57,368 nt of DNA from a virus. Lineage: Duplodnaviria; Caudoviricetes. The notes under the pieces are model-generated. The model searched no databases. It was not told where the DNA came from and was given only the letters and a program-made list of their open reading frames with translations. The position numbers and the translations under genes are program-made. Shown in pieces: positions 1 to 57,368 of this stretch. Numbering within the stretch: the first letter of the stretch is position 1; each line of letters starts with the position of its first letter. The DNA lies in the IMG/VR virus record IMGVR_UViG_3300009610_000033, positions 1 through 57,368 of that record; one strand, 5' to 3'.

Positions 1-33
1 AGAGATGCGGCACATGGTGACTGGGGGTCGGCC

Positions 34-1881
34 ATGAGAATGGGGCCCCACGTCATGAGCCGGCTGGTGCCGGGCAGCCGGGCCTACGAGCTCTTCAAGC
101 TCTGGATCCTGCGCGTCCGCCCGCCGGTTGTGAAGTGGTGCCGCCAGAGCTTCGACCCGGAGCTGATGGCCTGGACCCGCGCGCAGGGCTGCAAGAACGT
201 CGGCCGCTGGGTGGAGGGCGACTGGCGCGAGCCGGGCCGCACCCTCGACGAGCTCCTCCAGTTTGCCGACTACCTGGATTTCGTGGAGTTCGGCAACGAG
301 GAGGAGCAGGGCAAGGACAACCCCCGCGAGTGGGCGCGCTTCTGTGGCAAAGGTCTGGAGTTCGCGCGGGATCTGGACGAACGCAACCGGCGCGCCGGCC
401 GGCAGGGCCCGAAAGCCTGCATCGCCAACACCAGCGTCGGACAGCCGGAGATCGCGCGCTGGGAGATGCCGGAGTGCCTGGACCTGGCCCGCTACATGGA
501 TGTCAACGGCCACGTCTGGGGCGTGCACGAGTACTACAAGCCCGTCCCCTGGGCGATGATCGAGGGCGACAAGGCAGCCTGGGACGGCACCCCACCGGCG
601 CGCGGCTGGCTGATGCTGCGAGTGGTGCAGGCCATCGAGGTCATGCGCCGCCACGGCATCAAGTTCCGCTTCATCGTGACCGAGAGCGGGCGCGACAACA
701 TCCCCGGCCAGCCGGGCGAGGGCGGCGGGTTCCGCGACGTGCCGGGCGAGCCATTCGCCGAGCGAATGGGCCAGTACGGCAGGCACCTCTCAGCCATCCC
801 CGAGTGCGTGGGATGGGTCGATTTCGGATTCAACGCATGGGCCGGGTGGACGCAGTTCGACCTGACCCTCGACGAAGCGATGCTGCTCGCTGTGTTGGCC
901 GTGTTGGAGCGGCTGCCTGGCGCGAGCAGCCCAGGCGGTACGCCGCCACCCCTACCGGAGGTAAAGATGCTGGAAGGTATCGATGTATCGCATCACCAGG
1001 GCGTGATGAACTGGGACCAGGCGCGTGCTGCAGGTGTCGCCTTCGCACTCATCAAGGCGACCGAGGGCTGGAGCTATGTGGATCCGCAGTTCGCGCGCAA
1101 CGCCGTCGGCGCGGCGCGTGTCGGCATCCCGTGGGGGCCGTACCACTACTTCCTCAACAACCTCGATCCGATCCGCCAGGCGCGGCACCTGGCCGCGACC
1201 TGCGAGGGCATCGCCCACCAGCTGCCGCCCTGCCTCGACCTGGAGGACACTAAGACTCCGCTCGACGAGGAGGCCTTCGCCCGGTTCGCCGCGGAGGTGG
1301 AGCGGCTCATGGGTCGGCCGGTGCTCTACACCGGGGCATGGTTCCTGGATGCCTACGTGGACCGGGACATCTCGTGGGCGTCGCGGCTTCCGCTGTGGCT
1401 GGCCGCCTACAGCACCAACCCGGCGTGGCCGAAGGCGCCGCGGCCGTGGGGTGAGGTGGCAGTCTGGCAATACACGAGCCGCGCGCCGGGCCCGGCCTTC
1501 GGCGCACAGTCGCAGGGAATCGACCGCAACCGTTTCCGTGGCAACCGCGAGCAGCTGCTGGCGCTGAGGATTCCGGCGGCGCCGGCGCCCGCACCAGACG
1601 GCGGCATGGACTGGGCCGGGCTGTGGCAACACGCCGAGCACGAGCAGGAGCGGCGTGGCGTCCACATCAACCCGGAGTCAGCCCTGCTTCGCACAGTGAA
1701 GGACGACGCCCGCGACGAGGAGCGCGAGCTGCAGGTGGTGCTCGGCGAGACGACCTACCCCGGCCCGAACGGCCAGGCCCGCACCTACATCGTTGCCCAG
1801 TCCTGGGACCGGAAGCGAAAGGTGCTGTTGGTCTGGAACGACAAGGAGGGCCGCGTGGAGACGCAGGAGCGTGCGGCATGA
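34..1881 (+). CDS. Endolysin: N-terminal putative glycoside hydrolase domain plus GH25 muramidase
   Basis: GH25 motifs GIDVSHHQG, IKATEG, YHYF, LDLED and WQYTS from nt 967. The N-terminal domain has EFGNE and VTESG motifs reminiscent of clan GH-A. Confidence 0.88.
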   Translation: MRMGPHVMSRLVPGSRAYELFKLWILRVRPPVVKWCRQSFDPELMAWTRAQGCKNVGRWVEGDWREPGRTLDELLQFADYLDFVEFGNEEEQGKDNPREWARFCGKGLEFARDLDERNRRAGRQGPKACIANTSVGQPEIARWEMPECLDLARYMDVNGHVWGVHEYYKPVPWAMIEGDKAAWDGTPPARGWLMLRVVQAIEVMRRHGIKFRFIVTESGRDNIPGQPGEGGGFRDVPGEPFAERMGQYGRHLSAIPECVGWVDFGFNAWAGWTQFDLTLDEAMLLAVLAVLERLPGASSPGGTPPPLPEVKMLEGIDVSHHQGVMNWDQARAAGVAFALIKATEGWSYVDPQFARNAVGAARVGIPWGPYHYFLNNLDPIRQARHLAATCEGIAHQLPPCLDLEDTKTPLDEEAFARFAAEVERLMGRPVLYTGAWFLDAYVDRDISWASRLPLWLAAYSTNPAWPKAPRPWGEVAVWQYTSRAPGPAFGAQSQGIDRNRFRGNREQLLALRIPAAPAPAPDGGMDWAGLWQHAEHEQERRGVHINPESALLRTVKDDARDEERELQVVLGETTYPGPNGQARTYIVAQSWDRKRKVLLVWNDKEGRVETQERAA

Positions 1882-2549
1882 CCCGCTCGGCGATCGCCAT
1901 CCTCGTCGTCCTGGCCGGCCTGCTCGCCTTCGTGGCGTGCGGGCGTGATGCTGGCGCCGGCGCCAGCCACGCGTCATTCATCTACGGTGACCGGCGAGCT
2001 CCGATCGGCGCCATACCTGAAACGACAAGACCACAACCCCTTCGCTGGCCCGCCCAGCCGATCACCGCGACGGCGACGCTGACCGCCACGATCACGGTGA
2101 CCCCGACTGTGGCCACGCCGACCGCGACCAACACCCCGTCGGCGCCAGGTCCGCTGGTCATGTCGTTCGTGGGCGAGGGCCGCTGGCTGTGGATCACCCG
2201 GCGCAAGGTGGACGCCCCACCCGGCAGCACACCCGAATTCGTGCTGTTCATCGAAGGCTCGCAGGCTGGGGGGACCCGCTACGAAGACGGCTACGACTAC
2301 TTCCAGGACATCCCCGGGCCGACCGCCACCATGTTCGGCGCAGAGACCGACGAGCCGACCGCGACAGACACGCCCACGCCAGCGCCGACGCAGACCCCGT
2401 GGCTTGTTGTGACCGTGATCGTGGTGACGGCCACGCCCGAGCCGACCGCCACGGCGCCACCTACGGCGTCAGCGACGGCGACGCGGGTGCTGCTGTTGCC
2501 CATCACCGTGCGCGGCTTCCGGCGGTGGGAATGGTGGCTGCGGCGATGA
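1878..2549 (+). CDS. Putative lipoprotein with Pro/Thr-rich linkers
   Basis: ATGA overlap with the endolysin stop. Hydrophobic N-terminus ending LAFVAC, TPTATP-type tracts, and C-terminal VLLLPITVR. Confidence 0.75.
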   Translation: MTRSAIAILVVLAGLLAFVACGRDAGAGASHASFIYGDRRAPIGAIPETTRPQPLRWPAQPITATATLTATITVTPTVATPTATNTPSAPGPLVMSFVGEGRWLWITRRKVDAPPGSTPEFVLFIEGSQAGGTRYEDGYDYFQDIPGPTATMFGAETDEPTATDTPTPAPTQTPWLVVTVIVVTATPEPTATAPPTASATATRVLLLPITVRGFRRWEWWLRR

Positions 2550-2722
2550 CCACCTGGACCGCCGACCTGCCGCTGCGCCACGTCCACAGTGGCCACCCGT
2601 GCACCGTCACCGGGCTGGTGGTCGTCGACTCGCCGCACTACGGCCCGCGGATGTACTACCGCACCACGACCGGTGAGCTGGTGCCGGTGGGATACCCGGT
2701 GCGCCAGCTGGGGCCGCGCTGA
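2546..2722 (+). CDS. Small hypothetical protein
   Basis: ATGA-coupled to the previous gene; starts MTTWTADLP. Confidence 0.55.
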   Translation: MTTWTADLPLRHVHSGHPCTVTGLVVVDSPHYGPRMYYRTTTGELVPVGYPVRQLGPR

Positions 2723-2809
2723 CCATGCCGCTGCAGCTGCTCGGCGCCGCCGAGCTCGACGAGTACCGCGACGCCGGCCACCCGGGCCGGCGCGAAGAGG
2801 AGGACTCAG

Positions 2810-3019
2810 ATGGACCAGGACCTGACGGAGCGGAACTTCACCTACCACCCACCGAAGCCCGGGCAGCCGGAGAAGTACGAGCGGCTGCGCGAGGAGGCGA
2901 AGGCGCTGGCGCGGAGCATCGAGGAGCTGTGCCCGTCCAGCCGTGAGCGCAGCCTCGCCATGACGAACCTGGAGCAGGCCGTCATGTGGGCCAACGCGGC
3001 GATCGCCCGCAACGAGTAG
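2810..3019 (+). CDS. Acb2/Tad1-like helical hairpin protein (putative cyclic nucleotide sponge)
   Basis: NFTYHPP...CPSSRERSLAMTNLEQAVMWANAAIAR resembles the Tad1/Acb2 hairpin consensus. Good RBS (GAGGAGGA). Confidence 0.7.
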   Translation: MDQDLTERNFTYHPPKPGQPEKYERLREEAKALARSIEELCPSSRERSLAMTNLEQAVMWANAAIARNE

Positions 3020-3125
3020 CTGGCAGCACAACGCCCCCGCTGTGGGCAGGGGCGTGCGCTGAACATTCGGAACCACCCGGCATTGTACCCGGGGCCGGCA
3101 GTTCTATCAACAGGAGGATACGATC

Positions 3126-3632
3126 ATGATCCGACGTCTCAAGGGTCTGCGGACCCGAACCAAGGCGGCGCTGTGCGCCGCCATCACGCTCTTCGTGCTC
3201 GGCCTCGTCGCGCCGGCGACGACCCTCGCCGCGTCGCCGGCGATCCGCGTGGCCCAGGAGGTCCCGCTGCCCGACAACATCGAGCAGCTCGTCGCGGCCT
3301 TCCTCACCATCTCGGCGGGGGTGGCCACGGTGATCGGCCTGACCGGTCTCGGCAAGTGGCTCGCGAAGATCAGCGGCCGCGAGATCGGCGGCAACCAGGT
3401 GCGCGCGGTGCTGGGGGTCGCCGCGGTGGGGACGAGTGTGGTCTACGCCTCACTGTGCGCGTGCGCCGGCGTGGTCGCGTTCCCCGTCGGCGGCGACCAG
3501 AGCGAGATGCTGCGCTGGCTGTGGGCGAGTTCGGGCACGCTGATCCTGTTGTCCATGGCCGTGTGGAAGAAGTTCGTGCGCCAGGAGCCGGAGATCATCG
3601 AGCTGCCGGCGGTGTTCGGCTCGACGCAGTAG
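3126..3632 (+). CDS. Holin-like multi-pass membrane protein
   Basis: Three to four hydrophobic segments, lysis-module position, RBS AGGAGG. Confidence 0.6.
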   Translation: MIRRLKGLRTRTKAALCAAITLFVLGLVAPATTLAASPAIRVAQEVPLPDNIEQLVAAFLTISAGVATVIGLTGLGKWLAKISGREIGGNQVRAVLGVAAVGTSVVYASLCACAGVVAFPVGGDQSEMLRWLWASSGTLILLSMAVWKKFVRQEPEIIELPAVFGSTQ

Positions 3633-3660
3633 GCGACGGAGCGAGGGAGTGGGGAAGAGC

Positions 3661-3689
3661 GAGGCCCCCGGTGACGAGCCGGGGGCCTC
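3661..3689. terminator. Hairpin between convergent genes
   Basis: GAGGCCCCCGG-N7-CCGGGGGCCTC is a perfect 11-bp stem. Confidence 0.7.
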
Positions 3690-3702
3690 TGAGCTAGCTA
3701 TG

Positions 3703-4236
3703 TCATTGATCCTTTGCCGCCCGAGATGCCTCGGTGCTTGCGCCCTTGTCCACCTTCTCATCTGAGCGCCCCATGTAGGCGGTGGCGATGGTAGCTAGTG
3801 CCGGGATGAGGGCTACCAGTGATGCAACCGGCATTCCCATCAGAATTAGGCCGGTAGTGGCAGCCAGCGACAGGACAGCTATGGTTGCAGAGAGCCACTG
3901 GCCGCGACGAGTTATCAGCAATTCCTCGCGCTGGAGATCTAACTGCTGTTCCTGCAAGTCCTGCTGTCGCTCCATGAACCGGTGGCGGTGTTCCTGCTCG
4001 CGCTTGGCCATGAGAACGATTTCGGCCGGAGCGTCTGCCCACACGCGACCATACGCCGCGAGCTCGTCTGCGGGCGGCAGGGGGCCTGCGTGAAACTCGT
4101 GCTTCTCGATCTCAACTCGCGCCTCTCCCCAGCCATCACCGCCAATGGCGGCGTCCCCGTCATGGTCGAGATTGGACTGTGCGTCGGTCCGACGACGGGC
4201 AGATACTATTGGGCGCCGCGCCCTGCTCTTCGTCAC
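3703..4236 (-). CDS. DUF2335-like membrane protein
   Basis: FHAGPLPPADELAAY...IVLMAKREQEHRH followed by two C-terminal TM helices. GTG start at 4236 preferred over the ORF-track start at 4548. Confidence 0.78.
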   Translation of the reverse strand: MTKSRARRPIVSARRRTDAQSNLDHDGDAAIGGDGWGEARVEIEKHEFHAGPLPPADELAAYGRVWADAPAEIVLMAKREQEHRHRFMERQQDLQEQQLDLQREELLITRRGQWLSATIAVLSLAATTGLILMGMPVASLVALIPALATIATAYMGRSDEKVDKGASTEASRAAKDQ

Positions 4237-4241
4237 GCGAC

Positions 4242-4490
4242 CTAAAGGCCATCCATCCCGGTCAACCGCTGTTGCATGGGCAACTGGCGGCGCTCGGCCT
4301 CGGCTGGAAACTCCGAGAAGGCCTTCCGGAAGTAGCCGCCAACGCACACCCAGTCGTAATACTGCGACAGAAGCGGGAGTGGCTGGATGGAACGTCGCTT
4401 GGGGGTATGAACACCGTACAGATCGTAGGCCCGAAACATCCCGGCGACGAAGATGGAACGGCGGCGGCGACCGACGTGATGAATTTCCAT
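4242..4490 (-). CDS. Small hypothetical protein upstream of the DUF2335-like gene
   Basis: SIFVAGMFRAYDL...DWVCVGGYFRKA. ATG lies 6 nt downstream of a -10 box. Confidence 0.6.
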   Translation of the reverse strand: MEIHHVGRRRRSIFVAGMFRAYDLYGVHTPKRRSIQPLPLLSQYYDWVCVGGYFRKAFSEFPAEAERRQLPMQQRLTGMDGL

Positions 4491-4496
4491 AGCGCG

Positions 4497-4526
4497 AGTA
4501 TAGGCTCCTACGTTTTGTGACGTCAA
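4497..4526 (-). promoter_or_regulatory. Sigma70-type promoter, probably leaderless transcript
   Basis: TTGACG-18-TATACT on the minus strand. Confidence 0.65.
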
Positions 4527-4548
4527 ACCGTTTCGGAAAAGTGCCCAC

Positions 4549-5007
4549 TCACCCCGTCAGCAGCCGCACCGGCATCTTCCCCGACTCGTACGCCAGCGCC
4601 ACAGCGGGCAGCGCGTGGTCGCCCACCGTCAACCCGTCGGGCATCACCAGGTAGGCGAGCCACTCCGAGTCGAACGTGGCGATGCCGCTCTCCACGGCCT
4701 CAAGCTTCGCCTTGACCACAAGGGCCAGCGCCCGCCACCGCTGCTTCACGGCCTGTTCGTAGGCGCCGGCCGCCGAGCTCGCCGTGCGCAGCCGCCCCGT
4801 CTCGGTGTGCGTGAACTCGTCGTCCTCGGGATCCGGCAGCGGCACGACGATGCGCACCTGGCGGCCAGCCATGCGGAAGCCGACCATGCCCCGGGTGCCC
4901 TCCTCGCCGAACATGAAGCCGTCCGCACCGTAGCGGCGCAGGGTGGCACGGATCTCGGTTATGCTGCGGTCCTGGCTCACGGCCGTGTCGGCGGCGTAGC
5001 GTGCCAT
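4549..5007 (-). CDS. Conserved phage hypothetical protein
   Basis: MARYAADTAVSQDRS...WRAL.LVVKAKLEAVESGI resembles a common phage family. TGATG-coupled to the upstream gene. Confidence 0.8.
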   Translation of the reverse strand: MARYAADTAVSQDRSITEIRATLRRYGADGFMFGEEGTRGMVGFRMAGRQVRIVVPLPDPEDDEFTHTETGRLRTASSAAGAYEQAVKQRWRALALVVKAKLEAVESGIATFDSEWLAYLVMPDGLTVGDHALPAVALAYESGKMPVRLLTG

Positions 5008-5765
5008 CAGGTTGCGACCTCCCATCCTTGCCCATTCCGGTGCAGCTCCCCTGCCTCGATCATCCGCGCCACCGTCGTCGGGCTGGTCTCCGCCCGCCGG
5101 GCGAGCTCCCGCTGTGACACGCTCGGGTGCACCGCTGCAACGCCCCTGACACGCTCGCGCGGATCGGTGACCACCTGGTGCTCCACCTGATCGGCCACCG
5201 TTGCGGGGCGTTCCACCGGGGCCGGCACTGTGGCCACCAGGTCCGACGCGGGTAGCGCCTCCTGCTCCACCACCGGTGCGGGCGGTGCAACAGCCCCCCG
5301 CTCCGTGGCCGCCGATGTCTCCAGCACGCGGGCCAGGTAGAGCGCCAGCAACGGCAGCGTGGCGGACAGGGCGATCAGCTTTAGCTGGGAGTAGCGGGTG
5401 AGCGCGACGAAGGTGGCCACACCGCTAGCGTCGCCGGGACCAGCCACCACAGACAGGGCATGGTCGAAGTTGGCCAGAGCCGAGAGCGCCGCGAACACCG
5501 CCACGCCTGCCCACAGGTCGCGTGCCGGCTTCCCAGCGCGTGCCCGGGCCCCGACTCCCCACGCCAGGGCAATCAGGCCCACGTCCACCGCAACGGCCGC
5601 CATCGGCGCCGTGATCGGGGCGAGTGACCGCAGCCAGGCCGGGGCGCCGCCGTGCTCCAGCGTGCCGAACGTGCCGGCCACGTGTGCCCAGGACGCGACA
5701 AGCACGGTGGCCAGGGCCAGCCACAAAGCGTTTGCAGGCGTTGCGTAGCGTTGCAGGCGTTGCAT
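5007..5765 (-). CDS. Four-TM membrane protein with C-terminal HTH (Spd/DUF2637-like architecture)
   Basis: Four hydrophobic segments, a Pro/Ala linker, then SQRELARRAETSPTTVARMI (HTH). Start is 5765 or 5795. Confidence 0.7.
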   Translation of the reverse strand: MQRLQRYATPANALWLALATVLVASWAHVAGTFGTLEHGGAPAWLRSLAPITAPMAAVAVDVGLIALAWGVGARARAGKPARDLWAGVAVFAALSALANFDHALSVVAGPGDASGVATFVALTRYSQLKLIALSATLPLLALYLARVLETSAATERGAVAPPAPVVEQEALPASDLVATVPAPVERPATVADQVEHQVVTDPRERVRGVAAVHPSVSQRELARRAETSPTTVARMIEAGELHRNGQGWEVAT

Positions 5766-5772
5766 CTTTCCC

Positions 5773-6162
5773 TCACTCTCCAAACGCACGGCCATTCTCC
5801 TCCCACGTCGGTCCCGGCTGGTCCACCACGTCCGGCGTCGGCACACCGCTCAGCATCGCTGCCAGGTAGTTGGACGCGTCCGGTGCTGCCTGCCCGGTCA
5901 TCCCCTTCGTCAGTGCCATTGCCCGCATGGCGATCAGGTCTGCCTCGATCTGCAGGCGCAGCGCTGTGGCCCTGGCTTCCATCGCTTCACGGAAGCGCCG
6001 GAAGTCGATGCCGATCAACCACAGGACGAGGCACAGCAGACAGCCGCCGATGACGACCCAGGTGAGCCGGTCATCCAGGTACACCCGGTGAGCCATGAGC
6101 AGCACGGCGCCGGCGACGCCCACGCCGCCCATCACGCCGCCCGCCCGGAGCGCGCCGTCCAC
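5773..6162 (-). CDS. Two-TM membrane protein with coiled-coil-like tail
   Basis: Two hydrophobic helices followed by a helical segment; in operon between FtsK and the Spd-like gene. Confidence 0.65.
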   Translation of the reverse strand: MDGALRAGGVMGGVGVAGAVLLMAHRVYLDDRLTWVVIGGCLLCLVLWLIGIDFRRFREAMEARATALRLQIEADLIAMRAMALTKGMTGQAAPDASNYLAAMLSGVPTPDVVDQPGPTWEENGRAFGE

Positions 6163-6196
6163 TCAGTCTACCGCCCGCCCACTGAACGGGAGGGTA

Positions 6197-6220
6197 TGTA
6201 GTAGGCTAGTAGCCTAGTAG
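6197..6220. repeat. Three tandem 8-bp repeats NNTAGTAG
   Basis: TGTAGTAG GCTAGTAG CCTAGTAG, just downstream of the FtsK stop codon. Confidence 0.7.
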
Positions 6221-6232
6221 GGGTGGGTGAAG

Positions 6233-7648
6233 TCATGCGACGGCCAGAGCTTGCAGGGCAGCGTCTCGACGGCGACGGGCGGCGTCCATCGCGCCACCGA
6301 ACTCGCGTTGGATGGCGGTGGCGGACGGCGGCAGACCTTCGCTCACGGCTCGCTCCACCGCCCAGCGGACCGCCTCATCGTCAGGCTTGCGCACGTTGCG
6401 AGTGTCGGTGACCACGGAGACCGGCGCCGCGGCCGGTTCCGCCTCGAGCTTCGCCAGCATGGCCCAGTCCGCCGGCCCGCCTAGCGCCGCCTGGATCCGC
6501 ACCGCACGGCCACCGCCGACGAGGATCATGTCGCCCTTCCCGGCCAGCCACTGCGCGCCGGTCTGGTCGATGATGACCCTGGAGCCCGCGGAGTCCTTCA
6601 CCTTGCCGGCGATTGACCAGGTCAACTGGTCCGTCAGCACCTTCGGCAGGTAGTCCCTCGTTGGCCGGTGCGTGGCCACGACCAGCTGCACGGCCCGCTT
6701 CCGACCGCGCTTGGCGATGTCGATGATCACGTCGCGCGTGGCGGCGTCCAGCATGTGGACCTCGTCGACGGCCACGACGAGCGGTCGCTGCCGGGGGTCG
6801 ATCGGGCGGGCGTCCATCAGCTGGCGCGCGTACAGGACGGCGTCCCTCGCCGCATCGACGTCGCGGGCGATCGCGCAGCGCAGCCTGGCTGCCCGGGCGA
6901 AGGGCTCGAACGTCTCCCCGTCGGCGTCAATCAGCACGAGCTCGGCGCCTACGGTATGCAGCTGGAAGACGATCACCTGCAGCATGGTGCTCTTGCCGCT
7001 CTGGGTGGCGCCGGCGATCAGCATGTGCGGCGAGGCGCCCAGGTCGACCATCGCCACCCGGTTCTCCGCGTCCACGCCCACGCCGAACCGGAGGCCCTGC
7101 CGGGGCATCGACGCCAGCGGCACGTCCCGCCGCGGCGACCGCGGGATCTCCACGCGCAGCTCGTCGCCGTAGGTATAGACGCGCGCCCGCGGATGCTTCG
7201 CTGCGGCCCGGGCTTCGGCCAATGCCTTGACGTCGATGTGCGCGTGGCCGATCGCCGGCTGCAGGCGCAGGGTCACGACGTGTGGGGCGATCGTCGGCGG
7301 CAGGGGCGAGGTGACGGTGCCGACGCGGAGGACGCGGGCCCACACGTGCAGCGTCTGCAGGACGGCGCGGCGGTATGGGCCTTCGGGGAGGGTGGTGATC
7401 CGGTTCGACTTCACCATGTTGCACCGAGCGCACAGCGCGCGAACGTTCGCCGGCACGTCGGGGCCCGGAGCGATGCGCGGGTCGCGAGGGTGCCGCGGCA
7501 GGATGTGGTCGCCGTGCATTGTCTCCAGGGTCAGCGTCGCCGGGCACTGGCCTTCGTGCCCCCCGCAGTCGCCGTAGCACTGGCAGCGGCCACCAGAGCG
7601 GCGGAAGGCGCCGCGGCGCAGGGCCTGCCAGCGGGGGGAGGTGATCAT
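6233..7648 (-). CDS. HNH endonuclease fused to FtsK/SpoIIIE-family DNA translocase
   Basis: HNH part: RCQC...HGDHILP...NVRALCARCNMVK. FtsK alpha-like LRVEIP, Walker A GATQSGKS, Walker B VVAVDE, RGRK...VATHRP, GAQWLAGKGDM, and gamma-like SATAIQREF. Confidence 0.88.
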   Translation of the reverse strand: MITSPRWQALRRGAFRRSGGRCQCYGDCGGHEGQCPATLTLETMHGDHILPRHPRDPRIAPGPDVPANVRALCARCNMVKSNRITTLPEGPYRRAVLQTLHVWARVLRVGTVTSPLPPTIAPHVVTLRLQPAIGHAHIDVKALAEARAAAKHPRARVYTYGDELRVEIPRSPRRDVPLASMPRQGLRFGVGVDAENRVAMVDLGASPHMLIAGATQSGKSTMLQVIVFQLHTVGAELVLIDADGETFEPFARAARLRCAIARDVDAARDAVLYARQLMDARPIDPRQRPLVVAVDEVHMLDAATRDVIIDIAKRGRKRAVQLVVATHRPTRDYLPKVLTDQLTWSIAGKVKDSAGSRVIIDQTGAQWLAGKGDMILVGGGRAVRIQAALGGPADWAMLAKLEAEPAAAPVSVVTDTRNVRKPDDEAVRWAVERAVSEGLPPSATAIQREFGGAMDAARRRRDAALQALAVA

Positions 7649-8139
7649 GCGGGCTCAGGTTCCATCAGCCGGCGCGCAGCAGCATACTCGCCGTCTGGGT
7701 CCAGCCACTTCAACCGTCGGCGAAGCTGTGAGACCTGGGCCTCCGCCGAGCGGATCATCTCGGCGCCCTGGACGTTGGCCTCCACGCCGCTCTGGTACGC
7801 GCCAAAGTAGAAGTCGCGTTCGTCGCGCAGCCGCCGCACCTCGGCCACCAGCGTCAGCACTTCTGCAGGGTTCGCGGCGGCGATGAAGGAGGCGTTGGCG
7901 TGCCGCTCATCGTAGTCAATGATTGTGCTGGCTCGGGTACCCGCCACCATGACACCTGCCGGGGAGAACGGCGACCGCTTCCGCGGCATGGGGGCATGGA
8001 GAGGGTCGCGGGCCGCAGACGCATGGATCGTGGGGTAGGTCGCAAGGGCGCTATGCGCCACCTTCCACGGCCCCGGCGTTGCTTCCCCCGCCAGCCGTTC
8101 CAGCTCCGCCAACTGCGCCTCGCTCAGCGGCTCAGGCAT
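7645..8139 (-). CDS. Ead/Ea22-like protein
   Basis: LAGEATPGPW...ANASFIAAANPAEVLTLVAEV signature. Confidence 0.8.
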   Translation of the reverse strand: MPEPLSEAQLAELERLAGEATPGPWKVAHSALATYPTIHASAARDPLHAPMPRKRSPFSPAGVMVAGTRASTIIDYDERHANASFIAAANPAEVLTLVAEVRRLRDERDFYFGAYQSGVEANVQGAEMIRSAEAQVSQLRRRLKWLDPDGEYAAARRLMEPEPA

Positions 8140-8497
8140 TGGCCACCTCCAGCAGCACATCAGCGTGGCACGGCTCGCCCTCGCGGCAGAAGCACGCCAG
8201 GTCGCGGCCGCGCAGCTCGGAGCGGGCCAGCTCGAAGGGGTCACACTTGAACCGGGCCCGCCAGTGAAGGTGCAGCTCGTAGGCCTCGCTGTAACGCTCG
8301 TTGCTCTGAAGGTGCAGCAGGGCAGGCGACCAGTCGCCGCGCAGGGTGTTCCGGTACAGGGCGATCGCCAGCTCGGCGCCCCAGACCTCCACGCGGTACG
8401 GGTTGCCCCACTTGGACGGGCGCGTGACGCTGACCGCGCCCTCGGGCATCCGCCAGCCGCGCGTGCGCTTGCGCTGGATGCGGCGCGGCTCAGCCAT
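8132..8497 (-). CDS. DUF4326 family protein
   Basis: RPSKWGNPY...ELRGRDLACFC...PCHADVL. Confidence 0.85.
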   Translation of the reverse strand: MAEPRRIQRKRTRGWRMPEGAVSVTRPSKWGNPYRVEVWGAELAIALYRNTLRGDWSPALLHLQSNERYSEAYELHLHWRARFKCDPFELARSELRGRDLACFCREGEPCHADVLLEVANA

Positions 8498-8714
8498 TGC
8501 CCACCTCGAACGACAGCGCCTCAATGCGGTCCGCCCAGTGCTGCAGTCCCGCCGGCCGCATCATCACACACCGCGTGCCATCGGACTCGAACACGTCACG
8601 GGTCCGGTCAGCAGCCATCGCCCGCAACTCGTCGGCGATCTCGACCAGCCTCACGGACGGGGGACGGATACGGACGGCGAGGTTACTCGTCTGGGCTGTC
8701 GTCGGCTTCGGCAT
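8490..8714 (-). CDS. Hypothetical protein
   Basis: Overlaps neighbouring genes in the leftward operon; RBS AGGAG. Confidence 0.6.
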   Translation of the reverse strand: MPKPTTAQTSNLAVRIRPPSVRLVEIADELRAMAADRTRDVFESDGTRCVMMRPAGLQHWADRIEALSFEVGNG

Positions 8715-8904
8715 CGGCGGGCTCCTGTTGGTCTGGTAGGAGGATGCCGCGTAGCCGTAGCTGCCGGAGCGCCATTCTGAGCACCGCGGTCGGCGAGATG
8801 CCGAGGTTCCGGACGTAGTGATCGACCGTCGCCTGTTCCTCGTCTGTGAGCCTGATGCTCATCGGTGCGCGCTTCGCCATCCTCGGGAGTGTAGCGGCAT
8901 TCAC
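8683..8904 (-). CDS. Ribbon-helix-helix (CopG/Arc-like) regulator
   Basis: MSIRLTDEEQATVDHYVRNLGISPTAVLRMAL. First gene of the operon. Start is GTG 8904 (leaderless) or ATG 8880. Confidence 0.75.
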   Translation of the reverse strand: MNAATLPRMAKRAPMSIRLTDEEQATVDHYVRNLGISPTAVLRMALRQLRLRGILLPDQQEPADAEADDSPDE

Positions 8905-8910
8905 GGCGGG

Positions 8911-8939
8911 ATTCTAGCGCGAAGCGCAGCGCATGTCAA
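8911..8939 (-). promoter_or_regulatory. Strong leftward promoter with palindromic operator
   Basis: TTGACA-17-TAGAAT. The inverted repeat GCAGCGCAT-GTCA-ATGCGCTGC covers the -35. Confidence 0.8.
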
Positions 8940-8948
8940 TGCGCTGCA

Positions 8949-8977
8949 TTGCACTGCGCTGGACGACCGCGTATCAT
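8949..8977 (+). promoter_or_regulatory. Divergent rightward promoter
   Basis: TTGCAC-17-TATCAT. Confidence 0.6.
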
Positions 8978-9064
8978 TCCGTCGCCGCATGGGAGGGAGA
9001 TGGGCCGCCGGCAGGGTGCACTGCCGGCGGCCCGGTCGGGGAGATCACTCGCCGACACCTCCAA

Positions 9065-9082
9065 ATAATAGCACGGGCGTTC
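9065..9082 (-). promoter_or_regulatory. GAACGCCCGTGCTA operator/extended -10, copy 1
   Basis: GAACGCCCGTGC-TATTAT on the minus strand. Confidence 0.65.
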
Positions 9083-9083
9083 T

Positions 9084-9287
9084 GTGGGGAGATCACTAAG
9101 CAGGCCCGCTGCGCGCCGGCGCCGGTCCGTGCCGCCAGACGACGAGGCCGATGTCGAGGGCCTCGGCGAGTTCCTGCGACGGGTAGAGGAAGCCGAGGCC
9201 GAGGACCCGGACGAGCCTGGGCGCTGGGCGGCGTTCTTCGCGCGGCTGTCGCGGCTCATCCCAGGCCGCGAAGACCCGACGGAGTGA
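9084..9287 (+). CDS. Small acidic hypothetical protein
   Basis: Plausible composition; start uncertain. Confidence 0.4.
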   Translation: MGRSLSRPAARRRRSVPPDDEADVEGLGEFLRRVEEAEAEDPDEPGRWAAFFARLSRLIPGREDPTE

Positions 9288-9307
9288 GGCTCAGCGGCGT
9301 GTCGCGG

Positions 9308-9558
9308 GTACCCATCCTGTACCCTAGTTGCGGCTGACGGCGGCCCGTGCCGGCTGACAAATGCAGGCATTTAGGCCGCGTTTACACTGTCGGAATGACC
9401 ATCATCGGTGGCCTCTGACGACGGGTGGCCCGCCTCCAAATCCGCAGGTTGCAGGTTCGAGTCCTGTCCCTCCTGCCACGAAGTTCCCTTTTGGAGAGGG
9501 CCGTCAGCGTCGAAGCTGGCGGCCCTTCGTGTTTCGTACCCTACGCCTACCCTAGTTG
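9308..9558. other. attP: core is the 3' half of tRNA-Trp(CCA) at 9434-9478, with flanking arm-type repeats
   Basis: CTCCAAA anticodon loop, GGTTCGAGTCC T-arm, and CCCTCCTGCCA end. TACCCTAGTTG occurs at 9320-9330 and 9548-9558, each preceded by a degenerate TACCC copy. Confidence 0.88.
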
Positions 9559-10705
9559 ACTCTGGCGAGGCCTCCGCGGGGTCGAGTCCGAGGGCCGCGT
9601 CGAGCTTGCCGATCATACTGTCCAGCGCGCCCGGAACCACGTACGCATAGGTCTCCGTGACCCGCAGCTCGCAGTGGCCCATGAGATCCCGGATCACCAC
9701 CAGCGGCACCCCCTGGTCCTGCAGCAGCGCGGCGAAGACGCGACGCAGCGCGTGCCACCGGATGGGCTTCAGGCCGTGGGACTTCAGGATGATCTTGAAG
9801 TTGTTGGTCAACGACGTGCCGTCCCGCATCCCGCCGGTTGGGTTGGCGAAGACGAACTCGCCGCCTTCCCAGGCGTCGCCGGCGAGGATGCGGTCCTCCT
9901 CCATCTGCTGTCGCCGTAGCGCGAGCGCTTGGATGGCGAGGGCAGCGAGCGGGATTGGTCGCTGGCTCTTCGCGGTCTTGGGGCGGCCGAGCACTCGCTT
10001 CCCGTCCCGGACGTCAACCGCGTGCCGCACGTTGACCTGGCCGCGGGCCTCGTCGACGTCCTGCCACCGAAGGCCGAGCTGCTCGCCCTGGCGCATGCCG
10101 GTAGCGATGGCAAACATGATGACCGGCAGATGGCGGCTGTCCTTGAAGGCGTCGAGGATCTGCCGCGCGTCCGCCGGCGTGAGGACCTCGCGCTCGAACA
10201 CCGGTCGCTCGCCCTTGGGCATCTTGGCGAGGGACGCGGCGTTGGTGGGCAGCCCGTAGTCGATCTGGGCCTGCTTAAGCGCGCCGGACAGGGTCGCCCT
10301 GGCGTTGCGGACGGTGGACTCGGAGAGCCCGCGGGAAAGGAGCTTGGCCAACATCCGCGTCACATGGCCGGGCACCAGGTCGACTAGCTTTAGCTTGCCG
10401 ATCGCCGGGTTGATGTAGTCGGTGACGTGCTGCGAGTAGCTCCGGAAGGTGCGCGAGCGCACGGATCCCTTGGCGTGTAGCTCCAGCCAGTCGGTGAGGT
10501 ACTCTCCGACCGTAACGCCGTCCCGCGGCTTGGACATGCCACGCTCGGCGTCGGAGCGGGCTGCCCGGGACTTGGCCATGGCGCCGGACTTGGTGTCGGC
10601 GTAGAAGGAGCACTGCCGGCCGTCGACGACGACCCGTGCCTCCCAGAAGGTCGAGCCATCCTTTCGTGTCCGCTGCCGGATGCTGCCTTCCCCACGTCCT
10701 CGCAT
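9371..10705 (-). CDS. int: Tyrosine integrase
   Basis: N-terminal RGRGEGSI, GMRQGE (R), PKT (K), HALRR, MGH and catalytic Y in TETY. RBS AGGAGGT. Confidence 0.96.
   Translation of the reverse strand: MRGRGEGSIRQRTRKDGSTFWEARVVVDGRQCSFYADTKSGAMAKSRAARSDAERGMSKPRDGVTVGEYLTDWLELHAKGSVRSRTFRSYSQHVTDYINPAIGKLKLVDLVPGHVTRMLAKLLSRGLSESTVRNARATLSGALKQAQIDYGLPTNAASLAKMPKGERPVFEREVLTPADARQILDAFKDSRHLPVIMFAIATGMRQGEQLGLRWQDVDEARGQVNVRHAVDVRDGKRVLGRPKTAKSQRPIPLAALAIQALALRRQQMEEDRILAGDAWEGGEFVFANPTGGMRDGTSLTNNFKIILKSHGLKPIRWHALRRVFAALLQDQGVPLVVIRDLMGHCELRVTETYAYVVPGALDSMIGKLDAALGLDPAEASPESTRVGVGYETRRAASFDADGPLQKGTSWQEGQDSNLQPADLEAGHPSSEATDDGHSDSVNAA
9497..9534 (+). terminator. Terminator following the tRNA 3' fragment
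   Basis: AGGGCCGTCAGC-N6-GCTGGCGGCCCT followed by TCGTGTTT. Confidence 0.7.
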
Positions 10706-10729
10706 GGTGCACCTCCTCGCTGGACGGGG

Positions 10730-10747
10730 ATTGTAGCACGGGCGTTC
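10730..10747 (-). promoter_or_regulatory. Integrase promoter with GAACGCCCGTGCTA motif, copy 2
   Basis: GAACGCCCGTGC-TACAAT just upstream of the int RBS. Confidence 0.75.
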
Positions 10748-10802
10748 CGAACGGGTGAGCGGAAGGCTTGCCGATGCAGGCGACGCGGTCCATCATTGGC
10801 CC

Positions 10803-10991
10803 ATGCCCCCCTTCCCCGCTCCCGTCCCCGACGACGAGCTCGACGCCCCACCCCCGTCGTCCGCCCTCCCCGACCCGTCCGCCGCCATCGACGCGCTCGA
10901 GGCTTGGCTCGCCACCGCCACAGTCGATGAGATCAGCGAGTTCTACCGGGCCAGGCGCGAGGGGCGGCTGTGGCCGGAGGAGGAGCGGTGA
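10803..10991 (+). CDS. Small acidic hypothetical protein
   Basis: Starts MPPFPAPVPDDELD; fills the gap before the MTase. Confidence 0.5.
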   Translation: MPPFPAPVPDDELDAPPPSSALPDPSAAIDALEAWLATATVDEISEFYRARREGRLWPEEER

Positions 10992-11057
10992 GCCGGTCCG
11001 CTTGACCACGCTGGTATCATCCCGCGCAACCCAGCCAGCCAGGTCGGAGCGAGCCTC

Positions 11058-12665
11058 GTGGACAACACCCTCTACTACGGCGACAACCTCGACATCCTCC
11101 GACGGTACATCCCCGACGAGTCCGTCGACCTGGTGTACTTGGATCCCCCGTTCAACTCCAACGCCACGTACAACGTCCTGTTCGGCGACGCCAAGGGCGC
11201 GATGTCGACGGCGCAGATCCAGGCGTTCGACGACACGTGGCACTGGGACCACAGCGCTGCTGAGGCGCTCGACGATGTGCTGCAGTACGGCGGCCGGCCT
11301 GCGGAGGCGATGCGGGCGTTCGAGCTCCTGCTCGGCCATGGGGACATGCTGGCGTACCTGTCGATGATGGCGCCGCGGCTGATCGAGCTGCGGCGGGTGC
11401 TGAAGCCGACGGGTAGCATCTACCTGCACTGCGACACTACGGCAAGCCACTACCTGAAGGTGTTGATGGACGCGGTGTTTGGGCCGGCGCAGTTCCGGAA
11501 TGACATCGTATGGCAGCGGACCGGGGCGCATAACGATGCACGCCGCTTCGGTCGTGTCACCGACACCATCCTGTACTACACCAAGGGTGCCGACTGCACG
11601 TTCCATCCGCAGTACGAGGTGTACGACCCAGCCTACATCGAGAAGCGCTACAGATATCTCGATCCTGACGGCCGTCGCTTTTGGGCGAACACCGCGACGA
11701 GTCCCAACCCGAGGCCGAACATGATGTACGAGTGGAAGGGTCAACCAAGCCCGCCAAATGGTTGGCGCTTTGAGCGTGCCACGATGGAGCGCATGGAACG
11801 GGAGGGCCGACTCTACTACTCTAAGTCGGGCATGGTCTACGTGAAGAACTACCTGGACGAACAGAAGGGGCGCCCAGCGCAGAATCTGTGGACCGACATT
11901 GTGATGTCGAAGTCCGGTGCCGAACGCCTCGGCTACCCCACCCAGAAGCCGCTCGCCCTCCTGGAGCGCATCATTGCCGCCAGCTCCAACGAGGGCGATG
12001 TCGTCCTCGACCCCTTCTGTGGGTGCGGCACCGCCGTGGTCGCCGCGCAGAAGCTCGGCCGGCGGTGGATCGGCATCGACCTCACGCATCTGGCCATCAA
12101 CCTCATGCGCACGCGGATCAAGGACACGTTCGGCGAAGAGGTGAAGTTCAAGGTGGTGGGAGAGCCGACGACGGAGCAGGAAGCGGCAGAGCTCGCCCGC
12201 ACCGACCCGTACCAGTTCCAGTTCTGGGCCCTGGGCTTGGTGGGCGCGCGGCCGGCGGAGCAGAAGAAGGGTGCGGACCAAGGCATTGACGGCCGGCTGT
12301 ACTTCCGCGACGACCCGAAGGCGCCGTCGAAGCAGGTGATCATCAGCGTGAAGGCGGGCAAGCTGCAGGCCGGCTACGTGCGCGACCTGGTCGGGGTGAT
12401 CGCCCGGGAGAAGGCAGCCATCGGCGTGCTGATCTCGATGGGTGAGCCGACCAAGCCCATGCGCGAGGAGATCGCCAGCCACGGGTTCTACGAGAGCCCG
12501 TGGGGCACGCGCCACCCGCGCATGCAGATGCTCACCATCGAGCAGCTCATGGCCGGCAAGCGCATCGACTACCCGGCGAGCGGGCAGCGTAGCGAGACGT
12601 TCCGGCAGGCGCCGCGGGCGTCGGGGGATGCGGGGCGGCAGGGCGAGTTGTTCGGGGAGGAGTAG
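11058..12665 (+). CDS. Beta-class N6/N4 DNA methyltransferase with C-terminal Mrr-like PD-(D/E)xK domain
   Basis: YLDPPF, YPTQKP and LDPFCGCGT. C-terminal ADQGIDG...IISVKAG. Confidence 0.9.
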   Translation: MDNTLYYGDNLDILRRYIPDESVDLVYLDPPFNSNATYNVLFGDAKGAMSTAQIQAFDDTWHWDHSAAEALDDVLQYGGRPAEAMRAFELLLGHGDMLAYLSMMAPRLIELRRVLKPTGSIYLHCDTTASHYLKVLMDAVFGPAQFRNDIVWQRTGAHNDARRFGRVTDTILYYTKGADCTFHPQYEVYDPAYIEKRYRYLDPDGRRFWANTATSPNPRPNMMYEWKGQPSPPNGWRFERATMERMEREGRLYYSKSGMVYVKNYLDEQKGRPAQNLWTDIVMSKSGAERLGYPTQKPLALLERIIAASSNEGDVVLDPFCGCGTAVVAAQKLGRRWIGIDLTHLAINLMRTRIKDTFGEEVKFKVVGEPTTEQEAAELARTDPYQFQFWALGLVGARPAEQKKGADQGIDGRLYFRDDPKAPSKQVIISVKAGKLQAGYVRDLVGVIAREKAAIGVLISMGEPTKPMREEIASHGFYESPWGTRHPRMQMLTIEQLMAGKRIDYPASGQRSETFRQAPRASGDAGRQGELFGEE

Positions 12666-12672
12666 CAGCCCC

Positions 12673-12702
12673 TTGACCTCCACCGAACGCCCGTGCTATC
12701 CT
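12673..12702 (+). promoter_or_regulatory. Promoter with GAACGCCCGTGCTA motif, copy 3
   Basis: TTGACC-18-TATCCT containing GAACGCCCGTGC. Confidence 0.72.
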
Positions 12703-12745
12703 CCTGCCCGTAGCCTGACGTAGCCCCATACCCTCAGCGGCCATT

Positions 12746-12793
12746 GAGCCCGGAGCCGACCATTGCGGTCGGCGTGCCGGGCTCTTTTCGTTT
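12746..12793 (+). terminator. Leader hairpin with T-tract (possible attenuator)
   Basis: GAGCCCGG-AGCCGACC...GGTCGGC-GTG-CCGGGCTC-TTTT. Confidence 0.65.
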
Positions 12794-12808
12794 CGCCTGG
12801 AGGGACCG

Positions 12809-13096
12809 ATGGAACTGACCGAGCGGCAGCAGACGATCCTCTCCTACGTCCGCGGCTACCTGGCGCAGCACGGCAAGTCGCCGACGATGCGCGAGATCCG
12901 GGACTCGACGGGCACGAGCTCGACGTCCATCGTGGCGTACAACCTCCGGCACCTCGAGCGGCGTGGCCTGCTGCACATGCCCACCGACCGCACCGTCCGC
13001 GGGCTACGCCTGCCTGGCCAGCGGCTGGTGTGGCCCGGCTCCGAGGTCCGCGTCCGCGTTGGCGACCAGGTCTTCGCCGGCGAGCTGGTGGCGTAG
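12809..13096 (+). CDS. LexA DNA-binding-domain protein without peptidase domain
   Basis: LTERQQTILSY...PTMREI...STSIVAYNLRHLERRG...RGLRL. Confidence 0.85.
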   Translation: MELTERQQTILSYVRGYLAQHGKSPTMREIRDSTGTSSTSIVAYNLRHLERRGLLHMPTDRTVRGLRLPGQRLVWPGSEVRVRVGDQVFAGELVA

Positions 13097-13141
13097 TCGT
13101 GGGCGGACGCGAGTTATCCACAGGCTGTGGACGGCCGGTCC

Positions 13142-13170
13142 TTGACACTAGAACGGACGTTCTATATACT
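13142..13170 (+). promoter_or_regulatory. Consensus promoter with LexA (SOS) box
   Basis: TTGACA-17-TATACT with GAAC-GGAC-GTTC (13151-13162) in the spacer. A DnaA-box 9-mer TTATCCACA lies at 13114-13122. Confidence 0.85.
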
Positions 13171-13254
13171 GGCCCGACCCACATAGACGGCGAAGCGCGG
13201 GGAGGTGGTGCTCCCCGCGCCCCTGCCTCACCAGTTCCGGTCAAGGAGATCCTG

Positions 13255-13428
13255 GTGAAGTGTGTTAATTGTGCGCCCCCTGTTGCCGGGCGTCAACCCC
13301 TCAGTCCCCGTCCTACCGCCTCCGAGCTGCGCGACGCGTACGCCGACGTGCTGCTGCGCGACGAGGCCTGCATGCACGGCGTCTCGTTCATGCGCCGGTG
13401 CGTGGACTGCGACGAGGCAGAGTCGTGA
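13255..13428 (+). CDS. Small Cys-rich protein, putatively SOS-induced
   Basis: RBS AAGGAG and GTG start; CVNC, CMHG and CVDC motifs. Confidence 0.6.
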   Translation: MKCVNCAPPVAGRQPLSPRPTASELRDAYADVLLRDEACMHGVSFMRRCVDCDEAES

Positions 13429-13571
13429 GCCGGCTCGCGGCCACCCTCCGTCGTCTGCGTGCACGGCTGTGGCGCCGCCGGGTTGGCGTCTGCCTGACCT
13501 GCGGCCGGGCGCTATGTCCAGGGTGCACGTACCGGTGGCCGCCGCGCAGGCCGGACGGATGGGCGCCGTGA
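13425..13571 (+). CDS. Small basic protein with CxxC...CxxC
   Basis: GTGA-coupled to the previous gene; CLTCGRALCPGC. Confidence 0.45.
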   Translation: MSRLAATLRRLRARLWRRRVGVCLTCGRALCPGCTYRWPPRRPDGWAP

Positions 13572-13585
13572 GCGGGATGGTGGGG

Positions 13586-14569
13586 CTACTTGCCGAGCGT
13601 GGCGGCCTTGATACGCGCTGCCCATGGCTGCGCGTTAGGCGGCAATGGTCCGGCAGCCGGCGCGACGAATCCGGAGCGCGTGCATACGGTGAGCGATACA
13701 TCGTCGATGAACCACCAGCTGTTGTCCAGAGCATCGTTGCTAACAGAGAACACGGCGTGCATGTCCCGGCGGTTTGTGCGCATGTAGCTGGTGACGTCCA
13801 GCTGGCTGTTAGTCCAGTGGCTGACCGCGTTCTGGTTCCAAAAGAACTTGATGAACAGGCTGTCGTCGCCGGTGTCGTTCGGGTCCAGCAACCCATACCC
13901 GTATCCGTCGCTGGTGGCCTCGTGGTCCAGCGTGATCGCGTACCACCAGAACCAGAGGGTGGCCTTCGTCAGATTGGCCGGATTGCCGGTGAACTTGTTG
14001 CTGACCATGACGGATGTCTCGTCTTCGAATGGATGCATTTCACCCATCCACTCGCCCCCATGAGGGGTTACGCCGCTGCTTCCTTTGGTGAAGCGAACGA
14101 TGCCCTCATCGCCAGCCCGGCGCCATGGCCCGTCGGTGTTGGCTTCGAATCCGCCGTCTTGCACGACGTTGGTGCACGTCTCCTGACCGGGGTCCTGTGT
14201 CGGCGTGGGCGTTCGGGTGTCCGTGGGCAGGATCGGTCGTCGTGTCGAGGTTGCGGTAGCCGTCGGCGTGTATGTCGGCTCCGGTGTCGGAGTTGGCGCG
14301 CTGGCCGTCAGAGTGCCAGCGATGGCAGTGCCGACCACATCAGGAGTCGGAGCCAGCGCAGTCCGAGCAGCGAACGTGGCGGCGATGGACGTTGCCACCA
14401 GGTCGGGGGTCTGCGTGGCGCTGGGCTCAGCGGTGATGCGCAGTGGGGATCCGTTGGCCAGCAGCGCTGGCAGGGCGACTTTGTAGGGCAGCTGCTGTGC
14501 GCGGGCAGCCAGGGCGGACCCCAGCGAGACAGCGGCGACGAACGACGCGGCGGCGATGATGCGGCGCAT
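13586..14569 (-). CDS. Secreted surface protein with Pro/Thr linker and beta-sandwich (CBM-like) domain
   Basis: Signal peptide, YKVALPAL motif, TPTPEPTYTPTATAT linker, NVVQDGGFE...WWFIDDVSLTVC. Confidence 0.8.
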   Translation of the reverse strand: MRRIIAAASFVAAVSLGSALAARAQQLPYKVALPALLANGSPLRITAEPSATQTPDLVATSIAATFAARTALAPTPDVVGTAIAGTLTASAPTPTPEPTYTPTATATSTRRPILPTDTRTPTPTQDPGQETCTNVVQDGGFEANTDGPWRRAGDEGIVRFTKGSSGVTPHGGEWMGEMHPFEDETSVMVSNKFTGNPANLTKATLWFWWYAITLDHEATSDGYGYGLLDPNDTGDDSLFIKFFWNQNAVSHWTNSQLDVTSYMRTNRRDMHAVFSVSNDALDNSWWFIDDVSLTVCTRSGFVAPAAGPLPPNAQPWAARIKAATLGK

Positions 14570-14599
14570 GGATTCCCCCTGATAGTGACGCTTCGCCGC

Positions 14600-14628
14600 A
14601 TTGTAACAGCAGCGTTTCCGCCGCGCAA
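14600..14628 (-). promoter_or_regulatory. Promoter of the secreted-protein moron
   Basis: TTGCGC-17-TACAAT with TGn extension. Confidence 0.7.
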
Positions 14629-14720
14629 TGGAACAACCGTTCGGCTTCCCGACCCGTATACGTATGGCAGTCAGAGGGTGCCCCATGCTCCACGGAGCTT
14701 TTCAGCGTACAATCGAGACA

Positions 14721-14993
14721 ATGCCCCAGTGGGACGCCGCGCAGAAAGCGCGGAGAGACCAGGGCGAGCCGGTGAGAATGGCAATCCTGCGAGAGACGCT
14801 GCGACGCCGCAACGAACGCGAACCGTCGTCGACGTGGGCGGAGCTGGGCTCGGCAGTCGGCGTGGCTGGGGAGACGGCGAAGTATCACTGCCGCGTTCTG
14901 CGTCGCCGGGGCTGGGTAGACTTCCAAGACGGTCGCCCGCGCACTCTCGTGTTGACCGAAGCCGGCGAAGCCGCCATCCAGCCCGAAGGTTAA
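14721..14993 (+). CDS. LexA-like winged-helix regulator, probably leaderless
   Basis: STWAELGSAVGV...YHCRVLRRRGWV...PRTLVLT. TACAAT at 14708-14713 lies 7 nt before the ATG. Confidence 0.72.
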   Translation: MPQWDAAQKARRDQGEPVRMAILRETLRRRNEREPSSTWAELGSAVGVAGETAKYHCRVLRRRGWVDFQDGRPRTLVLTEAGEAAIQPEG

Positions 14994-15029
14994 GTTACTG
15001 TCACGGGCCGGAGAGGGCCTCGTGGACGC

Positions 15030-15058
15030 TTGACAGTTTCTTAGTTGCTGGCTATACT
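15030..15058 (+). promoter_or_regulatory. Early lytic promoter
   Basis: TTGACA-17-TATACT upstream of the long rightward operon. Confidence 0.8.
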
Positions 15059-15150
15059 CTACCCACGTTACCAGTTCCATATGACAGCCAGCCGCCCGGC
15101 GTAGAGCACCGGACGGCTGGCACAGGCGATCACGAAAGGAGAGCTTTCTG

Positions 15151-15696
15151 ATGAACGCCACCACGCAGTATAACCTCACCGCCCGGCCGGCGCCCAACGC
15201 CGACCCCGCCACGATCGCGGCGATTCTCGCCCGGTCGCTCCCCGCGGGCCACCCGTACATAGTGGTCGACGCGGACCCGCTGGCCCGCCTGGTGCCGCTG
15301 ACGGACGCGCAGCGCCTCGAGCTGGCAGCCCAGCGCGAGGCGATGGAGGCCGCCGAGTACGAGCGGCTCACGCGCCGGGCACGACGCCACCAGAACGGGC
15401 TCAAGGCGTACAAGGCTCGTCAGGCCCGCAGCCAGGCCAACTCCATGAGCTGGAGCTGGTGGAAGGCCGAGGCGTACCGCATGCGCCGCGAGAATGCCCA
15501 GGTCCTTGTGGCCTCGGCAGCGGCCGGCGAGACGCGCACCCCGATCTGTCCGAGCTGCGGCGACGAGATCCTCATCGGCCGCAACTGGGCCGGCGGCAGC
15601 GACTACCTGTGCGCGGACTGCTACGCCGAGTTCGAGCGCGACATGGCCGAGCAGGATGCCATGGTCGCGTCGGTGGAAGCGATGGTAGCGGCATGA
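15151..15696 (+). CDS. Hypothetical protein with zinc ribbon
   Basis: RBS AAAGGAG; CPSC...CADC. Confidence 0.8.
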   Translation: MNATTQYNLTARPAPNADPATIAAILARSLPAGHPYIVVDADPLARLVPLTDAQRLELAAQREAMEAAEYERLTRRARRHQNGLKAYKARQARSQANSMSWSWWKAEAYRMRRENAQVLVASAAAGETRTPICPSCGDEILIGRNWAGGSDYLCADCYAEFERDMAEQDAMVASVEAMVAA

Positions 15697-16283
15697 TGGC
15701 ACCCGACACCGTCCTGCCCACCCTGACCCTCGTCGGCGGCCGCGTGATGGCCGCCGAGACCGGCGAGGTCCTCGACGTCGAGGATCCCGAGGTCGCCACC
15801 GAGCTGTTCGGCGAGACGCTCGAGACCTTCGCTCGCGCCCGCATCGAAGCCGACGCGCTGCAGATGCAGCTGGAGGACATCGAGGCCATGGCGCTGTCGA
15901 CGGCACGCGCCACCGAGAAGTACAAGCAGATTACTGCGCGGCACCAGGTGGCGCGCGACACGATGGCCCGCATCGAGGCGACTCTCGACGGCATGTTCGG
16001 CGAGCGTGACGCCAAGGTGAGCATCGACACCGGCCGGGTGCTGGTGACGTGGGGCAAGCCAAGGGAAACCTGGTCGCTGGCCAAGCCGGCGAGCTGGTAC
16101 GCGACGGGAAAGGCGCGGTACGGGTTGCAGCAACTCCTTGCCGGGTATCTCAACGCGGAGGGCGATGAGCCCTTCATCGTGGCCACCGCAAACGCGGTTC
16201 TCAACTGGCTCGCCCCGACCGCGAAGGTCAGCGAGCCCGGCGCGCCGAGCATCACGGTGCGGGCGAATGGGGCAGGGCGATGA
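15693..16283 (+). CDS. Hypothetical helical protein in the recombination module
   Basis: ATGA-coupled; ETGEV motif and a coiled-coil-like segment. Confidence 0.7.
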   Translation: MMAPDTVLPTLTLVGGRVMAAETGEVLDVEDPEVATELFGETLETFARARIEADALQMQLEDIEAMALSTARATEKYKQITARHQVARDTMARIEATLDGMFGERDAKVSIDTGRVLVTWGKPRETWSLAKPASWYATGKARYGLQQLLAGYLNAEGDEPFIVATANAVLNWLAPTAKVSEPGAPSITVRANGAGR

Positions 16284-16477
16284 CGACCATCGACCCGCGC
16301 GACATCATCGTCGCCGCCACCGACCGCAGCGAAGGCCGGGCGCCCGGCACGCTGGAGGTGATCGAGTACCGACGGGGAGACGGCGCTGCCATTCGCCGGG
16401 CCCTCCTGATCCGGGACGTTGAAGGGCTGCTCACGGCCGCCGGGATGACTCGGCTGGATGAAGGGGAGGACGACTGA
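16280..16477 (+). CDS. Hypothetical protein
   Basis: ATGA-coupled. Confidence 0.6.
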   Translation: MTTIDPRDIIVAATDRSEGRAPGTLEVIEYRRGDGAAIRRALLIRDVEGLLTAAGMTRLDEGEDD

Positions 16478-16478
16478 C

Positions 16479-17585
16479 ATGCCAATCCAAGGAATGACGG
16501 GAGAGTACCGGTGGCCGCGGTTGGGCTCAATCCGGAAGGGCGAGGCCAAGCCCAACGACCGGCAGCCAGGCAAGGACCTGGGTGACGAACTCCGCTTCGT
16601 GGGAGTGGACGACGGGGTCACCGCCGACTGGGTCGCAACCTTTGGCGCAGCCAAGGTCGACGAGATCCTCATCCGGCTGCCTTTCCCAACCGTCGACGAG
16701 AACTGGCAGGCTTGGATGGAGAGCTATGTCGCTGGCGGACTGGTCCATCGCTGCGATCGGCGCACCGTGGTCCTGCAGCTGAAGCCCGATGGCACCTACG
16801 ACGACACGCCGCGGCCCTGTGACGGGCGATGCGGGGCGAAGCCGGTGGGGCGGCTCGAGGTGTTCGTGCCCGCCTTCCAGCGGATGGGCACGGTCACAGT
16901 GCACACCACCAGCATTCACGACATCATGAACCTCGACGGCTGCCTGCGATCGCTGGCGGTCCTGGTGGGGGACCTGACACGGGTGCCCTTCACTTTGAAG
17001 CGCGTGCAGCGTCCGATCTCCACGCCCGGCAGCGATGGGAAACGAGCCCGCCGGCCGGCCTGGCTGCTCCACATCGAGCCTGCGCCGGATTGGGTGCGAG
17101 CCATCACTGCCGGCGGGCAGGCGCTCGCCGAGCTCGCGGGCCCCGAGGTCCTCGCGTTGCCAGCCCCATCGCCGGCACAGCTCCCCGAGCACCAGGTGGT
17201 AGTAACCACCCCCACTGGCGAGATCATCGACGGCGATGCCAGCAAGGTGCAGAACGGATTCCGGGCCCGCATCGAGGCCTGCACGACGCTCGAAGAACTC
17301 CGTGCCCTGTGGCCGGACATCGTCGCGATCGAAGAGGCCGCCTACAAGGCCAACGTCATCGCGCTCTGGCGAGTCCAGGCGGTGGTGATCATGCGCGCCA
17401 TGATCCCGGGCTCGGACGTCGAGACGCGGGGCGCGCTGGCCCAGCGGCTGGAGCAGCTGCCGGACACCACGCCGGGCCGGGACGAGGCGCTGCGCGAGAT
17501 CGAGGACATCAACTGGGCGGACAGCATCCAGGCGGGACAGCGCCAGCGCCAGGCGGCGATGCTCGCCGAGTCGGTGCCCGCATGA
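16479..17585 (+). CDS. Gp3-like (recombination directionality factor-like) protein
   Basis: PRLGSIRKG...HRCD...C..C.AKPVGRLEV...TTSIH...VPFTLKR pattern. Confidence 0.72.
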   Translation: MPIQGMTGEYRWPRLGSIRKGEAKPNDRQPGKDLGDELRFVGVDDGVTADWVATFGAAKVDEILIRLPFPTVDENWQAWMESYVAGGLVHRCDRRTVVLQLKPDGTYDDTPRPCDGRCGAKPVGRLEVFVPAFQRMGTVTVHTTSIHDIMNLDGCLRSLAVLVGDLTRVPFTLKRVQRPISTPGSDGKRARRPAWLLHIEPAPDWVRAITAGGQALAELAGPEVLALPAPSPAQLPEHQVVVTTPTGEIIDGDASKVQNGFRARIEACTTLEELRALWPDIVAIEEAAYKANVIALWRVQAVVIMRAMIPGSDVETRGALAQRLEQLPDTTPGRDEALREIEDINWADSIQAGQRQRQAAMLAESVPA

Positions 17586-17902
17586 TGACACCCGACGTGC
17601 TCCGCGTCGCCGCCCAGGTGACCATCGACGGCCAGAGCGTGCGAGCGGTCGCGCTGCTCAAAGCGCACGGGCTCGGCTCGCCCGACAACAAGGTCCTGTG
17701 CGCCGGTGCGTGGCAGGAGATCTCTGACCTCGCCGGCGCGACGACGAACGACGTCGTGAAGCTGATGCGATCCATCCGCGCCGATGACCAGGTGGTTCCG
17801 ACCATCGGGCGCCAGGCGCAGGTCATCTACCAGGCGATCGCCGCGGCCTACGTCATGGGCCGAAAGGCGGGCGCCGCAGGAGGAACGATTCCGACGCAGT
17901 AG
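17582..17902 (+). CDS. Hypothetical protein
   Basis: ATGA-coupled. Confidence 0.65.
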   Translation: MMTPDVLRVAAQVTIDGQSVRAVALLKAHGLGSPDNKVLCAGAWQEISDLAGATTNDVVKLMRSIRADDQVVPTIGRQAQVIYQAIAAAYVMGRKAGAAGGTIPTQ

Positions 17903-17970
17903 GCTGCGATCCATGTGCCGGCGGGGGGCTGCAACCCCCCGCCGGCCAACAACACACGGGAGAGTCACCC

Positions 17971-18513
17971 ATGCTCACACAGGATATCGCGGTGCCGGAC
18001 ACCGCGCCAACCAACAGAATATTTCGGGGCGAGATGCCCCGACGGCTGTACCGCATCCCGGAGGCGGCCGACCTGGTCGGCTGCAAGCTGGCGGGGATCT
18101 TTACCCGCATCGACGACGGCGAACTGCCGGTGCTTCGCCTGCCGTCGCTGGCCGGCAACAAGACCAGGCTGCCGCGCCGTGTCCCGGCCGCCTGGCTGGA
18201 CCACTGGCTCGACATGATGGACCGGTCGAACCCGATCCGCACCGACGCGGCGTTGGTACTGGCGGCCGCGGCGGGGCCGCACTACCTGACCGTGCGCAAG
18301 GCCGCCGAGGCCCTGTCTGTGAGCCACGACTGGCTCTACAAGGCCATCCTGTCCGGTGAGTTCCCGGAGCCCACCGTGGTCGGGAAGCACTACCGGATCC
18401 GCCGCGCGGTGCTGGACGCTTGGGTGCTCGACCTGATCACCAGGGGCGAGGCCGAGTGGTACGGTCAGCGCGCGGTGGCGCGGCTGGTGGAGCCACTGGA
18501 GACCGCACGATGA
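17971..18513 (+). CDS. Tandem excisionase-like HTH protein
   Basis: Two repeats: LYRIPEAADLVG...IDDGELP and YLTVRKAAEALSVS...LYKAILSGEFP...YRI. Preceded by a GC hairpin at 17917-17947. Confidence 0.8.
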   Translation: MLTQDIAVPDTAPTNRIFRGEMPRRLYRIPEAADLVGCKLAGIFTRIDDGELPVLRLPSLAGNKTRLPRRVPAAWLDHWLDMMDRSNPIRTDAALVLAAAAGPHYLTVRKAAEALSVSHDWLYKAILSGEFPEPTVVGKHYRIRRAVLDAWVLDLITRGEAEWYGQRAVARLVEPLETAR

Positions 18514-18701
18514 GCCGCCGACGCTGCGACAGCTGCCAGGGGCGGTGCTTCACCCCGGACGGCCCGTGCCACGAGTGCTGCGGCACGGGCGATGACCTCA
18601 GCGTGGCGAGCGACCTGAGCAACGTCGGGCTCATCGTGCTCGTGCTGTGTGCCATCGCGATCGTGTCGGTGTGGGTAGCGGCGGCGGGAGGCATGCAATG
18701 A
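18510..18701 (+). CDS. Small Cys-rich membrane protein
   Basis: CDSCQG...CHECCGTG plus one TM helix. Confidence 0.6.
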   Translation: MSRRRCDSCQGRCFTPDGPCHECCGTGDDLSVASDLSNVGLIVLVLCAIAIVSVWVAAAGGMQ

Positions 18702-18949
18702 ACGCCGTGTTCTGCGTGCCGTGCTCGCGGCGGATGATGCCGCACCGGATCGGTATCGACGTCCTGACGTATGCCTCTACCGACCGCCCGTACCAGCTGT
18801 TCTCGGGCGACCAATTGAAGTGCCCGGAGTGTGGTGCACTCTCAGTGCTGGTGGCGGGTGGCAAGCCCATTGAGCACTTCGACAGCCGGTTCGGCGGCTT
18901 TGTGGAGGCAGCTCGGGCTGCCGGGACGCTGCTGGAGATCCTGCCATGA
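18698..18949 (+). CDS. Zinc-ribbon protein
   Basis: CVPC...CPECG; ATGA-coupled. Confidence 0.65.
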   Translation: MNAVFCVPCSRRMMPHRIGIDVLTYASTDRPYQLFSGDQLKCPECGALSVLVAGGKPIEHFDSRFGGFVEAARAAGTLLEILP

Positions 18950-19440
18950 CGGCCCGTGACCCCGTTGCCGTCAACCTCGAGCGCTACCACGGCTGGCACC
19001 AGGACTTCAACGGACGGTGGGTCCACAAGCAGCTGGCACCGAACGGCGTGGCCACGCTGCAGAAGGCCATGGACGTCCAGCGGGAAGCCGACCGCAAGGC
19101 CTCCGAGTCCGCGCGCGACATCGACATCCGCCGCGCGGACACCGACGACGAGTACCGCGAGCGGGCCCTGGCAGCGATCCGCCGGGTGGCCGAGCGCGAG
19201 GCCGAGTTCACCACCGACGCGGTCCTCGACGAGGATCCGGCGCTCGCCGGCACCCGCTCGCTGGGGCCGGCCATGCTGCACGCCTCTCGCGAGGGGTGGG
19301 TGGTCAGCACCGACCGGATGGGCAAGAGCTCAACGAAGGCTTCGCACGCGCGGATGAAGCGGGTGTGGCGCTCGCTGATCGTCGGCGGGCAGCCTGGCGC
19401 CGCGGTGCCGACGATGGCGCTGTCGGAGGTGGTGAGCTGA
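18946..19440 (+). CDS. Hypothetical protein
   Basis: FTTDAV...LGPAM...SHAR..RVWRS, a phage-type winged-helix-like pattern. Confidence 0.75.
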   Translation: MTARDPVAVNLERYHGWHQDFNGRWVHKQLAPNGVATLQKAMDVQREADRKASESARDIDIRRADTDDEYRERALAAIRRVAEREAEFTTDAVLDEDPALAGTRSLGPAMLHASREGWVVSTDRMGKSSTKASHARMKRVWRSLIVGGQPGAAVPTMALSEVVS

Positions 19441-20171
19441 TGGCCACCAAAGAACGTCAGGTCCTCGACGCCAAGAAGGTGGCCAAGCTCATCTGCGGGA
19501 CATGGTGGTTCATCAAGGGCCGGAGCCAGGGCGTGCCGCTGCAGGTCCTCGATGGAGACGAGGGCGTGTGGTGCGGCGACGGGTTCTGCGGCTGGCACTT
19601 GCGCGGAACGAAGGCGCAGTGGATGACGCTGTTCCTCGCTGCGGACACAGTCGATAACGGTGGCATCGGCCAGGCTGATGTCGACTTCGCCAAGCTCGTA
19701 GCCGAAGCCAAGGACGGCGCCGTGGCCATCAGTGCCACCAACCTGCTCTTGCGGGTGGGCGACCAGGGGACGTGCCGCATGTTCGTCGGACCGGACAACA
19801 GCGTCGCCTGGGTCGATGAAGACATCCTCAAGCCCCTTGGCGACGTGATGTCGCTGCTCTGGTGGACCACGGAGACCGGGCCGCGGCCCATCGTCGGCGG
19901 CACCCTCACAGAGAACTTGTGCGTGGTGATGCCCATGTACATCCCTGGCCAGCATAAGGCGCTAGCGCGAGCGTGGCGCAGCTGGAACGGGGAGGACTTG
20001 CTCGACGATGACTCGGACGGACGACTGCAGCCGGCGCTGGTCCCGGACGCGGGAGGTCTGGCACCCGATGACGCTGCGCCTGGGCTGAACCTGGCCTGGG
20101 CGGAGACAGACAGCGATCCCAACGCGGAAGTCACAATCGGCGATGTGACCTTCAAGAAGGTATGGCCATGA
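19440..20171 (+). CDS. Hypothetical protein
   Basis: TGATG-coupled. The VVMPM motif loosely resembles the beta-clamp C-terminus (weak). Confidence 0.7.
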   Translation: MATKERQVLDAKKVAKLICGTWWFIKGRSQGVPLQVLDGDEGVWCGDGFCGWHLRGTKAQWMTLFLAADTVDNGGIGQADVDFAKLVAEAKDGAVAISATNLLLRVGDQGTCRMFVGPDNSVAWVDEDILKPLGDVMSLLWWTTETGPRPIVGGTLTENLCVVMPMYIPGQHKALARAWRSWNGEDLLDDDSDGRLQPALVPDAGGLAPDDAAPGLNLAWAETDSDPNAEVTIGDVTFKKVWP

Positions 20172-20401
20172 CTGACACGCTGCACCCAGGCGACCGCGTC
20201 GTCGTGACCCAGCAGGACGTGCCCGGGCGCGAGCACTGGGTCGGCATGCCGGGGACCGTCCAGTCAGTGGACGACCCCGTCGAGGACCTGTACCCGGTGC
20301 TGGTGAAACTCGACTCGCTGGCGCTGCCGTTCCACTTCGCGGGCGACGAGCTCCGGCTGCTGTACGCGGCGGGCGAGCTGGTGGGGGTGGCCCGTGGATG
20401 A
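20168..20401 (+). CDS. Small SH3/KOW-like protein
   Basis: LHPGDRVVV...GTV...F...EL. Confidence 0.6.
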   Translation: MTDTLHPGDRVVVTQQDVPGREHWVGMPGTVQSVDDPVEDLYPVLVKLDSLALPFHFAGDELRLLYAAGELVGVARG

Positions 20402-20600
20402 CACCTCCAGCAGCAACATGTCCATCCCAAAGTGCGGCACCTGTGGCGCGCCGATCGTCTGGGTGCGCACTGCCAGCGGCAAGGCGATGCCCGTCGACGC
20501 GTCGTCGGCCACAGTCGGCGACCTGATGTACATCCACGGCAAGCACGTCTCACACTTCTCGACGTGCCCGAACGCTTCGAAGCACCGGAGGCCGAGATGA
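20394..20600 (+). CDS. Small zinc-binding protein
   Basis: CGTCGAPIVW..T.SGKAMPVD...SHFSTCP resembles a common phage family. Confidence 0.75.
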   Translation: MDDTSSSNMSIPKCGTCGAPIVWVRTASGKAMPVDASSATVGDLMYIHGKHVSHFSTCPNASKHRRPR

Positions 20601-20866
20601 GCCGCCGTGCACCTGCCTTCAATGCGGTGCCGGACACGACCGTCACCGGGCCCGTCCTCACCGTCCTCGCCTGCGGCTGCCGCATAGATCCCGACGGGGC
20701 GTTGTGGTACCCGTGCCCTGCAATCTACGGCACCTACGGCGCAGCGCGATACCTGACGAGCGCCGGCCGGCGCAGCGAGATGCTGGCGCGGTGCGAGGCC
20801 CGCATCCGAGCGCACATCGCCCAGCAGCAGCCGGCGGCGAGCGGGCATCAGGCGGTGTTGCTGTGA
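20597..20866 (+). CDS. Hypothetical protein
   Basis: ATGA-coupled. Confidence 0.55.
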   Translation: MSRRAPAFNAVPDTTVTGPVLTVLACGCRIDPDGALWYPCPAIYGTYGAARYLTSAGRRSEMLARCEARIRAHIAQQQPAASGHQAVLL

Positions 20867-21069
20867 CCGTCCTGGAGATCGCCCCCATGGTCCTTGCCCC
20901 GCGGAAGGTCGTCGGCCGCTGCCTGGTGTGCGACTGCCGGCTCGTGACGCCGCGCGAGGCTGTGCGCTGCGAGCCGTGCCAGGAGCGGGGCGCGTGGCCG
21001 CCGTGGATGGCGGCGGAGCTTGAGGCGGTGGTGGCCGAACCGGCGGACGAGGGGAGCGAAGCGCCATGA
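20863..21069 (+). CDS. Small zinc-finger protein
   Basis: GTGA-coupled; CLVC...CEPC. Confidence 0.55.
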   Translation: MTVLEIAPMVLAPRKVVGRCLVCDCRLVTPREAVRCEPCQERGAWPPWMAAELEAVVAEPADEGSEAP

Positions 21070-22181
21070 GCGTACACGTCTCTGCCCGCGTCTGGGACCA
21101 GTGCCAGCAGAATGGCGAGGCCTTGCTGGTGATGCTAGCGCTTGCCGACCACAGCAACGACGCCGGGGAGTGCTGGCCGAGCTTGGACCGCATCGCCGAC
21201 ATGGCGCGAGTAGAGAAGCGTTCCGCCATCCGCATCCTCAAGCGGCTTGAGGATGCGGGCGAAGTCGAGGTCGAGCGGGGCGGCGGACGGGGCCACACCA
21301 ACCGCTACTCCCTACCGAAGTATGCCCGGGCGGGTACCCCAAACGGTGACCGAGTGACATCCATTCCACTAGAAACAGTGACCGCGGAGTCACCGTTAGC
21401 GGCGGTAAACGGTGTCCCAACGTCACCGAATGGCGGTCCAGAAAGGGTGACTTTGGAGCCACAAACGGTGACCGCGGTGCAAGAAAGGGTGACCCTGATG
21501 CACGAAAGGGTGACCGGGGGGTCACCCGAACCATTAGAACCATCAAAGAACCATCAAGGGGAACCGTCAGAAGAAAATTCACCGCGCGACGATCAGCGGA
21601 TGTTCGACTCGCTGTGCGGGGTCTACGGCACCACGGCGGCAGCGATCGTCGGCAGCGCCCGCGGTCGGATGAACAAGGCGATCGCCGAGTGGCGTGCCGA
21701 AGGGGTATCGCCAGAGCAACTCGACATCGCGGTCGGGATCTACCGGGAGTCGTTCAAGGGCAGGCAGGGCGAGCGACCTAGCCGAGCAGACCTCGACGAT
21801 GCCATCGGGCAAGCGAGGGCAGGCCGCGTCGCGGAGTCCGCAGCCATCGACCAGGTCATCGCCGAGGGCATGGCGGACGTCGAGGCGCGGCTCGAAGCCT
21901 CGCCACGTGCACCAGCCGACGCCGACCGGCTGTGGCGCGAGGTCCACGCCGGCCTCGCCCTGCGCATGCCATCCGCTACGCTCAAGGCGTGGGTCGACCC
22001 GGTGCAGGTGGCGTCGTTCGACGGCCAGACGCTCACGCTCGTGGCGCCGACCGCCGCGGTGCACTCATGGCTGACGCAGCGATTGGCACGCGAGCTCGAC
22101 GAGGCGCTGGCGGACGTGGCGCCTGGGTCACGGGTGGTGGTGCTGGCGCCCGAGGCGGCAGTGGAAGGGCGGGCGGCATGA
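21066..22181 (+). CDS. Replication initiator: N-terminal HTH, C-terminal DnaA domain-I-like region
   Basis: LVMLALADHSND.GECWPSLDRIA HTH, internal iterons, and LWREV...ATLKAWVDP...LTLVAPT...WL. Confidence 0.85.
   Translation: MSVHVSARVWDQCQQNGEALLVMLALADHSNDAGECWPSLDRIADMARVEKRSAIRILKRLEDAGEVEVERGGGRGHTNRYSLPKYARAGTPNGDRVTSIPLETVTAESPLAAVNGVPTSPNGGPERVTLEPQTVTAVQERVTLMHERVTGGSPEPLEPSKNHQGEPSEENSPRDDQRMFDSLCGVYGTTAAAIVGSARGRMNKAIAEWRAEGVSPEQLDIAVGIYRESFKGRQGERPSRADLDDAIGQARAGRVAESAAIDQVIAEGMADVEARLEASPRAPADADRLWREVHAGLALRMPSATLKAWVDPVQVASFDGQTLTLVAPTAAVHSWLTQRLARELDEALADVAPGSRVVVLAPEAAVEGRAA
21341..21527 (+). repeat. Replication origin iterons AAA(C/G)(G/A)GTGAC
   Basis: Copies start at 21341, 21373, 21407 (one mismatch), 21442, 21463, 21484 and 21505; the last four have an exact 21-bp period. 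Confidence 0.85.
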
Positions 22182-22441
22182 GCAACGCCATTCTGCGCTG
22201 GATTGTCTCGCGATATGGCCCGGTGACGTTGACCGGAACCGGGACGGGGATTGTCGCCAAAGTGCCGGTCATGGGTGGAACGTGCATCGGAATCGGATAC
22301 AGCATCGAAATTGCGCTGCGTGAATTGCTCGCGGACCTGACCGTCAACACCGACGATCTCTTGACTGCCCTGTTCGAGGGCACGGACGGAAGTGAGTGGC
22401 CCGGAGTGCGGGTGCCCGAAGCTGACCGAGGTAAGGCATGA
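22178..22441 (+). CDS. Hypothetical protein
   Basis: ATGA-coupled. Confidence 0.6.
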   Translation: MSNAILRWIVSRYGPVTLTGTGTGIVAKVPVMGGTCIGIGYSIEIALRELLADLTVNTDDLLTALFEGTDGSEWPGVRVPEADRGKA

Positions 22442-22755
22442 GCGCCACGCAGCTGGGCCTCGACCTGACGCCAATCGGTGCGGTGGCCGTGGGCGACCGC
22501 GTACGGATACTGCCGACCTGCGGGGCGACTGAAGAGTTACTGCCCGGCTGGCGCCATCTCGTGACGGCTGGCGAGATGTGCACGGTGATCGCCGTGCGCC
22601 CATCCCGCGGGAAATTCGGATCGACATGCCACCCTGTCGTCGTGCTGATGGACGAACCGGGGGACTCGGGGCGAAGGCGCGAGTATGCCTTCGAGCACGA
22701 GGACCTGGAGCCGGTCCTCGACGACGCCGTCGCGGTCGATGGACGGGCAGCATGA
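22438..22755 (+). CDS. Hypothetical SH3-like protein
   Basis: VGDRVRI...F..EDLEP; ATGA-coupled. Confidence 0.65.
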   Translation: MSATQLGLDLTPIGAVAVGDRVRILPTCGATEELLPGWRHLVTAGEMCTVIAVRPSRGKFGSTCHPVVVLMDEPGDSGRRREYAFEHEDLEPVLDDAVAVDGRAA

Positions 22756-22940
22756 CCTACCCGCTCATCTACCGCTTCCGGTCTGGCCCACCCGCCGGCT
22801 ACGCCAACCCCGTCCGCGCGGCGCTGTATGGTCGCCGGTGCCGTGTGGTGTGCCGGGGGCGGATGAACAGCTGCCTCATCGAATTCGAGGATGGCACGCG
22901 CGTCGTGAGCAGCCGCAACGCGGTGCGGAGGGCGTCGTGA
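22752..22940 (+). CDS. Small hypothetical protein
   Basis: GRRCRVVCRGRMNSCLIEFEDG..VVSSRNAVR. Confidence 0.7.
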   Translation: MTYPLIYRFRSGPPAGYANPVRAALYGRRCRVVCRGRMNSCLIEFEDGTRVVSSRNAVRRAS

Positions 22941-23068
22941 TCCGGAACGCCGCGCGCTGGCTCGTCTGGGCGGCGCTGGCGCTGGTCGCCGTGCTGTGGA
23001 GCGCTGGGGTTGAGTTCTTCACCGACGACGAGGGCGTGGTGGACGGGCTGATCGGAGATGACCGTTGA
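22937..23068 (+). CDS. Small single-TM protein
   Basis: GTGA-coupled; one hydrophobic segment. Confidence 0.5.
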   Translation: MIRNAARWLVWAALALVAVLWSAGVEFFTDDEGVVDGLIGDDR

Positions 23069-24479
23069 ACGAACCAAGGAGGGTACCGAAGTGAAGCAGC
23101 GAACCGAAGGCCGGCTGATGTACTCGTTATCCCAGCTCCAGGCGTGGAAGCGCAACTACAACCGCGGCGACGTCCACGCGATCGCCGCCAGCATCCAGCG
23201 CTGGGGATTCAACGGCGCGCTCCGTGTGTGGTCCGGCGACGATAGCCAGGCGCCCACGGTGATCGCCGGCAACCACACGTACCTCGCGCTCCTGCAGCTG
23301 AAGGACGAGGGCGCCGATCCACCCGTGCACGTCGACGTCGCCCCGGACGGTAGCTGGCAGGTGGCGTGCGTCGACGTCTCCCACCTGGCCTACCACGAGG
23401 CCGAAGCGTTCGCCATCGCCGACAACCGCGTCGCATCCCTGGCCACGCACGACGACGAGAAGCTCGCGCTACTCCTGCGCGAGATCTCCGATCAGAACCC
23501 GGAGGACCTCGCGGCCATCGGGTACGACCTGGACGACATCGAGAACCTGCTCCGCCGCCTTGGCGACCTGGACGACGATCGCCCCGCCGCGCCGGAAGCA
23601 CGCCTCGACCGGCTCAAGGAGCTGAAGGAGGAGTGGGGCACGGCAGCCGGCCAGCTGTGGGTCATCCCCAGCGCCACGTGCCCGGGCAAGGAGCACCGCA
23701 TCGTCTGCGGCGACGCCACCGACGGTGCGACAGTCGCCCGGCTGATGGCCGGCGAGCGCGCGGTGCTCTTCGCCACCGACCCGCCCTATCTGGTCGACTA
23801 CGATGGCACCAACCACCCACAGGCCAAGGGCACCGGCGCACGTGAGAAGAGGATCGCCAACAAGGACTGGGACGAGGTCTACGACGACAAGTGGGACGAC
23901 GCCTCGCAGGGCGCCGACCTCTACCGCGGCTTCATTCAGGCGGCCATCGAACACGCCATCACCGAGGACGCCGCCTGGTACTGCTGGCACGCGTCGCGGC
24001 GCCAGGCAATGCTCGAGGGCGTATGGGAGGAGTTCGGCGCGTTCGTGCACCAGCAGATCATCTGGGCAAAGAGCCGGGGCGTGCTCACGCGCAGCTGGTA
24101 CCTGTGGAGCCACGAGCCGTGCTTCTTCGGCTGGATCCGCGGCCAGAAGCCCAAGCGCGTGGCGGACAACCACCCAGGCAGCGTCTGGCAGGTGGCCACG
24201 GCCGACGCCGACACCACCGGCGATCACCCGACGTCGAAGCCCACCGCGCTCTGGGAGCTGCCCATCGAGCAGCACACCAGCCGCGGCGACCTGATCTACG
24301 AACCCTTCAGCGGCAGCGGCACCGCGCTCGTGGCGGCCGAGCGCACCGGCCGCATCGCGTACGCCTGCGAACTCCAGCCCGCGTTCGTCGCCGTTGCCCT
24401 CGACCGGCTCGCGCAGATGGGCTTGGAGCCTCGGCTGGAGAGTGCCGAAACAGTGACCGAGACCGTGACCGAACAGTAG
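23058..24479 (+). CDS. ParB-like domain plus DNA methyltransferase
   Basis: SIQRWGF...IAGNH...IADNR (ParB-like); HRIVCGD, TDPPY, HPTSKP and YEPFSGSGT. Confidence 0.92.
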   Translation: MTVERTKEGTEVKQRTEGRLMYSLSQLQAWKRNYNRGDVHAIAASIQRWGFNGALRVWSGDDSQAPTVIAGNHTYLALLQLKDEGADPPVHVDVAPDGSWQVACVDVSHLAYHEAEAFAIADNRVASLATHDDEKLALLLREISDQNPEDLAAIGYDLDDIENLLRRLGDLDDDRPAAPEARLDRLKELKEEWGTAAGQLWVIPSATCPGKEHRIVCGDATDGATVARLMAGERAVLFATDPPYLVDYDGTNHPQAKGTGAREKRIANKDWDEVYDDKWDDASQGADLYRGFIQAAIEHAITEDAAWYCWHASRRQAMLEGVWEEFGAFVHQQIIWAKSRGVLTRSWYLWSHEPCFFGWIRGQKPKRVADNHPGSVWQVATADADTTGDHPTSKPTALWELPIEQHTSRGDLIYEPFSGSGTALVAAERTGRIAYACELQPAFVAVALDRLAQMGLEPRLESAETVTETVTEQ

Positions 24480-24561
24480 GCTTCCTCTAAGCTTCCTCAC
24501 TACTTTCGATGGTAATGTGTGACACAAGACGGGCAACCGAACACCACGAAAGGAACAGGAG

Positions 24562-24813
24562 ATGACGAACGAAGTGACGGACCAGGAGCGGGCGGATGCG
24601 GTGCGAGCGGCGCAGGAGCTGATCTTCGAAGCGATCGAGAAGATCGAGTGGGCGATCCGCGACCACGGCTGCGAGGACAACGTGGACGCCTACGTGGTGG
24701 CCCACCTCAAGATCCTGGCGGGGAGCGGCCACGGCTACATCACCCGCGACCAGAACCTCGACGACGTGATCAGGAAGCTGGACCCGAGCAGCGACAACGA
24801 GTTGGACTACTGA
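24562..24813 (+). CDS. Small acidic hypothetical protein
   Basis: Strong RBS. Followed by a UUCG-loop hairpin at 24826-24851. Confidence 0.75.
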   Translation: MTNEVTDQERADAVRAAQELIFEAIEKIEWAIRDHGCEDNVDAYVVAHLKILAGSGHGYITRDQNLDDVIRKLDPSSDNELDY

Positions 24814-24906
24814 CGGTTGCCCGATGGGGTGGCGGGTTCGCCCGCCACCCCCGGGGCGATCGGATCCGCGATATCCGCACGCACACACGAGAAACGGAGC
24901 ACGAAG

Positions 24907-25263
24907 ATGATGACGGTCACGGTAGAGGCGAAGGTGGAACTGGTCCCGGCTCGATGGGAGGAACTCACTGGCGGGCTGATCGGCTACCTGGACGCGACGT
25001 ACGAAGAGCTCGTCGCCCACTTGGGTGAGCCCGAGCGGTATGACCAGCCAGGCGACAAGGTCGACGTCGAGTGGCGGCTGAAGGACGCCGCTGGAATGTT
25101 CGGAGGCTTCAGGCTCTACAACTACAAGGATGGGCCGAACTACCTCGGGCGCGACGGGACGCCGGTCGAGAAGATCACCGACTGGCACGTCGGAGGGCGC
25201 CGCAACGAGAGCTTGAAGTTGCTCCAGGCGATCTTCGGCGAACGGGCTCGGACAGCTTGGTAG
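24907..25263 (+). CDS. Hypothetical protein
   Basis: TYEELVAHLGEP...DKVDVEW...LYNYK...WHVGG resembles a phage family. Confidence 0.78.
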   Translation: MMTVTVEAKVELVPARWEELTGGLIGYLDATYEELVAHLGEPERYDQPGDKVDVEWRLKDAAGMFGGFRLYNYKDGPNYLGRDGTPVEKITDWHVGGRRNESLKLLQAIFGERARTAW

Positions 25264-25441
25264 AAACAGTCGGCGGCGCTCGACGCTGGGCGCCGCCGGC
25301 CGGATCAGGCGCCACCCCCTATAGGGGCTGGCGTCTGATCACAGTTCGTATCTTGACAGAAATCCGCTTGCTATCGTGCGTCGTGTATGGCTATATGGTG
25401 TCACCAAACACGCACGCGCGAACGCGCAGGAGGGCAACCAA

Positions 25442-25861
25442 ATGAAACTGACGACGACGGCACTTCGGAACGGATGGACGACGCAGGACGACGACACGGT
25501 GGAGAAGCTGGGGAACATCAGCATGGCGGACACGGACCTGCTGGTGGCGGCCGCGAAGGGCGAGGTGGACTTGAACGAGATCGCACGGTGGGTGCTGGCC
25601 TCGCGAGGGATCGGGACCAACGGTGCATGGGTGGGCTTCCCCGAGGCGAAGCGGCAGATGGCGGAACTGAGCAAGCCGATCGACGCCGACAAGGCGATCG
25701 CCGAGCTTGCGACGACGAAGCTTGGGATTGAGACGCTGGACACGCGCAAGAGCGACTCGCTCGACTTCCACGAGCTGGCGGTCTGGACGCTGCGGGCAGC
25801 CCTGGCGGCGGCCTACGAAGCTGGCGCAGCAGCGCAGCGCGCCGAGCTGGTGGCGGCCTGA
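25442..25861 (+). CDS. DUF6900-like protein
   Basis: LGIETLDTRKSDSLDFHELAVW.LRAAL.AAYEAG; RBS AGGAGG. Confidence 0.78.
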   Translation: MKLTTTALRNGWTTQDDDTVEKLGNISMADTDLLVAAAKGEVDLNEIARWVLASRGIGTNGAWVGFPEAKRQMAELSKPIDADKAIAELATTKLGIETLDTRKSDSLDFHELAVWTLRAALAAAYEAGAAAQRAELVAA

Positions 25862-25889
25862 GCCGCGGACGGACGAAGGAGACACGACG

Positions 25890-26084
25890 ATGGCATGCGC
25901 GACAATGGTGGTAACGCCCTACGGACGCCGACTGCAGATCACAGTGGAGTACGGCGAGGACTGGATCGAGATGGAGGAGGTCGTGGCCTTGGACGGAAGC
26001 GAAGACATAGCGGACAACGAAGTCGATGCCGCGGTCAGCGCTGCAGACGCGCGCCTGCGGGCGCCCATCGAGGAAGGAGAATGA
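25890..26084 (+). CDS. Small acidic hypothetical protein
   Basis: RBS AAGGAG. Confidence 0.6.
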   Translation: MACATMVVTPYGRRLQITVEYGEDWIEMEEVVALDGSEDIADNEVDAAVSAADARLRAPIEEGE

Positions 26085-26284
26085 CGGTGATCCCGCACTG
26101 CGAGTGCTGCGGCGGCAGGAACCCAACGACCGACGACGGCTACACGACCTGCTGCAACGAGCTCGTCTGCTACGGAGACGACCAGGTCTGGACGAACGGA
26201 GAGAAGCGCGTGACCGCCTGCTGCAGCGCCGAGCTCAGCACCAAGCTTCACGGAGCAGTGGGGGGCTACTGGCTGGCAAGATGA
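26081..26284 (+). CDS. Small Cys-rich protein
   Basis: CECC, TTCCNE and ACC motifs; ATGA-coupled. Confidence 0.6.
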   Translation: MTVIPHCECCGGRNPTTDDGYTTCCNELVCYGDDQVWTNGEKRVTACCSAELSTKLHGAVGGYWLAR

Positions 26285-26408
26285 GCGGGCGGACGGTCTG
26301 ACGACCGCGCCACAGAACCAAGCCACAGGGCGACACGAGCGCCTTGTGGCTTGCTCCGGTGGTCGAGGAGGAGTCAGCCATGCCATGCGAACGTAGCGAT
26401 GCCAAGCG

Positions 26409-27080
26409 ATGAGTGGAGAGCCAAAGCGATGTGGAGCCAAGACCAGGAGCGGCAAGCCGTGCCAGCAGTGGGCGGTGACCGGCCGCGAGCGCTGCCGCAT
26501 GCACGGCGGTCGGCAGCCGCGTGGCCTGGCGCACCCAGCCACCAAGCACGGGCGCTTCTCCAAGGACCTGCCGGTGCGGCTGCTGGCGGACTACGAGGCG
26601 GCGCTCAAGGATCCGGACCTGGTGGCGCTGCACGAGGAGATGGCGCTCGTCCAGGCGCGCGAGGCGGACCTGGTGCGCCGCGTCAGCACGCGGGAGGCGG
26701 GCGAGAGCTGGGGCGACGTGCGCGCGGCGATGGCAGCGTTCCGGAAGGCCCAGCGCGACGACGACGCACCGGCGGCGGCCGCGGCGCTCAAGAGGATGGA
26801 GGCGGCGCTTGCCGAGGGCGAGGACGACTACGCGGCATGGGCCGAGCTCCTGGCAACCATCGAGCAGCGCCGCAAGCTGGCCGACACCGAGCGGCGCCGG
26901 CTCGAGGCGCTGGAGCAGAACATCAACCGACAGCAGGCGCTGGTGCTCGCGGCCGCGCTGCAGGACGCGGTGAGGCGCCATGTCCCTGACCCAGCAGTCC
27001 TATCAGCCATCGGCCTTGAGCTCGGTCGCATCCTCGCTCACAACGGGGCTGTTCGCCGAGATGGTGGCGGCGATGGTTGA
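26409..27080 (+). CDS. terS: Terminase small subunit (HGGxSTG-like N-terminus)
   Basis: CGAKTRSGKPC...RCRMHGG...KHGRFS, directly upstream of terL. Confidence 0.78.
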   Translation: MSGEPKRCGAKTRSGKPCQQWAVTGRERCRMHGGRQPRGLAHPATKHGRFSKDLPVRLLADYEAALKDPDLVALHEEMALVQAREADLVRRVSTREAGESWGDVRAAMAAFRKAQRDDDAPAAAAALKRMEAALAEGEDDYAAWAELLATIEQRRKLADTERRRLEALEQNINRQQALVLAAALQDAVRRHVPDPAVLSAIGLELGRILAHNGAVRRDGGGDG

Positions 27081-28794
27081 CGGCATGGCGCAGTCAGAGC
27101 GACGGACCACGGCGCCGCCGGCGTGGCAGTGGATCGCCGAGAACTTCCAGGTGATCGATGCCGAGACCGGGAAGGCGCGGCCCTTCATCGTCTGGCCCTG
27201 GATGGTGCGGGTGCTGCTCGACACGCTGCCGGAAGGCGAGGACCTGCCGTACAGCCTGCTCCTGTACAGCACGATCAAGAAGGCTGGCAAGACGGCGTTC
27301 AACGCGGCCATCTGCGCCGAGCTGATGTTCAACCGCGCACCCGACGGCGCCGAGCTCTACAACTTCGCCAACGCCAAGGAGCAGGCGTCGGGCCGCGTCT
27401 ACCGCGCCGTGAAGTACGCGATCGAGCATAACCCGGCGTTGCTCGCTCGCTGCAGCAGCGCCCCGTTGGAGACCATCACGCGCCTGCGAGGCGGCACGAC
27501 CCTGCAGGCGATGGCGGCCATGCACGCCAACATCGCCGGCGCCAACCCGTTCTACTCCGGATGGACCGAGCTCTGGGGCTACGAGCACGAGAAGGAGCTC
27601 AGGGCCTGGGCCGAGATGACGCCGCCGCCAACCATCCGCAACAGCCTGCGGGTGGTAGACACGTACGCCGGCTACGAGGGCGAGAGCGGGCTCCTGAACC
27701 AGCTGGAGGACCAGCTGAAGGCCTCGCCGCGGCTGCACGTCGACGGCTTTGAGCTGCCAGCCGAGTATCGCGCCTACGCCCACCAGGTCGCCGCACAGCA
27801 GCCGGAGCTGGCCGAGTACCTTCTCCCGGCCGACGACGCCGGAAGCGGGCCGGTGCAGTTCGACTACGGGCTACCGATCTACGCCGACGTCGAGTCGCGC
27901 CTCTACGGATTCTGGGACGAGGGCGAGCAGGCCCGGCGTGTGCCATGGCAGCGGGGTGTCCGCGGCCTCGGCTACTACGCGGCGGAGGCGCGCTCGCTCC
28001 TGCCACAGCAGTACCGCCGGCTGCACCTGAACATGCGCGCCAAGCGGGGCGGCCAGTTCGTGGGCATTGAGGTGTGGAACGCCCTGCCGCGCGTCACCGC
28101 CTGGAGCACCGGCGACATCGACGCGGTGGTGCTGGCCGTGGACGCGGCGACGAAGGACGACCACATGGCCCTCGTTGGCGTCAGGGTCCGCGACCGCCGC
28201 GCCGAGGAGTGCTTCGTCAAGGAGTGGTTGCCAGAGGCCGACGAGCGAGCCGGCGGCGCCCTGGTGCTGGATCCGCGGGCCGTGCGCACAGAGGTACTCA
28301 GGCTGCGCGACGAGGGCATGCGCATCCTGGCGATCGGCTTCGACCCGTACCAGTTCCACGCCACGTACCTGGAGCTGGCCGCCGACGGGTTCAACATGGT
28401 CGAGATCACCCAGGGTCAGCCGCGGTTGGAGTCCGACACGCTGCTCTGGACTCTGATCCGCGACGGCCGCATCGCGCATACCGGGCACGGCGCACTCCGG
28501 GTCGCCGTCGAGAACGCCAACGCCCTCGCTGAGACGGGCAAGACAGGCGACGAGCGGCGGCTCCGGATTGTGAAGGGTAGCGGGAAGGTCGACCCGCTGG
28601 TGGCGTTGTCGATGGCGACGTGGGTGGCGCTCAACCCGCCGAAGGAGCGCGATGCGTCGGTGGGCGTCGCCCCGGGTTCGGGCCTACTCGCAGGCGCCGG
28701 TAGCAGCAGCGGCACGCGAGACAGGGCGTCGGGCGGCAGGCTGCCCACGCGGCAGGGCGGGGCGGCGCAACGGTTCAAGAGGGTGCAGAGGTAG
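26980..28794 (+). CDS. terL: Terminase large subunit
   Basis: Walker A-like IKKAGKT, ANAKEQA, nuclease LAVDAATKDD, FDPYQ and KVDPLVALSMA. Start may be later (27061 or 27073). Confidence 0.9.
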   Translation: MSLTQQSYQPSALSSVASSLTTGLFAEMVAAMVDGMAQSERRTTAPPAWQWIAENFQVIDAETGKARPFIVWPWMVRVLLDTLPEGEDLPYSLLLYSTIKKAGKTAFNAAICAELMFNRAPDGAELYNFANAKEQASGRVYRAVKYAIEHNPALLARCSSAPLETITRLRGGTTLQAMAAMHANIAGANPFYSGWTELWGYEHEKELRAWAEMTPPPTIRNSLRVVDTYAGYEGESGLLNQLEDQLKASPRLHVDGFELPAEYRAYAHQVAAQQPELAEYLLPADDAGSGPVQFDYGLPIYADVESRLYGFWDEGEQARRVPWQRGVRGLGYYAAEARSLLPQQYRRLHLNMRAKRGGQFVGIEVWNALPRVTAWSTGDIDAVVLAVDAATKDDHMALVGVRVRDRRAEECFVKEWLPEADERAGGALVLDPRAVRTEVLRLRDEGMRILAIGFDPYQFHATYLELAADGFNMVEITQGQPRLESDTLLWTLIRDGRIAHTGHGALRVAVENANALAETGKTGDERRLRIVKGSGKVDPLVALSMATWVALNPPKERDASVGVAPGSGLLAGAGSSSGTRDRASGGRLPTRQGGAAQRFKRVQR

Positions 28795-28843
28795 GGAGAA
28801 CCGGGGCCGCGTCGCGGTGCCCGTCAACGATAGGGAGACGAAC

Positions 28844-29095
28844 ATGGTGAAGCTGGGCGACCGAGGGCAGGATGCAATCACGGGCTTTGAGGGCATCGTG
28901 ACGGCCAGGGTGGAGTACATCAGCGGGTGTGTGCAGGTGTGTGTAACGCCGGGAGGGCTGGACGAAAAAGGCCAGATCCGGAAGGGAGAGTACTTCGATA
29001 TCCAGCGGGTGCATGTGGTCAACGCTGGTGCGGTGGTGCTGGACAACGGCGCGACGCCTGGCGGACCGCAGCGCGACGCACCGCCGGCCCGATAG
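28844..29095 (+). CDS. Conserved phage hypothetical protein
   Basis: LGD..QDAITGFEGIVTAR.EYISGC...PGGP. Confidence 0.8.
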   Translation: MVKLGDRGQDAITGFEGIVTARVEYISGCVQVCVTPGGLDEKGQIRKGEYFDIQRVHVVNAGAVVLDNGATPGGPQRDAPPAR

Positions 29096-29124
29096 CCGCC
29101 ACACCGTAGGGGGAGGGAGGCGCC

Positions 29125-29322
29125 ATGCAGCCACGACGGCCGCCCAGACGCCAAGAGCGCGCAGCGGACGAGACCGTCATCATCGTGGATAGGGAGTATG
29201 CATTGCAGGAGATTCGCAGCCTGACCATGCAGCTGAACATGTGGCGCCGCCTGGTCGGGCTGGCGCCAGCTGTCGTTGAGCGTAGGGTCGAGTCACTTGA
29301 CGCGCCCGGGGATCAGGCTTAG
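29125..29322 (+). CDS. Small hypothetical protein
   Basis: RBS GGAGG. Confidence 0.6.
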   Translation: MQPRRPPRRQERAADETVIIVDREYALQEIRSLTMQLNMWRRLVGLAPAVVERRVESLDAPGDQA

Positions 29323-29463
29323 ACTACTACCCGTTGTGGTGGCCAGCACGGCACCAACCGAATAGCAGGGCCGCAACTGTGTGAACACACCGCAGTCCCG
29401 CCCGTCGTCCGTGGCCGCTCGCCCCAACAGGCGCCCGCCAGGGATGGCGGGCTCTTTTGCTTT
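29297..29463 (+). promoter_or_regulatory. Head-operon promoter and leader ending in a terminator-like hairpin
   Basis: TTGACG-17-TAGACT, then GCCCGCCA-GGGA-TGGCGGGC-TCTTTTGCTTT before the portal ATG. Confidence 0.65.
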
Positions 29464-29479
29464 AGGCCACGGGGACGGA

Positions 29480-31933
29480 ATGACGCCAACCCGCAGGGAA
29501 CTGATCGCCGACGAGGCGCGGGCCGAACTGGCCGCGCTGGCTGGCGCTACCCGGCGAGCGGTGACCAAGCCCGCTACCACCCGCGTCACCCCCACCGCCG
29601 CCCAGCCGTCCGCCGCGCCGACCTACGAGCCCGGGCTGCCGTCGCTCCTGGCCGGCGCCGGGAAGGACCAGTTCGCTGCCGCCGGCCGCCGCACCATCGA
29701 CCGGCCCACCTACACCCAGGAGCAGGTCTACGCAGCGCTGGATGCGGCGTTGGACTACAACCCCGACGCGTCCTACGCCGCCTGGGTGTACAAGCTCCTG
29801 GGCCTGCGCGACTGGGACCTGGTGGTCGAAGGCGAAGACGGTGAGCCCGACGAGCTCGTCACCGACGAAGCCCTCGCGTTCACCGAGCGCTGCTGCCTGG
29901 CCTACGGTGGCGGGATCGATGCGATGCTCGCGGTGGGGATGGAGTCGCTGTTCCGCCGCGGCGCCATCGCCGGCGAGCTCGACGTGGCCGACAGCCTCGA
30001 CGAGGTCCTCGACGTGGCGTTCGTGGATCCGGCCTACGTCGACTTTGAGCCGATCACGGACGGCAATCACAAGAGCCTGCGCCCCGTGTACCTGCCGTCG
30101 ACCGGCGGCGATCCGGTGCCGTTCAACCAGCACCAGTTCACCTACATCTCGCATGGTGCGCGGGTAGATCTGCCGTACGGCAAGTCCCCGTTCCTGCCGC
30201 TGGTCGACGCTGCCTACCCCTACGCCGAGCTGCGGGACGGGCTGCAGCGGGTGGTCAAGGGCCAGGGCTTCAGCAAGATGGCCTTCATCTACGACTACGA
30301 CCAGGTGGTCAGGACCGCGCCACCAGACGCCGTCCAGTTGTCCGCCGAGGGCGGGGTGAAGGTCCTCGACTGGAACAAGCTCAAGGCGCACCTCGACGCG
30401 TTCGTGGAGGACCTCCAGGACGAGATCGAGGAGATGTACGACGACGATCGGTGGGTGCTGCCCGACATGGTGAAGCCAGGCAGCGTCGGCGCCAACCACG
30501 CGACTGAGTCGATGGACTTCGCAAAGATCGCGCAGCTGTTCGACCAGGACGCCATCGTGGCCACCAAGAGCCAGCCGGCTATCCACGGCCGGCAGTGGGG
30601 CTCCGACCTGTCGTCGACTGGCTCTGTGCAGTGGACGGTGCAGGCGCTGGGCATTGAGGCCATGCGCGACTACGTGCGCCGCTTCGTGGAGTTCGTGGTC
30701 GACGGCTGGCTCACCGTCACTGGGCGCCGCGGCGCGGCTCGCCTGGTGTTCCCGCCACTCCGTAAGGAGGACCGGAAGGCCGAGGCTGAGGCCGACAAGC
30801 TCGTCACTGAAAACGCGATCCTGCTCCGCGATGCCGGTGCGATCGACAACGACGAGATGGCCGAGATGACGGTCGGCCACCCGGCCACCGGTGCGCCGGC
30901 TACGGTCGACGTACCGCCTGCACCGTTCGCCAACGGCCGCACGACTCCCGCGCGCCAGCTGCCGCTGCTGGTCGGTGACCAAGGCTCGCGCGCCGACCCC
31001 TTCACCCCAGAGGTGACGGACGCGGCCGGGCCCGTCGAGATGGAGAACGAACAGCAACCGCCCGGCGAGGTTGATGCTCGCCGGGTGGTGCGTGCCTTCG
31101 ATGAGTGGGCACGCGACGAGGCTGAGAGCTTCGACGGATTGCTCGACGCCGTGGTCGTCACCTCGGCGCCTGAAGCCAGCAATGGCCGCGCGAAGTCCAA
31201 CGGCAACGGCCACGCGCGCGCACTGTCGGCGCCGGCCGGGCGCTGGCAGTGGGACGCCACCGTGGCCCGCTGGCGCTACCCGTCCGATACGCCCAACCGC
31301 CTGGGCCGCCTGCTGCCGCCAGAGCGCGCCGACGAGATATTCGAGCGCCGCATGGCTGCCAGGAAGGCCGAAGCGGTTGCCCTCGCCGAGCGCTTCACGG
31401 CGGGCCGGATGACGACCCGCGAGTTCCAGGACGCCTGGGCGAGGGTGGCGAAGGACGCCCACCTGGAGGCCCGCATGATCGCGGCCGGCGGGAAGAACGC
31501 CATGACGCCCACGCACTACGGTGCGGTTGGTGGCCGTGCCGGCACCGAGTACCGCGTGATCGGCAGCCTCGGCAAGCAGATCGAGTCGGGCGAGCTGTCG
31601 GCCGCGCAGATCCGCCAGGCTGTGGCGCGCCGCTTCGATGCCCCGGTGCGAGAGACGTACCGCCGCGGGCGCGAGTATGTGCACAGCCGAGCCGGGTACA
31701 TGGAGGAGCGCAACCACCTGGAGCCGGGCGCCATGCACTGCCCGGGCTGTGAGGCCGAGGCCGGCCGCGGCTGGGTGGCGCTGGGGAGCATCAAGCCCGT
31801 GGGGCAGCGCGACTGCTCGACCGGCTGTGCGTGCCACATCGAGTTCCGCGTGAGTGCCGAGCAGGCCATGCCGGCGCACCGGGCCGCGGGGACTGTCGAC
31901 GTGTACCGCACGATGTACGAGGTGCCAGCGTGA
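29480..31933 (+). CDS. Portal protein fused to a MuF-like minor head domain
   Basis: Follows terL; PYGKSP portal-type motif. C-terminal WQWD...RWRY and HCPGC...RDC.TGCACH. Confidence 0.8.
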   Translation: MTPTRRELIADEARAELAALAGATRRAVTKPATTRVTPTAAQPSAAPTYEPGLPSLLAGAGKDQFAAAGRRTIDRPTYTQEQVYAALDAALDYNPDASYAAWVYKLLGLRDWDLVVEGEDGEPDELVTDEALAFTERCCLAYGGGIDAMLAVGMESLFRRGAIAGELDVADSLDEVLDVAFVDPAYVDFEPITDGNHKSLRPVYLPSTGGDPVPFNQHQFTYISHGARVDLPYGKSPFLPLVDAAYPYAELRDGLQRVVKGQGFSKMAFIYDYDQVVRTAPPDAVQLSAEGGVKVLDWNKLKAHLDAFVEDLQDEIEEMYDDDRWVLPDMVKPGSVGANHATESMDFAKIAQLFDQDAIVATKSQPAIHGRQWGSDLSSTGSVQWTVQALGIEAMRDYVRRFVEFVVDGWLTVTGRRGAARLVFPPLRKEDRKAEAEADKLVTENAILLRDAGAIDNDEMAEMTVGHPATGAPATVDVPPAPFANGRTTPARQLPLLVGDQGSRADPFTPEVTDAAGPVEMENEQQPPGEVDARRVVRAFDEWARDEAESFDGLLDAVVVTSAPEASNGRAKSNGNGHARALSAPAGRWQWDATVARWRYPSDTPNRLGRLLPPERADEIFERRMAARKAEAVALAERFTAGRMTTREFQDAWARVAKDAHLEARMIAAGGKNAMTPTHYGAVGGRAGTEYRVIGSLGKQIESGELSAAQIRQAVARRFDAPVRETYRRGREYVHSRAGYMEERNHLEPGAMHCPGCEAEAGRGWVALGSIKPVGQRDCSTGCACHIEFRVSAEQAMPAHRAAGTVDVYRTMYEVPA

Positions 31934-32130
31934 TCGCCGACGCCGTGCTCTGCCCCGTCTGCCGGCGGCGCGCCTCCTCGGTGCGCCAGGAGATCGACGG
32001 CAACACCCGCACGCGCGTGTGGGTCCACACGGGCTACAGCTGCCGGGCGCAGGACACGGTTGTCCCTGCGGAGATCGACCGGGCGGAAGCGGCCAAGAAC
32101 CTGGATCCGCGGATCGGGAGGGGAGCATGA
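31930..32130 (+). CDS. Small hypothetical protein
   Basis: Overlaps both neighbours by 4 nt; CPVC. Confidence 0.6.
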   Translation: MIADAVLCPVCRRRASSVRQEIDGNTRTRVWVHTGYSCRAQDTVVPAEIDRAEAAKNLDPRIGRGA

Positions 32131-33647
32131 GCAACCAGAAGCCCGAGTTCTACCACTACGCCGAGGCCCGCCAGGTGGTGGTCCGCGCTGAGGGTGACGA
32201 TGCCGTTGGGCGCGTCACCGGCCAGCCGAGCGACAAGCAGCTGGCGATCATCAACGCCCGCTGCGCCCTCGTGCCCCAGCGGGCCGAGGACCTGTTCGTG
32301 TGGGACATCGAGATCAGCAACAACCACGTAGACAGCCACGGCACGTGGATGGACGACGCCACGTCCCTGGTCAACTACGAACGCCAGGCCAACAGCGGCC
32401 GCGGCATCCCCTACCTGCGCCACCACGACACCCGCTCCGACGAGTGGGGCCGGGTGTATGCCGGGCTGCTGGAGGATGCGCCTGCACCCGAGCGGGTGCC
32501 ACGTGCGGCCGGCTCGCCGGCCCTGGCGCGTGACCTATTCCGCGACACGGCCACGCCCATGCGGTTGGTCGAGTCGGTGTTCACCCGCCGCGACATCGCG
32601 CCCGAACTGATCAGCCGCCTGGAGTCTGGCATCAGCGCCAGCAACAGTATCGGCTTCTCGGTCTACACCCCGGCCGACCCCGGCTCGATGCTGGAGTGCG
32701 ACATCTGCGGGGTGGACATCTTCCTGATGGACGCGGGCGGGTTCGTCTGCAAGCACATGCCCGGCTTCGAGTACATCGAGCCGCTGGGCCAGGGCGACGA
32801 CGCCGAGCAGGTGCAGGTGATCGCCACGGCCAAGGTCGTGGGCGCCAGTCAGCGCGAGGCCTCGGGCGTGTACCTGGGCTCGACGCCTGGCACCTACACG
32901 CTCGCCGACCGCGTGGCGGCACTCTACCACGCCGGCCAGGTCGGCGAGGGCGAGGCGCGCCGCTACGAGGAAGTGCACCGCCTGGAGCGGGGCTACGTGG
33001 TGGGCGACCGCCGCACGATGTTCGACATGGGTGGTACCAAGACGGTGACTCCACCGGTTCTCGACGCCGGTGTCACGACAGGCCAAGACGCCTCCGAGCG
33101 CGAATCTGATGGAGGTGATCCGAGCATGGATCCGAAGCAACTGCTCGAACGCGTCCGCGCGCTCTTGGGCGTCGACCAGGACCGGGTCGCCGCGTTCGAG
33201 CTGGCGGACGGCGAGAAGGACCCGATCACCGCGATGCACCGGGTGCTGGTCGATGAGGTCGACCGGGAGCGCAAGGCCGTGACCGCAGCCAATGGGCAGG
33301 TCGAGGCGCAGCGCCGCACGGTGGCAGAGCGGCTGGGTGCGACCGAGGGCGAGAGCCTGACCGACGCGCTCGACCGGGTCATGGCCCTGGCGAAGCTGGG
33401 CGAGGGGGCGCGTGATCGCCTCGTCGACGAGCTCCTCAGCCAGATGACGCGGGCCGGTATCAAGTACGAGGCCGAGGCGCAGCGAGCGATCGCAGTGCGC
33501 ATGACGCCCGACGAGATCGAGGCCCAGACCAAGATGTTCAAGGCGACTGCCGACAGCCGGTTCACGGCGGGCACCGTCTCCGATCCCGCCGTCGAGCCCC
33601 GCGCCGCCACCGGTGTGCGCCGGCCCGACCCGGCCCTCGTGGGCTAG
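32127..33647 (+). CDS. Prohead protease plus scaffold
   Basis: HHD...GR, SIGF, CDICG...CKHMPG and EASGVYLGS, followed by a helical C-terminus. Confidence 0.8.
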   Translation: MSNQKPEFYHYAEARQVVVRAEGDDAVGRVTGQPSDKQLAIINARCALVPQRAEDLFVWDIEISNNHVDSHGTWMDDATSLVNYERQANSGRGIPYLRHHDTRSDEWGRVYAGLLEDAPAPERVPRAAGSPALARDLFRDTATPMRLVESVFTRRDIAPELISRLESGISASNSIGFSVYTPADPGSMLECDICGVDIFLMDAGGFVCKHMPGFEYIEPLGQGDDAEQVQVIATAKVVGASQREASGVYLGSTPGTYTLADRVAALYHAGQVGEGEARRYEEVHRLERGYVVGDRRTMFDMGGTKTVTPPVLDAGVTTGQDASERESDGGDPSMDPKQLLERVRALLGVDQDRVAAFELADGEKDPITAMHRVLVDEVDRERKAVTAANGQVEAQRRTVAERLGATEGESLTDALDRVMALAKLGEGARDRLVDELLSQMTRAGIKYEAEAQRAIAVRMTPDEIEAQTKMFKATADSRFTAGTVSDPAVEPRAATGVRRPDPALVG

Positions 33648-33662
33648 GAGGACCACCACACA

Positions 33663-34097
33663 ATGAGCGATCCGCGACTCACGTTGGACTTCCAGGGTCA
33701 GAACGCCGAGTTCCTGACCTTCGCCATCGACAACTCCCAGATCACCTACAGCGCGACGGCGGCCAAGGGTAGCAGCCAGGTTGGCCTGGCCGTGACCATG
33801 TCCGCCGACGACACGATCAAGCTGACCGAGGATGGCGAGGGGATCCTCGGTGTCCTGGTGCTGGTGACCCACGACAACTACGCCACCGTGCAGGTCAGCG
33901 GTGCGATGAAGTTGCCGAAGGGCAGCGGCGCCACGATCACCCGCCTGAAGAAGCTGGTGGGCGCCTTGGGCGCGGCCAGCGCGAAGGGCTACGTCCGCGA
34001 CGTGGCCACCGGCACGGCCGCAGAACTGGGCGTTGCCCGGGGCTTCACGGTCCGTGCCACCGCCGACTCCGCCGGCTTGATCGCCGCGGTGCTGTAG
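33663..34097 (+). CDS. Head decoration protein
   Basis: Lies between scaffold and MCP; small beta-rich Gly/Ala protein. Confidence 0.7.
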   Translation: MSDPRLTLDFQGQNAEFLTFAIDNSQITYSATAAKGSSQVGLAVTMSADDTIKLTEDGEGILGVLVLVTHDNYATVQVSGAMKLPKGSGATITRLKKLVGALGAASAKGYVRDVATGTAAELGVARGFTVRATADSAGLIAAVL

Positions 34098-34110
34098 GAG
34101 GCATGACACG

Positions 34111-35346
34111 ATGACCATTCTCTTCAAGGACTTTACGCCGAACCGTGCCATGCCGGAGCGCTCGCTCCAGCTGGCAAAGAACATCGACGACGGCATCTAC
34201 GACACCCACGACGAGGAGGAGGGGCGCACCCTCACCGCGCTGGAGGTGTTGGAGCGCGAGGACCCGAGCGACGACCAGCCCGACTGGCTGCGCGGCACTA
34301 CCGCGCTCCAGCGCTCGTTCATGGCGATGAACGTGCGGACCCGGGACGACCACCAGCGCGGTATCCGCGCCTCGACGGTCGGTCAGCTGTTCGACGCCGG
34401 CGGCGGCCGCGGCGCTGTGCTGTTCCCTCTGTGGATCGAGCAGTCCTGCCGTGACCGGCAGGCGGCCATCTTCGAACGCTTCTACTCGTCCAACCAGGTG
34501 GGTGACGGCAACAACGCATTGCGCCCGCACAACCTCGCCGCGCAGATCACGGGCGATGCGTTGCGGCAGTCGCTCCTGCCGCTCCTGGTGGGCTCGCAGG
34601 AGCTGGGCGACGGGCGGCCGTACACGTCGTTCCACATGAGCGAGGACTCGACGAAGACGACCATGCGTCGTCGCACCGAGTTCGCGCCGTCGGCAGTGTA
34701 CAGCCTGACGGCGTCGGAGCGGACGCATAAGCTGGAGGAGTTCGGGATCCAGCTGGAGATCAGCTACAAGGCCATGCGCGAGTACGCGCTGCCGGCCTTG
34801 CAGCAGCACCTCAACTGGATCGCCCAGCGGAACGACCTCACGAAGGAGCAGGTCGCCTACGAGGTGCACATGTCGGGCGACGGCAGTTCGGCTGCCGCGA
34901 CCAACACGAACGTCTCGAGCCTGACCGGCGGTGTGGCCGGCGCGATCACCCTGCCTCAGCTGCTGGAGTTCCTGCGGCTGTACGAGGGCGACGGCAACTA
35001 CGCTCCCTCGATCATGATCGGCACGAGCGCTGTGCTGACGGTGTTCGATGCGTCGACGTTCGGCAGCGCCGAGCACCCGACGTTCGGCCCCCTGGGCCTT
35101 GCCATGCTCGGCCAGGCGTCGCGCCCTGAGGCGCGGTCGGTTCCGCCGATGTACTCCCGGAGCTACGCCACGGCGAACAAGGGAGGCTTCTTCGACCGGG
35201 CGACGCTGCGCATGGTCTACACCCCGCTCCTCGTCGAGCGGGACAAGGTCATCACGGGCAAGTTCGACGTGATCGTGATCTCCGAAGAGACGAACTTCGA
35301 TCACCTGCGTGACGGTGGCCGGCGCACGCTCGACGTGAACAACTAG
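34111..35346 (+). CDS. Major capsid protein
   Basis: Size and synteny; VLFPLWI and FGIQLEISYKAMR pattern. Confidence 0.82.
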   Translation: MTILFKDFTPNRAMPERSLQLAKNIDDGIYDTHDEEEGRTLTALEVLEREDPSDDQPDWLRGTTALQRSFMAMNVRTRDDHQRGIRASTVGQLFDAGGGRGAVLFPLWIEQSCRDRQAAIFERFYSSNQVGDGNNALRPHNLAAQITGDALRQSLLPLLVGSQELGDGRPYTSFHMSEDSTKTTMRRRTEFAPSAVYSLTASERTHKLEEFGIQLEISYKAMREYALPALQQHLNWIAQRNDLTKEQVAYEVHMSGDGSSAAATNTNVSSLTGGVAGAITLPQLLEFLRLYEGDGNYAPSIMIGTSAVLTVFDASTFGSAEHPTFGPLGLAMLGQASRPEARSVPPMYSRSYATANKGGFFDRATLRMVYTPLLVERDKVITGKFDVIVISEETNFDHLRDGGRRTLDVNN

Positions 35347-35358
35347 GAGCGTCGCGAG

Positions 35359-36162
35359 ATGAAGATCAACAATCGCACGTTCCTGGCGTTCATCCTTCTC
35401 CTCGTCGTGGCGGGGGTGGCTTCGGCCATCCTCGTCCCGTCGGCCCCGGCCACTGGCGCGCCCGTCCAGCAGAACCGGTTCAACTACCGGGTGCAGGTCC
35501 GCGCCAGCAGCACCGAGCCGGCCCTGTGGGTGCGCCAGAGCGGCGCAGGGAAGGCGTTCGAGGTCCAGGCGGTGCCGACCAACACCGGCACGCCAGGCGT
35601 CAACGGGACGCCGGTGACGGCTCTGTCGGTGGCGAAGTCCGGGGTGACTACCTTCAACCTGCCACTGGCGGTTCCGACCGCCGGTGGCCTGACCCTGGGC
35701 GGCGTGGTCACCAACGCGGTCAACGTCGAACACCGGAACTTCCCGACGTACGCGACGACCAGCTTCACCTACACGGCGGCGGCCGGCGGCACGGTGCCGC
35801 TGTTCACCATCGCGGCGGGTGAGGAATGGGTGGTGCACGGGTTGTGGTTGGAAGTCACTTCCAACTTCAACGCCACCGGCGATGACGTCACCATGCTCAT
35901 CGGCGACGGCAACGACACCGACGGATTCTGTGTGCTCGCCGACGCGGAGTTGCAAGCCGCCGATACCGAGGGCACGGGGTGGAGCGCTGGCTGGCAGTGC
36001 CAGGTGGCTGCTACCAGGGGCGTGTACCAGGACGGGACCGGCGGGTTCATCTACGACGAGGCGTCGACCGAGACGATCGACGCGATCATCGGCGAGACGT
36101 CGGGCACCACCCTCAGTGGTGGCGCCGCGACGGCGCACATCCTCTACACACGGATCGACTGA
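35359..36162 (+). CDS. Signal-peptide-bearing beta-rich protein
   Basis: MKINNRTFLAFILLLVVAGVASAILV followed by Thr/Gly-rich beta strands. Confidence 0.75.
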   Translation: MKINNRTFLAFILLLVVAGVASAILVPSAPATGAPVQQNRFNYRVQVRASSTEPALWVRQSGAGKAFEVQAVPTNTGTPGVNGTPVTALSVAKSGVTTFNLPLAVPTAGGLTLGGVVTNAVNVEHRNFPTYATTSFTYTAAAGGTVPLFTIAAGEEWVVHGLWLEVTSNFNATGDDVTMLIGDGNDTDGFCVLADAELQAADTEGTGWSAGWQCQVAATRGVYQDGTGGFIYDEASTETIDAIIGETSGTTLSGGAATAHILYTRID

Positions 36163-36234
36163 CGGTGATCACGCGGCGGGCGGTCTCGACGACGCCCGCC
36201 GCGGCAGTGCTTATCCGAGAGTCCACAGGAGGCC

Positions 36235-36777
36235 ATGATGTCTGACGGTACGATCTTTGTCGCAGCGCCGCGGAAGCACCCGTTCGACCACCTGGACCCG
36301 GGCAGCCGCCTCGTGTTCAGCGAGTGGGATCGGCGCCACCCGGCCAACCCTGCCTACGCCTCGCCGGCCGCGGAGGTCTGCATCAGCGAGGGCGACGGTG
36401 TCGCGGGCGATCCCGCCCGTGCCAACAACCCGCGCGGCAACCCACCGTGGGAAGTGTGGCCGACGCCAGCCGTGGTCGGGAAGATCACCAGCGGCGACCT
36501 GGTCCGCGTCGAGAAGGGCGAGGACACGAGCGACCTGCAGCTGGACGACAACCAGCTGGCGAGCCTGAACTCGCTGACCGACCGGCAGGTGGCCGGCCTG
36601 ACGAAGCGCGGCTTCGAGACCGTGGAGGACCTGGCCGACAAGATCGGCCGCTCCGACGATCCGCTGGCGATGCTACAGGGCCAGCGCGGCAAGGCCGGCT
36701 CGATGTCCGAGGGAGTCGCGCGGGACCTGCTCAACGAGCTGGTGGCCCGCGGCGCCATCGAGGCCACGGGCTTCTAG
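36235..36777 (+). CDS. Hypothetical protein with HhH-like C-terminus
   Basis: LTKRGFETVEDLA; usual post-capsid position. Confidence 0.7.
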   Translation: MMSDGTIFVAAPRKHPFDHLDPGSRLVFSEWDRRHPANPAYASPAAEVCISEGDGVAGDPARANNPRGNPPWEVWPTPAVVGKITSGDLVRVEKGEDTSDLQLDDNQLASLNSLTDRQVAGLTKRGFETVEDLADKIGRSDDPLAMLQGQRGKAGSMSEGVARDLLNELVARGAIEATGF

Positions 36778-36786
36778 GCACAGGCA

Positions 36787-37341
36787 ATGGCGTACACCCC
36801 GGTGATCGTCGGCACCGCCGACTACGGTGACATCCGTCTGGCGCTCGGCTTCGCGGCCAGCGCCACGACGGACGTTCCCGATACCCTCGTCGAGGGGCGC
36901 AGCTTCCTGCGCTTCGTCGAGGGCAGGGTGCAGGTGGACGTGCCAACGTACGCCACGATCCTCGACACCGGTGATGCCGACTACAGCGCCCAGCGGGCGG
37001 ACGCTCTGAAGAACGGCGTGGTGCTCTGGACGGCCAGCCGCATCGCGGCACTGTGGTTCGGTGCTCGGCAGGGCGAGGAGATCGTCCGCGAGGCCCTCGG
37101 GCCGGCGTCGGTGCAGTTCCGCGAGGGCCCCGGTTGGCAGGAGCTCGCCGAGCGCCTGGCGCAGGAGGCGGCCGGTGAACTGGCGGTGGTCGACCACTGG
37201 GGCGAGACGGCACCGCGAATGGTGCTGTTCGGGAAGTCCGGCCCGACCCGCAAGGCGGCAGACGATGCGGCCGTGGTGGGCACTACGACGTGGCGCGAGC
37301 GATTGTGGCCGCCCGTCGTGAAGGATCGGGACTACCCCTGA
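36787..37341 (+). CDS. Head-tail adaptor (putative)
   Basis: Synteny; DIRLALG...EALGPASVQF. Confidence 0.6.
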   Translation: MAYTPVIVGTADYGDIRLALGFAASATTDVPDTLVEGRSFLRFVEGRVQVDVPTYATILDTGDADYSAQRADALKNGVVLWTASRIAALWFGARQGEEIVREALGPASVQFREGPGWQELAERLAQEAAGELAVVDHWGETAPRMVLFGKSGPTRKAADDAAVVGTTTWRERLWPPVVKDRDYP

Positions 37342-37667
37342 TGCCACGAGGAAGCGGGCTGGGAAGCGTCGTGACCGACCTGGTCGACCGCCGTGGCCAG
37401 AGCGTGGTGCTCGTGCGCGCCGGAGCCGCGCTCGGCGCCCAGGACATGGTGCTGGACGTCTACGTCCTGGGCGCCGGCGAGGTGGCGATGATCGAGGCGG
37501 CCAGTGGCCAGGCTGGACTGACGTCGCTGAAGATCATCGGCGGCACGGACCTGGACATCGACCGCGGCGATCAGTTCGTGGCCGGCGACCTGCAGTACCG
37601 GGTGGTGCTGGTCAGCCCACCCGACGGCGTGCAGCGCATCGCCTACGCCCAGGGGCTGGAACACTGA
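37341..37667 (+). CDS. Head closure protein (putative)
   Basis: DLDIDRGDQF....YRVVLV; synteny. Confidence 0.65.
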   Translation: MPRGSGLGSVVTDLVDRRGQSVVLVRAGAALGAQDMVLDVYVLGAGEVAMIEAASGQAGLTSLKIIGGTDLDIDRGDQFVAGDLQYRVVLVSPPDGVQRIAYAQGLEH

Positions 37668-38302
37668 TGAAGGTGATCGTCGTCACCGGCCACACTGGTG
37701 AGGGGTGGGATGCCATCGCTGCAATCACCTACCCAGGCCTGGCTGCCTACTGCGACCGGCACGGGTATGACCTGACCCGGGCGCCGCTGGCCTCGTGTTC
37801 CGAGGGAAGGCCGGCGTCCTGGGGGAAGGTGCCGGCGCTCATGGCGGCACTGCGCCACGCCGACGTTGCCGTGTGGATCGACGCCGACGCCGTGATGTAC
37901 CCGGTGGCGCCGCCGATCCACGAGGCACTGAAGCACGACGCCTGGCAGGCGATGGTGGTGCACCAGACGCCGGAGGGCACGGTGCCCGGCTGCGGCGTGT
38001 GGGTGGTGACGCGCCCTATGGTGCCCGTGCTGCGCCTGGCGTGGGCGGACTACCGTGACCACCGGTGGTGGGAGCAGGCGGCCATGCAGCGGCTCATGGG
38101 CTTCGAGCCGGACGCGCTGCCGGTGACGCAGCGGCTCGACACAGTAGTGTGGCGACACACTGCACTGCTGGACGCGCGCTGGAGCGTACTGCCGGGCGAC
38201 GATCGCCCGGATCCGTACATGCGCCACGCACCGGGCGGACGGCCGCTGGTGATGCGTGAGGCCATGCTGCGCGAGTGGGCCAGAGAGGCGGTGCCCGCGT
38301 GA
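37667..38302 (+). CDS. GT-A glycosyltransferase, GT34 (GMA12/MNN10)-like
   Basis: YCDRHGYD...SWGKV...VWIDADA (DxD)...WEQAAM. Confidence 0.8.
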   Translation: MKVIVVTGHTGEGWDAIAAITYPGLAAYCDRHGYDLTRAPLASCSEGRPASWGKVPALMAALRHADVAVWIDADAVMYPVAPPIHEALKHDAWQAMVVHQTPEGTVPGCGVWVVTRPMVPVLRLAWADYRDHRWWEQAAMQRLMGFEPDALPVTQRLDTVVWRHTALLDARWSVLPGDDRPDPYMRHAPGGRPLVMREAMLREWAREAVPA

Positions 38303-38700
38303 TCCGCCCCAAGCTCACCTACAAGACCGCCCCACCGACGCGCGCTATCGCGTCCGTCATTCGCATCCCGGACGATGTGAACAAGGCCGTGAACGAGGAG
38401 ATGTCCGCGATCGCGCGCGACATGCAGGTGTATGCCAAGGACAGCCATCCCTGGCAGAACCGCACCGGACGCGCCGAGGAGGGTCTCACCGGATACAGCG
38501 GCGCCTACGGTGGAGCGGTCGCTGGCCCGGGTCGCAAGGTGTTCTACGCGGCGCTCCGGCATGGCAAGGACGTCTTCTACGGCATCTTCCTGGAGGTGAA
38601 GCACGGCGGCCGCTGGGGGATCATCCAGCGCACGCTGGAGGCGTTCGTCGGCCAGATCCCTGGGCGCATCGTGAACGCGATCAACGAGGCGGTGCGCTGA
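38299..38700 (+). CDS. HK97 gp10-like neck protein
   Basis: YAK..HPWQNRTG.A..GL...YGIFLE...GRWGII. Confidence 0.78.
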   Translation: MIRPKLTYKTAPPTRAIASVIRIPDDVNKAVNEEMSAIARDMQVYAKDSHPWQNRTGRAEEGLTGYSGAYGGAVAGPGRKVFYAALRHGKDVFYGIFLEVKHGGRWGIIQRTLEAFVGQIPGRIVNAINEAVR

Positions 38701-39197
38701 TGGGTGCCACCCTCGCCGAGACGATCCGCGAGCTGCTCGTTGCTGACACGTCCTACGCGACGAAGCTGCCAGGTGGGCTGTACCTGGCCGATGAATCCAC
38801 GTACGCCGAGGTCGGAGCTGGTGCCCAGCAGCACCCGATCAACCCGACCGACACGCCGAACGCCTACGTGGCCATCGACGGCACGACGGTGAAGAAGCTC
38901 ACGTGCTGCGGGCTGATCATGACCAGTTCCGAGCCGACGACGAACCGCGGGCAAGGTCGGTCAACGTTCGTCCGCATCTACTTCTACGACTGCATCGGCT
39001 ACGCCCGCACCCGCGCCGCGCGCGAGTGGGCCCGCGGCATCCTCCACGACCGCAAGGTGCTGGCCGGTGGGAAGGGCGTCGAGCTGATGCACTTCACCGA
39101 CCTGACGAACAGCGGTGACGAGAGCCTGCAGGGCGGCGACGGGAAGCGACCGCCGTCGATGGAGCAGAGCACCTATGAAGGGCGAGGTCGATGGTAG
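38700..39197 (+). CDS. Tail terminator (putative)
   Basis: Synteny; VRIYFYD..GY. Confidence 0.6.
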   Translation: MGATLAETIRELLVADTSYATKLPGGLYLADESTYAEVGAGAQQHPINPTDTPNAYVAIDGTTVKKLTCCGLIMTSSEPTTNRGQGRSTFVRIYFYDCIGYARTRAAREWARGILHDRKVLAGGKGVELMHFTDLTNSGDESLQGGDGKRPPSMEQSTYEGRGRW

Positions 39198-40417
39198 CGC
39201 CGGTCGAGCTCTCCTGGTCGGTGGACCCCGGCGCTGGCGGACTGGCCCGTCTGGACGGTCTGCCCTACGACCCGTTCAAGTCCAATGCTGCCGGCTACGG
39301 GAACATGCGCGCCGGCATCTGCCGCGGCTTGGAGGCGCTGGGTGTTGAGTACCGGATCATCCCGGCGCCGTCGTTCCTCGAACGCCTGGTGTCGTGCGAC
39401 CTAGACATGCCCGACGAGTGGCGCGACCGGCCGCACCCGGGCGGCACCCGCTGGCGCCAGCAGTGCCGCGTCACTGAGGTGCGCTCGGAGCCGATCCCCG
39501 ATCTGGTGACACGCCCTGACGTGACCCGCATCTGCATCGGCACCCCTGAGACGTGGACGTGGGGTGGAGCCGGCCGCCGCATTGGCATGACCATGTGGGA
39601 GTCGAGCGCCCTACCCGACGGCCGCAACAGCTGGGTCCCGTGGTTGGAGGACGCCGACGAGGTCCTCGTGCCCTGCGAGCACAACGCCGCGCTGGTGCGG
39701 CGCCAGTCGGCCGCCAGCGTGCGCGTGGTGCCGCTGGCGCTGGACCCGGCAGAGTGGCCGCTGGCGGACCGCACGCGGCGCCCTGGCGCCCCGTTCGTGT
39801 TCCTGCTGTCCGGCCAGCTGTCCTACCGCAAGGGCTGGCTGCACGCCTACCAGGCCTTCATGCTTGCGTTTGGGCGTGATCCGCGGTTCCGCCTGGTGCT
39901 GAAGACGTCGAGCCGATCAGAGCTGTGCGCGCTCGACTCCAAGGACCGGAGCCGCTACGCCTTCTGGTTCGAGGATCCGAACGTCACGGTGCTGCGCAGC
40001 TTCTACAGCCACGCCGGCATGCTGGAGCTGTACCGCCGGGCCGACGCCTTCGTCTGGCCCAGCCTCGGCGAGGGCTACGGCCTTCCGCCACGTGAGGCTG
40101 CGCTGACGGGGCTGCCGGTGATGTCGACGGACAACACAGGTCTGGCCGATGCCGCTGCCTGGGCGTGGCGCACGGTGCGGTCTGAGGAGGCCGCCGGCGT
40201 CGCGGCCATCTTCGGCCCATGGGGCTACTGCGGTCAGTGGGCACAGTTGGACACGGGCGACCTGGCCGCGGCGATGATCGAGATGGTGCAGGAGCGTGAG
40301 CAGGCGGCCGAGTGGACGAGGGACGTCGCGCGGCCGTACCTGAGCGAGCGTAGTTGGACCGACGTGGCGCGGGAGATCCTCGCGCCTCAAACAGCGAGGG
40401 AGGTGCTGTGTGCCTGA
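39191..40417 (+). CDS. GT4 (GT-B) glycosyltransferase
   Basis: TMWES, ADEVLVPC, RKG, and LYRRADAFVWPSLGEGYGLPPREAALTGLPV. Confidence 0.9.
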   Translation: MVAPVELSWSVDPGAGGLARLDGLPYDPFKSNAAGYGNMRAGICRGLEALGVEYRIIPAPSFLERLVSCDLDMPDEWRDRPHPGGTRWRQQCRVTEVRSEPIPDLVTRPDVTRICIGTPETWTWGGAGRRIGMTMWESSALPDGRNSWVPWLEDADEVLVPCEHNAALVRRQSAASVRVVPLALDPAEWPLADRTRRPGAPFVFLLSGQLSYRKGWLHAYQAFMLAFGRDPRFRLVLKTSSRSELCALDSKDRSRYAFWFEDPNVTVLRSFYSHAGMLELYRRADAFVWPSLGEGYGLPPREAALTGLPVMSTDNTGLADAAAWAWRTVRSEEAAGVAAIFGPWGYCGQWAQLDTGDLAAAMIEMVQEREQAAEWTRDVARPYLSERSWTDVAREILAPQTAREVLCA

Positions 40418-40655
40418 AGATGCGAAGGTATTAGGCGGCGACAACCAGGCGCCGAAGGCAGCGCCGGCGACGGTGCCGGTGGTCATGACGGCCGGTCGAC
40501 CGTGGGCGGTCGGAGAGTCGATCGGGCTGTCGAAGGGCTACGCCTTCGAGCCCGGCGTCCCGATCGACGTGAGCAGCGCGGACGCCAAGATCCTCTGCAA
40601 CAAGGACGGGTGGGATGGTCGGCACTTCGAGCGATGTGGCGACGGTAGCCAGTAG
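40410..40655 (+). CDS. Small hypothetical protein
   Basis: RBS GGAGGT with GTG start. Confidence 0.55.
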   Translation: MPEDAKVLGGDNQAPKAAPATVPVVMTAGRPWAVGESIGLSKGYAFEPGVPIDVSSADAKILCNKDGWDGRHFERCGDGSQ

Positions 40656-40992
40656 GCTGCCGGGCGTCGAGGTCATCGAGGTCCGGTGTGAAACCGGGGC
40701 TCTGGCGACGCGCGTCCGCCGCCGGATCGGGGCAGAAGCCCTCGACGGCGAGCGGGCGCTGACTGAGCACTGGTGCCGGAAGTGTCGCGACGTCATCCTG
40801 CGGACGCCAGCCTATCACCGGCTGGAGCGATCGGAGGTGGCGGTCTACCACTATGTGGATCCGGTAGAGGCGCGCGTGGTCGAGACACGGGCGATTCTAT
40901 ACCCGCGGTCCGGGTCGCAGGACCTGAACCACGGGGGCCGGCAGGTGCCGCGCGAGACGTTCGAGGCGGCGCTGAAGCTGGCAGGTTACTAG
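40636..40992 (+). CDS. Hypothetical protein, possible zinc ribbon
   Basis: EVRC...CRKCR...YHY; start uncertain. Confidence 0.55.
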   Translation: MATVASRLPGVEVIEVRCETGALATRVRRRIGAEALDGERALTEHWCRKCRDVILRTPAYHRLERSEVAVYHYVDPVEARVVETRAILYPRSGSQDLNHGGRQVPRETFEAALKLAGY

Positions 40993-41044
40993 GTCATGGA
41001 GCGGAGAGCCCTGAGCGGCCGGATGTGTCAGGAGGCTTTCTGCC

Positions 41045-41629
41045 ATGGCGAAGGACGTCGTCTACGCCGTGGGGCTGCGGGACGTGGGGCTCTATGCCGT
41101 CACGTCTCTCTCGACCCCAACCTATGCAAACAAGGTGGACATGCCCGCCGCGGCCACCATGGAGATCAGCGGCACCTTCACGTCGATCGAGGCGAACGGG
41201 GACGACACCACGGTGTCGACCTGGTCGCTCCCGAACGGTGCGGAGTGGACGCTGGAGCAGAGCACCGCGCTCGATGCGCGTGTGCTGGAGGTGCTGCTGG
41301 GCGGGACGGCGCTGGACTCGAACTCGGGTGCCAGCGAGGTGACGTACTGGGACTTCAAGTCGAATGTCGAGGTCCCGTACTTCGGCTTCATCGGCAAGGC
41401 CATCGACGCGGAGTCGGACGGGGACGTGCACGTGATCGCCTACAAGGCGCGCGTGAACTCGGGCCCGGGCGGCGCGTTCGCGTACGGGGCCTACAAGCCG
41501 GTGAACTGGGGTGGGCGCTGTCTGCCCGACCCGTACGGCAACAACAAGATCTTCCGGATCTTGAACCACGCCACGGAGACGGCTCTGCCGACTGCGTTCC
41601 CGGGCGAGGCGCCGTACACCACGCCGTAG
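41045..41629 (+). CDS. Major tail protein
   Basis: VGLRDV...ANGDD...PYFGFIGKA...DVHVIAYKA; RBS AGGAGG; synteny. Confidence 0.8.
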   Translation: MAKDVVYAVGLRDVGLYAVTSLSTPTYANKVDMPAAATMEISGTFTSIEANGDDTTVSTWSLPNGAEWTLEQSTALDARVLEVLLGGTALDSNSGASEVTYWDFKSNVEVPYFGFIGKAIDAESDGDVHVIAYKARVNSGPGGAFAYGAYKPVNWGGRCLPDPYGNNKIFRILNHATETALPTAFPGEAPYTTP

Positions 41630-41707
41630 TTACGACAACCCAATGACCCCGGGGCGGGTGGTGACCACTTCTCCCACCACCCGCCCACCTCTCTTCAGGA
41701 GTGCAAG

Positions 41708-42547
41708 ATGCCCAAGAGCACGAGCCGCAAGGATCAGCTGATCGCTGATTGCGTCCGTCTCGCTACGATCGTTGGCCGCCTGGCCCGCGATGGAACTGAT
41801 GTCGAATACCGTGCCCGGCTCGGCGCGATGTCGCTGCCCGCGATCGAGAAGGAACGCGGGCAGCTGGAACTCGAAAAGCGCCGCCGCTACACCGCCACCC
41901 CCGACAGCCTAGTGCGTAGCGCCGGCCCGGGCGTGGTGGACCTGCACCTGCGCGATGTTGGACTGATCGTTTTCCTGCAGCGGGTCGACCTGCTGGAGGT
42001 TGTGCTGAACGGCGGCGTAGTGCCTGAGCCGCTGCACCAGCGCGTGCTGGAGATGATCGACGCCGACGACGCCACGGACGAGATGATGGCCGCGTCGAAG
42101 ATGGCCGAGTCCATGCAGGCCATGCGTGCGATTGCCTGCGCGGTGTGTGTGGTGCCGCCAGCGCAGTACTTCGCCGACCCCAACTTCGGTGTGGACCAGA
42201 TGACCGAGCCGCACACCTACGCGCGGCAGTTCGTCATGCCTGGGCAGCCGTGCAAGGACGGTCAGCTGCCGATCTACGTGCCGGAGCTAGAGCCGCGGGC
42301 AGACGGGTGGCGCGGGCTGAAGAAGAACGACCTGCGCTCGATCGTCAAGGCGACGATCGACAACGGACCGGGGGCGATGCTTTCCTTTCGTCTCCGACAG
42401 GAAGACGCTGTGGCGCTGGCACACGACGGCGCAGACGACGGGCCAGCGCCCGAGCCAGCTGTTGGGGATCCCGTACCCGTGGGTGGCAATCGACCTCGAT
42501 CGCGCGGTAAGCGCCTTCGGGTCGTGGGTGGAGGGCAAGATGGCTGA
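41708..42547 (+). CDS. Tail assembly chaperone (G)
   Basis: Directly follows the major tail gene; contains a candidate frameshift site. Confidence 0.7.
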   Translation: MPKSTSRKDQLIADCVRLATIVGRLARDGTDVEYRARLGAMSLPAIEKERGQLELEKRRRYTATPDSLVRSAGPGVVDLHLRDVGLIVFLQRVDLLEVVLNGGVVPEPLHQRVLEMIDADDATDEMMAASKMAESMQAMRAIACAVCVVPPAQYFADPNFGVDQMTEPHTYARQFVMPGQPCKDGQLPIYVPELEPRADGWRGLKKNDLRSIVKATIDNGPGAMLSFRLRQEDAVALAHDGADDGPAPEPAVGDPVPVGGNRPRSRGKRLRVVGGGQDG

Positions 42548-42722
42548 GGCCGCCGAGGGCGTTCGCGGCAAGAAGGGAGTCACGTCCAGCCAGATCCAGT
42601 CCGCGCGGACGACTGCGTTCCAGGCCTGCGTGAACGGGGAAGTGCGCGCGACTCGCAAGCGGAGCAAGGACCCGGCGCAGGTGCAGGCGGCCCTCGTGAT
42701 GTTGGCGAGGGCCAAGGGATGA
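42387..42722 (+). CDS. Tail assembly chaperone frameshift extension (T), +1 frame
   Basis: FVSDRKTLWRW...RPSQLLGI..PWVAIDLDRAV is open from the TCC TTT CGT site and has no good independent RBS. Confidence 0.68.
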   Translation, partial: FVSDRKTLWRWHTTAQTTGQRPSQLLGIPYPWVAIDLDRAVSAFGSWVEGKMAEAAEGVRGKKGVTSSQIQSARTTAFQACVNGEVRATRKRSKDPAQVQAALVMLARAKG

Positions 42723-43051
42723 TCGCCTACATCGTGGTGAAGGTGGCCGAGTCGGACGAGGGTGGAGCTCGGATCGTGGCGACACTTGAGCAGTTCGGGC
42801 CGTCGGTCTATTGGGAGTTCGAGGACGACCGCATCCTGTTCTCCGCTCCGGTGGACATTGGCAAGTTGGTCGACGACTACCGAGCACGCGAGGCCGAGGA
42901 CAAGGCGGCCGCGAAGGTGCACGCCGCGGAGATGGGAAGGCTGACCAGAGCAGCGCAGGCGGAGGCCGAACTGCATGCCGAGCGGATGGGCAGTGCCGTC
43001 CGTGGCCCAGCGGCACTGGCGGCGTTGGGCGCAGCGAAGGGAGTGGCGTGA
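42719..43051 (+). CDS. Hypothetical protein
   Basis: ATGA-coupled to the T frame. Confidence 0.65.
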   Translation: MIAYIVVKVAESDEGGARIVATLEQFGPSVYWEFEDDRILFSAPVDIGKLVDDYRAREAEDKAAAKVHAAEMGRLTRAAQAEAELHAERMGSAVRGPAALAALGAAKGVA

Positions 43052-43305
43052 TGTGGTCGGACTGGTTGATCGAGCATGTGCCGGCGTTGCGAGCTGCAGC
43101 CGACCGTAGGCACGCGGCCGGGCTGATGAGCGGTGCGATGGACGATGCCGGTGTCACCCTCGGCGAGGTGTCCGCAGCGGTGCGGACCCTCACGGCGCCG
43201 CCGTCTGCCGGCATCGACGAGCCCGAACGTCGCGCCAAGCATTCCGCCCGCGTCGCCGAGGCGATGGAGAAGGACGCCGCGGCGAAGTATCGGAGGCTGC
43301 CATGA
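43051..43305 (+). CDS. Hypothetical protein
   Basis: Coupled to both neighbours. Confidence 0.55.
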   Translation: MWSDWLIEHVPALRAAADRRHAAGLMSGAMDDAGVTLGEVSAAVRTLTAPPSAGIDEPERRAKHSARVAEAMEKDAAAKYRRLP

Positions 43306-43796
43306 ACATCGCAGAGCGCTATCCGAGCGAGTCGCCCCACCGCGCTCTGGCCGAATGGCTGGACTCGTGGGCCACCCAGGACTGGGACCGGATGGTGATG
43401 GCAAACGTCCCGACATGGCGCAACCGCCAGGAGGATCCACGTGGTGCCCTGGTAGGTGCGTACGAACACTTGCGCCTAGTGGGGTGGTCCGTTCCGATGA
43501 AGAAGCCGGTGCCCGTCGCACGGGTGGACAACCCGATGCTGTCCGATGGGCGGCCGTTCATCGTGTTCTGCGACGTGCCCTGCCGTGCTCGGTTCGTGGT
43601 GATGGGCGTAGGAGAGGACGGCGAGCCAGTGGCGATCAAGGAAGTGGCCACCACGATCGTTGCGCGGCTCGTGCGCGAGACCGTGGACGGACTGCCAGCT
43701 GAGCGCGACAACCCGGCCGGCCGCTGGTGGGTGAACCCGGTGTCGATGACGAGGGGTGATCCTGCCCGAACCAAGGTTCGGACGCTGGCAGCGTAG
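43302..43796 (+). CDS. Hypothetical protein
   Basis: RBS GGAGG with ATGA overlap; ARLVRE...GRWWVNPVS. Confidence 0.7.
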   Translation: MNIAERYPSESPHRALAEWLDSWATQDWDRMVMANVPTWRNRQEDPRGALVGAYEHLRLVGWSVPMKKPVPVARVDNPMLSDGRPFIVFCDVPCRARFVVMGVGEDGEPVAIKEVATTIVARLVRETVDGLPAERDNPAGRWWVNPVSMTRGDPARTKVRTLAA

Positions 43797-43865
43797 TCCA
43801 CAGGTAGCACCCAGGCCATAGCGCGCATGACGCCCGGCCGCGAGAAGCGGAAGGGCGTTGGCGCA

Positions 43866-46800
43866 ATGGGCCTCGAACCGATCATCGGGCAGGTAGCCTA
43901 CGAGACCGACACCACCGAGGTAATGGACCTGGTGTCGGCTCTCCGCGCCCTGGAAAAGCAGTCTGCATCGCTGGCTGACGGGCTCGAGGGGACCGGCGCC
44001 GCGGCGTCCAAGACCGACAAGGTGTTCGACGGTACGGCCAAGCGAACCCTTGAAATGAATCAGGCCCTGGAGAAGACCAGCGAGGTCCTCGGCGGGCTGA
44101 CGGCGTTGTACTCCGACGCCCTGTCCAAGAGCACGGCGTTCGGGCAGTCGATGGGTCAGGTCGCAACCCTGTCGACCGAGGTGTCGAACGACCTGGCGTC
44201 GTACAACCAGCAGGTGCTGACGCTGTCCGCCAGCATGGGCGTCGAGGCAACCCAGGCCGCCGATACCTTCTACGAGGCCCTGTCGAGCGGCGCAGCGTCC
44301 GACGCTGCCGGTGGTCTGAAGATCACCGAGGTCGCCATGAAGGCGGCCGTCGGCGGCGCCACTGAAGCCAGCGTGGCGGTCGACGGAATCACCACCGCCC
44401 TCAACGCGTGGAAGCTCGGCAGCGACCAGGCCGGCCGCGCCTCGGACGTCATGTTCAAGGCCGTCGCCGCCGGCAAGATGACCTTCGGCGAACTGTCAGG
44501 GGCCATGTTCCAGGCCGGGCCGCTGGCGTCATCGCTGGGCATCTCGCTCGAAGAGGTCGCTGCAGCGTCGGCTACTCTGACCAAGAGCGGTACCCCCGTC
44601 TCCGCGGCGATGACCCAGATCCGCGCCAGTATGACAGCGCTGATCAACCCCAACGCCGAGATGCAGGTCATCCTCGACCGACTCGTCCAGAAGTTCCCCG
44701 AGATGGGGGCCGCGACTGGACAAGCCGCTCTCGACGCGTTCGGGTACCACAAGGCCATGCAGCTCATCGTGGCCGAGAGCAACGAGGCCGGGTCAGCCCT
44801 GCCCAAGGTGCTGGGCTCGGTCGAGGCGGTAGGGGCAGCGCTGGGCGTCAGCGGCCAGAACGCTCAGGGTGCGATGGCCGACCTCGACGCGATGAACAAC
44901 AGCGCGGGTGAGACCCAAAGGGCCTACGACGAGATGGCCAACACCTTCGGCTTCGCCAGCAACCAGCTGAAGGAGACGTCGAACGCCGTTCTGATCGAAC
45001 TCGGCACTACCCTCGGTCAGATGCTGGTGCCGATGCTGCAGAAGACCACCGAGATCCTGTCCGGAATGCTCGAGGGGTGGAACGGCCTCGACGATGGGAC
45101 CAAGCAGGCGATCGTCACCGTCGGCGGGCTCGTGGCCCTCATCGGCTCTGGCATCGGTGTCTTCCTCAGTCTGCAGATGACCGTGGCTGCTCTCGGTCCG
45201 CTGTTCACCACGGCGACTGGTGGGGCCGGCGTGTTCGGCGCAACGCTGGGGGCGGCAATCCTGCCGATCACCGCGGTGGTCGCGGCCATCGGGCTCTTGG
45301 TGAAGGGCGCCCATGACCTGGGCTCGGCCTACGATGCCCAGTACGAGAAGGTATCCAAGACCAGCGGCGGCTACGAGCAGTACTACCAGGCCACCCTGAA
45401 GGCGCAGGAGAGCGCCAGTGGGCTGGGCAAAGTGTTTGCCTTCGTGAATCAGGAGTCGATCCGTCAGGATCTGCAGATCCAGAAGGCCGGGCAGGCGTTC
45501 CTGGAGCACGGCCTGAGCGTCGATAAGGCGGTGCTGTCGAGCGCCAAGTTCCAGCAGGCGCAGTTCGCCCTGTCGCAAGAGGCGGCCCGCACGGGCATGT
45601 CAACCGAGGCTTACCAGGCGCAGCTGGTGGCGCTGGCGGATCAGTACTCGATGGCCGCTGGCAAGGGCCATGTCCTGACCGAAGAGCAGGCGAAGCAGTC
45701 GGCTGCGTTCGTCGACAGCACCATCAACGTACAGGCGCACGCGGCCGGCATCAGCGATGCGACGATCCAGAGCGAGGCGTTCGCGGCCCAGGCCAAGGTC
45801 TTCGGGGATGAGGTGGCCTCGGGCGGGATGACCGTAGCCCAGGCGACCGAGAAGCTCCTTGGCTATGGGCAGGGGCTGGACGCCATCGCAGCCAAGACAG
45901 CCGAGACAGCGGCAGCCCAGGGCGTGGCGTCCGGGGCGCTGAAGAGCTACAGCGACGACTTCAAGGCGCTCTTCGATGCCGGGTCCAAGTGGACCTCCGA
46001 CGTCGGCCAGCAGAACGCCCAGGTCGAGGCGGCGTGGACGTCGCTGTCGCAGGGCGTGCAACAGAACCTGAACGACCAGTGGGCCGGGTACCAGAAGTAC
46101 CAGGAGGACCTGGCGGCTGCCCGGCAAGCGGACGCCGAGGCGGCGGCCGCGGCTGTCTCGAAGCGGGGGGAGATCGAGGCGGCGGGCGCCCAGAAGCTGG
46201 TCGACCTGAACACCCGCCTGGAGGATGCGAAGACCGACAAGCAGCGGGCCAGCGCCGAGGCGGCGATCGCCAAGGAGAACGAGAAGCTGGCCGGCATGCT
46301 GGCCGCGACCGAGAACATCGGCGGCGCCAACGTTGCCAAGGTGCAGGAGCAGTACAACCAGCAGGTGGCAGCCCAGCGCGAAGCCCTCGCTCAGATGATC
46401 GTGGACCACGTCAACAGCATGGTGTTGATGGGTGAGACGAGCGCAGAGACTGCCAAGACAATCTTCGCCACACTGCGCACCGCGTACCCTGGCGTCGAGG
46501 TCCTGTCCCCGGTGGCCGATGCTCACGCCGAACTGATGGGCACCATCCGAGACGCGACCGACGAGTCGAGCGCCAGCCAGGTCGAGAGCATCGCCAAGCT
46601 GCCGACCGCCCTGGAGGGCGCCGTCGGAACCATGCAGGACAAGGCGGCCGAGTACGGCGCGACCATGGACTCGTGGGCCACTGCCGAGGAGCAGCTCGCC
46701 GGCACCCACCGCGCCGCGGCCGACTCCCGTATGGCCACCGACACCGAGCTGGCCGAGAGCGGCTCGGCGAGCGCTGACCAGCTGGCGCTGAAGAATGAGG

Positions 46801-49800
46801 AGCTCGCCACCAGCGGGCAGAACCGCGCGGCTCTGTTGGCCGAAGCCGCGGCCCAGGAGTCGGACGCCCGCACCACCGCGGCCGACGAGACCGAGACGGC
46901 CGATAGCCGGATCCGTGACTCCAGCGGCCAGTTGACGAACCAGGTGTCGGCCGACGCGCAGTCGATTGAGGGCAGCAGCGGGCTGATTGGGGCAGGCTAC
47001 AGCATGGCCGCCGACGAGGTGGCTGATGCTGCGAACCGCATCGCTGGCGGCATGTCGTCGATCTCGTCTGGCGCCACCAACCTGACCTCGTCGACGGCGG
47101 ACCTCGGCACCAAGATGGCCGGTGGCTTCCGAGCCATGCTGCCCGAGCTGGAGGGCTTCGAGCGGGGCGTGAGGGCCAGCGAGACGAGCGTGAAGGGGAT
47201 GAAGTCTGCCGGCGAGGAGATGGGCCGCAGCCAGGAGCGATCGTTCGGCACCGCCGGCAGCGCGGCATCCGACGCGGGGTCGAACATCACCGGCGCGATG
47301 GACGACAGCAAGCGCGGCATGGGTGAGGCTCGGACGTCGGCCGAAGAGCTGACCGTCGCCATGACCGAGATCCCCGACATCGTCCAGACCGAGATCGTGC
47401 TGCTCGGCGTGAAGGAGGCGCTGGGCGACCTGGCTCACCTGATGCAGCTGATGGCAGCGCTGCGGAACAGCGCGCCGCCGGTGCCAGGTGAGCCTGATCC
47501 GGGTCTACCCGATGTTCCAAAAGAATCCACCGGGTCGAGCAGTGGCGACCAGGGTCAGGCCCAGCCGGGTGACCCCGGCTACGTGACGATCATCGAGCCC
47601 CCGCCTCCTGGTGACTGGGACGAGTTCACCACCGCCGTCTCCGAGGCCGACTCCGCCGTCGCTGCGTTCTACAACACCGTCGGTGACGGCACCGTCCTGA
47701 CCGCCGCGTACCAGCCGGAGTCGCCGGCGATGGAGATGTCCGGCGACGGTCTGCGCGTCATGTGGGCGCTGGAGGATCTGTACACGGCGACCGAGGACCC
47801 GTTCGTCATCGTGGGCATCTTCGACGACACGGACTTCCAGCGCCGCATTGATGTGGCCAAGAGCGGGATTGAAGGGCTGTCGGCCGAAGCCGAGCGCTTG
47901 GCCGGCAAGCTGCAGGCAGCGCTCAACGTGTTCTTCGACGGTGGCGCGGGCGACGAGGGCAGCCTCGCTTGGCTGTTCTCGAAGTGGCAGGGCGAGGGTG
48001 CGATGCCCGACCTGGCCAAGATGTTCGAGGACCTGAACCTGCCCGTCAAGGACATGCAGGAGTTCAACCAGTACTTCGACGCCCACGGCCCTGAAGAGCA
48101 GATGGTCATCTGGAAGCGCCTGTACGACGAACTGCGCCGGCAGGAGAACGACCGCTGGGAGCAACGGCAGGCGAACCTCAAGGCCGAGATCGAGGCGCTC
48201 AAGGCCGGCAACCACGACACCACGGCGCTCGACACCCAGATGAAGGCGGAGAAGGCTGCGCACGACGAGCGCATGGACCAGCTCGAAGAGCGCAACCGGC
48301 TGATAAACCGCCAGTTCGGCTACTACCGCGACGGCGTCAAGGACGTGACCGAGGCGACCCGCGACCTCGCTGCCCTGGAAAAGGAGATGGACCGGGCTCG
48401 CGCCGAGTACCAGCGCGCCCAGGTCGAGCGCCTGAAGGCCGAGCAGAAGCTCGCTGAGGACTACGACACCACCGCCCACGACCGGGTGCTGGAGATGCTA
48501 GACGAGGAGGAGGAGCGGCTGAAGTCGAAGCACCTCCTGGAGCTCCAGCAGATCGACGAGCTCCTGAGCGCCGAAGAGCGCAGGCACCAGGCCGTTGTCG
48601 ACGGGCTGGCCGACGAGGCCGGCGACATCAAGGACTACATCGACGAGCAGGAGAAGGCGCTCCGGCTGTCGAAGCTGGACCTGGAGGAGTGGGTCGCGAG
48701 CCTCGGCCTGGACGACCTGAAGGCCGACTTGAAGGACATCAACGACGCTATCCGCGACCTGCCCAGCGGGCGCGACCTGGCGGGCGGCGGGCGTGAGCGA
48801 GCCAAGCCGGAGGACATGACCCGCGTCACGGTAACCGAGGGCCAGCGCGACGTTCTCCAGCAGGCGCTGGGGGCTGGCGTGTTCGGCGAAGAGGACGCAG
48901 CACGGGCGCGCATCGCGCTGGGCCAGGGCAAGCTGCGATTGGACTACCTGCGCCAGCTGCTGACTCTCACCCAGAAGTACTACCAGAACCAGGTCTCGAA
49001 TACCGAGGACGAGGTGGACGCCAGAAAGGCGGAATTCGAGGCAGCCGACCGCCGGTGGAAGCGGGAGAAGGAAGGGCTCGACGACCAGCTCAAGGGCATC
49101 GAGGAGCGCCGCAAGGCCGAGGACGAGTACTACGGCGCCACCAAGACCCGCCTGGAGGGCGAGCGCACCGCCCTGGAGCTGAAGCAGAAGGGCGAGCTGG
49201 ACGCGGTCGAGGCCCTGCGCGGCGCCGAGGAGCGCCGGCACGACGCCCGCATGAAGCAGCTGGAGGAGGAGTACGCCATGGCGATCATGATCGCCGAGGG
49301 CGTGACGCCGGCCGAGGCTGCCCGCCGGATCGCTGAGCTGCGCGACAACGTCCGCCGAGCGATGGAGGACGCGGCCAAGCTGCTGGAGGAGCTGAGGAAG
49401 AACACGGGCAGCACGGCCCCCGGTGCCGGCGGCGGTTCGGCAGGACCGATCGCGCCAGGCCAGCCTGTGCCACCGCCGGGCGGTATCGCCCCACCACCGA
49501 AGGGCGCAACCGGCATGATGACCGGCACCGGCTCGCAGACGGACGGCACCAGCGAGACCAACCCCTGGCGCTACGCCGAGACGAACCCGTGGCGGTATGC
49601 GAAGGGCAATACGCCCGGTGATCCGCTGTGGGTGGCCATCGCCGAGGGAACGATCGGCGGAGCGCCCCGCCCACCGGGTAGTGATCCGACCGAGGGAGAT
49701 CCTGGCATGACGCTCTCCGACTTCCTCGGCATGCTGCCCAGCGACACGGCGCCGGGGCGCGGTGCAGCCGGTGGCGGTGGCGCGCTGTTCACTGCAGGCG

Positions 49801-49913
49801 ACACCGTCAACACCCAATTCTGGGGGCCGGTCTACATCGAGGAGGGCACCGAGCCCGACCGGCTCCTGCGCAAGAGCCTCGGCGGCGGCTGGGGCACGAG
49901 AGGGACACCGTAA
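43866..49913 (+). CDS. Tail tape measure protein (TP901-type core)
   Basis: About 2000 aa. FYEALSSG...DVMFKAV..GKMTFGELS core, a hydrophobic segment, and long Ala/Glu helical regions. Confidence 0.95.
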   Translation: MGLEPIIGQVAYETDTTEVMDLVSALRALEKQSASLADGLEGTGAAASKTDKVFDGTAKRTLEMNQALEKTSEVLGGLTALYSDALSKSTAFGQSMGQVATLSTEVSNDLASYNQQVLTLSASMGVEATQAADTFYEALSSGAASDAAGGLKITEVAMKAAVGGATEASVAVDGITTALNAWKLGSDQAGRASDVMFKAVAAGKMTFGELSGAMFQAGPLASSLGISLEEVAAASATLTKSGTPVSAAMTQIRASMTALINPNAEMQVILDRLVQKFPEMGAATGQAALDAFGYHKAMQLIVAESNEAGSALPKVLGSVEAVGAALGVSGQNAQGAMADLDAMNNSAGETQRAYDEMANTFGFASNQLKETSNAVLIELGTTLGQMLVPMLQKTTEILSGMLEGWNGLDDGTKQAIVTVGGLVALIGSGIGVFLSLQMTVAALGPLFTTATGGAGVFGATLGAAILPITAVVAAIGLLVKGAHDLGSAYDAQYEKVSKTSGGYEQYYQATLKAQESASGLGKVFAFVNQESIRQDLQIQKAGQAFLEHGLSVDKAVLSSAKFQQAQFALSQEAARTGMSTEAYQAQLVALADQYSMAAGKGHVLTEEQAKQSAAFVDSTINVQAHAAGISDATIQSEAFAAQAKVFGDEVASGGMTVAQATEKLLGYGQGLDAIAAKTAETAAAQGVASGALKSYSDDFKALFDAGSKWTSDVGQQNAQVEAAWTSLSQGVQQNLNDQWAGYQKYQEDLAAARQADAEAAAAAVSKRGEIEAAGAQKLVDLNTRLEDAKTDKQRASAEAAIAKENEKLAGMLAATENIGGANVAKVQEQYNQQVAAQREALAQMIVDHVNSMVLMGETSAETAKTIFATLRTAYPGVEVLSPVADAHAELMGTIRDATDESSASQVESIAKLPTALEGAVGTMQDKAAEYGATMDSWATAEEQLAGTHRAAADSRMATDTELAESGSASADQLALKNEELATSGQNRAALLAEAAAQESDARTTAADETETADSRIRDSSGQLTNQVSADAQSIEGSSGLIGAGYSMAADEVADAANRIAGGMSSISSGATNLTSSTADLGTKMAGGFRAMLPELEGFERGVRASETSVKGMKSAGEEMGRSQERSFGTAGSAASDAGSNITGAMDDSKRGMGEARTSAEELTVAMTEIPDIVQTEIVLLGVKEALGDLAHLMQLMAALRNSAPPVPGEPDPGLPDVPKESTGSSSGDQGQAQPGDPGYVTIIEPPPPGDWDEFTTAVSEADSAVAAFYNTVGDGTVLTAAYQPESPAMEMSGDGLRVMWALEDLYTATEDPFVIVGIFDDTDFQRRIDVAKSGIEGLSAEAERLAGKLQAALNVFFDGGAGDEGSLAWLFSKWQGEGAMPDLAKMFEDLNLPVKDMQEFNQYFDAHGPEEQMVIWKRLYDELRRQENDRWEQRQANLKAEIEALKAGNHDTTALDTQMKAEKAAHDERMDQLEERNRLINRQFGYYRDGVKDVTEATRDLAALEKEMDRARAEYQRAQVERLKAEQKLAEDYDTTAHDRVLEMLDEEEERLKSKHLLELQQIDELLSAEERRHQAVVDGLADEAGDIKDYIDEQEKALRLSKLDLEEWVASLGLDDLKADLKDINDAIRDLPSGRDLAGGGRERAKPEDMTRVTVTEGQRDVLQQALGAGVFGEEDAARARIALGQGKLRLDYLRQLLTLTQKYYQNQVSNTEDEVDARKAEFEAADRRWKREKEGLDDQLKGIEERRKAEDEYYGATKTRLEGERTALELKQKGELDAVEALRGAEERRHDARMKQLEEEYAMAIMIAEGVTPAEAARRIAELRDNVRRAMEDAAKLLEELRKNTGSTAPGAGGGSAGPIAPGQPVPPPGGIAPPPKGATGMMTGTGSQTDGTSETNPWRYAETNPWRYAKGNTPGDPLWVAIAEGTIGGAPRPPGSDPTEGDPGMTLSDFLGMLPSDTAPGRGAAGGGGALFTAGDTVNTQFWGPVYIEEGTEPDRLLRKSLGGGWGTRGTP

Positions 49914-51937
49914 TGGCAGCCACACCGCTGCGGCTTCGAGACATGGACGGCAACGTGCTGCACACGTTCGCCAGCGAGAGCTTCATCCTGGAGGCCAAGC
50001 TCCGACAGGGCAGCGTCCGCGGCCGAACCCGCACGACCCAGACCAACGTGGTCGCGCGCTCTGGCCGCTCGCCGGCGTGGGGCGGGCGCTCGTGGTCAGC
50101 CGATCAGCTGCTCGTCGACTACTGGATCGACCCGTCCAACGTGAGCACGCACGAGACGTACCTGTCGCAGCTCGAGGCGGTGTTCCCGCAAGACGACGAG
50201 GACGACCTCGGGCAGGTGTGGTTCGAGATCACCGAGGATGGCGTCGAGAAGCGCTGCCTGGCATCCATCGAGCGCCTGCAGCCGAGCGACTCCTCCGACC
50301 ACGATCAGCGCCTCGGACACTTCGTCGGCGTGTTCAGCATGCTCGGCTCGCGCTGGTACAGCGCCACGGCGGCCTCGGTGTCGGCTGCATCGGGCACAAG
50401 CCCGCTCGCCCGGTCGGTCACCGGCGGTGATCAGAAGTCCGAGGAGATCAGCCTGACCGTGAAGCCGACGGCCGCCAAGAGCGCAGCCAACGGGCAGCGG
50501 TACCTGGCGCACGTGAACCTGAAGTGGGAGAACCAGTGGTCGGCGAACCAGCTGCCGGTGGACATCACGGGCGGCGGTTGGGCGCACGCCACTGAGGTGA
50601 CTGCGACGCGCTCGCTGTCCACCGGCAACGACGTCGAGGTGCGGTGGAAGGGGCTGCGCACCAGCAGGTGGTCGGACAACTGGAACGCGGCAGGCACCAA
50701 GGTCTGGTGCGTGCTGGACTTCCCCGCAGCCCGCTACTGGACCTTGAAGGCAGCGACCACCAACAGCGACACAACCTGGTACTTCACCGAGGACCTGGTC
50801 AACATGCCGACGCTGCCGCACTACGCATGGGTAGACAACGAGGTGGTGCTCGTCACGGCGATCGACACTGTGGCTCGCACCTGGACCGTGGACCGCGCGG
50901 AGCGCAGCACGTCGGGCGCGATCCATGCAGCAGCAGGCAAGGTGTACTGGCTGCCGGCCGCACAGATGGTTGACCTGGTGTGGGGCTACACCGGGGCGGC
51001 GGCGCCGGACTACCTCGACGCCACGATCAAGCCAATGATCAACCTGTCCTCGTCGACCAACGGCTCCTTCGTGCTGGCCGACTTCCAGGAGGTGCGGGAC
51101 TCCGGATCCACGCAGGCGCGCTACCCGCGAGCAATGAGCGCCTACACGCTCGACGTCGTAGACCGGGGCGAGGACTTCCTGTACCAGAACTACGTGCCCT
51201 ACACCGGCACCATCAACGCCTCGCCCTCGGACGCAACCCCGGCGACGAAGATGTGCATCGCGTACCGGTCTGCCGGAGCCAAGACCGGCCACCCGCTGCA
51301 GACCGCATGGGGCATCCGCTGCGACGTGGGGATCAGCCAGGTCGACTACACCTACTGGATGAACATCCTCTACCACCTGACCGCGCCGGCCCGTGAGGCG
51401 CGACTCTTAGTGACGGCGATCGATGGCGACGGCAACCGATCGGTGCTGCGCACCATCGCGATCACCAGCGGCTCGGGACCACAGACCGCATCGCTGTCCG
51501 ATGCGATCAGCCCTCCAGCTCGGGAGGTCCGATGGGAGATCGAGGCCTGGCGGACACCCTCACCCAACGAGCCGTCCGACGGTGACGGCTTCGAGATCGA
51601 CGGCGTCACCTTCACGCTCTCGACGAGCCAGGATGTGGGCGTGCTGTTCGGGTCGCGACAGGACGCCTACGAGTTCGGCAGACCAACGGCGCCAATGACG
51701 ATCGCCAACGGTGATGGCAAGACGCTGAAGCTCAACATGGTGGTGAAGCTCAACGACACCATCACGATCAACGTCGGCGAGCGCTCGATCACCACGCCCG
51801 ACGGCATCGGCCAGTCTCACCTGATGAGCGGCGACTGGCCGTACCTTCCCGACGGGTCGAGCAACTACACACTCACCGAGACCAACAGCGGCACGCTGGA
51901 GTTGGGCGTGTCCTCGTACCGCAAGGGTTGGGCGTAG
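49913..51937 (+). CDS. Distal tail protein with inserted domains (putative)
   Basis: Directly after TMP; beta-rich; ends with a Dit-like WPYLPDG.SN...YRKGW. Confidence 0.7.
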   Translation: MAATPLRLRDMDGNVLHTFASESFILEAKLRQGSVRGRTRTTQTNVVARSGRSPAWGGRSWSADQLLVDYWIDPSNVSTHETYLSQLEAVFPQDDEDDLGQVWFEITEDGVEKRCLASIERLQPSDSSDHDQRLGHFVGVFSMLGSRWYSATAASVSAASGTSPLARSVTGGDQKSEEISLTVKPTAAKSAANGQRYLAHVNLKWENQWSANQLPVDITGGGWAHATEVTATRSLSTGNDVEVRWKGLRTSRWSDNWNAAGTKVWCVLDFPAARYWTLKAATTNSDTTWYFTEDLVNMPTLPHYAWVDNEVVLVTAIDTVARTWTVDRAERSTSGAIHAAAGKVYWLPAAQMVDLVWGYTGAAAPDYLDATIKPMINLSSSTNGSFVLADFQEVRDSGSTQARYPRAMSAYTLDVVDRGEDFLYQNYVPYTGTINASPSDATPATKMCIAYRSAGAKTGHPLQTAWGIRCDVGISQVDYTYWMNILYHLTAPAREARLLVTAIDGDGNRSVLRTIAITSGSGPQTASLSDAISPPAREVRWEIEAWRTPSPNEPSDGDGFEIDGVTFTLSTSQDVGVLFGSRQDAYEFGRPTAPMTIANGDGKTLKLNMVVKLNDTITINVGERSITTPDGIGQSHLMSGDWPYLPDGSSNYTLTETNSGTLELGVSSYRKGWA

Positions 51938-53058
51938 TGGCTACCAAGGTCAGATGCCTGGTGTTCAACGGCGAGAGCGGTGAGTTCCTGCACGAGTGGC
52001 CGCACTTCGGTGACGACCTGCAGCTGGGCTGGGACCTCACCGGGCCAGTCGCCGCGGGCTCGACGGTGCCGTGGGGGTCGTCGCACTTCGGTATCACCAA
52101 GCTCCAGCCTGGCGGCGTCCCGGTGGTGGTGGAGATCGACGCGCGCGGCCGCGGTGTGCCCGAAGTGTGGACCGGGCAGTTCAGCGGAGTCGACGTGGCG
52201 TCGGGGCGAGGTGCCCGCGGCGTGTCGTTCGAGGGCCCGTCATCGTGGCTCGACAGCGAGGACGCGGTGGTGCGCAGCCGCGAGACGGCGCAGGCATCGC
52301 CGGGCCCGTTCATCGCGGGGCTCCTGTCCACGTACCCGCTAGATCTACGCCTCGACATCGGCACTGATATCTTCCAGGGGCCGGGGCTGCCCATCGCGCT
52401 CAACGGCCAGTCAGTCGCAGGGCTCATGTCCGAGGTAGCAGGGATGACGGGCGAGGAGCCGGTGCTCACCGCGCGCCCCGGTACCGGCCGCCTGTGGTTC
52501 GGATGGTCGTCCGCGTTCGCCCCGCTGGACCAGACACCGGTGGTGGCGCTGGGCGAGGGGCGGCACGTGGAGTGGTCGTACACCGGCGCGGTGCTGGCTC
52601 GCTCCGAGCTCACCGTCATGGGCCAGAGTTTCGACGCCGGCAACCGGGTGCGCTCGGTCGCCGCTCGCGCCGTGGGCGGCCGCGTGCTGGGCCGTAAGGC
52701 GGCGCTGGCGGCGGTGCTGGAGGAGTACGGAACTCGGCAGCCGGCCGGCCTGAAGGACGGCTCAGGCGCGATCGTGGACCCGCTGGAAGGTGCGACGGCT
52801 GCGTTGCGGTCCATGGTCATGACGAACCTGCGCCGCTGGATCACGCCGCGCTACCCGATCGTGATCACCCTCACCGACCGTGACGTGTGGCCGCTTATCC
52901 AGCGGGGGTGTCTGCTGCGCGTGCAGTTCCCGTCCGACGACTACGGCATCTACCAGGACGCCGTGGTGCGCGTGCAGACCAGGAGCTGGAAGCTGGGCGG
53001 CGGACAGGTGTGTGAGATCGGGGCGGAACTGTGGGAAACGTCGGCGTCCTACGGGTAG
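51937..53058 (+). CDS. Tail tip/hub protein (putative)
   Basis: Synteny; VWTG motif; beta-rich. Confidence 0.65.
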   Translation: MATKVRCLVFNGESGEFLHEWPHFGDDLQLGWDLTGPVAAGSTVPWGSSHFGITKLQPGGVPVVVEIDARGRGVPEVWTGQFSGVDVASGRGARGVSFEGPSSWLDSEDAVVRSRETAQASPGPFIAGLLSTYPLDLRLDIGTDIFQGPGLPIALNGQSVAGLMSEVAGMTGEEPVLTARPGTGRLWFGWSSAFAPLDQTPVVALGEGRHVEWSYTGAVLARSELTVMGQSFDAGNRVRSVAARAVGGRVLGRKAALAAVLEEYGTRQPAGLKDGSGAIVDPLEGATAALRSMVMTNLRRWITPRYPIVITLTDRDVWPLIQRGCLLRVQFPSDDYGIYQDAVVRVQTRSWKLGGGQVCEIGAELWETSASYG

Positions 53059-53075
53059 CGGAGCATTCGGGTTTC

Positions 53076-53152
53076 TGATATACTTTCGAGCGCAACCCCA
53101 TACGAACGCGAGAGCCCCAAGAGGCCGGATTGATGCCGGCCTCTTGTTCTTT
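53076..53152 (+). promoter_or_regulatory. Extended -10 promoter, short leader and terminator-like hairpin
   Basis: TGaTATACT, then AAGAGGCCGG-N7-CCGGCCTCTT-GTTCTTT. Confidence 0.55.
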
Positions 53153-53176
53153 AGCGGTCGGCCACGGCGAGGCAGC

Positions 53177-53629
53177 ATGACCGTCGTTGGCGCTGGTGGG
53201 TTGGCAGAGCTGTACGCCCTGGGGCGGCTGCATCCGGTGAACCGGGTGAGCGCTCTGGAAGAGCGCGTGGATCGCATCGCGCGTGCTCTGGTGTACGCCT
53301 ACCGTGGGCACCGCCGCATCCGGCTCAACGGGCCGGACGGCGACGAGATCGCCTTCAGCGACCCCGAGGGCGAGTACGTGCTCACCTCCGAGGACGGCAG
53401 CGTGGTGCTGTCGCTGGGCACCGACCATCCGACGCGCACCAACGTGATCGACCTCAGCGCCCAGCCTGCCGAGACGTGCTTCGAAGTGTGCGCCAGCCCA
53501 ACCGAGATTGGTCCGGCAATCTGGGTGAAGCACTGCGCCGTCGTCGCGGGCAACGAGGTCTGCCTCACGTGGCAGGCGCGGACCTGTGGCGACGCGGACT
53601 GCAGCGGCACGCCGGCGGAGGATCCGTGA
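53177..53629 (+). CDS. Hypothetical tail-region protein
   Basis: ATG after the leader hairpin; Cys-containing C-terminus. Confidence 0.6.
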   Translation: MTVVGAGGLAELYALGRLHPVNRVSALEERVDRIARALVYAYRGHRRIRLNGPDGDEIAFSDPEGEYVLTSEDGSVVLSLGTDHPTRTNVIDLSAQPAETCFEVCASPTEIGPAIWVKHCAVVAGNEVCLTWQARTCGDADCSGTPAEDP

Positions 53630-53687
53630 CACCACTTTGCGATTCCCCACGCGATAGTGCCGGCTCTGCCGGCGGGAGGATGACGAC

Positions 53688-53942
53688 ATGGCCCTGACTG
53701 CCGAACAGGAACGGGTACTGGCCGCGATCGCTGACGGCTACATCGCCCAGGGACAGGACGGAGAGGTACTGCTGGCCGTCCAGGGCCTGCGTGCCAAGCG
53801 GGACGCACGGGTGGCCGAGCGCAACAAGCTCGGTGAGGCGCGGCAGGCGTCGATCAACGATTTCGACAGCCAGATCGCCCAGGCCAGCCAGGACATCGCG
53901 GCGCTCGACGCGGCCATTGACGAAGCGCTGGCGGGTAAGTAG
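53688..53942 (+). CDS. Small coiled-coil protein
   Basis: RBS GGAGG; heptad pattern. Confidence 0.75.
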   Translation: MALTAEQERVLAAIADGYIAQGQDGEVLLAVQGLRAKRDARVAERNKLGEARQASINDFDSQIAQASQDIAALDAAIDEALAGK

Positions 53943-53946
53943 TTAG

Positions 53947-55035
53947 GTGGCAGCCCGAACCGCCGTAGCGACCGGCAATTGGTCCAACCCCGCGATTTGG
54001 GACGGGGGTGTTTCTGTGCCCGGCGTCGGTGACACGGCGGACTCCAACGGGTTCACCGTCACCATCGACACGGACGTCACCTGCACGTCGCTGATCAATA
54101 CTCATGCCAGCGCGGGCAGCTTCTCCGTCACGGCGACCGGCCGCACGATCAATGCGAACATCGTGGCGACGGGCCGATTCGTTCTCGCCATTGGCACAGG
54201 CAGTCCGGGCAACCTGACCACGATCAACGGCAACGTGACTGGTGGCAGCTCCAGTGGCGTGGTTGGGATCAGCTATACCGGGTTTGGAAACGTCACGATC
54301 AATGGCAACGTGACCGGCGGCAGCGCCTCCAGCGGCCACGGCATGAACGTGCAGGGCGCCGCCGCCATGACCGTCACCGTCAATGGCAATGTGTTGGGCG
54401 GCTCAGGTGTTGGCGCCAATGGCATCGACGGCGACCGAAACAACACATGGATCGTTAGCGGAACAGTAACGGGCGGGAGCAATACGAACGCGGTAGGCTT
54501 GAATGCCCGAAGCGCCGGATGCATCGTAACCGTCGGCGGCGCAATTTCCGGGGGAGGTGCCGCCGGGGCCTCCGGGGTAGCAATGATCTCTAGTGGCTTA
54601 CTCACGGCCAATGGCCCCGTTCTTGGGGGCACCAACGCCACCGCCTACGGGATCAGTCGAACTGGCAATGGCCTGAGCATCGTGAATAACACGGTGACAG
54701 GTTCGGCCAACGCACACGGCATCAACTTGGCGGCGTTGCTCTCCGCGTCCGTGACGGTGGTGGGCGCGGCGATCACGGGTGGGTCGGCCGCCAATGTCTG
54801 CGGGATCAACAACGCGGGCACCGGCTCGATCCAGACCACGAGCAACATCGTCGGCGGCAGCGCGGCGGGCGCCTATGGCGTGGCCAACGCCTCCACCGGG
54901 CCGGTGATCCTGCTGGGCACAGCAACCAACAACACCGCCAACGCCATCAACCACGCTGGTGCCGGGGTGACCTACAGCTGTGGGGTCTCCAGCTCCGGCG
55001 GCGGGCGGGGCATGTTTCCGGGGGTAATGGGATAA
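53947..55035 (+). CDS. Gly/Asn/Thr-rich beta-helix tail fibre or spike protein
   Basis: ATGNWSNPAIWDGG.VPG.GD start, then repeated TINGNVTGG units about 26 aa apart. Confidence 0.8.
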   Translation: MAARTAVATGNWSNPAIWDGGVSVPGVGDTADSNGFTVTIDTDVTCTSLINTHASAGSFSVTATGRTINANIVATGRFVLAIGTGSPGNLTTINGNVTGGSSSGVVGISYTGFGNVTINGNVTGGSASSGHGMNVQGAAAMTVTVNGNVLGGSGVGANGIDGDRNNTWIVSGTVTGGSNTNAVGLNARSAGCIVTVGGAISGGGAAGASGVAMISSGLLTANGPVLGGTNATAYGISRTGNGLSIVNNTVTGSANAHGINLAALLSASVTVVGAAITGGSAANVCGINNAGTGSIQTTSNIVGGSAAGAYGVANASTGPVILLGTATNNTANAINHAGAGVTYSCGVSSSGGGRGMFPGVMG

Positions 55036-55039
55036 CACC

Positions 55040-56599
55040 ATGCGCCTCCTGGAAACCGATTCGCTCTCAAACCAGAACATTTCCAGCGCGCTGGAAATCG
55101 GCTCCTACACAGCGGACGCGGCCCGGCACGTCCTGGCGCGCGTCTGCGTTGACCAGGTGGCCGGCGCGGGCGATTACATCGTCTACGCCACGATCCAGCG
55201 CGGTGGCACCGGCTCGGCCTACCGATTGCATCCGACCACGACGGCCACCGTTGCTAGCGGCGTGACGGCCATCGCCTTTGTGTCCGTGTCGATCCCGGTC
55301 AGCACGAGCGACGTGGTGAAGATCTACGTCGACGGACTGGCCGGCGACACCACGACCCCCGACCCGACAGTGGAGTGGTTTGAAGTAGACACCCTGCGGC
55401 CGACGACGGCTGACCGGACGGTGTTGGTGGACGCCAATGGCAACGTCAGCCTCGGCGCCATCCTCGGAACGGCGCTCACTGAGGGCGCTGCCGGCCGCAT
55501 TGCAGCCGCGTTCCAGACCATGCTCAACATCGCGGCGCCGGTGTTCACGGTCGCCAGCGTCAACCAGACGGGCGACTCCTTCGGCCGCATCGGGGCCAAC
55601 GGCGCCGGCCTTACTGCGCTCGCCCTGGCATCGGACGTGGCGACCATCCTGGCGGCCCTTACGACGATCGCCGGCTACCTGGACACCGAAGTGGCCGCCA
55701 TCCTGGCGGCGGTCGACACCGAGGTCGCGGCGATCAAGCTGAAGACCGACAACCTGCCGGTCGACCCGGCCGACGCATCCGAAGTCGCCGCACTCATCGC
55801 CACGGCACAGGCGAGCCTGACGACCATCGCCGGGTACACCGACACCCTGGAGGCCAGCGCGACGGCACTGGCTGCCGCGCTGGCCCTGGTGCAAGGCTAC
55901 ACGGACCAGGTAGAGGGGTACACAGACACCGTCGAGGCGGGGCAGACGACGATCCTGTCGAAGCTCCTCAAGTACGTCCAGCTCATGACGCGCAAGGATG
56001 CCGCAATAGCCGCCGACAACGCCACCGAGCTGGCTGCGATCAACGCCAACGGGGGCAGCGGGGCGGGCGCGTTCGTCTCGACGACGGACAGCCAGGAGGG
56101 CATCCGCGACGCCATCAGCGCCGGCAGCGCGTCGGCCGCCGACATCGCCGCTGAGCTGGCCGCTGCCGGCTACACCGTCGTCGACACCGACAGCGTGAGC
56201 AGCAGCGCCGTCAGCAAGCGCCGCGGTGACCTGTGGACGGTGGCGTTCACCGACCTTGGAGCTCTGGGTACCTGGACGAAGCTGTGGCTGACGATCAAGT
56301 CCGGCTACAGCGATCCTGACACAGCAGCCACCGTGCAGATCCTACTCACCAACCCGGGGGCCGTCGGCGATGGCCTGCAGCGGCTCAACGGAGCGGCGGC
56401 TACCGCTGCCCAGGGTGGCATCGTGGTGGATGACTCGGCAACCGGAGACCTCACGTTCACGGTCGCCGCTGTTGCCACCGCTCAGCTTGCCCCAGGACAG
56501 TACTACTTCGACGTCCAGATCCTTCGCGCTGACGGCACGACCACGCTCGCAGAGGGAACCTGGACCGTGAGGCCTGACGCCACGAGGGCCACCAGCTGA
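55040..56599 (+). CDS. Tail fibre-like protein with BppU-like C-terminus
   Basis: Repeats TTIAGY(L/T)DT and GYTDxVE; C-terminal PGQYYFDVQI...TLAEG.WTV..DATR. Confidence 0.75.
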   Translation: MRLLETDSLSNQNISSALEIGSYTADAARHVLARVCVDQVAGAGDYIVYATIQRGGTGSAYRLHPTTTATVASGVTAIAFVSVSIPVSTSDVVKIYVDGLAGDTTTPDPTVEWFEVDTLRPTTADRTVLVDANGNVSLGAILGTALTEGAAGRIAAAFQTMLNIAAPVFTVASVNQTGDSFGRIGANGAGLTALALASDVATILAALTTIAGYLDTEVAAILAAVDTEVAAIKLKTDNLPVDPADASEVAALIATAQASLTTIAGYTDTLEASATALAAALALVQGYTDQVEGYTDTVEAGQTTILSKLLKYVQLMTRKDAAIAADNATELAAINANGGSGAGAFVSTTDSQEGIRDAISAGSASAADIAAELAAAGYTVVDTDSVSSSAVSKRRGDLWTVAFTDLGALGTWTKLWLTIKSGYSDPDTAATVQILLTNPGAVGDGLQRLNGAAATAAQGGIVVDDSATGDLTFTVAAVATAQLAPGQYYFDVQILRADGTTTLAEGTWTVRPDATRATS

Positions 56600-56898
56600 T
56601 GATCCGCTCCCTCCGCCGCCGACTGGCCGGCCAAGCCTACGCACTCGCACGTCACCTCGACGACCTCGCGCGCTGGCTGGCCGCACCGTACATCCCGCCC
56701 CGCGACCCGGACGCTGTGGCAGCCGGCCGAGCTGCGTTTCTCGACGCTGGTGCCGCCAACTTCGGCGAGGGCCAGGCGCGCAAGCAGCTGGCGGCGGGAC
56801 TCATTGCCGAGGATCTGGCTACCGGTGCGAAGGTAGGACGACGCACCAACGGGAACGGGCACCACATCGACAACACCATGACGGACGACGACCAATGA
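56599..56898 (+). CDS. Hypothetical protein
   Basis: Coupled to both neighbours. Confidence 0.6.
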   Translation: MIRSLRRRLAGQAYALARHLDDLARWLAAPYIPPRDPDAVAAGRAAFLDAGAANFGEGQARKQLAAGLIAEDLATGAKVGRRTNGNGHHIDNTMTDDDQ

Positions 56899-57188
56899 CC
56901 ATCAACGAAGCCAAGGAGGCCGCCATGGGAATGACCGGTCCGGACCTGTGGAAGCTGGCGCTGGGTGGCCTGTTGACCATGTTGTTTGCGCTGGTCGGAA
57001 TCCTCGCGACAGACGGCCGTGCCCGCATGGACCGGCTCGACCGTCAGGTCGACGCGATCTCCTCGCAGCGCCAGGAGGACGCCGGCGACATCCGGGAGCT
57101 GAAGACCAACATCGCGAATATCGCGTGGCGGCTGGATCGCATCGACGCCAAGCTCGACCAGGCGCTGGACAGGGACGAAAGGCCATGA
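56895..57188 (+). CDS. Single-TM coiled-coil protein (holin-like)
   Basis: TM helix followed by LDRIDAKLD coiled coil, upstream of the endolysin across the junction. Confidence 0.65.
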   Translation: MTINEAKEAAMGMTGPDLWKLALGGLLTMLFALVGILATDGRARMDRLDRQVDAISSQRQEDAGDIRELKTNIANIAWRLDRIDAKLDQALDRDERP

Positions 57189-57368
57189 GGAATCTAATGC
57201 CCAGACTACCACGCTTCGAGACCTTCCATGGCGCCGATCGCCAGTGGTACTGGCGGCTGGTCGCCAGCAACGGCCAGGTCGTGGCCATCGGCGGCGAGGG
57301 CTTCACGCGCCCCGAGGATGCGCTGCGGGCGGCCCGGAGCGTTGGGCGCGCGGCGGTTGTGGCAGAGA
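57185..57368 (+). CDS. YegP/DUF1508-like protein, runs off the window end (not in ORF track)
   Basis: Hand translation: MRNLMPRLPRFETFHGADRQWYWRLVASNGQVVAIGGEGFTRPEDALRAA. Confidence 0.8.
   Translation, partial: MRNLMPRLPRFETFHGADRQWYWRLVASNGQVVAIGGEGFTRPEDALRAARSVGRAAVVAE

Follow-up and report, generated by a model that had tools for sequence, protein, structure and literature searches.

Analysis of the window, the whole 57,368-nucleotide stretch of phage DNA studied here, revealed that a single open reading frame at 6233-7648 joins an HNH endonuclease domain to an FtsK motor. Pfam, PHROGs, hhalign and PDB comparisons all bear out this fusion, as proposed in the first-pass annotation. The source phage, from a groundwater metagenome, is temperate and carries its own portal, capsid, endolysin and terminase genes as well as two DNA methyltransferases. 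Since the terminase is a canonical TerL, the fusion is not the packaging motor, as had also been argued. The domain make-up, the intact invariant catalytic residues, the lack of a transmembrane (TM) anchor, the operon with its promoter, and the distribution and phylogeny of the family were computed. From this single locus and by analogy, we favour, with somewhat less than even confidence, the reading that the fusion may be an ATP-driven translocating endonuclease, an accessory weapon of the phage directed at the DNA of its host or of competitors. The gene and the domains of its product are:

6233..7648, minus strand: HNH-FtsK fusion, 471 aa (ORF present; Pfam, PHROGs, PDB, hhalign, alignment and Atlas model)
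Residues ~20-83: HNH domain
Residues ~105-175: FtsK alpha-like region
Beta motor: Walker A GATQSGKST (212-220) and Walker B DE (295-296)
Residues ~425-466: gamma-like helix-turn-helix (HTH) without wing

In Pfam scans of the whole protein, the FtsK_SpoIIIE model (PF01580) matched above its cutoff (E 4.9e-12) and the HNH model (PF01844) matched at E 4.8e-4; when residues 1-100 were scanned alone, the HNH match was 3e-5, with 24.5 bits versus a cutoff of 21.4. Five HNH families of PHROGs were found together with an FtsK/SpoIIIE-like family at 5.7e-32. Profile-profile comparison by hhalign aligned residues 105-466 with the alpha, beta and gamma regions of cellular FtsK (E 1.3e-31), and the top PDB match was the FtsK motor of P. 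aeruginosa (2iuu, 1.9e-28); both alignments take in the FtsK alpha region at residues ~105-175. The Pfam FtsK_alpha model was unmatched in the fusion and matched in the sister protein of L235, a sister-clade phage contig. The HNH domain, a variant with Asn and not His at the last position, matched 4h9d (1e-4) and McrA (0.002) in PDB. The ESM Atlas model gave TM scores of 0.64-0.67 across ~330-361 residues against FtsK/SpoIIIE clusters, and weak HerA matches for the motor were seen in Pfam, PADLOC and PDB.

The motor had been described as apparently complete, with a gamma-like winged helix; in FtsK, the gamma winged helix is the domain that binds KOPS and XerD. The alpha region and the beta motor with its Walker A and B motifs stand, and the gamma helices align with FtsK in hhalign, but the C-terminus of the fusion precedes the FtsK wing, and no match to FtsK_gamma (PF09397) was found in Pfam even at E≤10. 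TM prediction found no anchor, the sole hydrophobic stretch (222-240) being the strand after Walker A, in agreement with the claim that a TM anchor is absent.

Twenty close homologues of the fusion were found. The HNH core could be aligned in 19 of them, one of which (P0009) starts inside the domain, and a precomputed Pfam HNH match was present in 17. Among the best 150 matches from a search of 1.84 billion representatives, 17 were full-length fusions, and at 50% identity the fusions make up 17 clusters. The HNH residues C22, C35, H48, G62, N68, C76 and N77 and the Walker A/B residues G213, G218, K219, D295 and E296 are invariant in 18 fusion proteins with identity down to 24%, so neither site is degenerate, and the gamma-like HTH is kept throughout the family. 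The junction between HNH and FtsK is spanned by identical contigs from other studies; with this and the 20 homologues in 17 clusters, an assembly chimera or a unique protein is ruled out. Judged from these sequences, the fusion is genuine and recurrent, with both activities under selection.

Phylogenetic analysis placed 23 of 26 fusions in one clade with 99% support, in which three HNH-less proteins are nested; the HNH domain on closely related motors is of two subtypes, one long and with inserts, the other short. The clade of the fusion motor consists of short soluble FtsK-like proteins, beside IMG/VR phage contigs and separate from cellular FtsK. The fusion family is small, rare and sporadic, and was seen in metagenomes only: no fusion was found in 50,697 phage records (none of 76 matching records covers 80% of the query) or in 72,556 plasmid records, and searches of IMG/VR and of GTDB species genomes likewise revealed none.

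The fusion gene lies in a leftward operon among accessory genes (Ead/Ea22-like, DUF4326 and phrog_17260), arranged as follows:

9371..10705, minus strand: tyrosine integrase (Pfam, PHROGs)
8947-8926: 9-bp inverted repeat GCAGCGCAT/ATGCGCTGC, centred on the -35 hexamer, read from the sequence directly
8939-8911, minus strand: operon promoter TTGACA-17-TAGAAT, matching at 11/12 positions
8683..8904, minus strand: first gene, putative ribbon-helix-helix DNA-binding protein, 73 aa, on weak matches
8490..8714, minus strand: family-less 74-aa ORF overlapping the ends of both neighbours (GC3 0.83)
8132..8524, minus strand: DUF4326 protein, 130 aa (Pfam DUF4326 2.3e-20; phrog_464 9e-31)
7645..8244, minus strand: Ead/Ea22-like or DUF6221-like protein (phrog_4029 3.9e-12; weak Pfam Ead_Ea22 0.0017)
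5773..6162, minus strand: small membrane protein with two predicted TM helices, 129 aa, or 119 aa if translation starts at the ATG at 6132
5007..5765, minus strand: multi-TM protein of 252 aa (~4 helices), whose C-terminal HTH is variable
4549..5025, minus strand: phrog_17260 protein, 158 aa (5e-59)
3703..4548, minus strand: DUF2335 membrane protein, with its own promoter-like site at 4526-4497

The consensus promoter said to head the operon was confirmed, and the inverted repeat centred on it is likely its operator. Four promoter-like sites were found in the 8.5-kb region, versus 0.6 expected from shuffles. The product of the first gene is a candidate autoregulator; the gene itself is as annotated, and its assignment as a ribbon-helix-helix regulator rests on weak matches to DUF6290 (E 0.0035), RelB/DinJ (6e-4) and VirD1 (0.0027). 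The genes originally listed for the operon are all present, and those for the 74-aa ORF, which has no Pfam match at E≤10, and for the DUF4326, Ead/Ea22-like and phrog_17260 proteins have to be added. The stop of the Ead/Ea22-like gene and the start codon region of the fusion gene overlap, and the real start of the Ead/Ea22-like gene is probably downstream of 8244; the true start of the DUF2335 gene is probably internal. The phrog_17260 protein is homologous to products of cluster F mycobacteriophages, e.g. Yoshi gp51, whose genes occupy the same leftward block between the integrase and lysis genes. At the 3′ end of the integrase gene, a tRNA-like attP core was located at ~9434-9466, its loose tRNA-like ends lying at positions 9434 and 9466, and no whole tRNA was found at this core.

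In the model that we propose, the fusion would be a soluble, ring-forming FtsK-type dsDNA translocase in which an HNH endonuclease takes the place of the membrane anchor and linker. The alpha and beta domains would assemble, presumably as a hexamer, around duplex DNA and pump it at the expense of ATP, the truncated gamma-like HTH may aid ring loading or orientation, and the six N-terminal HNH domains would nick or cut the DNA while it is reeled in. A ring that pumps and cuts in this way would thus be a processive 'pump-and-cut' nuclease. Expressed from the putatively autoregulated leftward operon adjoining the integrase, it may act for the phage as an accessory weapon against the DNA of the host or of competing mobile elements. 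Translocation, DNA cleavage, the choice of target, the timing of expression and self-protection by the two DNA methyltransferases would all be parts of this model. Of the two functions suggested at first, a nuclease that translocates and serves in exclusion, in defence or in degrading host DNA is still the best reading that we can infer.

Comparison of the motor region with PADLOC 2.0 models gave matches to mad8 (1.3e-17) and SspH (8e-14), which reflect no more than a common ATPase fold. One weak match to mad1 (9.4e-4) came from the HTH of the 4-TM protein. No named defence system in PADLOC 2.0 was matched as a whole, the other six operon proteins had no matches there, and no module distinguishing self from non-self was identified. 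On the sister-clade contig L235, a methyltransferase gene adjoins the soluble FtsK-like gene, and a separate HNH-like ORF (weak in Pfam, below cutoff) lies two genes downstream of it. On L179, an actin-like (ALP/ParM) segregation gene (7e-24) is located just upstream of the FtsK-like gene. The methyltransferase and actin-like neighbours fit DNA handling as well as conflict, whereas the HNH-like ORF speaks for the translocating nuclease.

A rival reading is handling of the phage's own DNA: by translocating on it, the motor might serve in the segregation, decatenation or resolution of phage genomes that are replicated or plasmid-like, or aid their maturation, with the gamma-like HTH selecting the site that HNH cuts. 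Retention of this HTH across the family and the actin-like gene of L179 are consistent with such a role, and the FtsK-like proteins of cluster J phages are presumed by Pope et al. (PMC3706429) to bind to and translocate along phage DNA. However, the phage has a canonical terminase, the fusion gene is found in an accessory block away from the replication and packaging genes, fusions occur rarely and sporadically, and a search of the 57-kb genome revealed no KOPS-like 7- or 8-mer that is strand-polar and over-represented beyond coding bias. We therefore regard handling of its own DNA as unlikely.

The membrane proteins downstream of the fusion bear on two further readings. The smaller has a C-terminal tail, helical and acidic, after its two predicted TM helices; besides the window's own entry it has two homologues, and no family was assigned to it by Pfam (to E≤10), PHROGs or PADLOC. 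For the larger, a 4-TM+HTH protein had been claimed, which stands in part: Kyte-Doolittle analysis gave 3 to 5 hydrophobic helices, and the C-terminal HTH is weak (HTH_24, E 0.009). In its family (18 homologues) the TM part is conserved and the C-terminus variable. Its ESM Atlas structure reached TM 0.43-0.5 against DUF2637 clusters, with scores below 0.9, and PF10935 (DUF2637) matched none of 19 family members at E≤1, so that the modelled resemblance to a DUF2637+HTH architecture may serve as a lead only. By tblastn the 4-TM protein had no match in the 72,556 plasmid or 50,697 phage records. The membrane genes had been expected to accompany the fusion. The contig sizes listed for the 4-TM protein's 18 homologues and the 2-TM protein's 2 include none of those listed for the fusion's 20, a proxy and not a reading of neighbourhoods, and by this measure co-occurrence was not borne out. 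Most likely the adjacent membrane proteins are independent accessory genes and not obligate subunits.

The fusion could nevertheless dock on the 2-TM and 4-TM+HTH proteins at the membrane as a cut-and-pump machine, either linearising phage or prophage DNA and exporting it to nearby cells without virions, a TraB-like spread from a phage with its own nuclease, or capturing and shredding DNA on its way in through the envelope, a form of exclusion sited at the membrane. Either form, if true, would be a mechanism hitherto undescribed; this reading is decidedly unlikely.

The layout of the locus had also been equated with that of the Streptomyces TraB modules, that is, FtsK with Spd-type membrane proteins and a repressor. 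As in the TraB/Tra and Spd modules of pSVH1 and pIJ101, a regulator gene precedes and small membrane-protein genes follow the FtsK-like ATPase gene. In integrative conjugative elements of actinomycetes, int is followed by genes for a small DNA-binding protein, an FtsK-like ATPase and membrane proteins, an order that this locus resembles. In such a reading, the fusion might pump phage or prophage dsDNA to neighbouring cells or compartments through a pore of the 2-TM and 4-TM proteins, HNH linearising the circle. SpdB2 is described as a DNA-binding protein with four TM helices (PMC4447253), a general architecture shared by the 4-TM+HTH protein, and a small 2-TM ORF was found within three genes after the FtsK-like gene on 3/3 sister-clade phage contigs. 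However, those ORFs are not detectably homologous to the 2-TM protein of the locus (probability 0.7%), and in a rough count over 91 FtsK-like loci of viruses, an ORF with at least two TM helices came after the gene in 14 (two positions) versus before it in 6 (one position), so that such ORFs are not enriched. The 4-TM family has no similarity to pIJ101 SpdB in hhalign (probability 0.2%), and the 4-TM protein is without plasmid or phage matches, as above. A clt locus has direct 8-bp repeats to which the C-terminal HTH binds; a repeat search of 3600-9500 found two-copy families only and no clt-like array near the fusion gene, nor was any polar 8-mer over-represented. The motor is much nearer to cellular FtsK (1.3e-31, profile versus profile) than to pIJ101 Tra (E 4.2e-8, profile versus single sequence), which forms a very long outgroup branch in the tree. 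Streptomyces TraB, unlike the fusion, bears no nuclease, the membrane-protein and fusion homologues share no listed contig size, and a filamentous host is an assumption. The TraB layout was thus not upheld, the kinship of the motor with pIJ101 Tra being distant, and DNA spreading of this kind is highly improbable.

Phages commonly carry HNH genes as mobile cassettes, and the two HNH subtypes on closely related motors and the three HNH-less proteins within the main clade agree with a selfish or homing endonuclease that landed in frame on a phage FtsK-like gene, but such an accidental, uncoupled insertion is not expected to persist in 17 clusters with its metal and catalytic residues invariant to 24% identity and is scarcely credible.

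Returning to the translocating nuclease, the nearest relatives of its motor are of two kinds. The alpha region, beta motor, Walker A/B motifs and gamma helices align with cellular FtsK/SpoIIIE (P. aeruginosa FtsK, 2iuu), whereas the fusion lacks the 4-TM anchor, the linker and the gamma wing, has an N-terminal HNH nuclease and falls in a separate clade. In length (~440-470 aa), absence of a membrane domain and divergent gamma, it is similar to the soluble FtsK-like translocases of phages (Omega gp203, Phoebus gp199, and those of L179, L184 and L235), which are without the HNH domain. These phage proteins have ~29-30% identity to the fusion, in the motor only, and those of cluster J mycobacteriophages group with cellular FtsK, outside the fusion's clade.

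Coupling of a pump to a nuclease has precedents. In HerA-NurA and HerA-effector pairs, a hexameric pump of the FtsK/HerA superfamily feeds DNA to a nuclease, a logic that the fusion, with its weak HerA matches, would share; HerA, however, belongs to another branch and works with a nuclease that differs in fold and forms a subunit by itself. Lambda Ea31/Ea59 and Septu combine an ATPase with an HNH nuclease, the ATPases being of ABC/OLD type and the nuclease a separate protein, and Ea31/Ea59, encoded near att in the 'ea' accessory region of a temperate phage, provides an ATP-dependent nuclease that is non-essential. The fusion may be likened to these, an Ea22-like gene adjoining it; its ATPase, in contrast, is FtsK, with the nuclease on the same polypeptide. 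DndH/SspH and other 'HerA/FtsK capture' defence systems, as described in PMC10853773, have a HerA/FtsK-class translocase, sometimes with FtsK alpha, plus an endonuclease and HTH; the nucleases named for them are of restriction-endonuclease fold or a 3′-5′ exonuclease, in large multidomain or multigene host systems, whereas the fusion is a minimal, phage-encoded HNH-FtsK polypeptide.

The first-pass annotation held that no system of this architecture had been described. An HNH-FtsK fusion itself was not found in the literature searched, though the supplements of PMC10853773 might list one; soluble phage FtsK motors without a membrane domain (PMC3706429) and nuclease-coupled HerA/FtsK systems, including DndH (PMC10853773), have already been published. 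Nucleases paired with FtsK/HerA motors are thus known, and the accessory weapon that we propose would be a new variant among them.

Many phages encode soluble FtsK-like motors, whose role was described as unclear as early as 2013, if not before (PMC3706429). A motor fused to an HNH nuclease, predicted to be active, gives a direct biochemical handle on them: if cutting needs ATP and translocation, it would reveal the targets of phage FtsK motors. The fusion, if our reading is true, would be a very compact single-polypeptide translocating nuclease, corresponding in minimal form to HerA-NurA and to the large 'FtsK capture' proteins of DndH type, and may be useful as an enzyme and in studies of how mobile elements come into conflict.

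An HNH nuclease domain and an FtsK motor were found in one polypeptide, the 471-aa protein encoded at 6233-7648 on the minus strand, as the first-pass annotation had proposed. Residues 1-100, scanned alone, exceeded the Pfam HNH cutoff and also matched five PHROG HNH families, while from about residue 105 the protein aligned to the alpha, beta and gamma regions of FtsK. Comparison by hhalign with 20 aligned cellular FtsK proteins gave an E value of 1.3e-31 over 362 columns, PDB 2iuu was matched at 1.9e-28 in an alignment that takes in the strands of the alpha domain, and the ESM Atlas model of the fusion had TM scores of 0.64-0.67 against FtsK/SpoIIIE clusters. The gamma-like winged helix read earlier was upheld only in its helices: the C-terminal 45 residues align with those of the gamma domain, but the chain ends short of the wing, and the gamma model of Pfam found no match in it. 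No membrane helix was predicted in the fusion, in agreement with the earlier reading that it has no TM anchor. Its FtsK features are therefore alpha and beta present, gamma partial and anchor absent, and the features of an HNH domain are present.

Twenty close homologues of the fusion (44-63% identity), all from metagenomes, were recovered among 5.8 billion clustered proteins. In their alignment at least the HNH core is present in 19 of the 20, one of which (P0009) starts within the HNH domain; in P0019 the N-terminus is wholly absent. Searched with a profile, 1.84 billion representatives yielded 241 matches at E<=1e-30; the best 150 of these included 17 full-length fusions, 462-535 aa long, and 79 short soluble proteins (330-480 aa) beginning at the alpha domain. 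Two faults that the first-pass annotation had named as possible, an assembly chimera and degenerate catalytic residues, were both dismissed. In 18 fusions with identity down to 24%, the invariant columns include C22, C35, H48, G62, N68, C76 and N77 of HNH, G213, G218 and K219 of Walker A, and D295 and E296 of Walker B, with six further invariant columns at D241, L256, R281, L368, G372 and one more glycine. Identical contigs from three other studies cover 7024-7402, 7084-7296, 7284-7434, 7400-7550 and 7568-7718, and the piece 7284-7434 spans the junction, from the HNH CxxCN motif to where the alpha domain begins; since the fusion also recurs, a chimera is excluded. It is solid that the protein is a soluble FtsK motor of phage type with an HNH nuclease permanently attached, both catalytic centres having been kept through deep divergence.

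In the N-terminal 100 columns of the homologue alignment, closely related motors differ in the form of their HNH domain: some have a long one, enlarged by a CxC...C insert and by another rich in proline, and others a short canonical one, where His often takes the place of the first Cys in the second pair. The difference suggests that the HNH module is rapidly remodelled or exchanged. The fusion was not found in the phage and plasmid collections, in GTDB species genomes, or in IMG/VR apart from the record of the window. Scans of IMG/VR and GTDB genome contigs with specific sub-alignments found zero relatives, scans of IMG/VR and GTDB with distant fusions gave only separate FtsK-like or HNH matches, and a metagenome scan with generic Walker-A patterns gave, among the matches listed, cellular FtsK genes only. 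Short contigs identical to the operon (window 5504-8990) were present in soil, sediment and freshwater-sediment metagenomes of three other studies, so either the phage itself or one very closely related to it is widespread, geographically or ecologically, at low abundance.

In a FastTree phylogeny of 91 proteins, 23 of 26 fusions fell into one clade (99% support) together with three HNH-less proteins, and the other three formed a second small group; all of these were nested in a clade of short soluble proteins (100% support) separate from cellular FtsK. An IQ-TREE phylogeny of 43 proteins recovered the fusion-plus-soluble clade with 97% support, and its sister group (87%) consisted of soluble FtsK-like proteins (439-473 aa) of three IMG/VR phage contigs, L179, L184 and L235. 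In the same tree the FtsK-like protein of a cluster J mycobacteriophage and two actinobacterial plasmid 'FtsK' proteins grouped with cellular FtsK, and pIJ101 Tra formed a very long branch. The Atlas feature neighbours, taken only as a lead, were short FtsK-domain clusters with mostly viral labels.

Loci of the sister group
L179, 4020-7543: soluble FtsK-like gene followed directly by a 2-TM ORF; actin-like ALP/ParM gene upstream
L184, 9325-11752: soluble FtsK-like gene followed directly by a small 2-TM ORF
L235, 8953-12663: soluble FtsK-like gene, with a 2-TM ORF three genes on; HTH gene and weak HNH-like ORF between

The fusion gene lies in an operon in which every gene from 8904 to 4549 is on the minus strand with high GC3.

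Genes of the operon, in order of transcription (all minus strand)
Gene 1: 73 aa, weak ribbon-helix-helix matches
Gene 2: 74-aa ORF without family
Gene 3: DUF4326 protein
Gene 4: Ead/Ea22-like protein
Gene 5, 6233-7648: 471-aa fusion, its ATG overlapping the stop of the preceding gene
Gene 6, 5773-6162: 2-TM protein
Gene 7, 5007-5765: protein with about four TM helices and, at the C-terminus, a weak HTH
Gene 8, 4549-5025: phrog_17260 protein

The consensus promoter reported at the head of the operon was found as TTGACA-17-TAGAAT at 8939-8911, with 11/12 matches; four promoter-like sites were observed in the 8.5-kb region against 0.6 expected from shuffles. The RHH regulator placed there is less certain: the 73-aa gene exists, but its family matches are weak. 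A perfect 9-bp inverted repeat (8947-8926), read directly from the sequence, has its centre on the -35 hexamer. A second promoter-like site precedes the next gene (3703-4548, minus), which encodes a DUF2335 membrane protein. A homologue of the phrog_17260 protein (59% identity) lies in an equivalent leftward block of cluster F mycobacteriophages, between integrase and lysis genes, which identifies the operon block as the variable accessory region of the phage. No statement on the expression timing of the analogous cluster F block was found in PMC7474061. When 10 operon peptides were compared by tblastn with 324 FtsK-like loci, only phrog_17260 relatives were matched.

The 4-TM protein has 18 homologues, in which the membrane part is conserved and the C-terminal HTH domains are interchangeable; for the 2-TM protein only two were found. 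Co-occurrence of these membrane genes with fusion homologues, the lack of which the first-pass annotation had named as a refutation, was not recovered: no longest-contig size listed for the membrane-protein homologues equalled one listed for the fusion homologues, a weak proxy since the contigs are mostly short and membrane proteins evolve fast. Several fusion homologues come from contigs 10-40 kb long. So far as this proxy reaches, the fusion, 2-TM and 4-TM genes assort independently. The 4-TM family gave nothing against pIJ101 SpdB, plasmids or phages; Atlas suggests a DUF2637-plus-HTH architecture for the 4-TM protein, and 0/19 members of the family match the DUF2637 Pfam model. A MAFFT alignment hinted that the 2-TM protein is homologous to the small 2-TM ORFs of the sister contigs, an idea rejected at an hhalign probability of 0.7%. 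A general linkage of FtsK-like and TM genes in phages was likewise rejected, as a crude survey (ORF calls plus Kyte-Doolittle) of 91 viral loci, picked by hand from 160 in IMG/VR, showed no excess of downstream membrane ORFs. Most phage FtsK-like ORFs in this survey lack an N-terminal anchor, so its absence is usual for phages, as already noted by Pope et al. for cluster J phage FtsK-like proteins (PMC3706429).

The window is linear, an entire IMG/VR virus record of 57,368 bp with a completeness of 68% as estimated by CheckV and a G+C content of about 68%, and is that of a tailed phage.

Other features of the phage
34-1881: endolysin with GH25 domain
9371-10705, minus: tyrosine integrase
11058-12665: DNA methyltransferase 1
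23058-24479: DNA methyltransferase 2, fused to a ParB-like domain
26980-28794: large terminase (TerL)
29381-31933: portal
34111-35346: major head protein
43827-49913: 2028-aa ORF, read as the tape measure

The phage thus has its own terminase, as stated earlier. TerL had zero tblastn matches (E<=1e-5) among 50,697 deposited phage genomes and the operon region zero megablast matches in phage records, which indicates that the phage is very distant from cultured phages. The high G+C content and the mycobacteriophage homologue of an operon gene suggest a host among the Actinomycetota. The two methyltransferases could shield the phage's DNA against its own nuclease or against restriction by the host.

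The integrase gene contains, at its 3' end (9371-9470), a tRNA-like attP core resembling the part of a tRNA from anticodon to T-arm. No complete tRNA was found in the window, and in contigs of other metagenomes a tRNA 5' part stands before 9434 and divergence begins after 9466. The record therefore represents the non-integrated form, and its left arm and the structural genes belong to one molecule. The anticodon loop of the core reads CTCCAAA, which would be that of tRNA-Trp, and integration would replace the codons at the C-terminal end of the integrase. The stretch from the operon promoter to the integrase contains two kinds of repeat: a perfect inverted repeat of 13 bp (9002-9014 / 9021-9033), and GGGGAGATCACT, present in two exact copies (9038-9049 and 9086-9097). 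They could serve as a terminator or operator, or as arm-type sites for the integrase. Also here, on the plus strand at 9084-9287, is an acidic ORF of only 67 aa without family. A Gp3-like recombination directionality factor domain (PF18897, 1.6e-16) was found at 16458-17585, and the only recognised integrase is the tyrosine recombinase. Directionality factors of Gp3 type have been described in serine-integrase phages.

The most economical mechanism for the fusion would be a ring translocase that cuts the duplex being pumped. That the fusion acts against the DNA of the host or of competitors is tentatively favoured, at somewhat below even chances, on three grounds: its position in the accessory block, its sporadic occurrence, and the published anti-invader systems that couple FtsK/HerA motors to nucleases (PMC10853773, PMC12839542). 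Handling of the phage's own DNA, for which the actin-like gene adjoining the FtsK-like gene in L179 speaks, is rather unlikely; neither KOPS-like nor clt-like signals were found. TraB-like DNA spreading, proposed in the first-pass annotation from a TraB/Spd layout, is improbable, as it fails the tests run: neither clt-like signals nor similarity to pIJ101 SpdB was found, and pIJ101 Tra is only distantly related. An uncoupled selfish HNH insertion is highly improbable given the conservation of both catalytic centres.

The locus corresponds to none of the PADLOC systems. The earlier statement that no such system had been described agrees with the literature searched as far as the HNH-FtsK fusion is concerned, which was not found there, although a fusion of this kind may appear in the supplements of PMC10853773 or PMC12839542; it does not hold for the parts, as soluble phage FtsK motors are already in print (PMC3706429) and nuclease-coupled FtsK/HerA motors are known. 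The HNH-FtsK fusion is a tractable entry to the function of phage FtsK-like motors.
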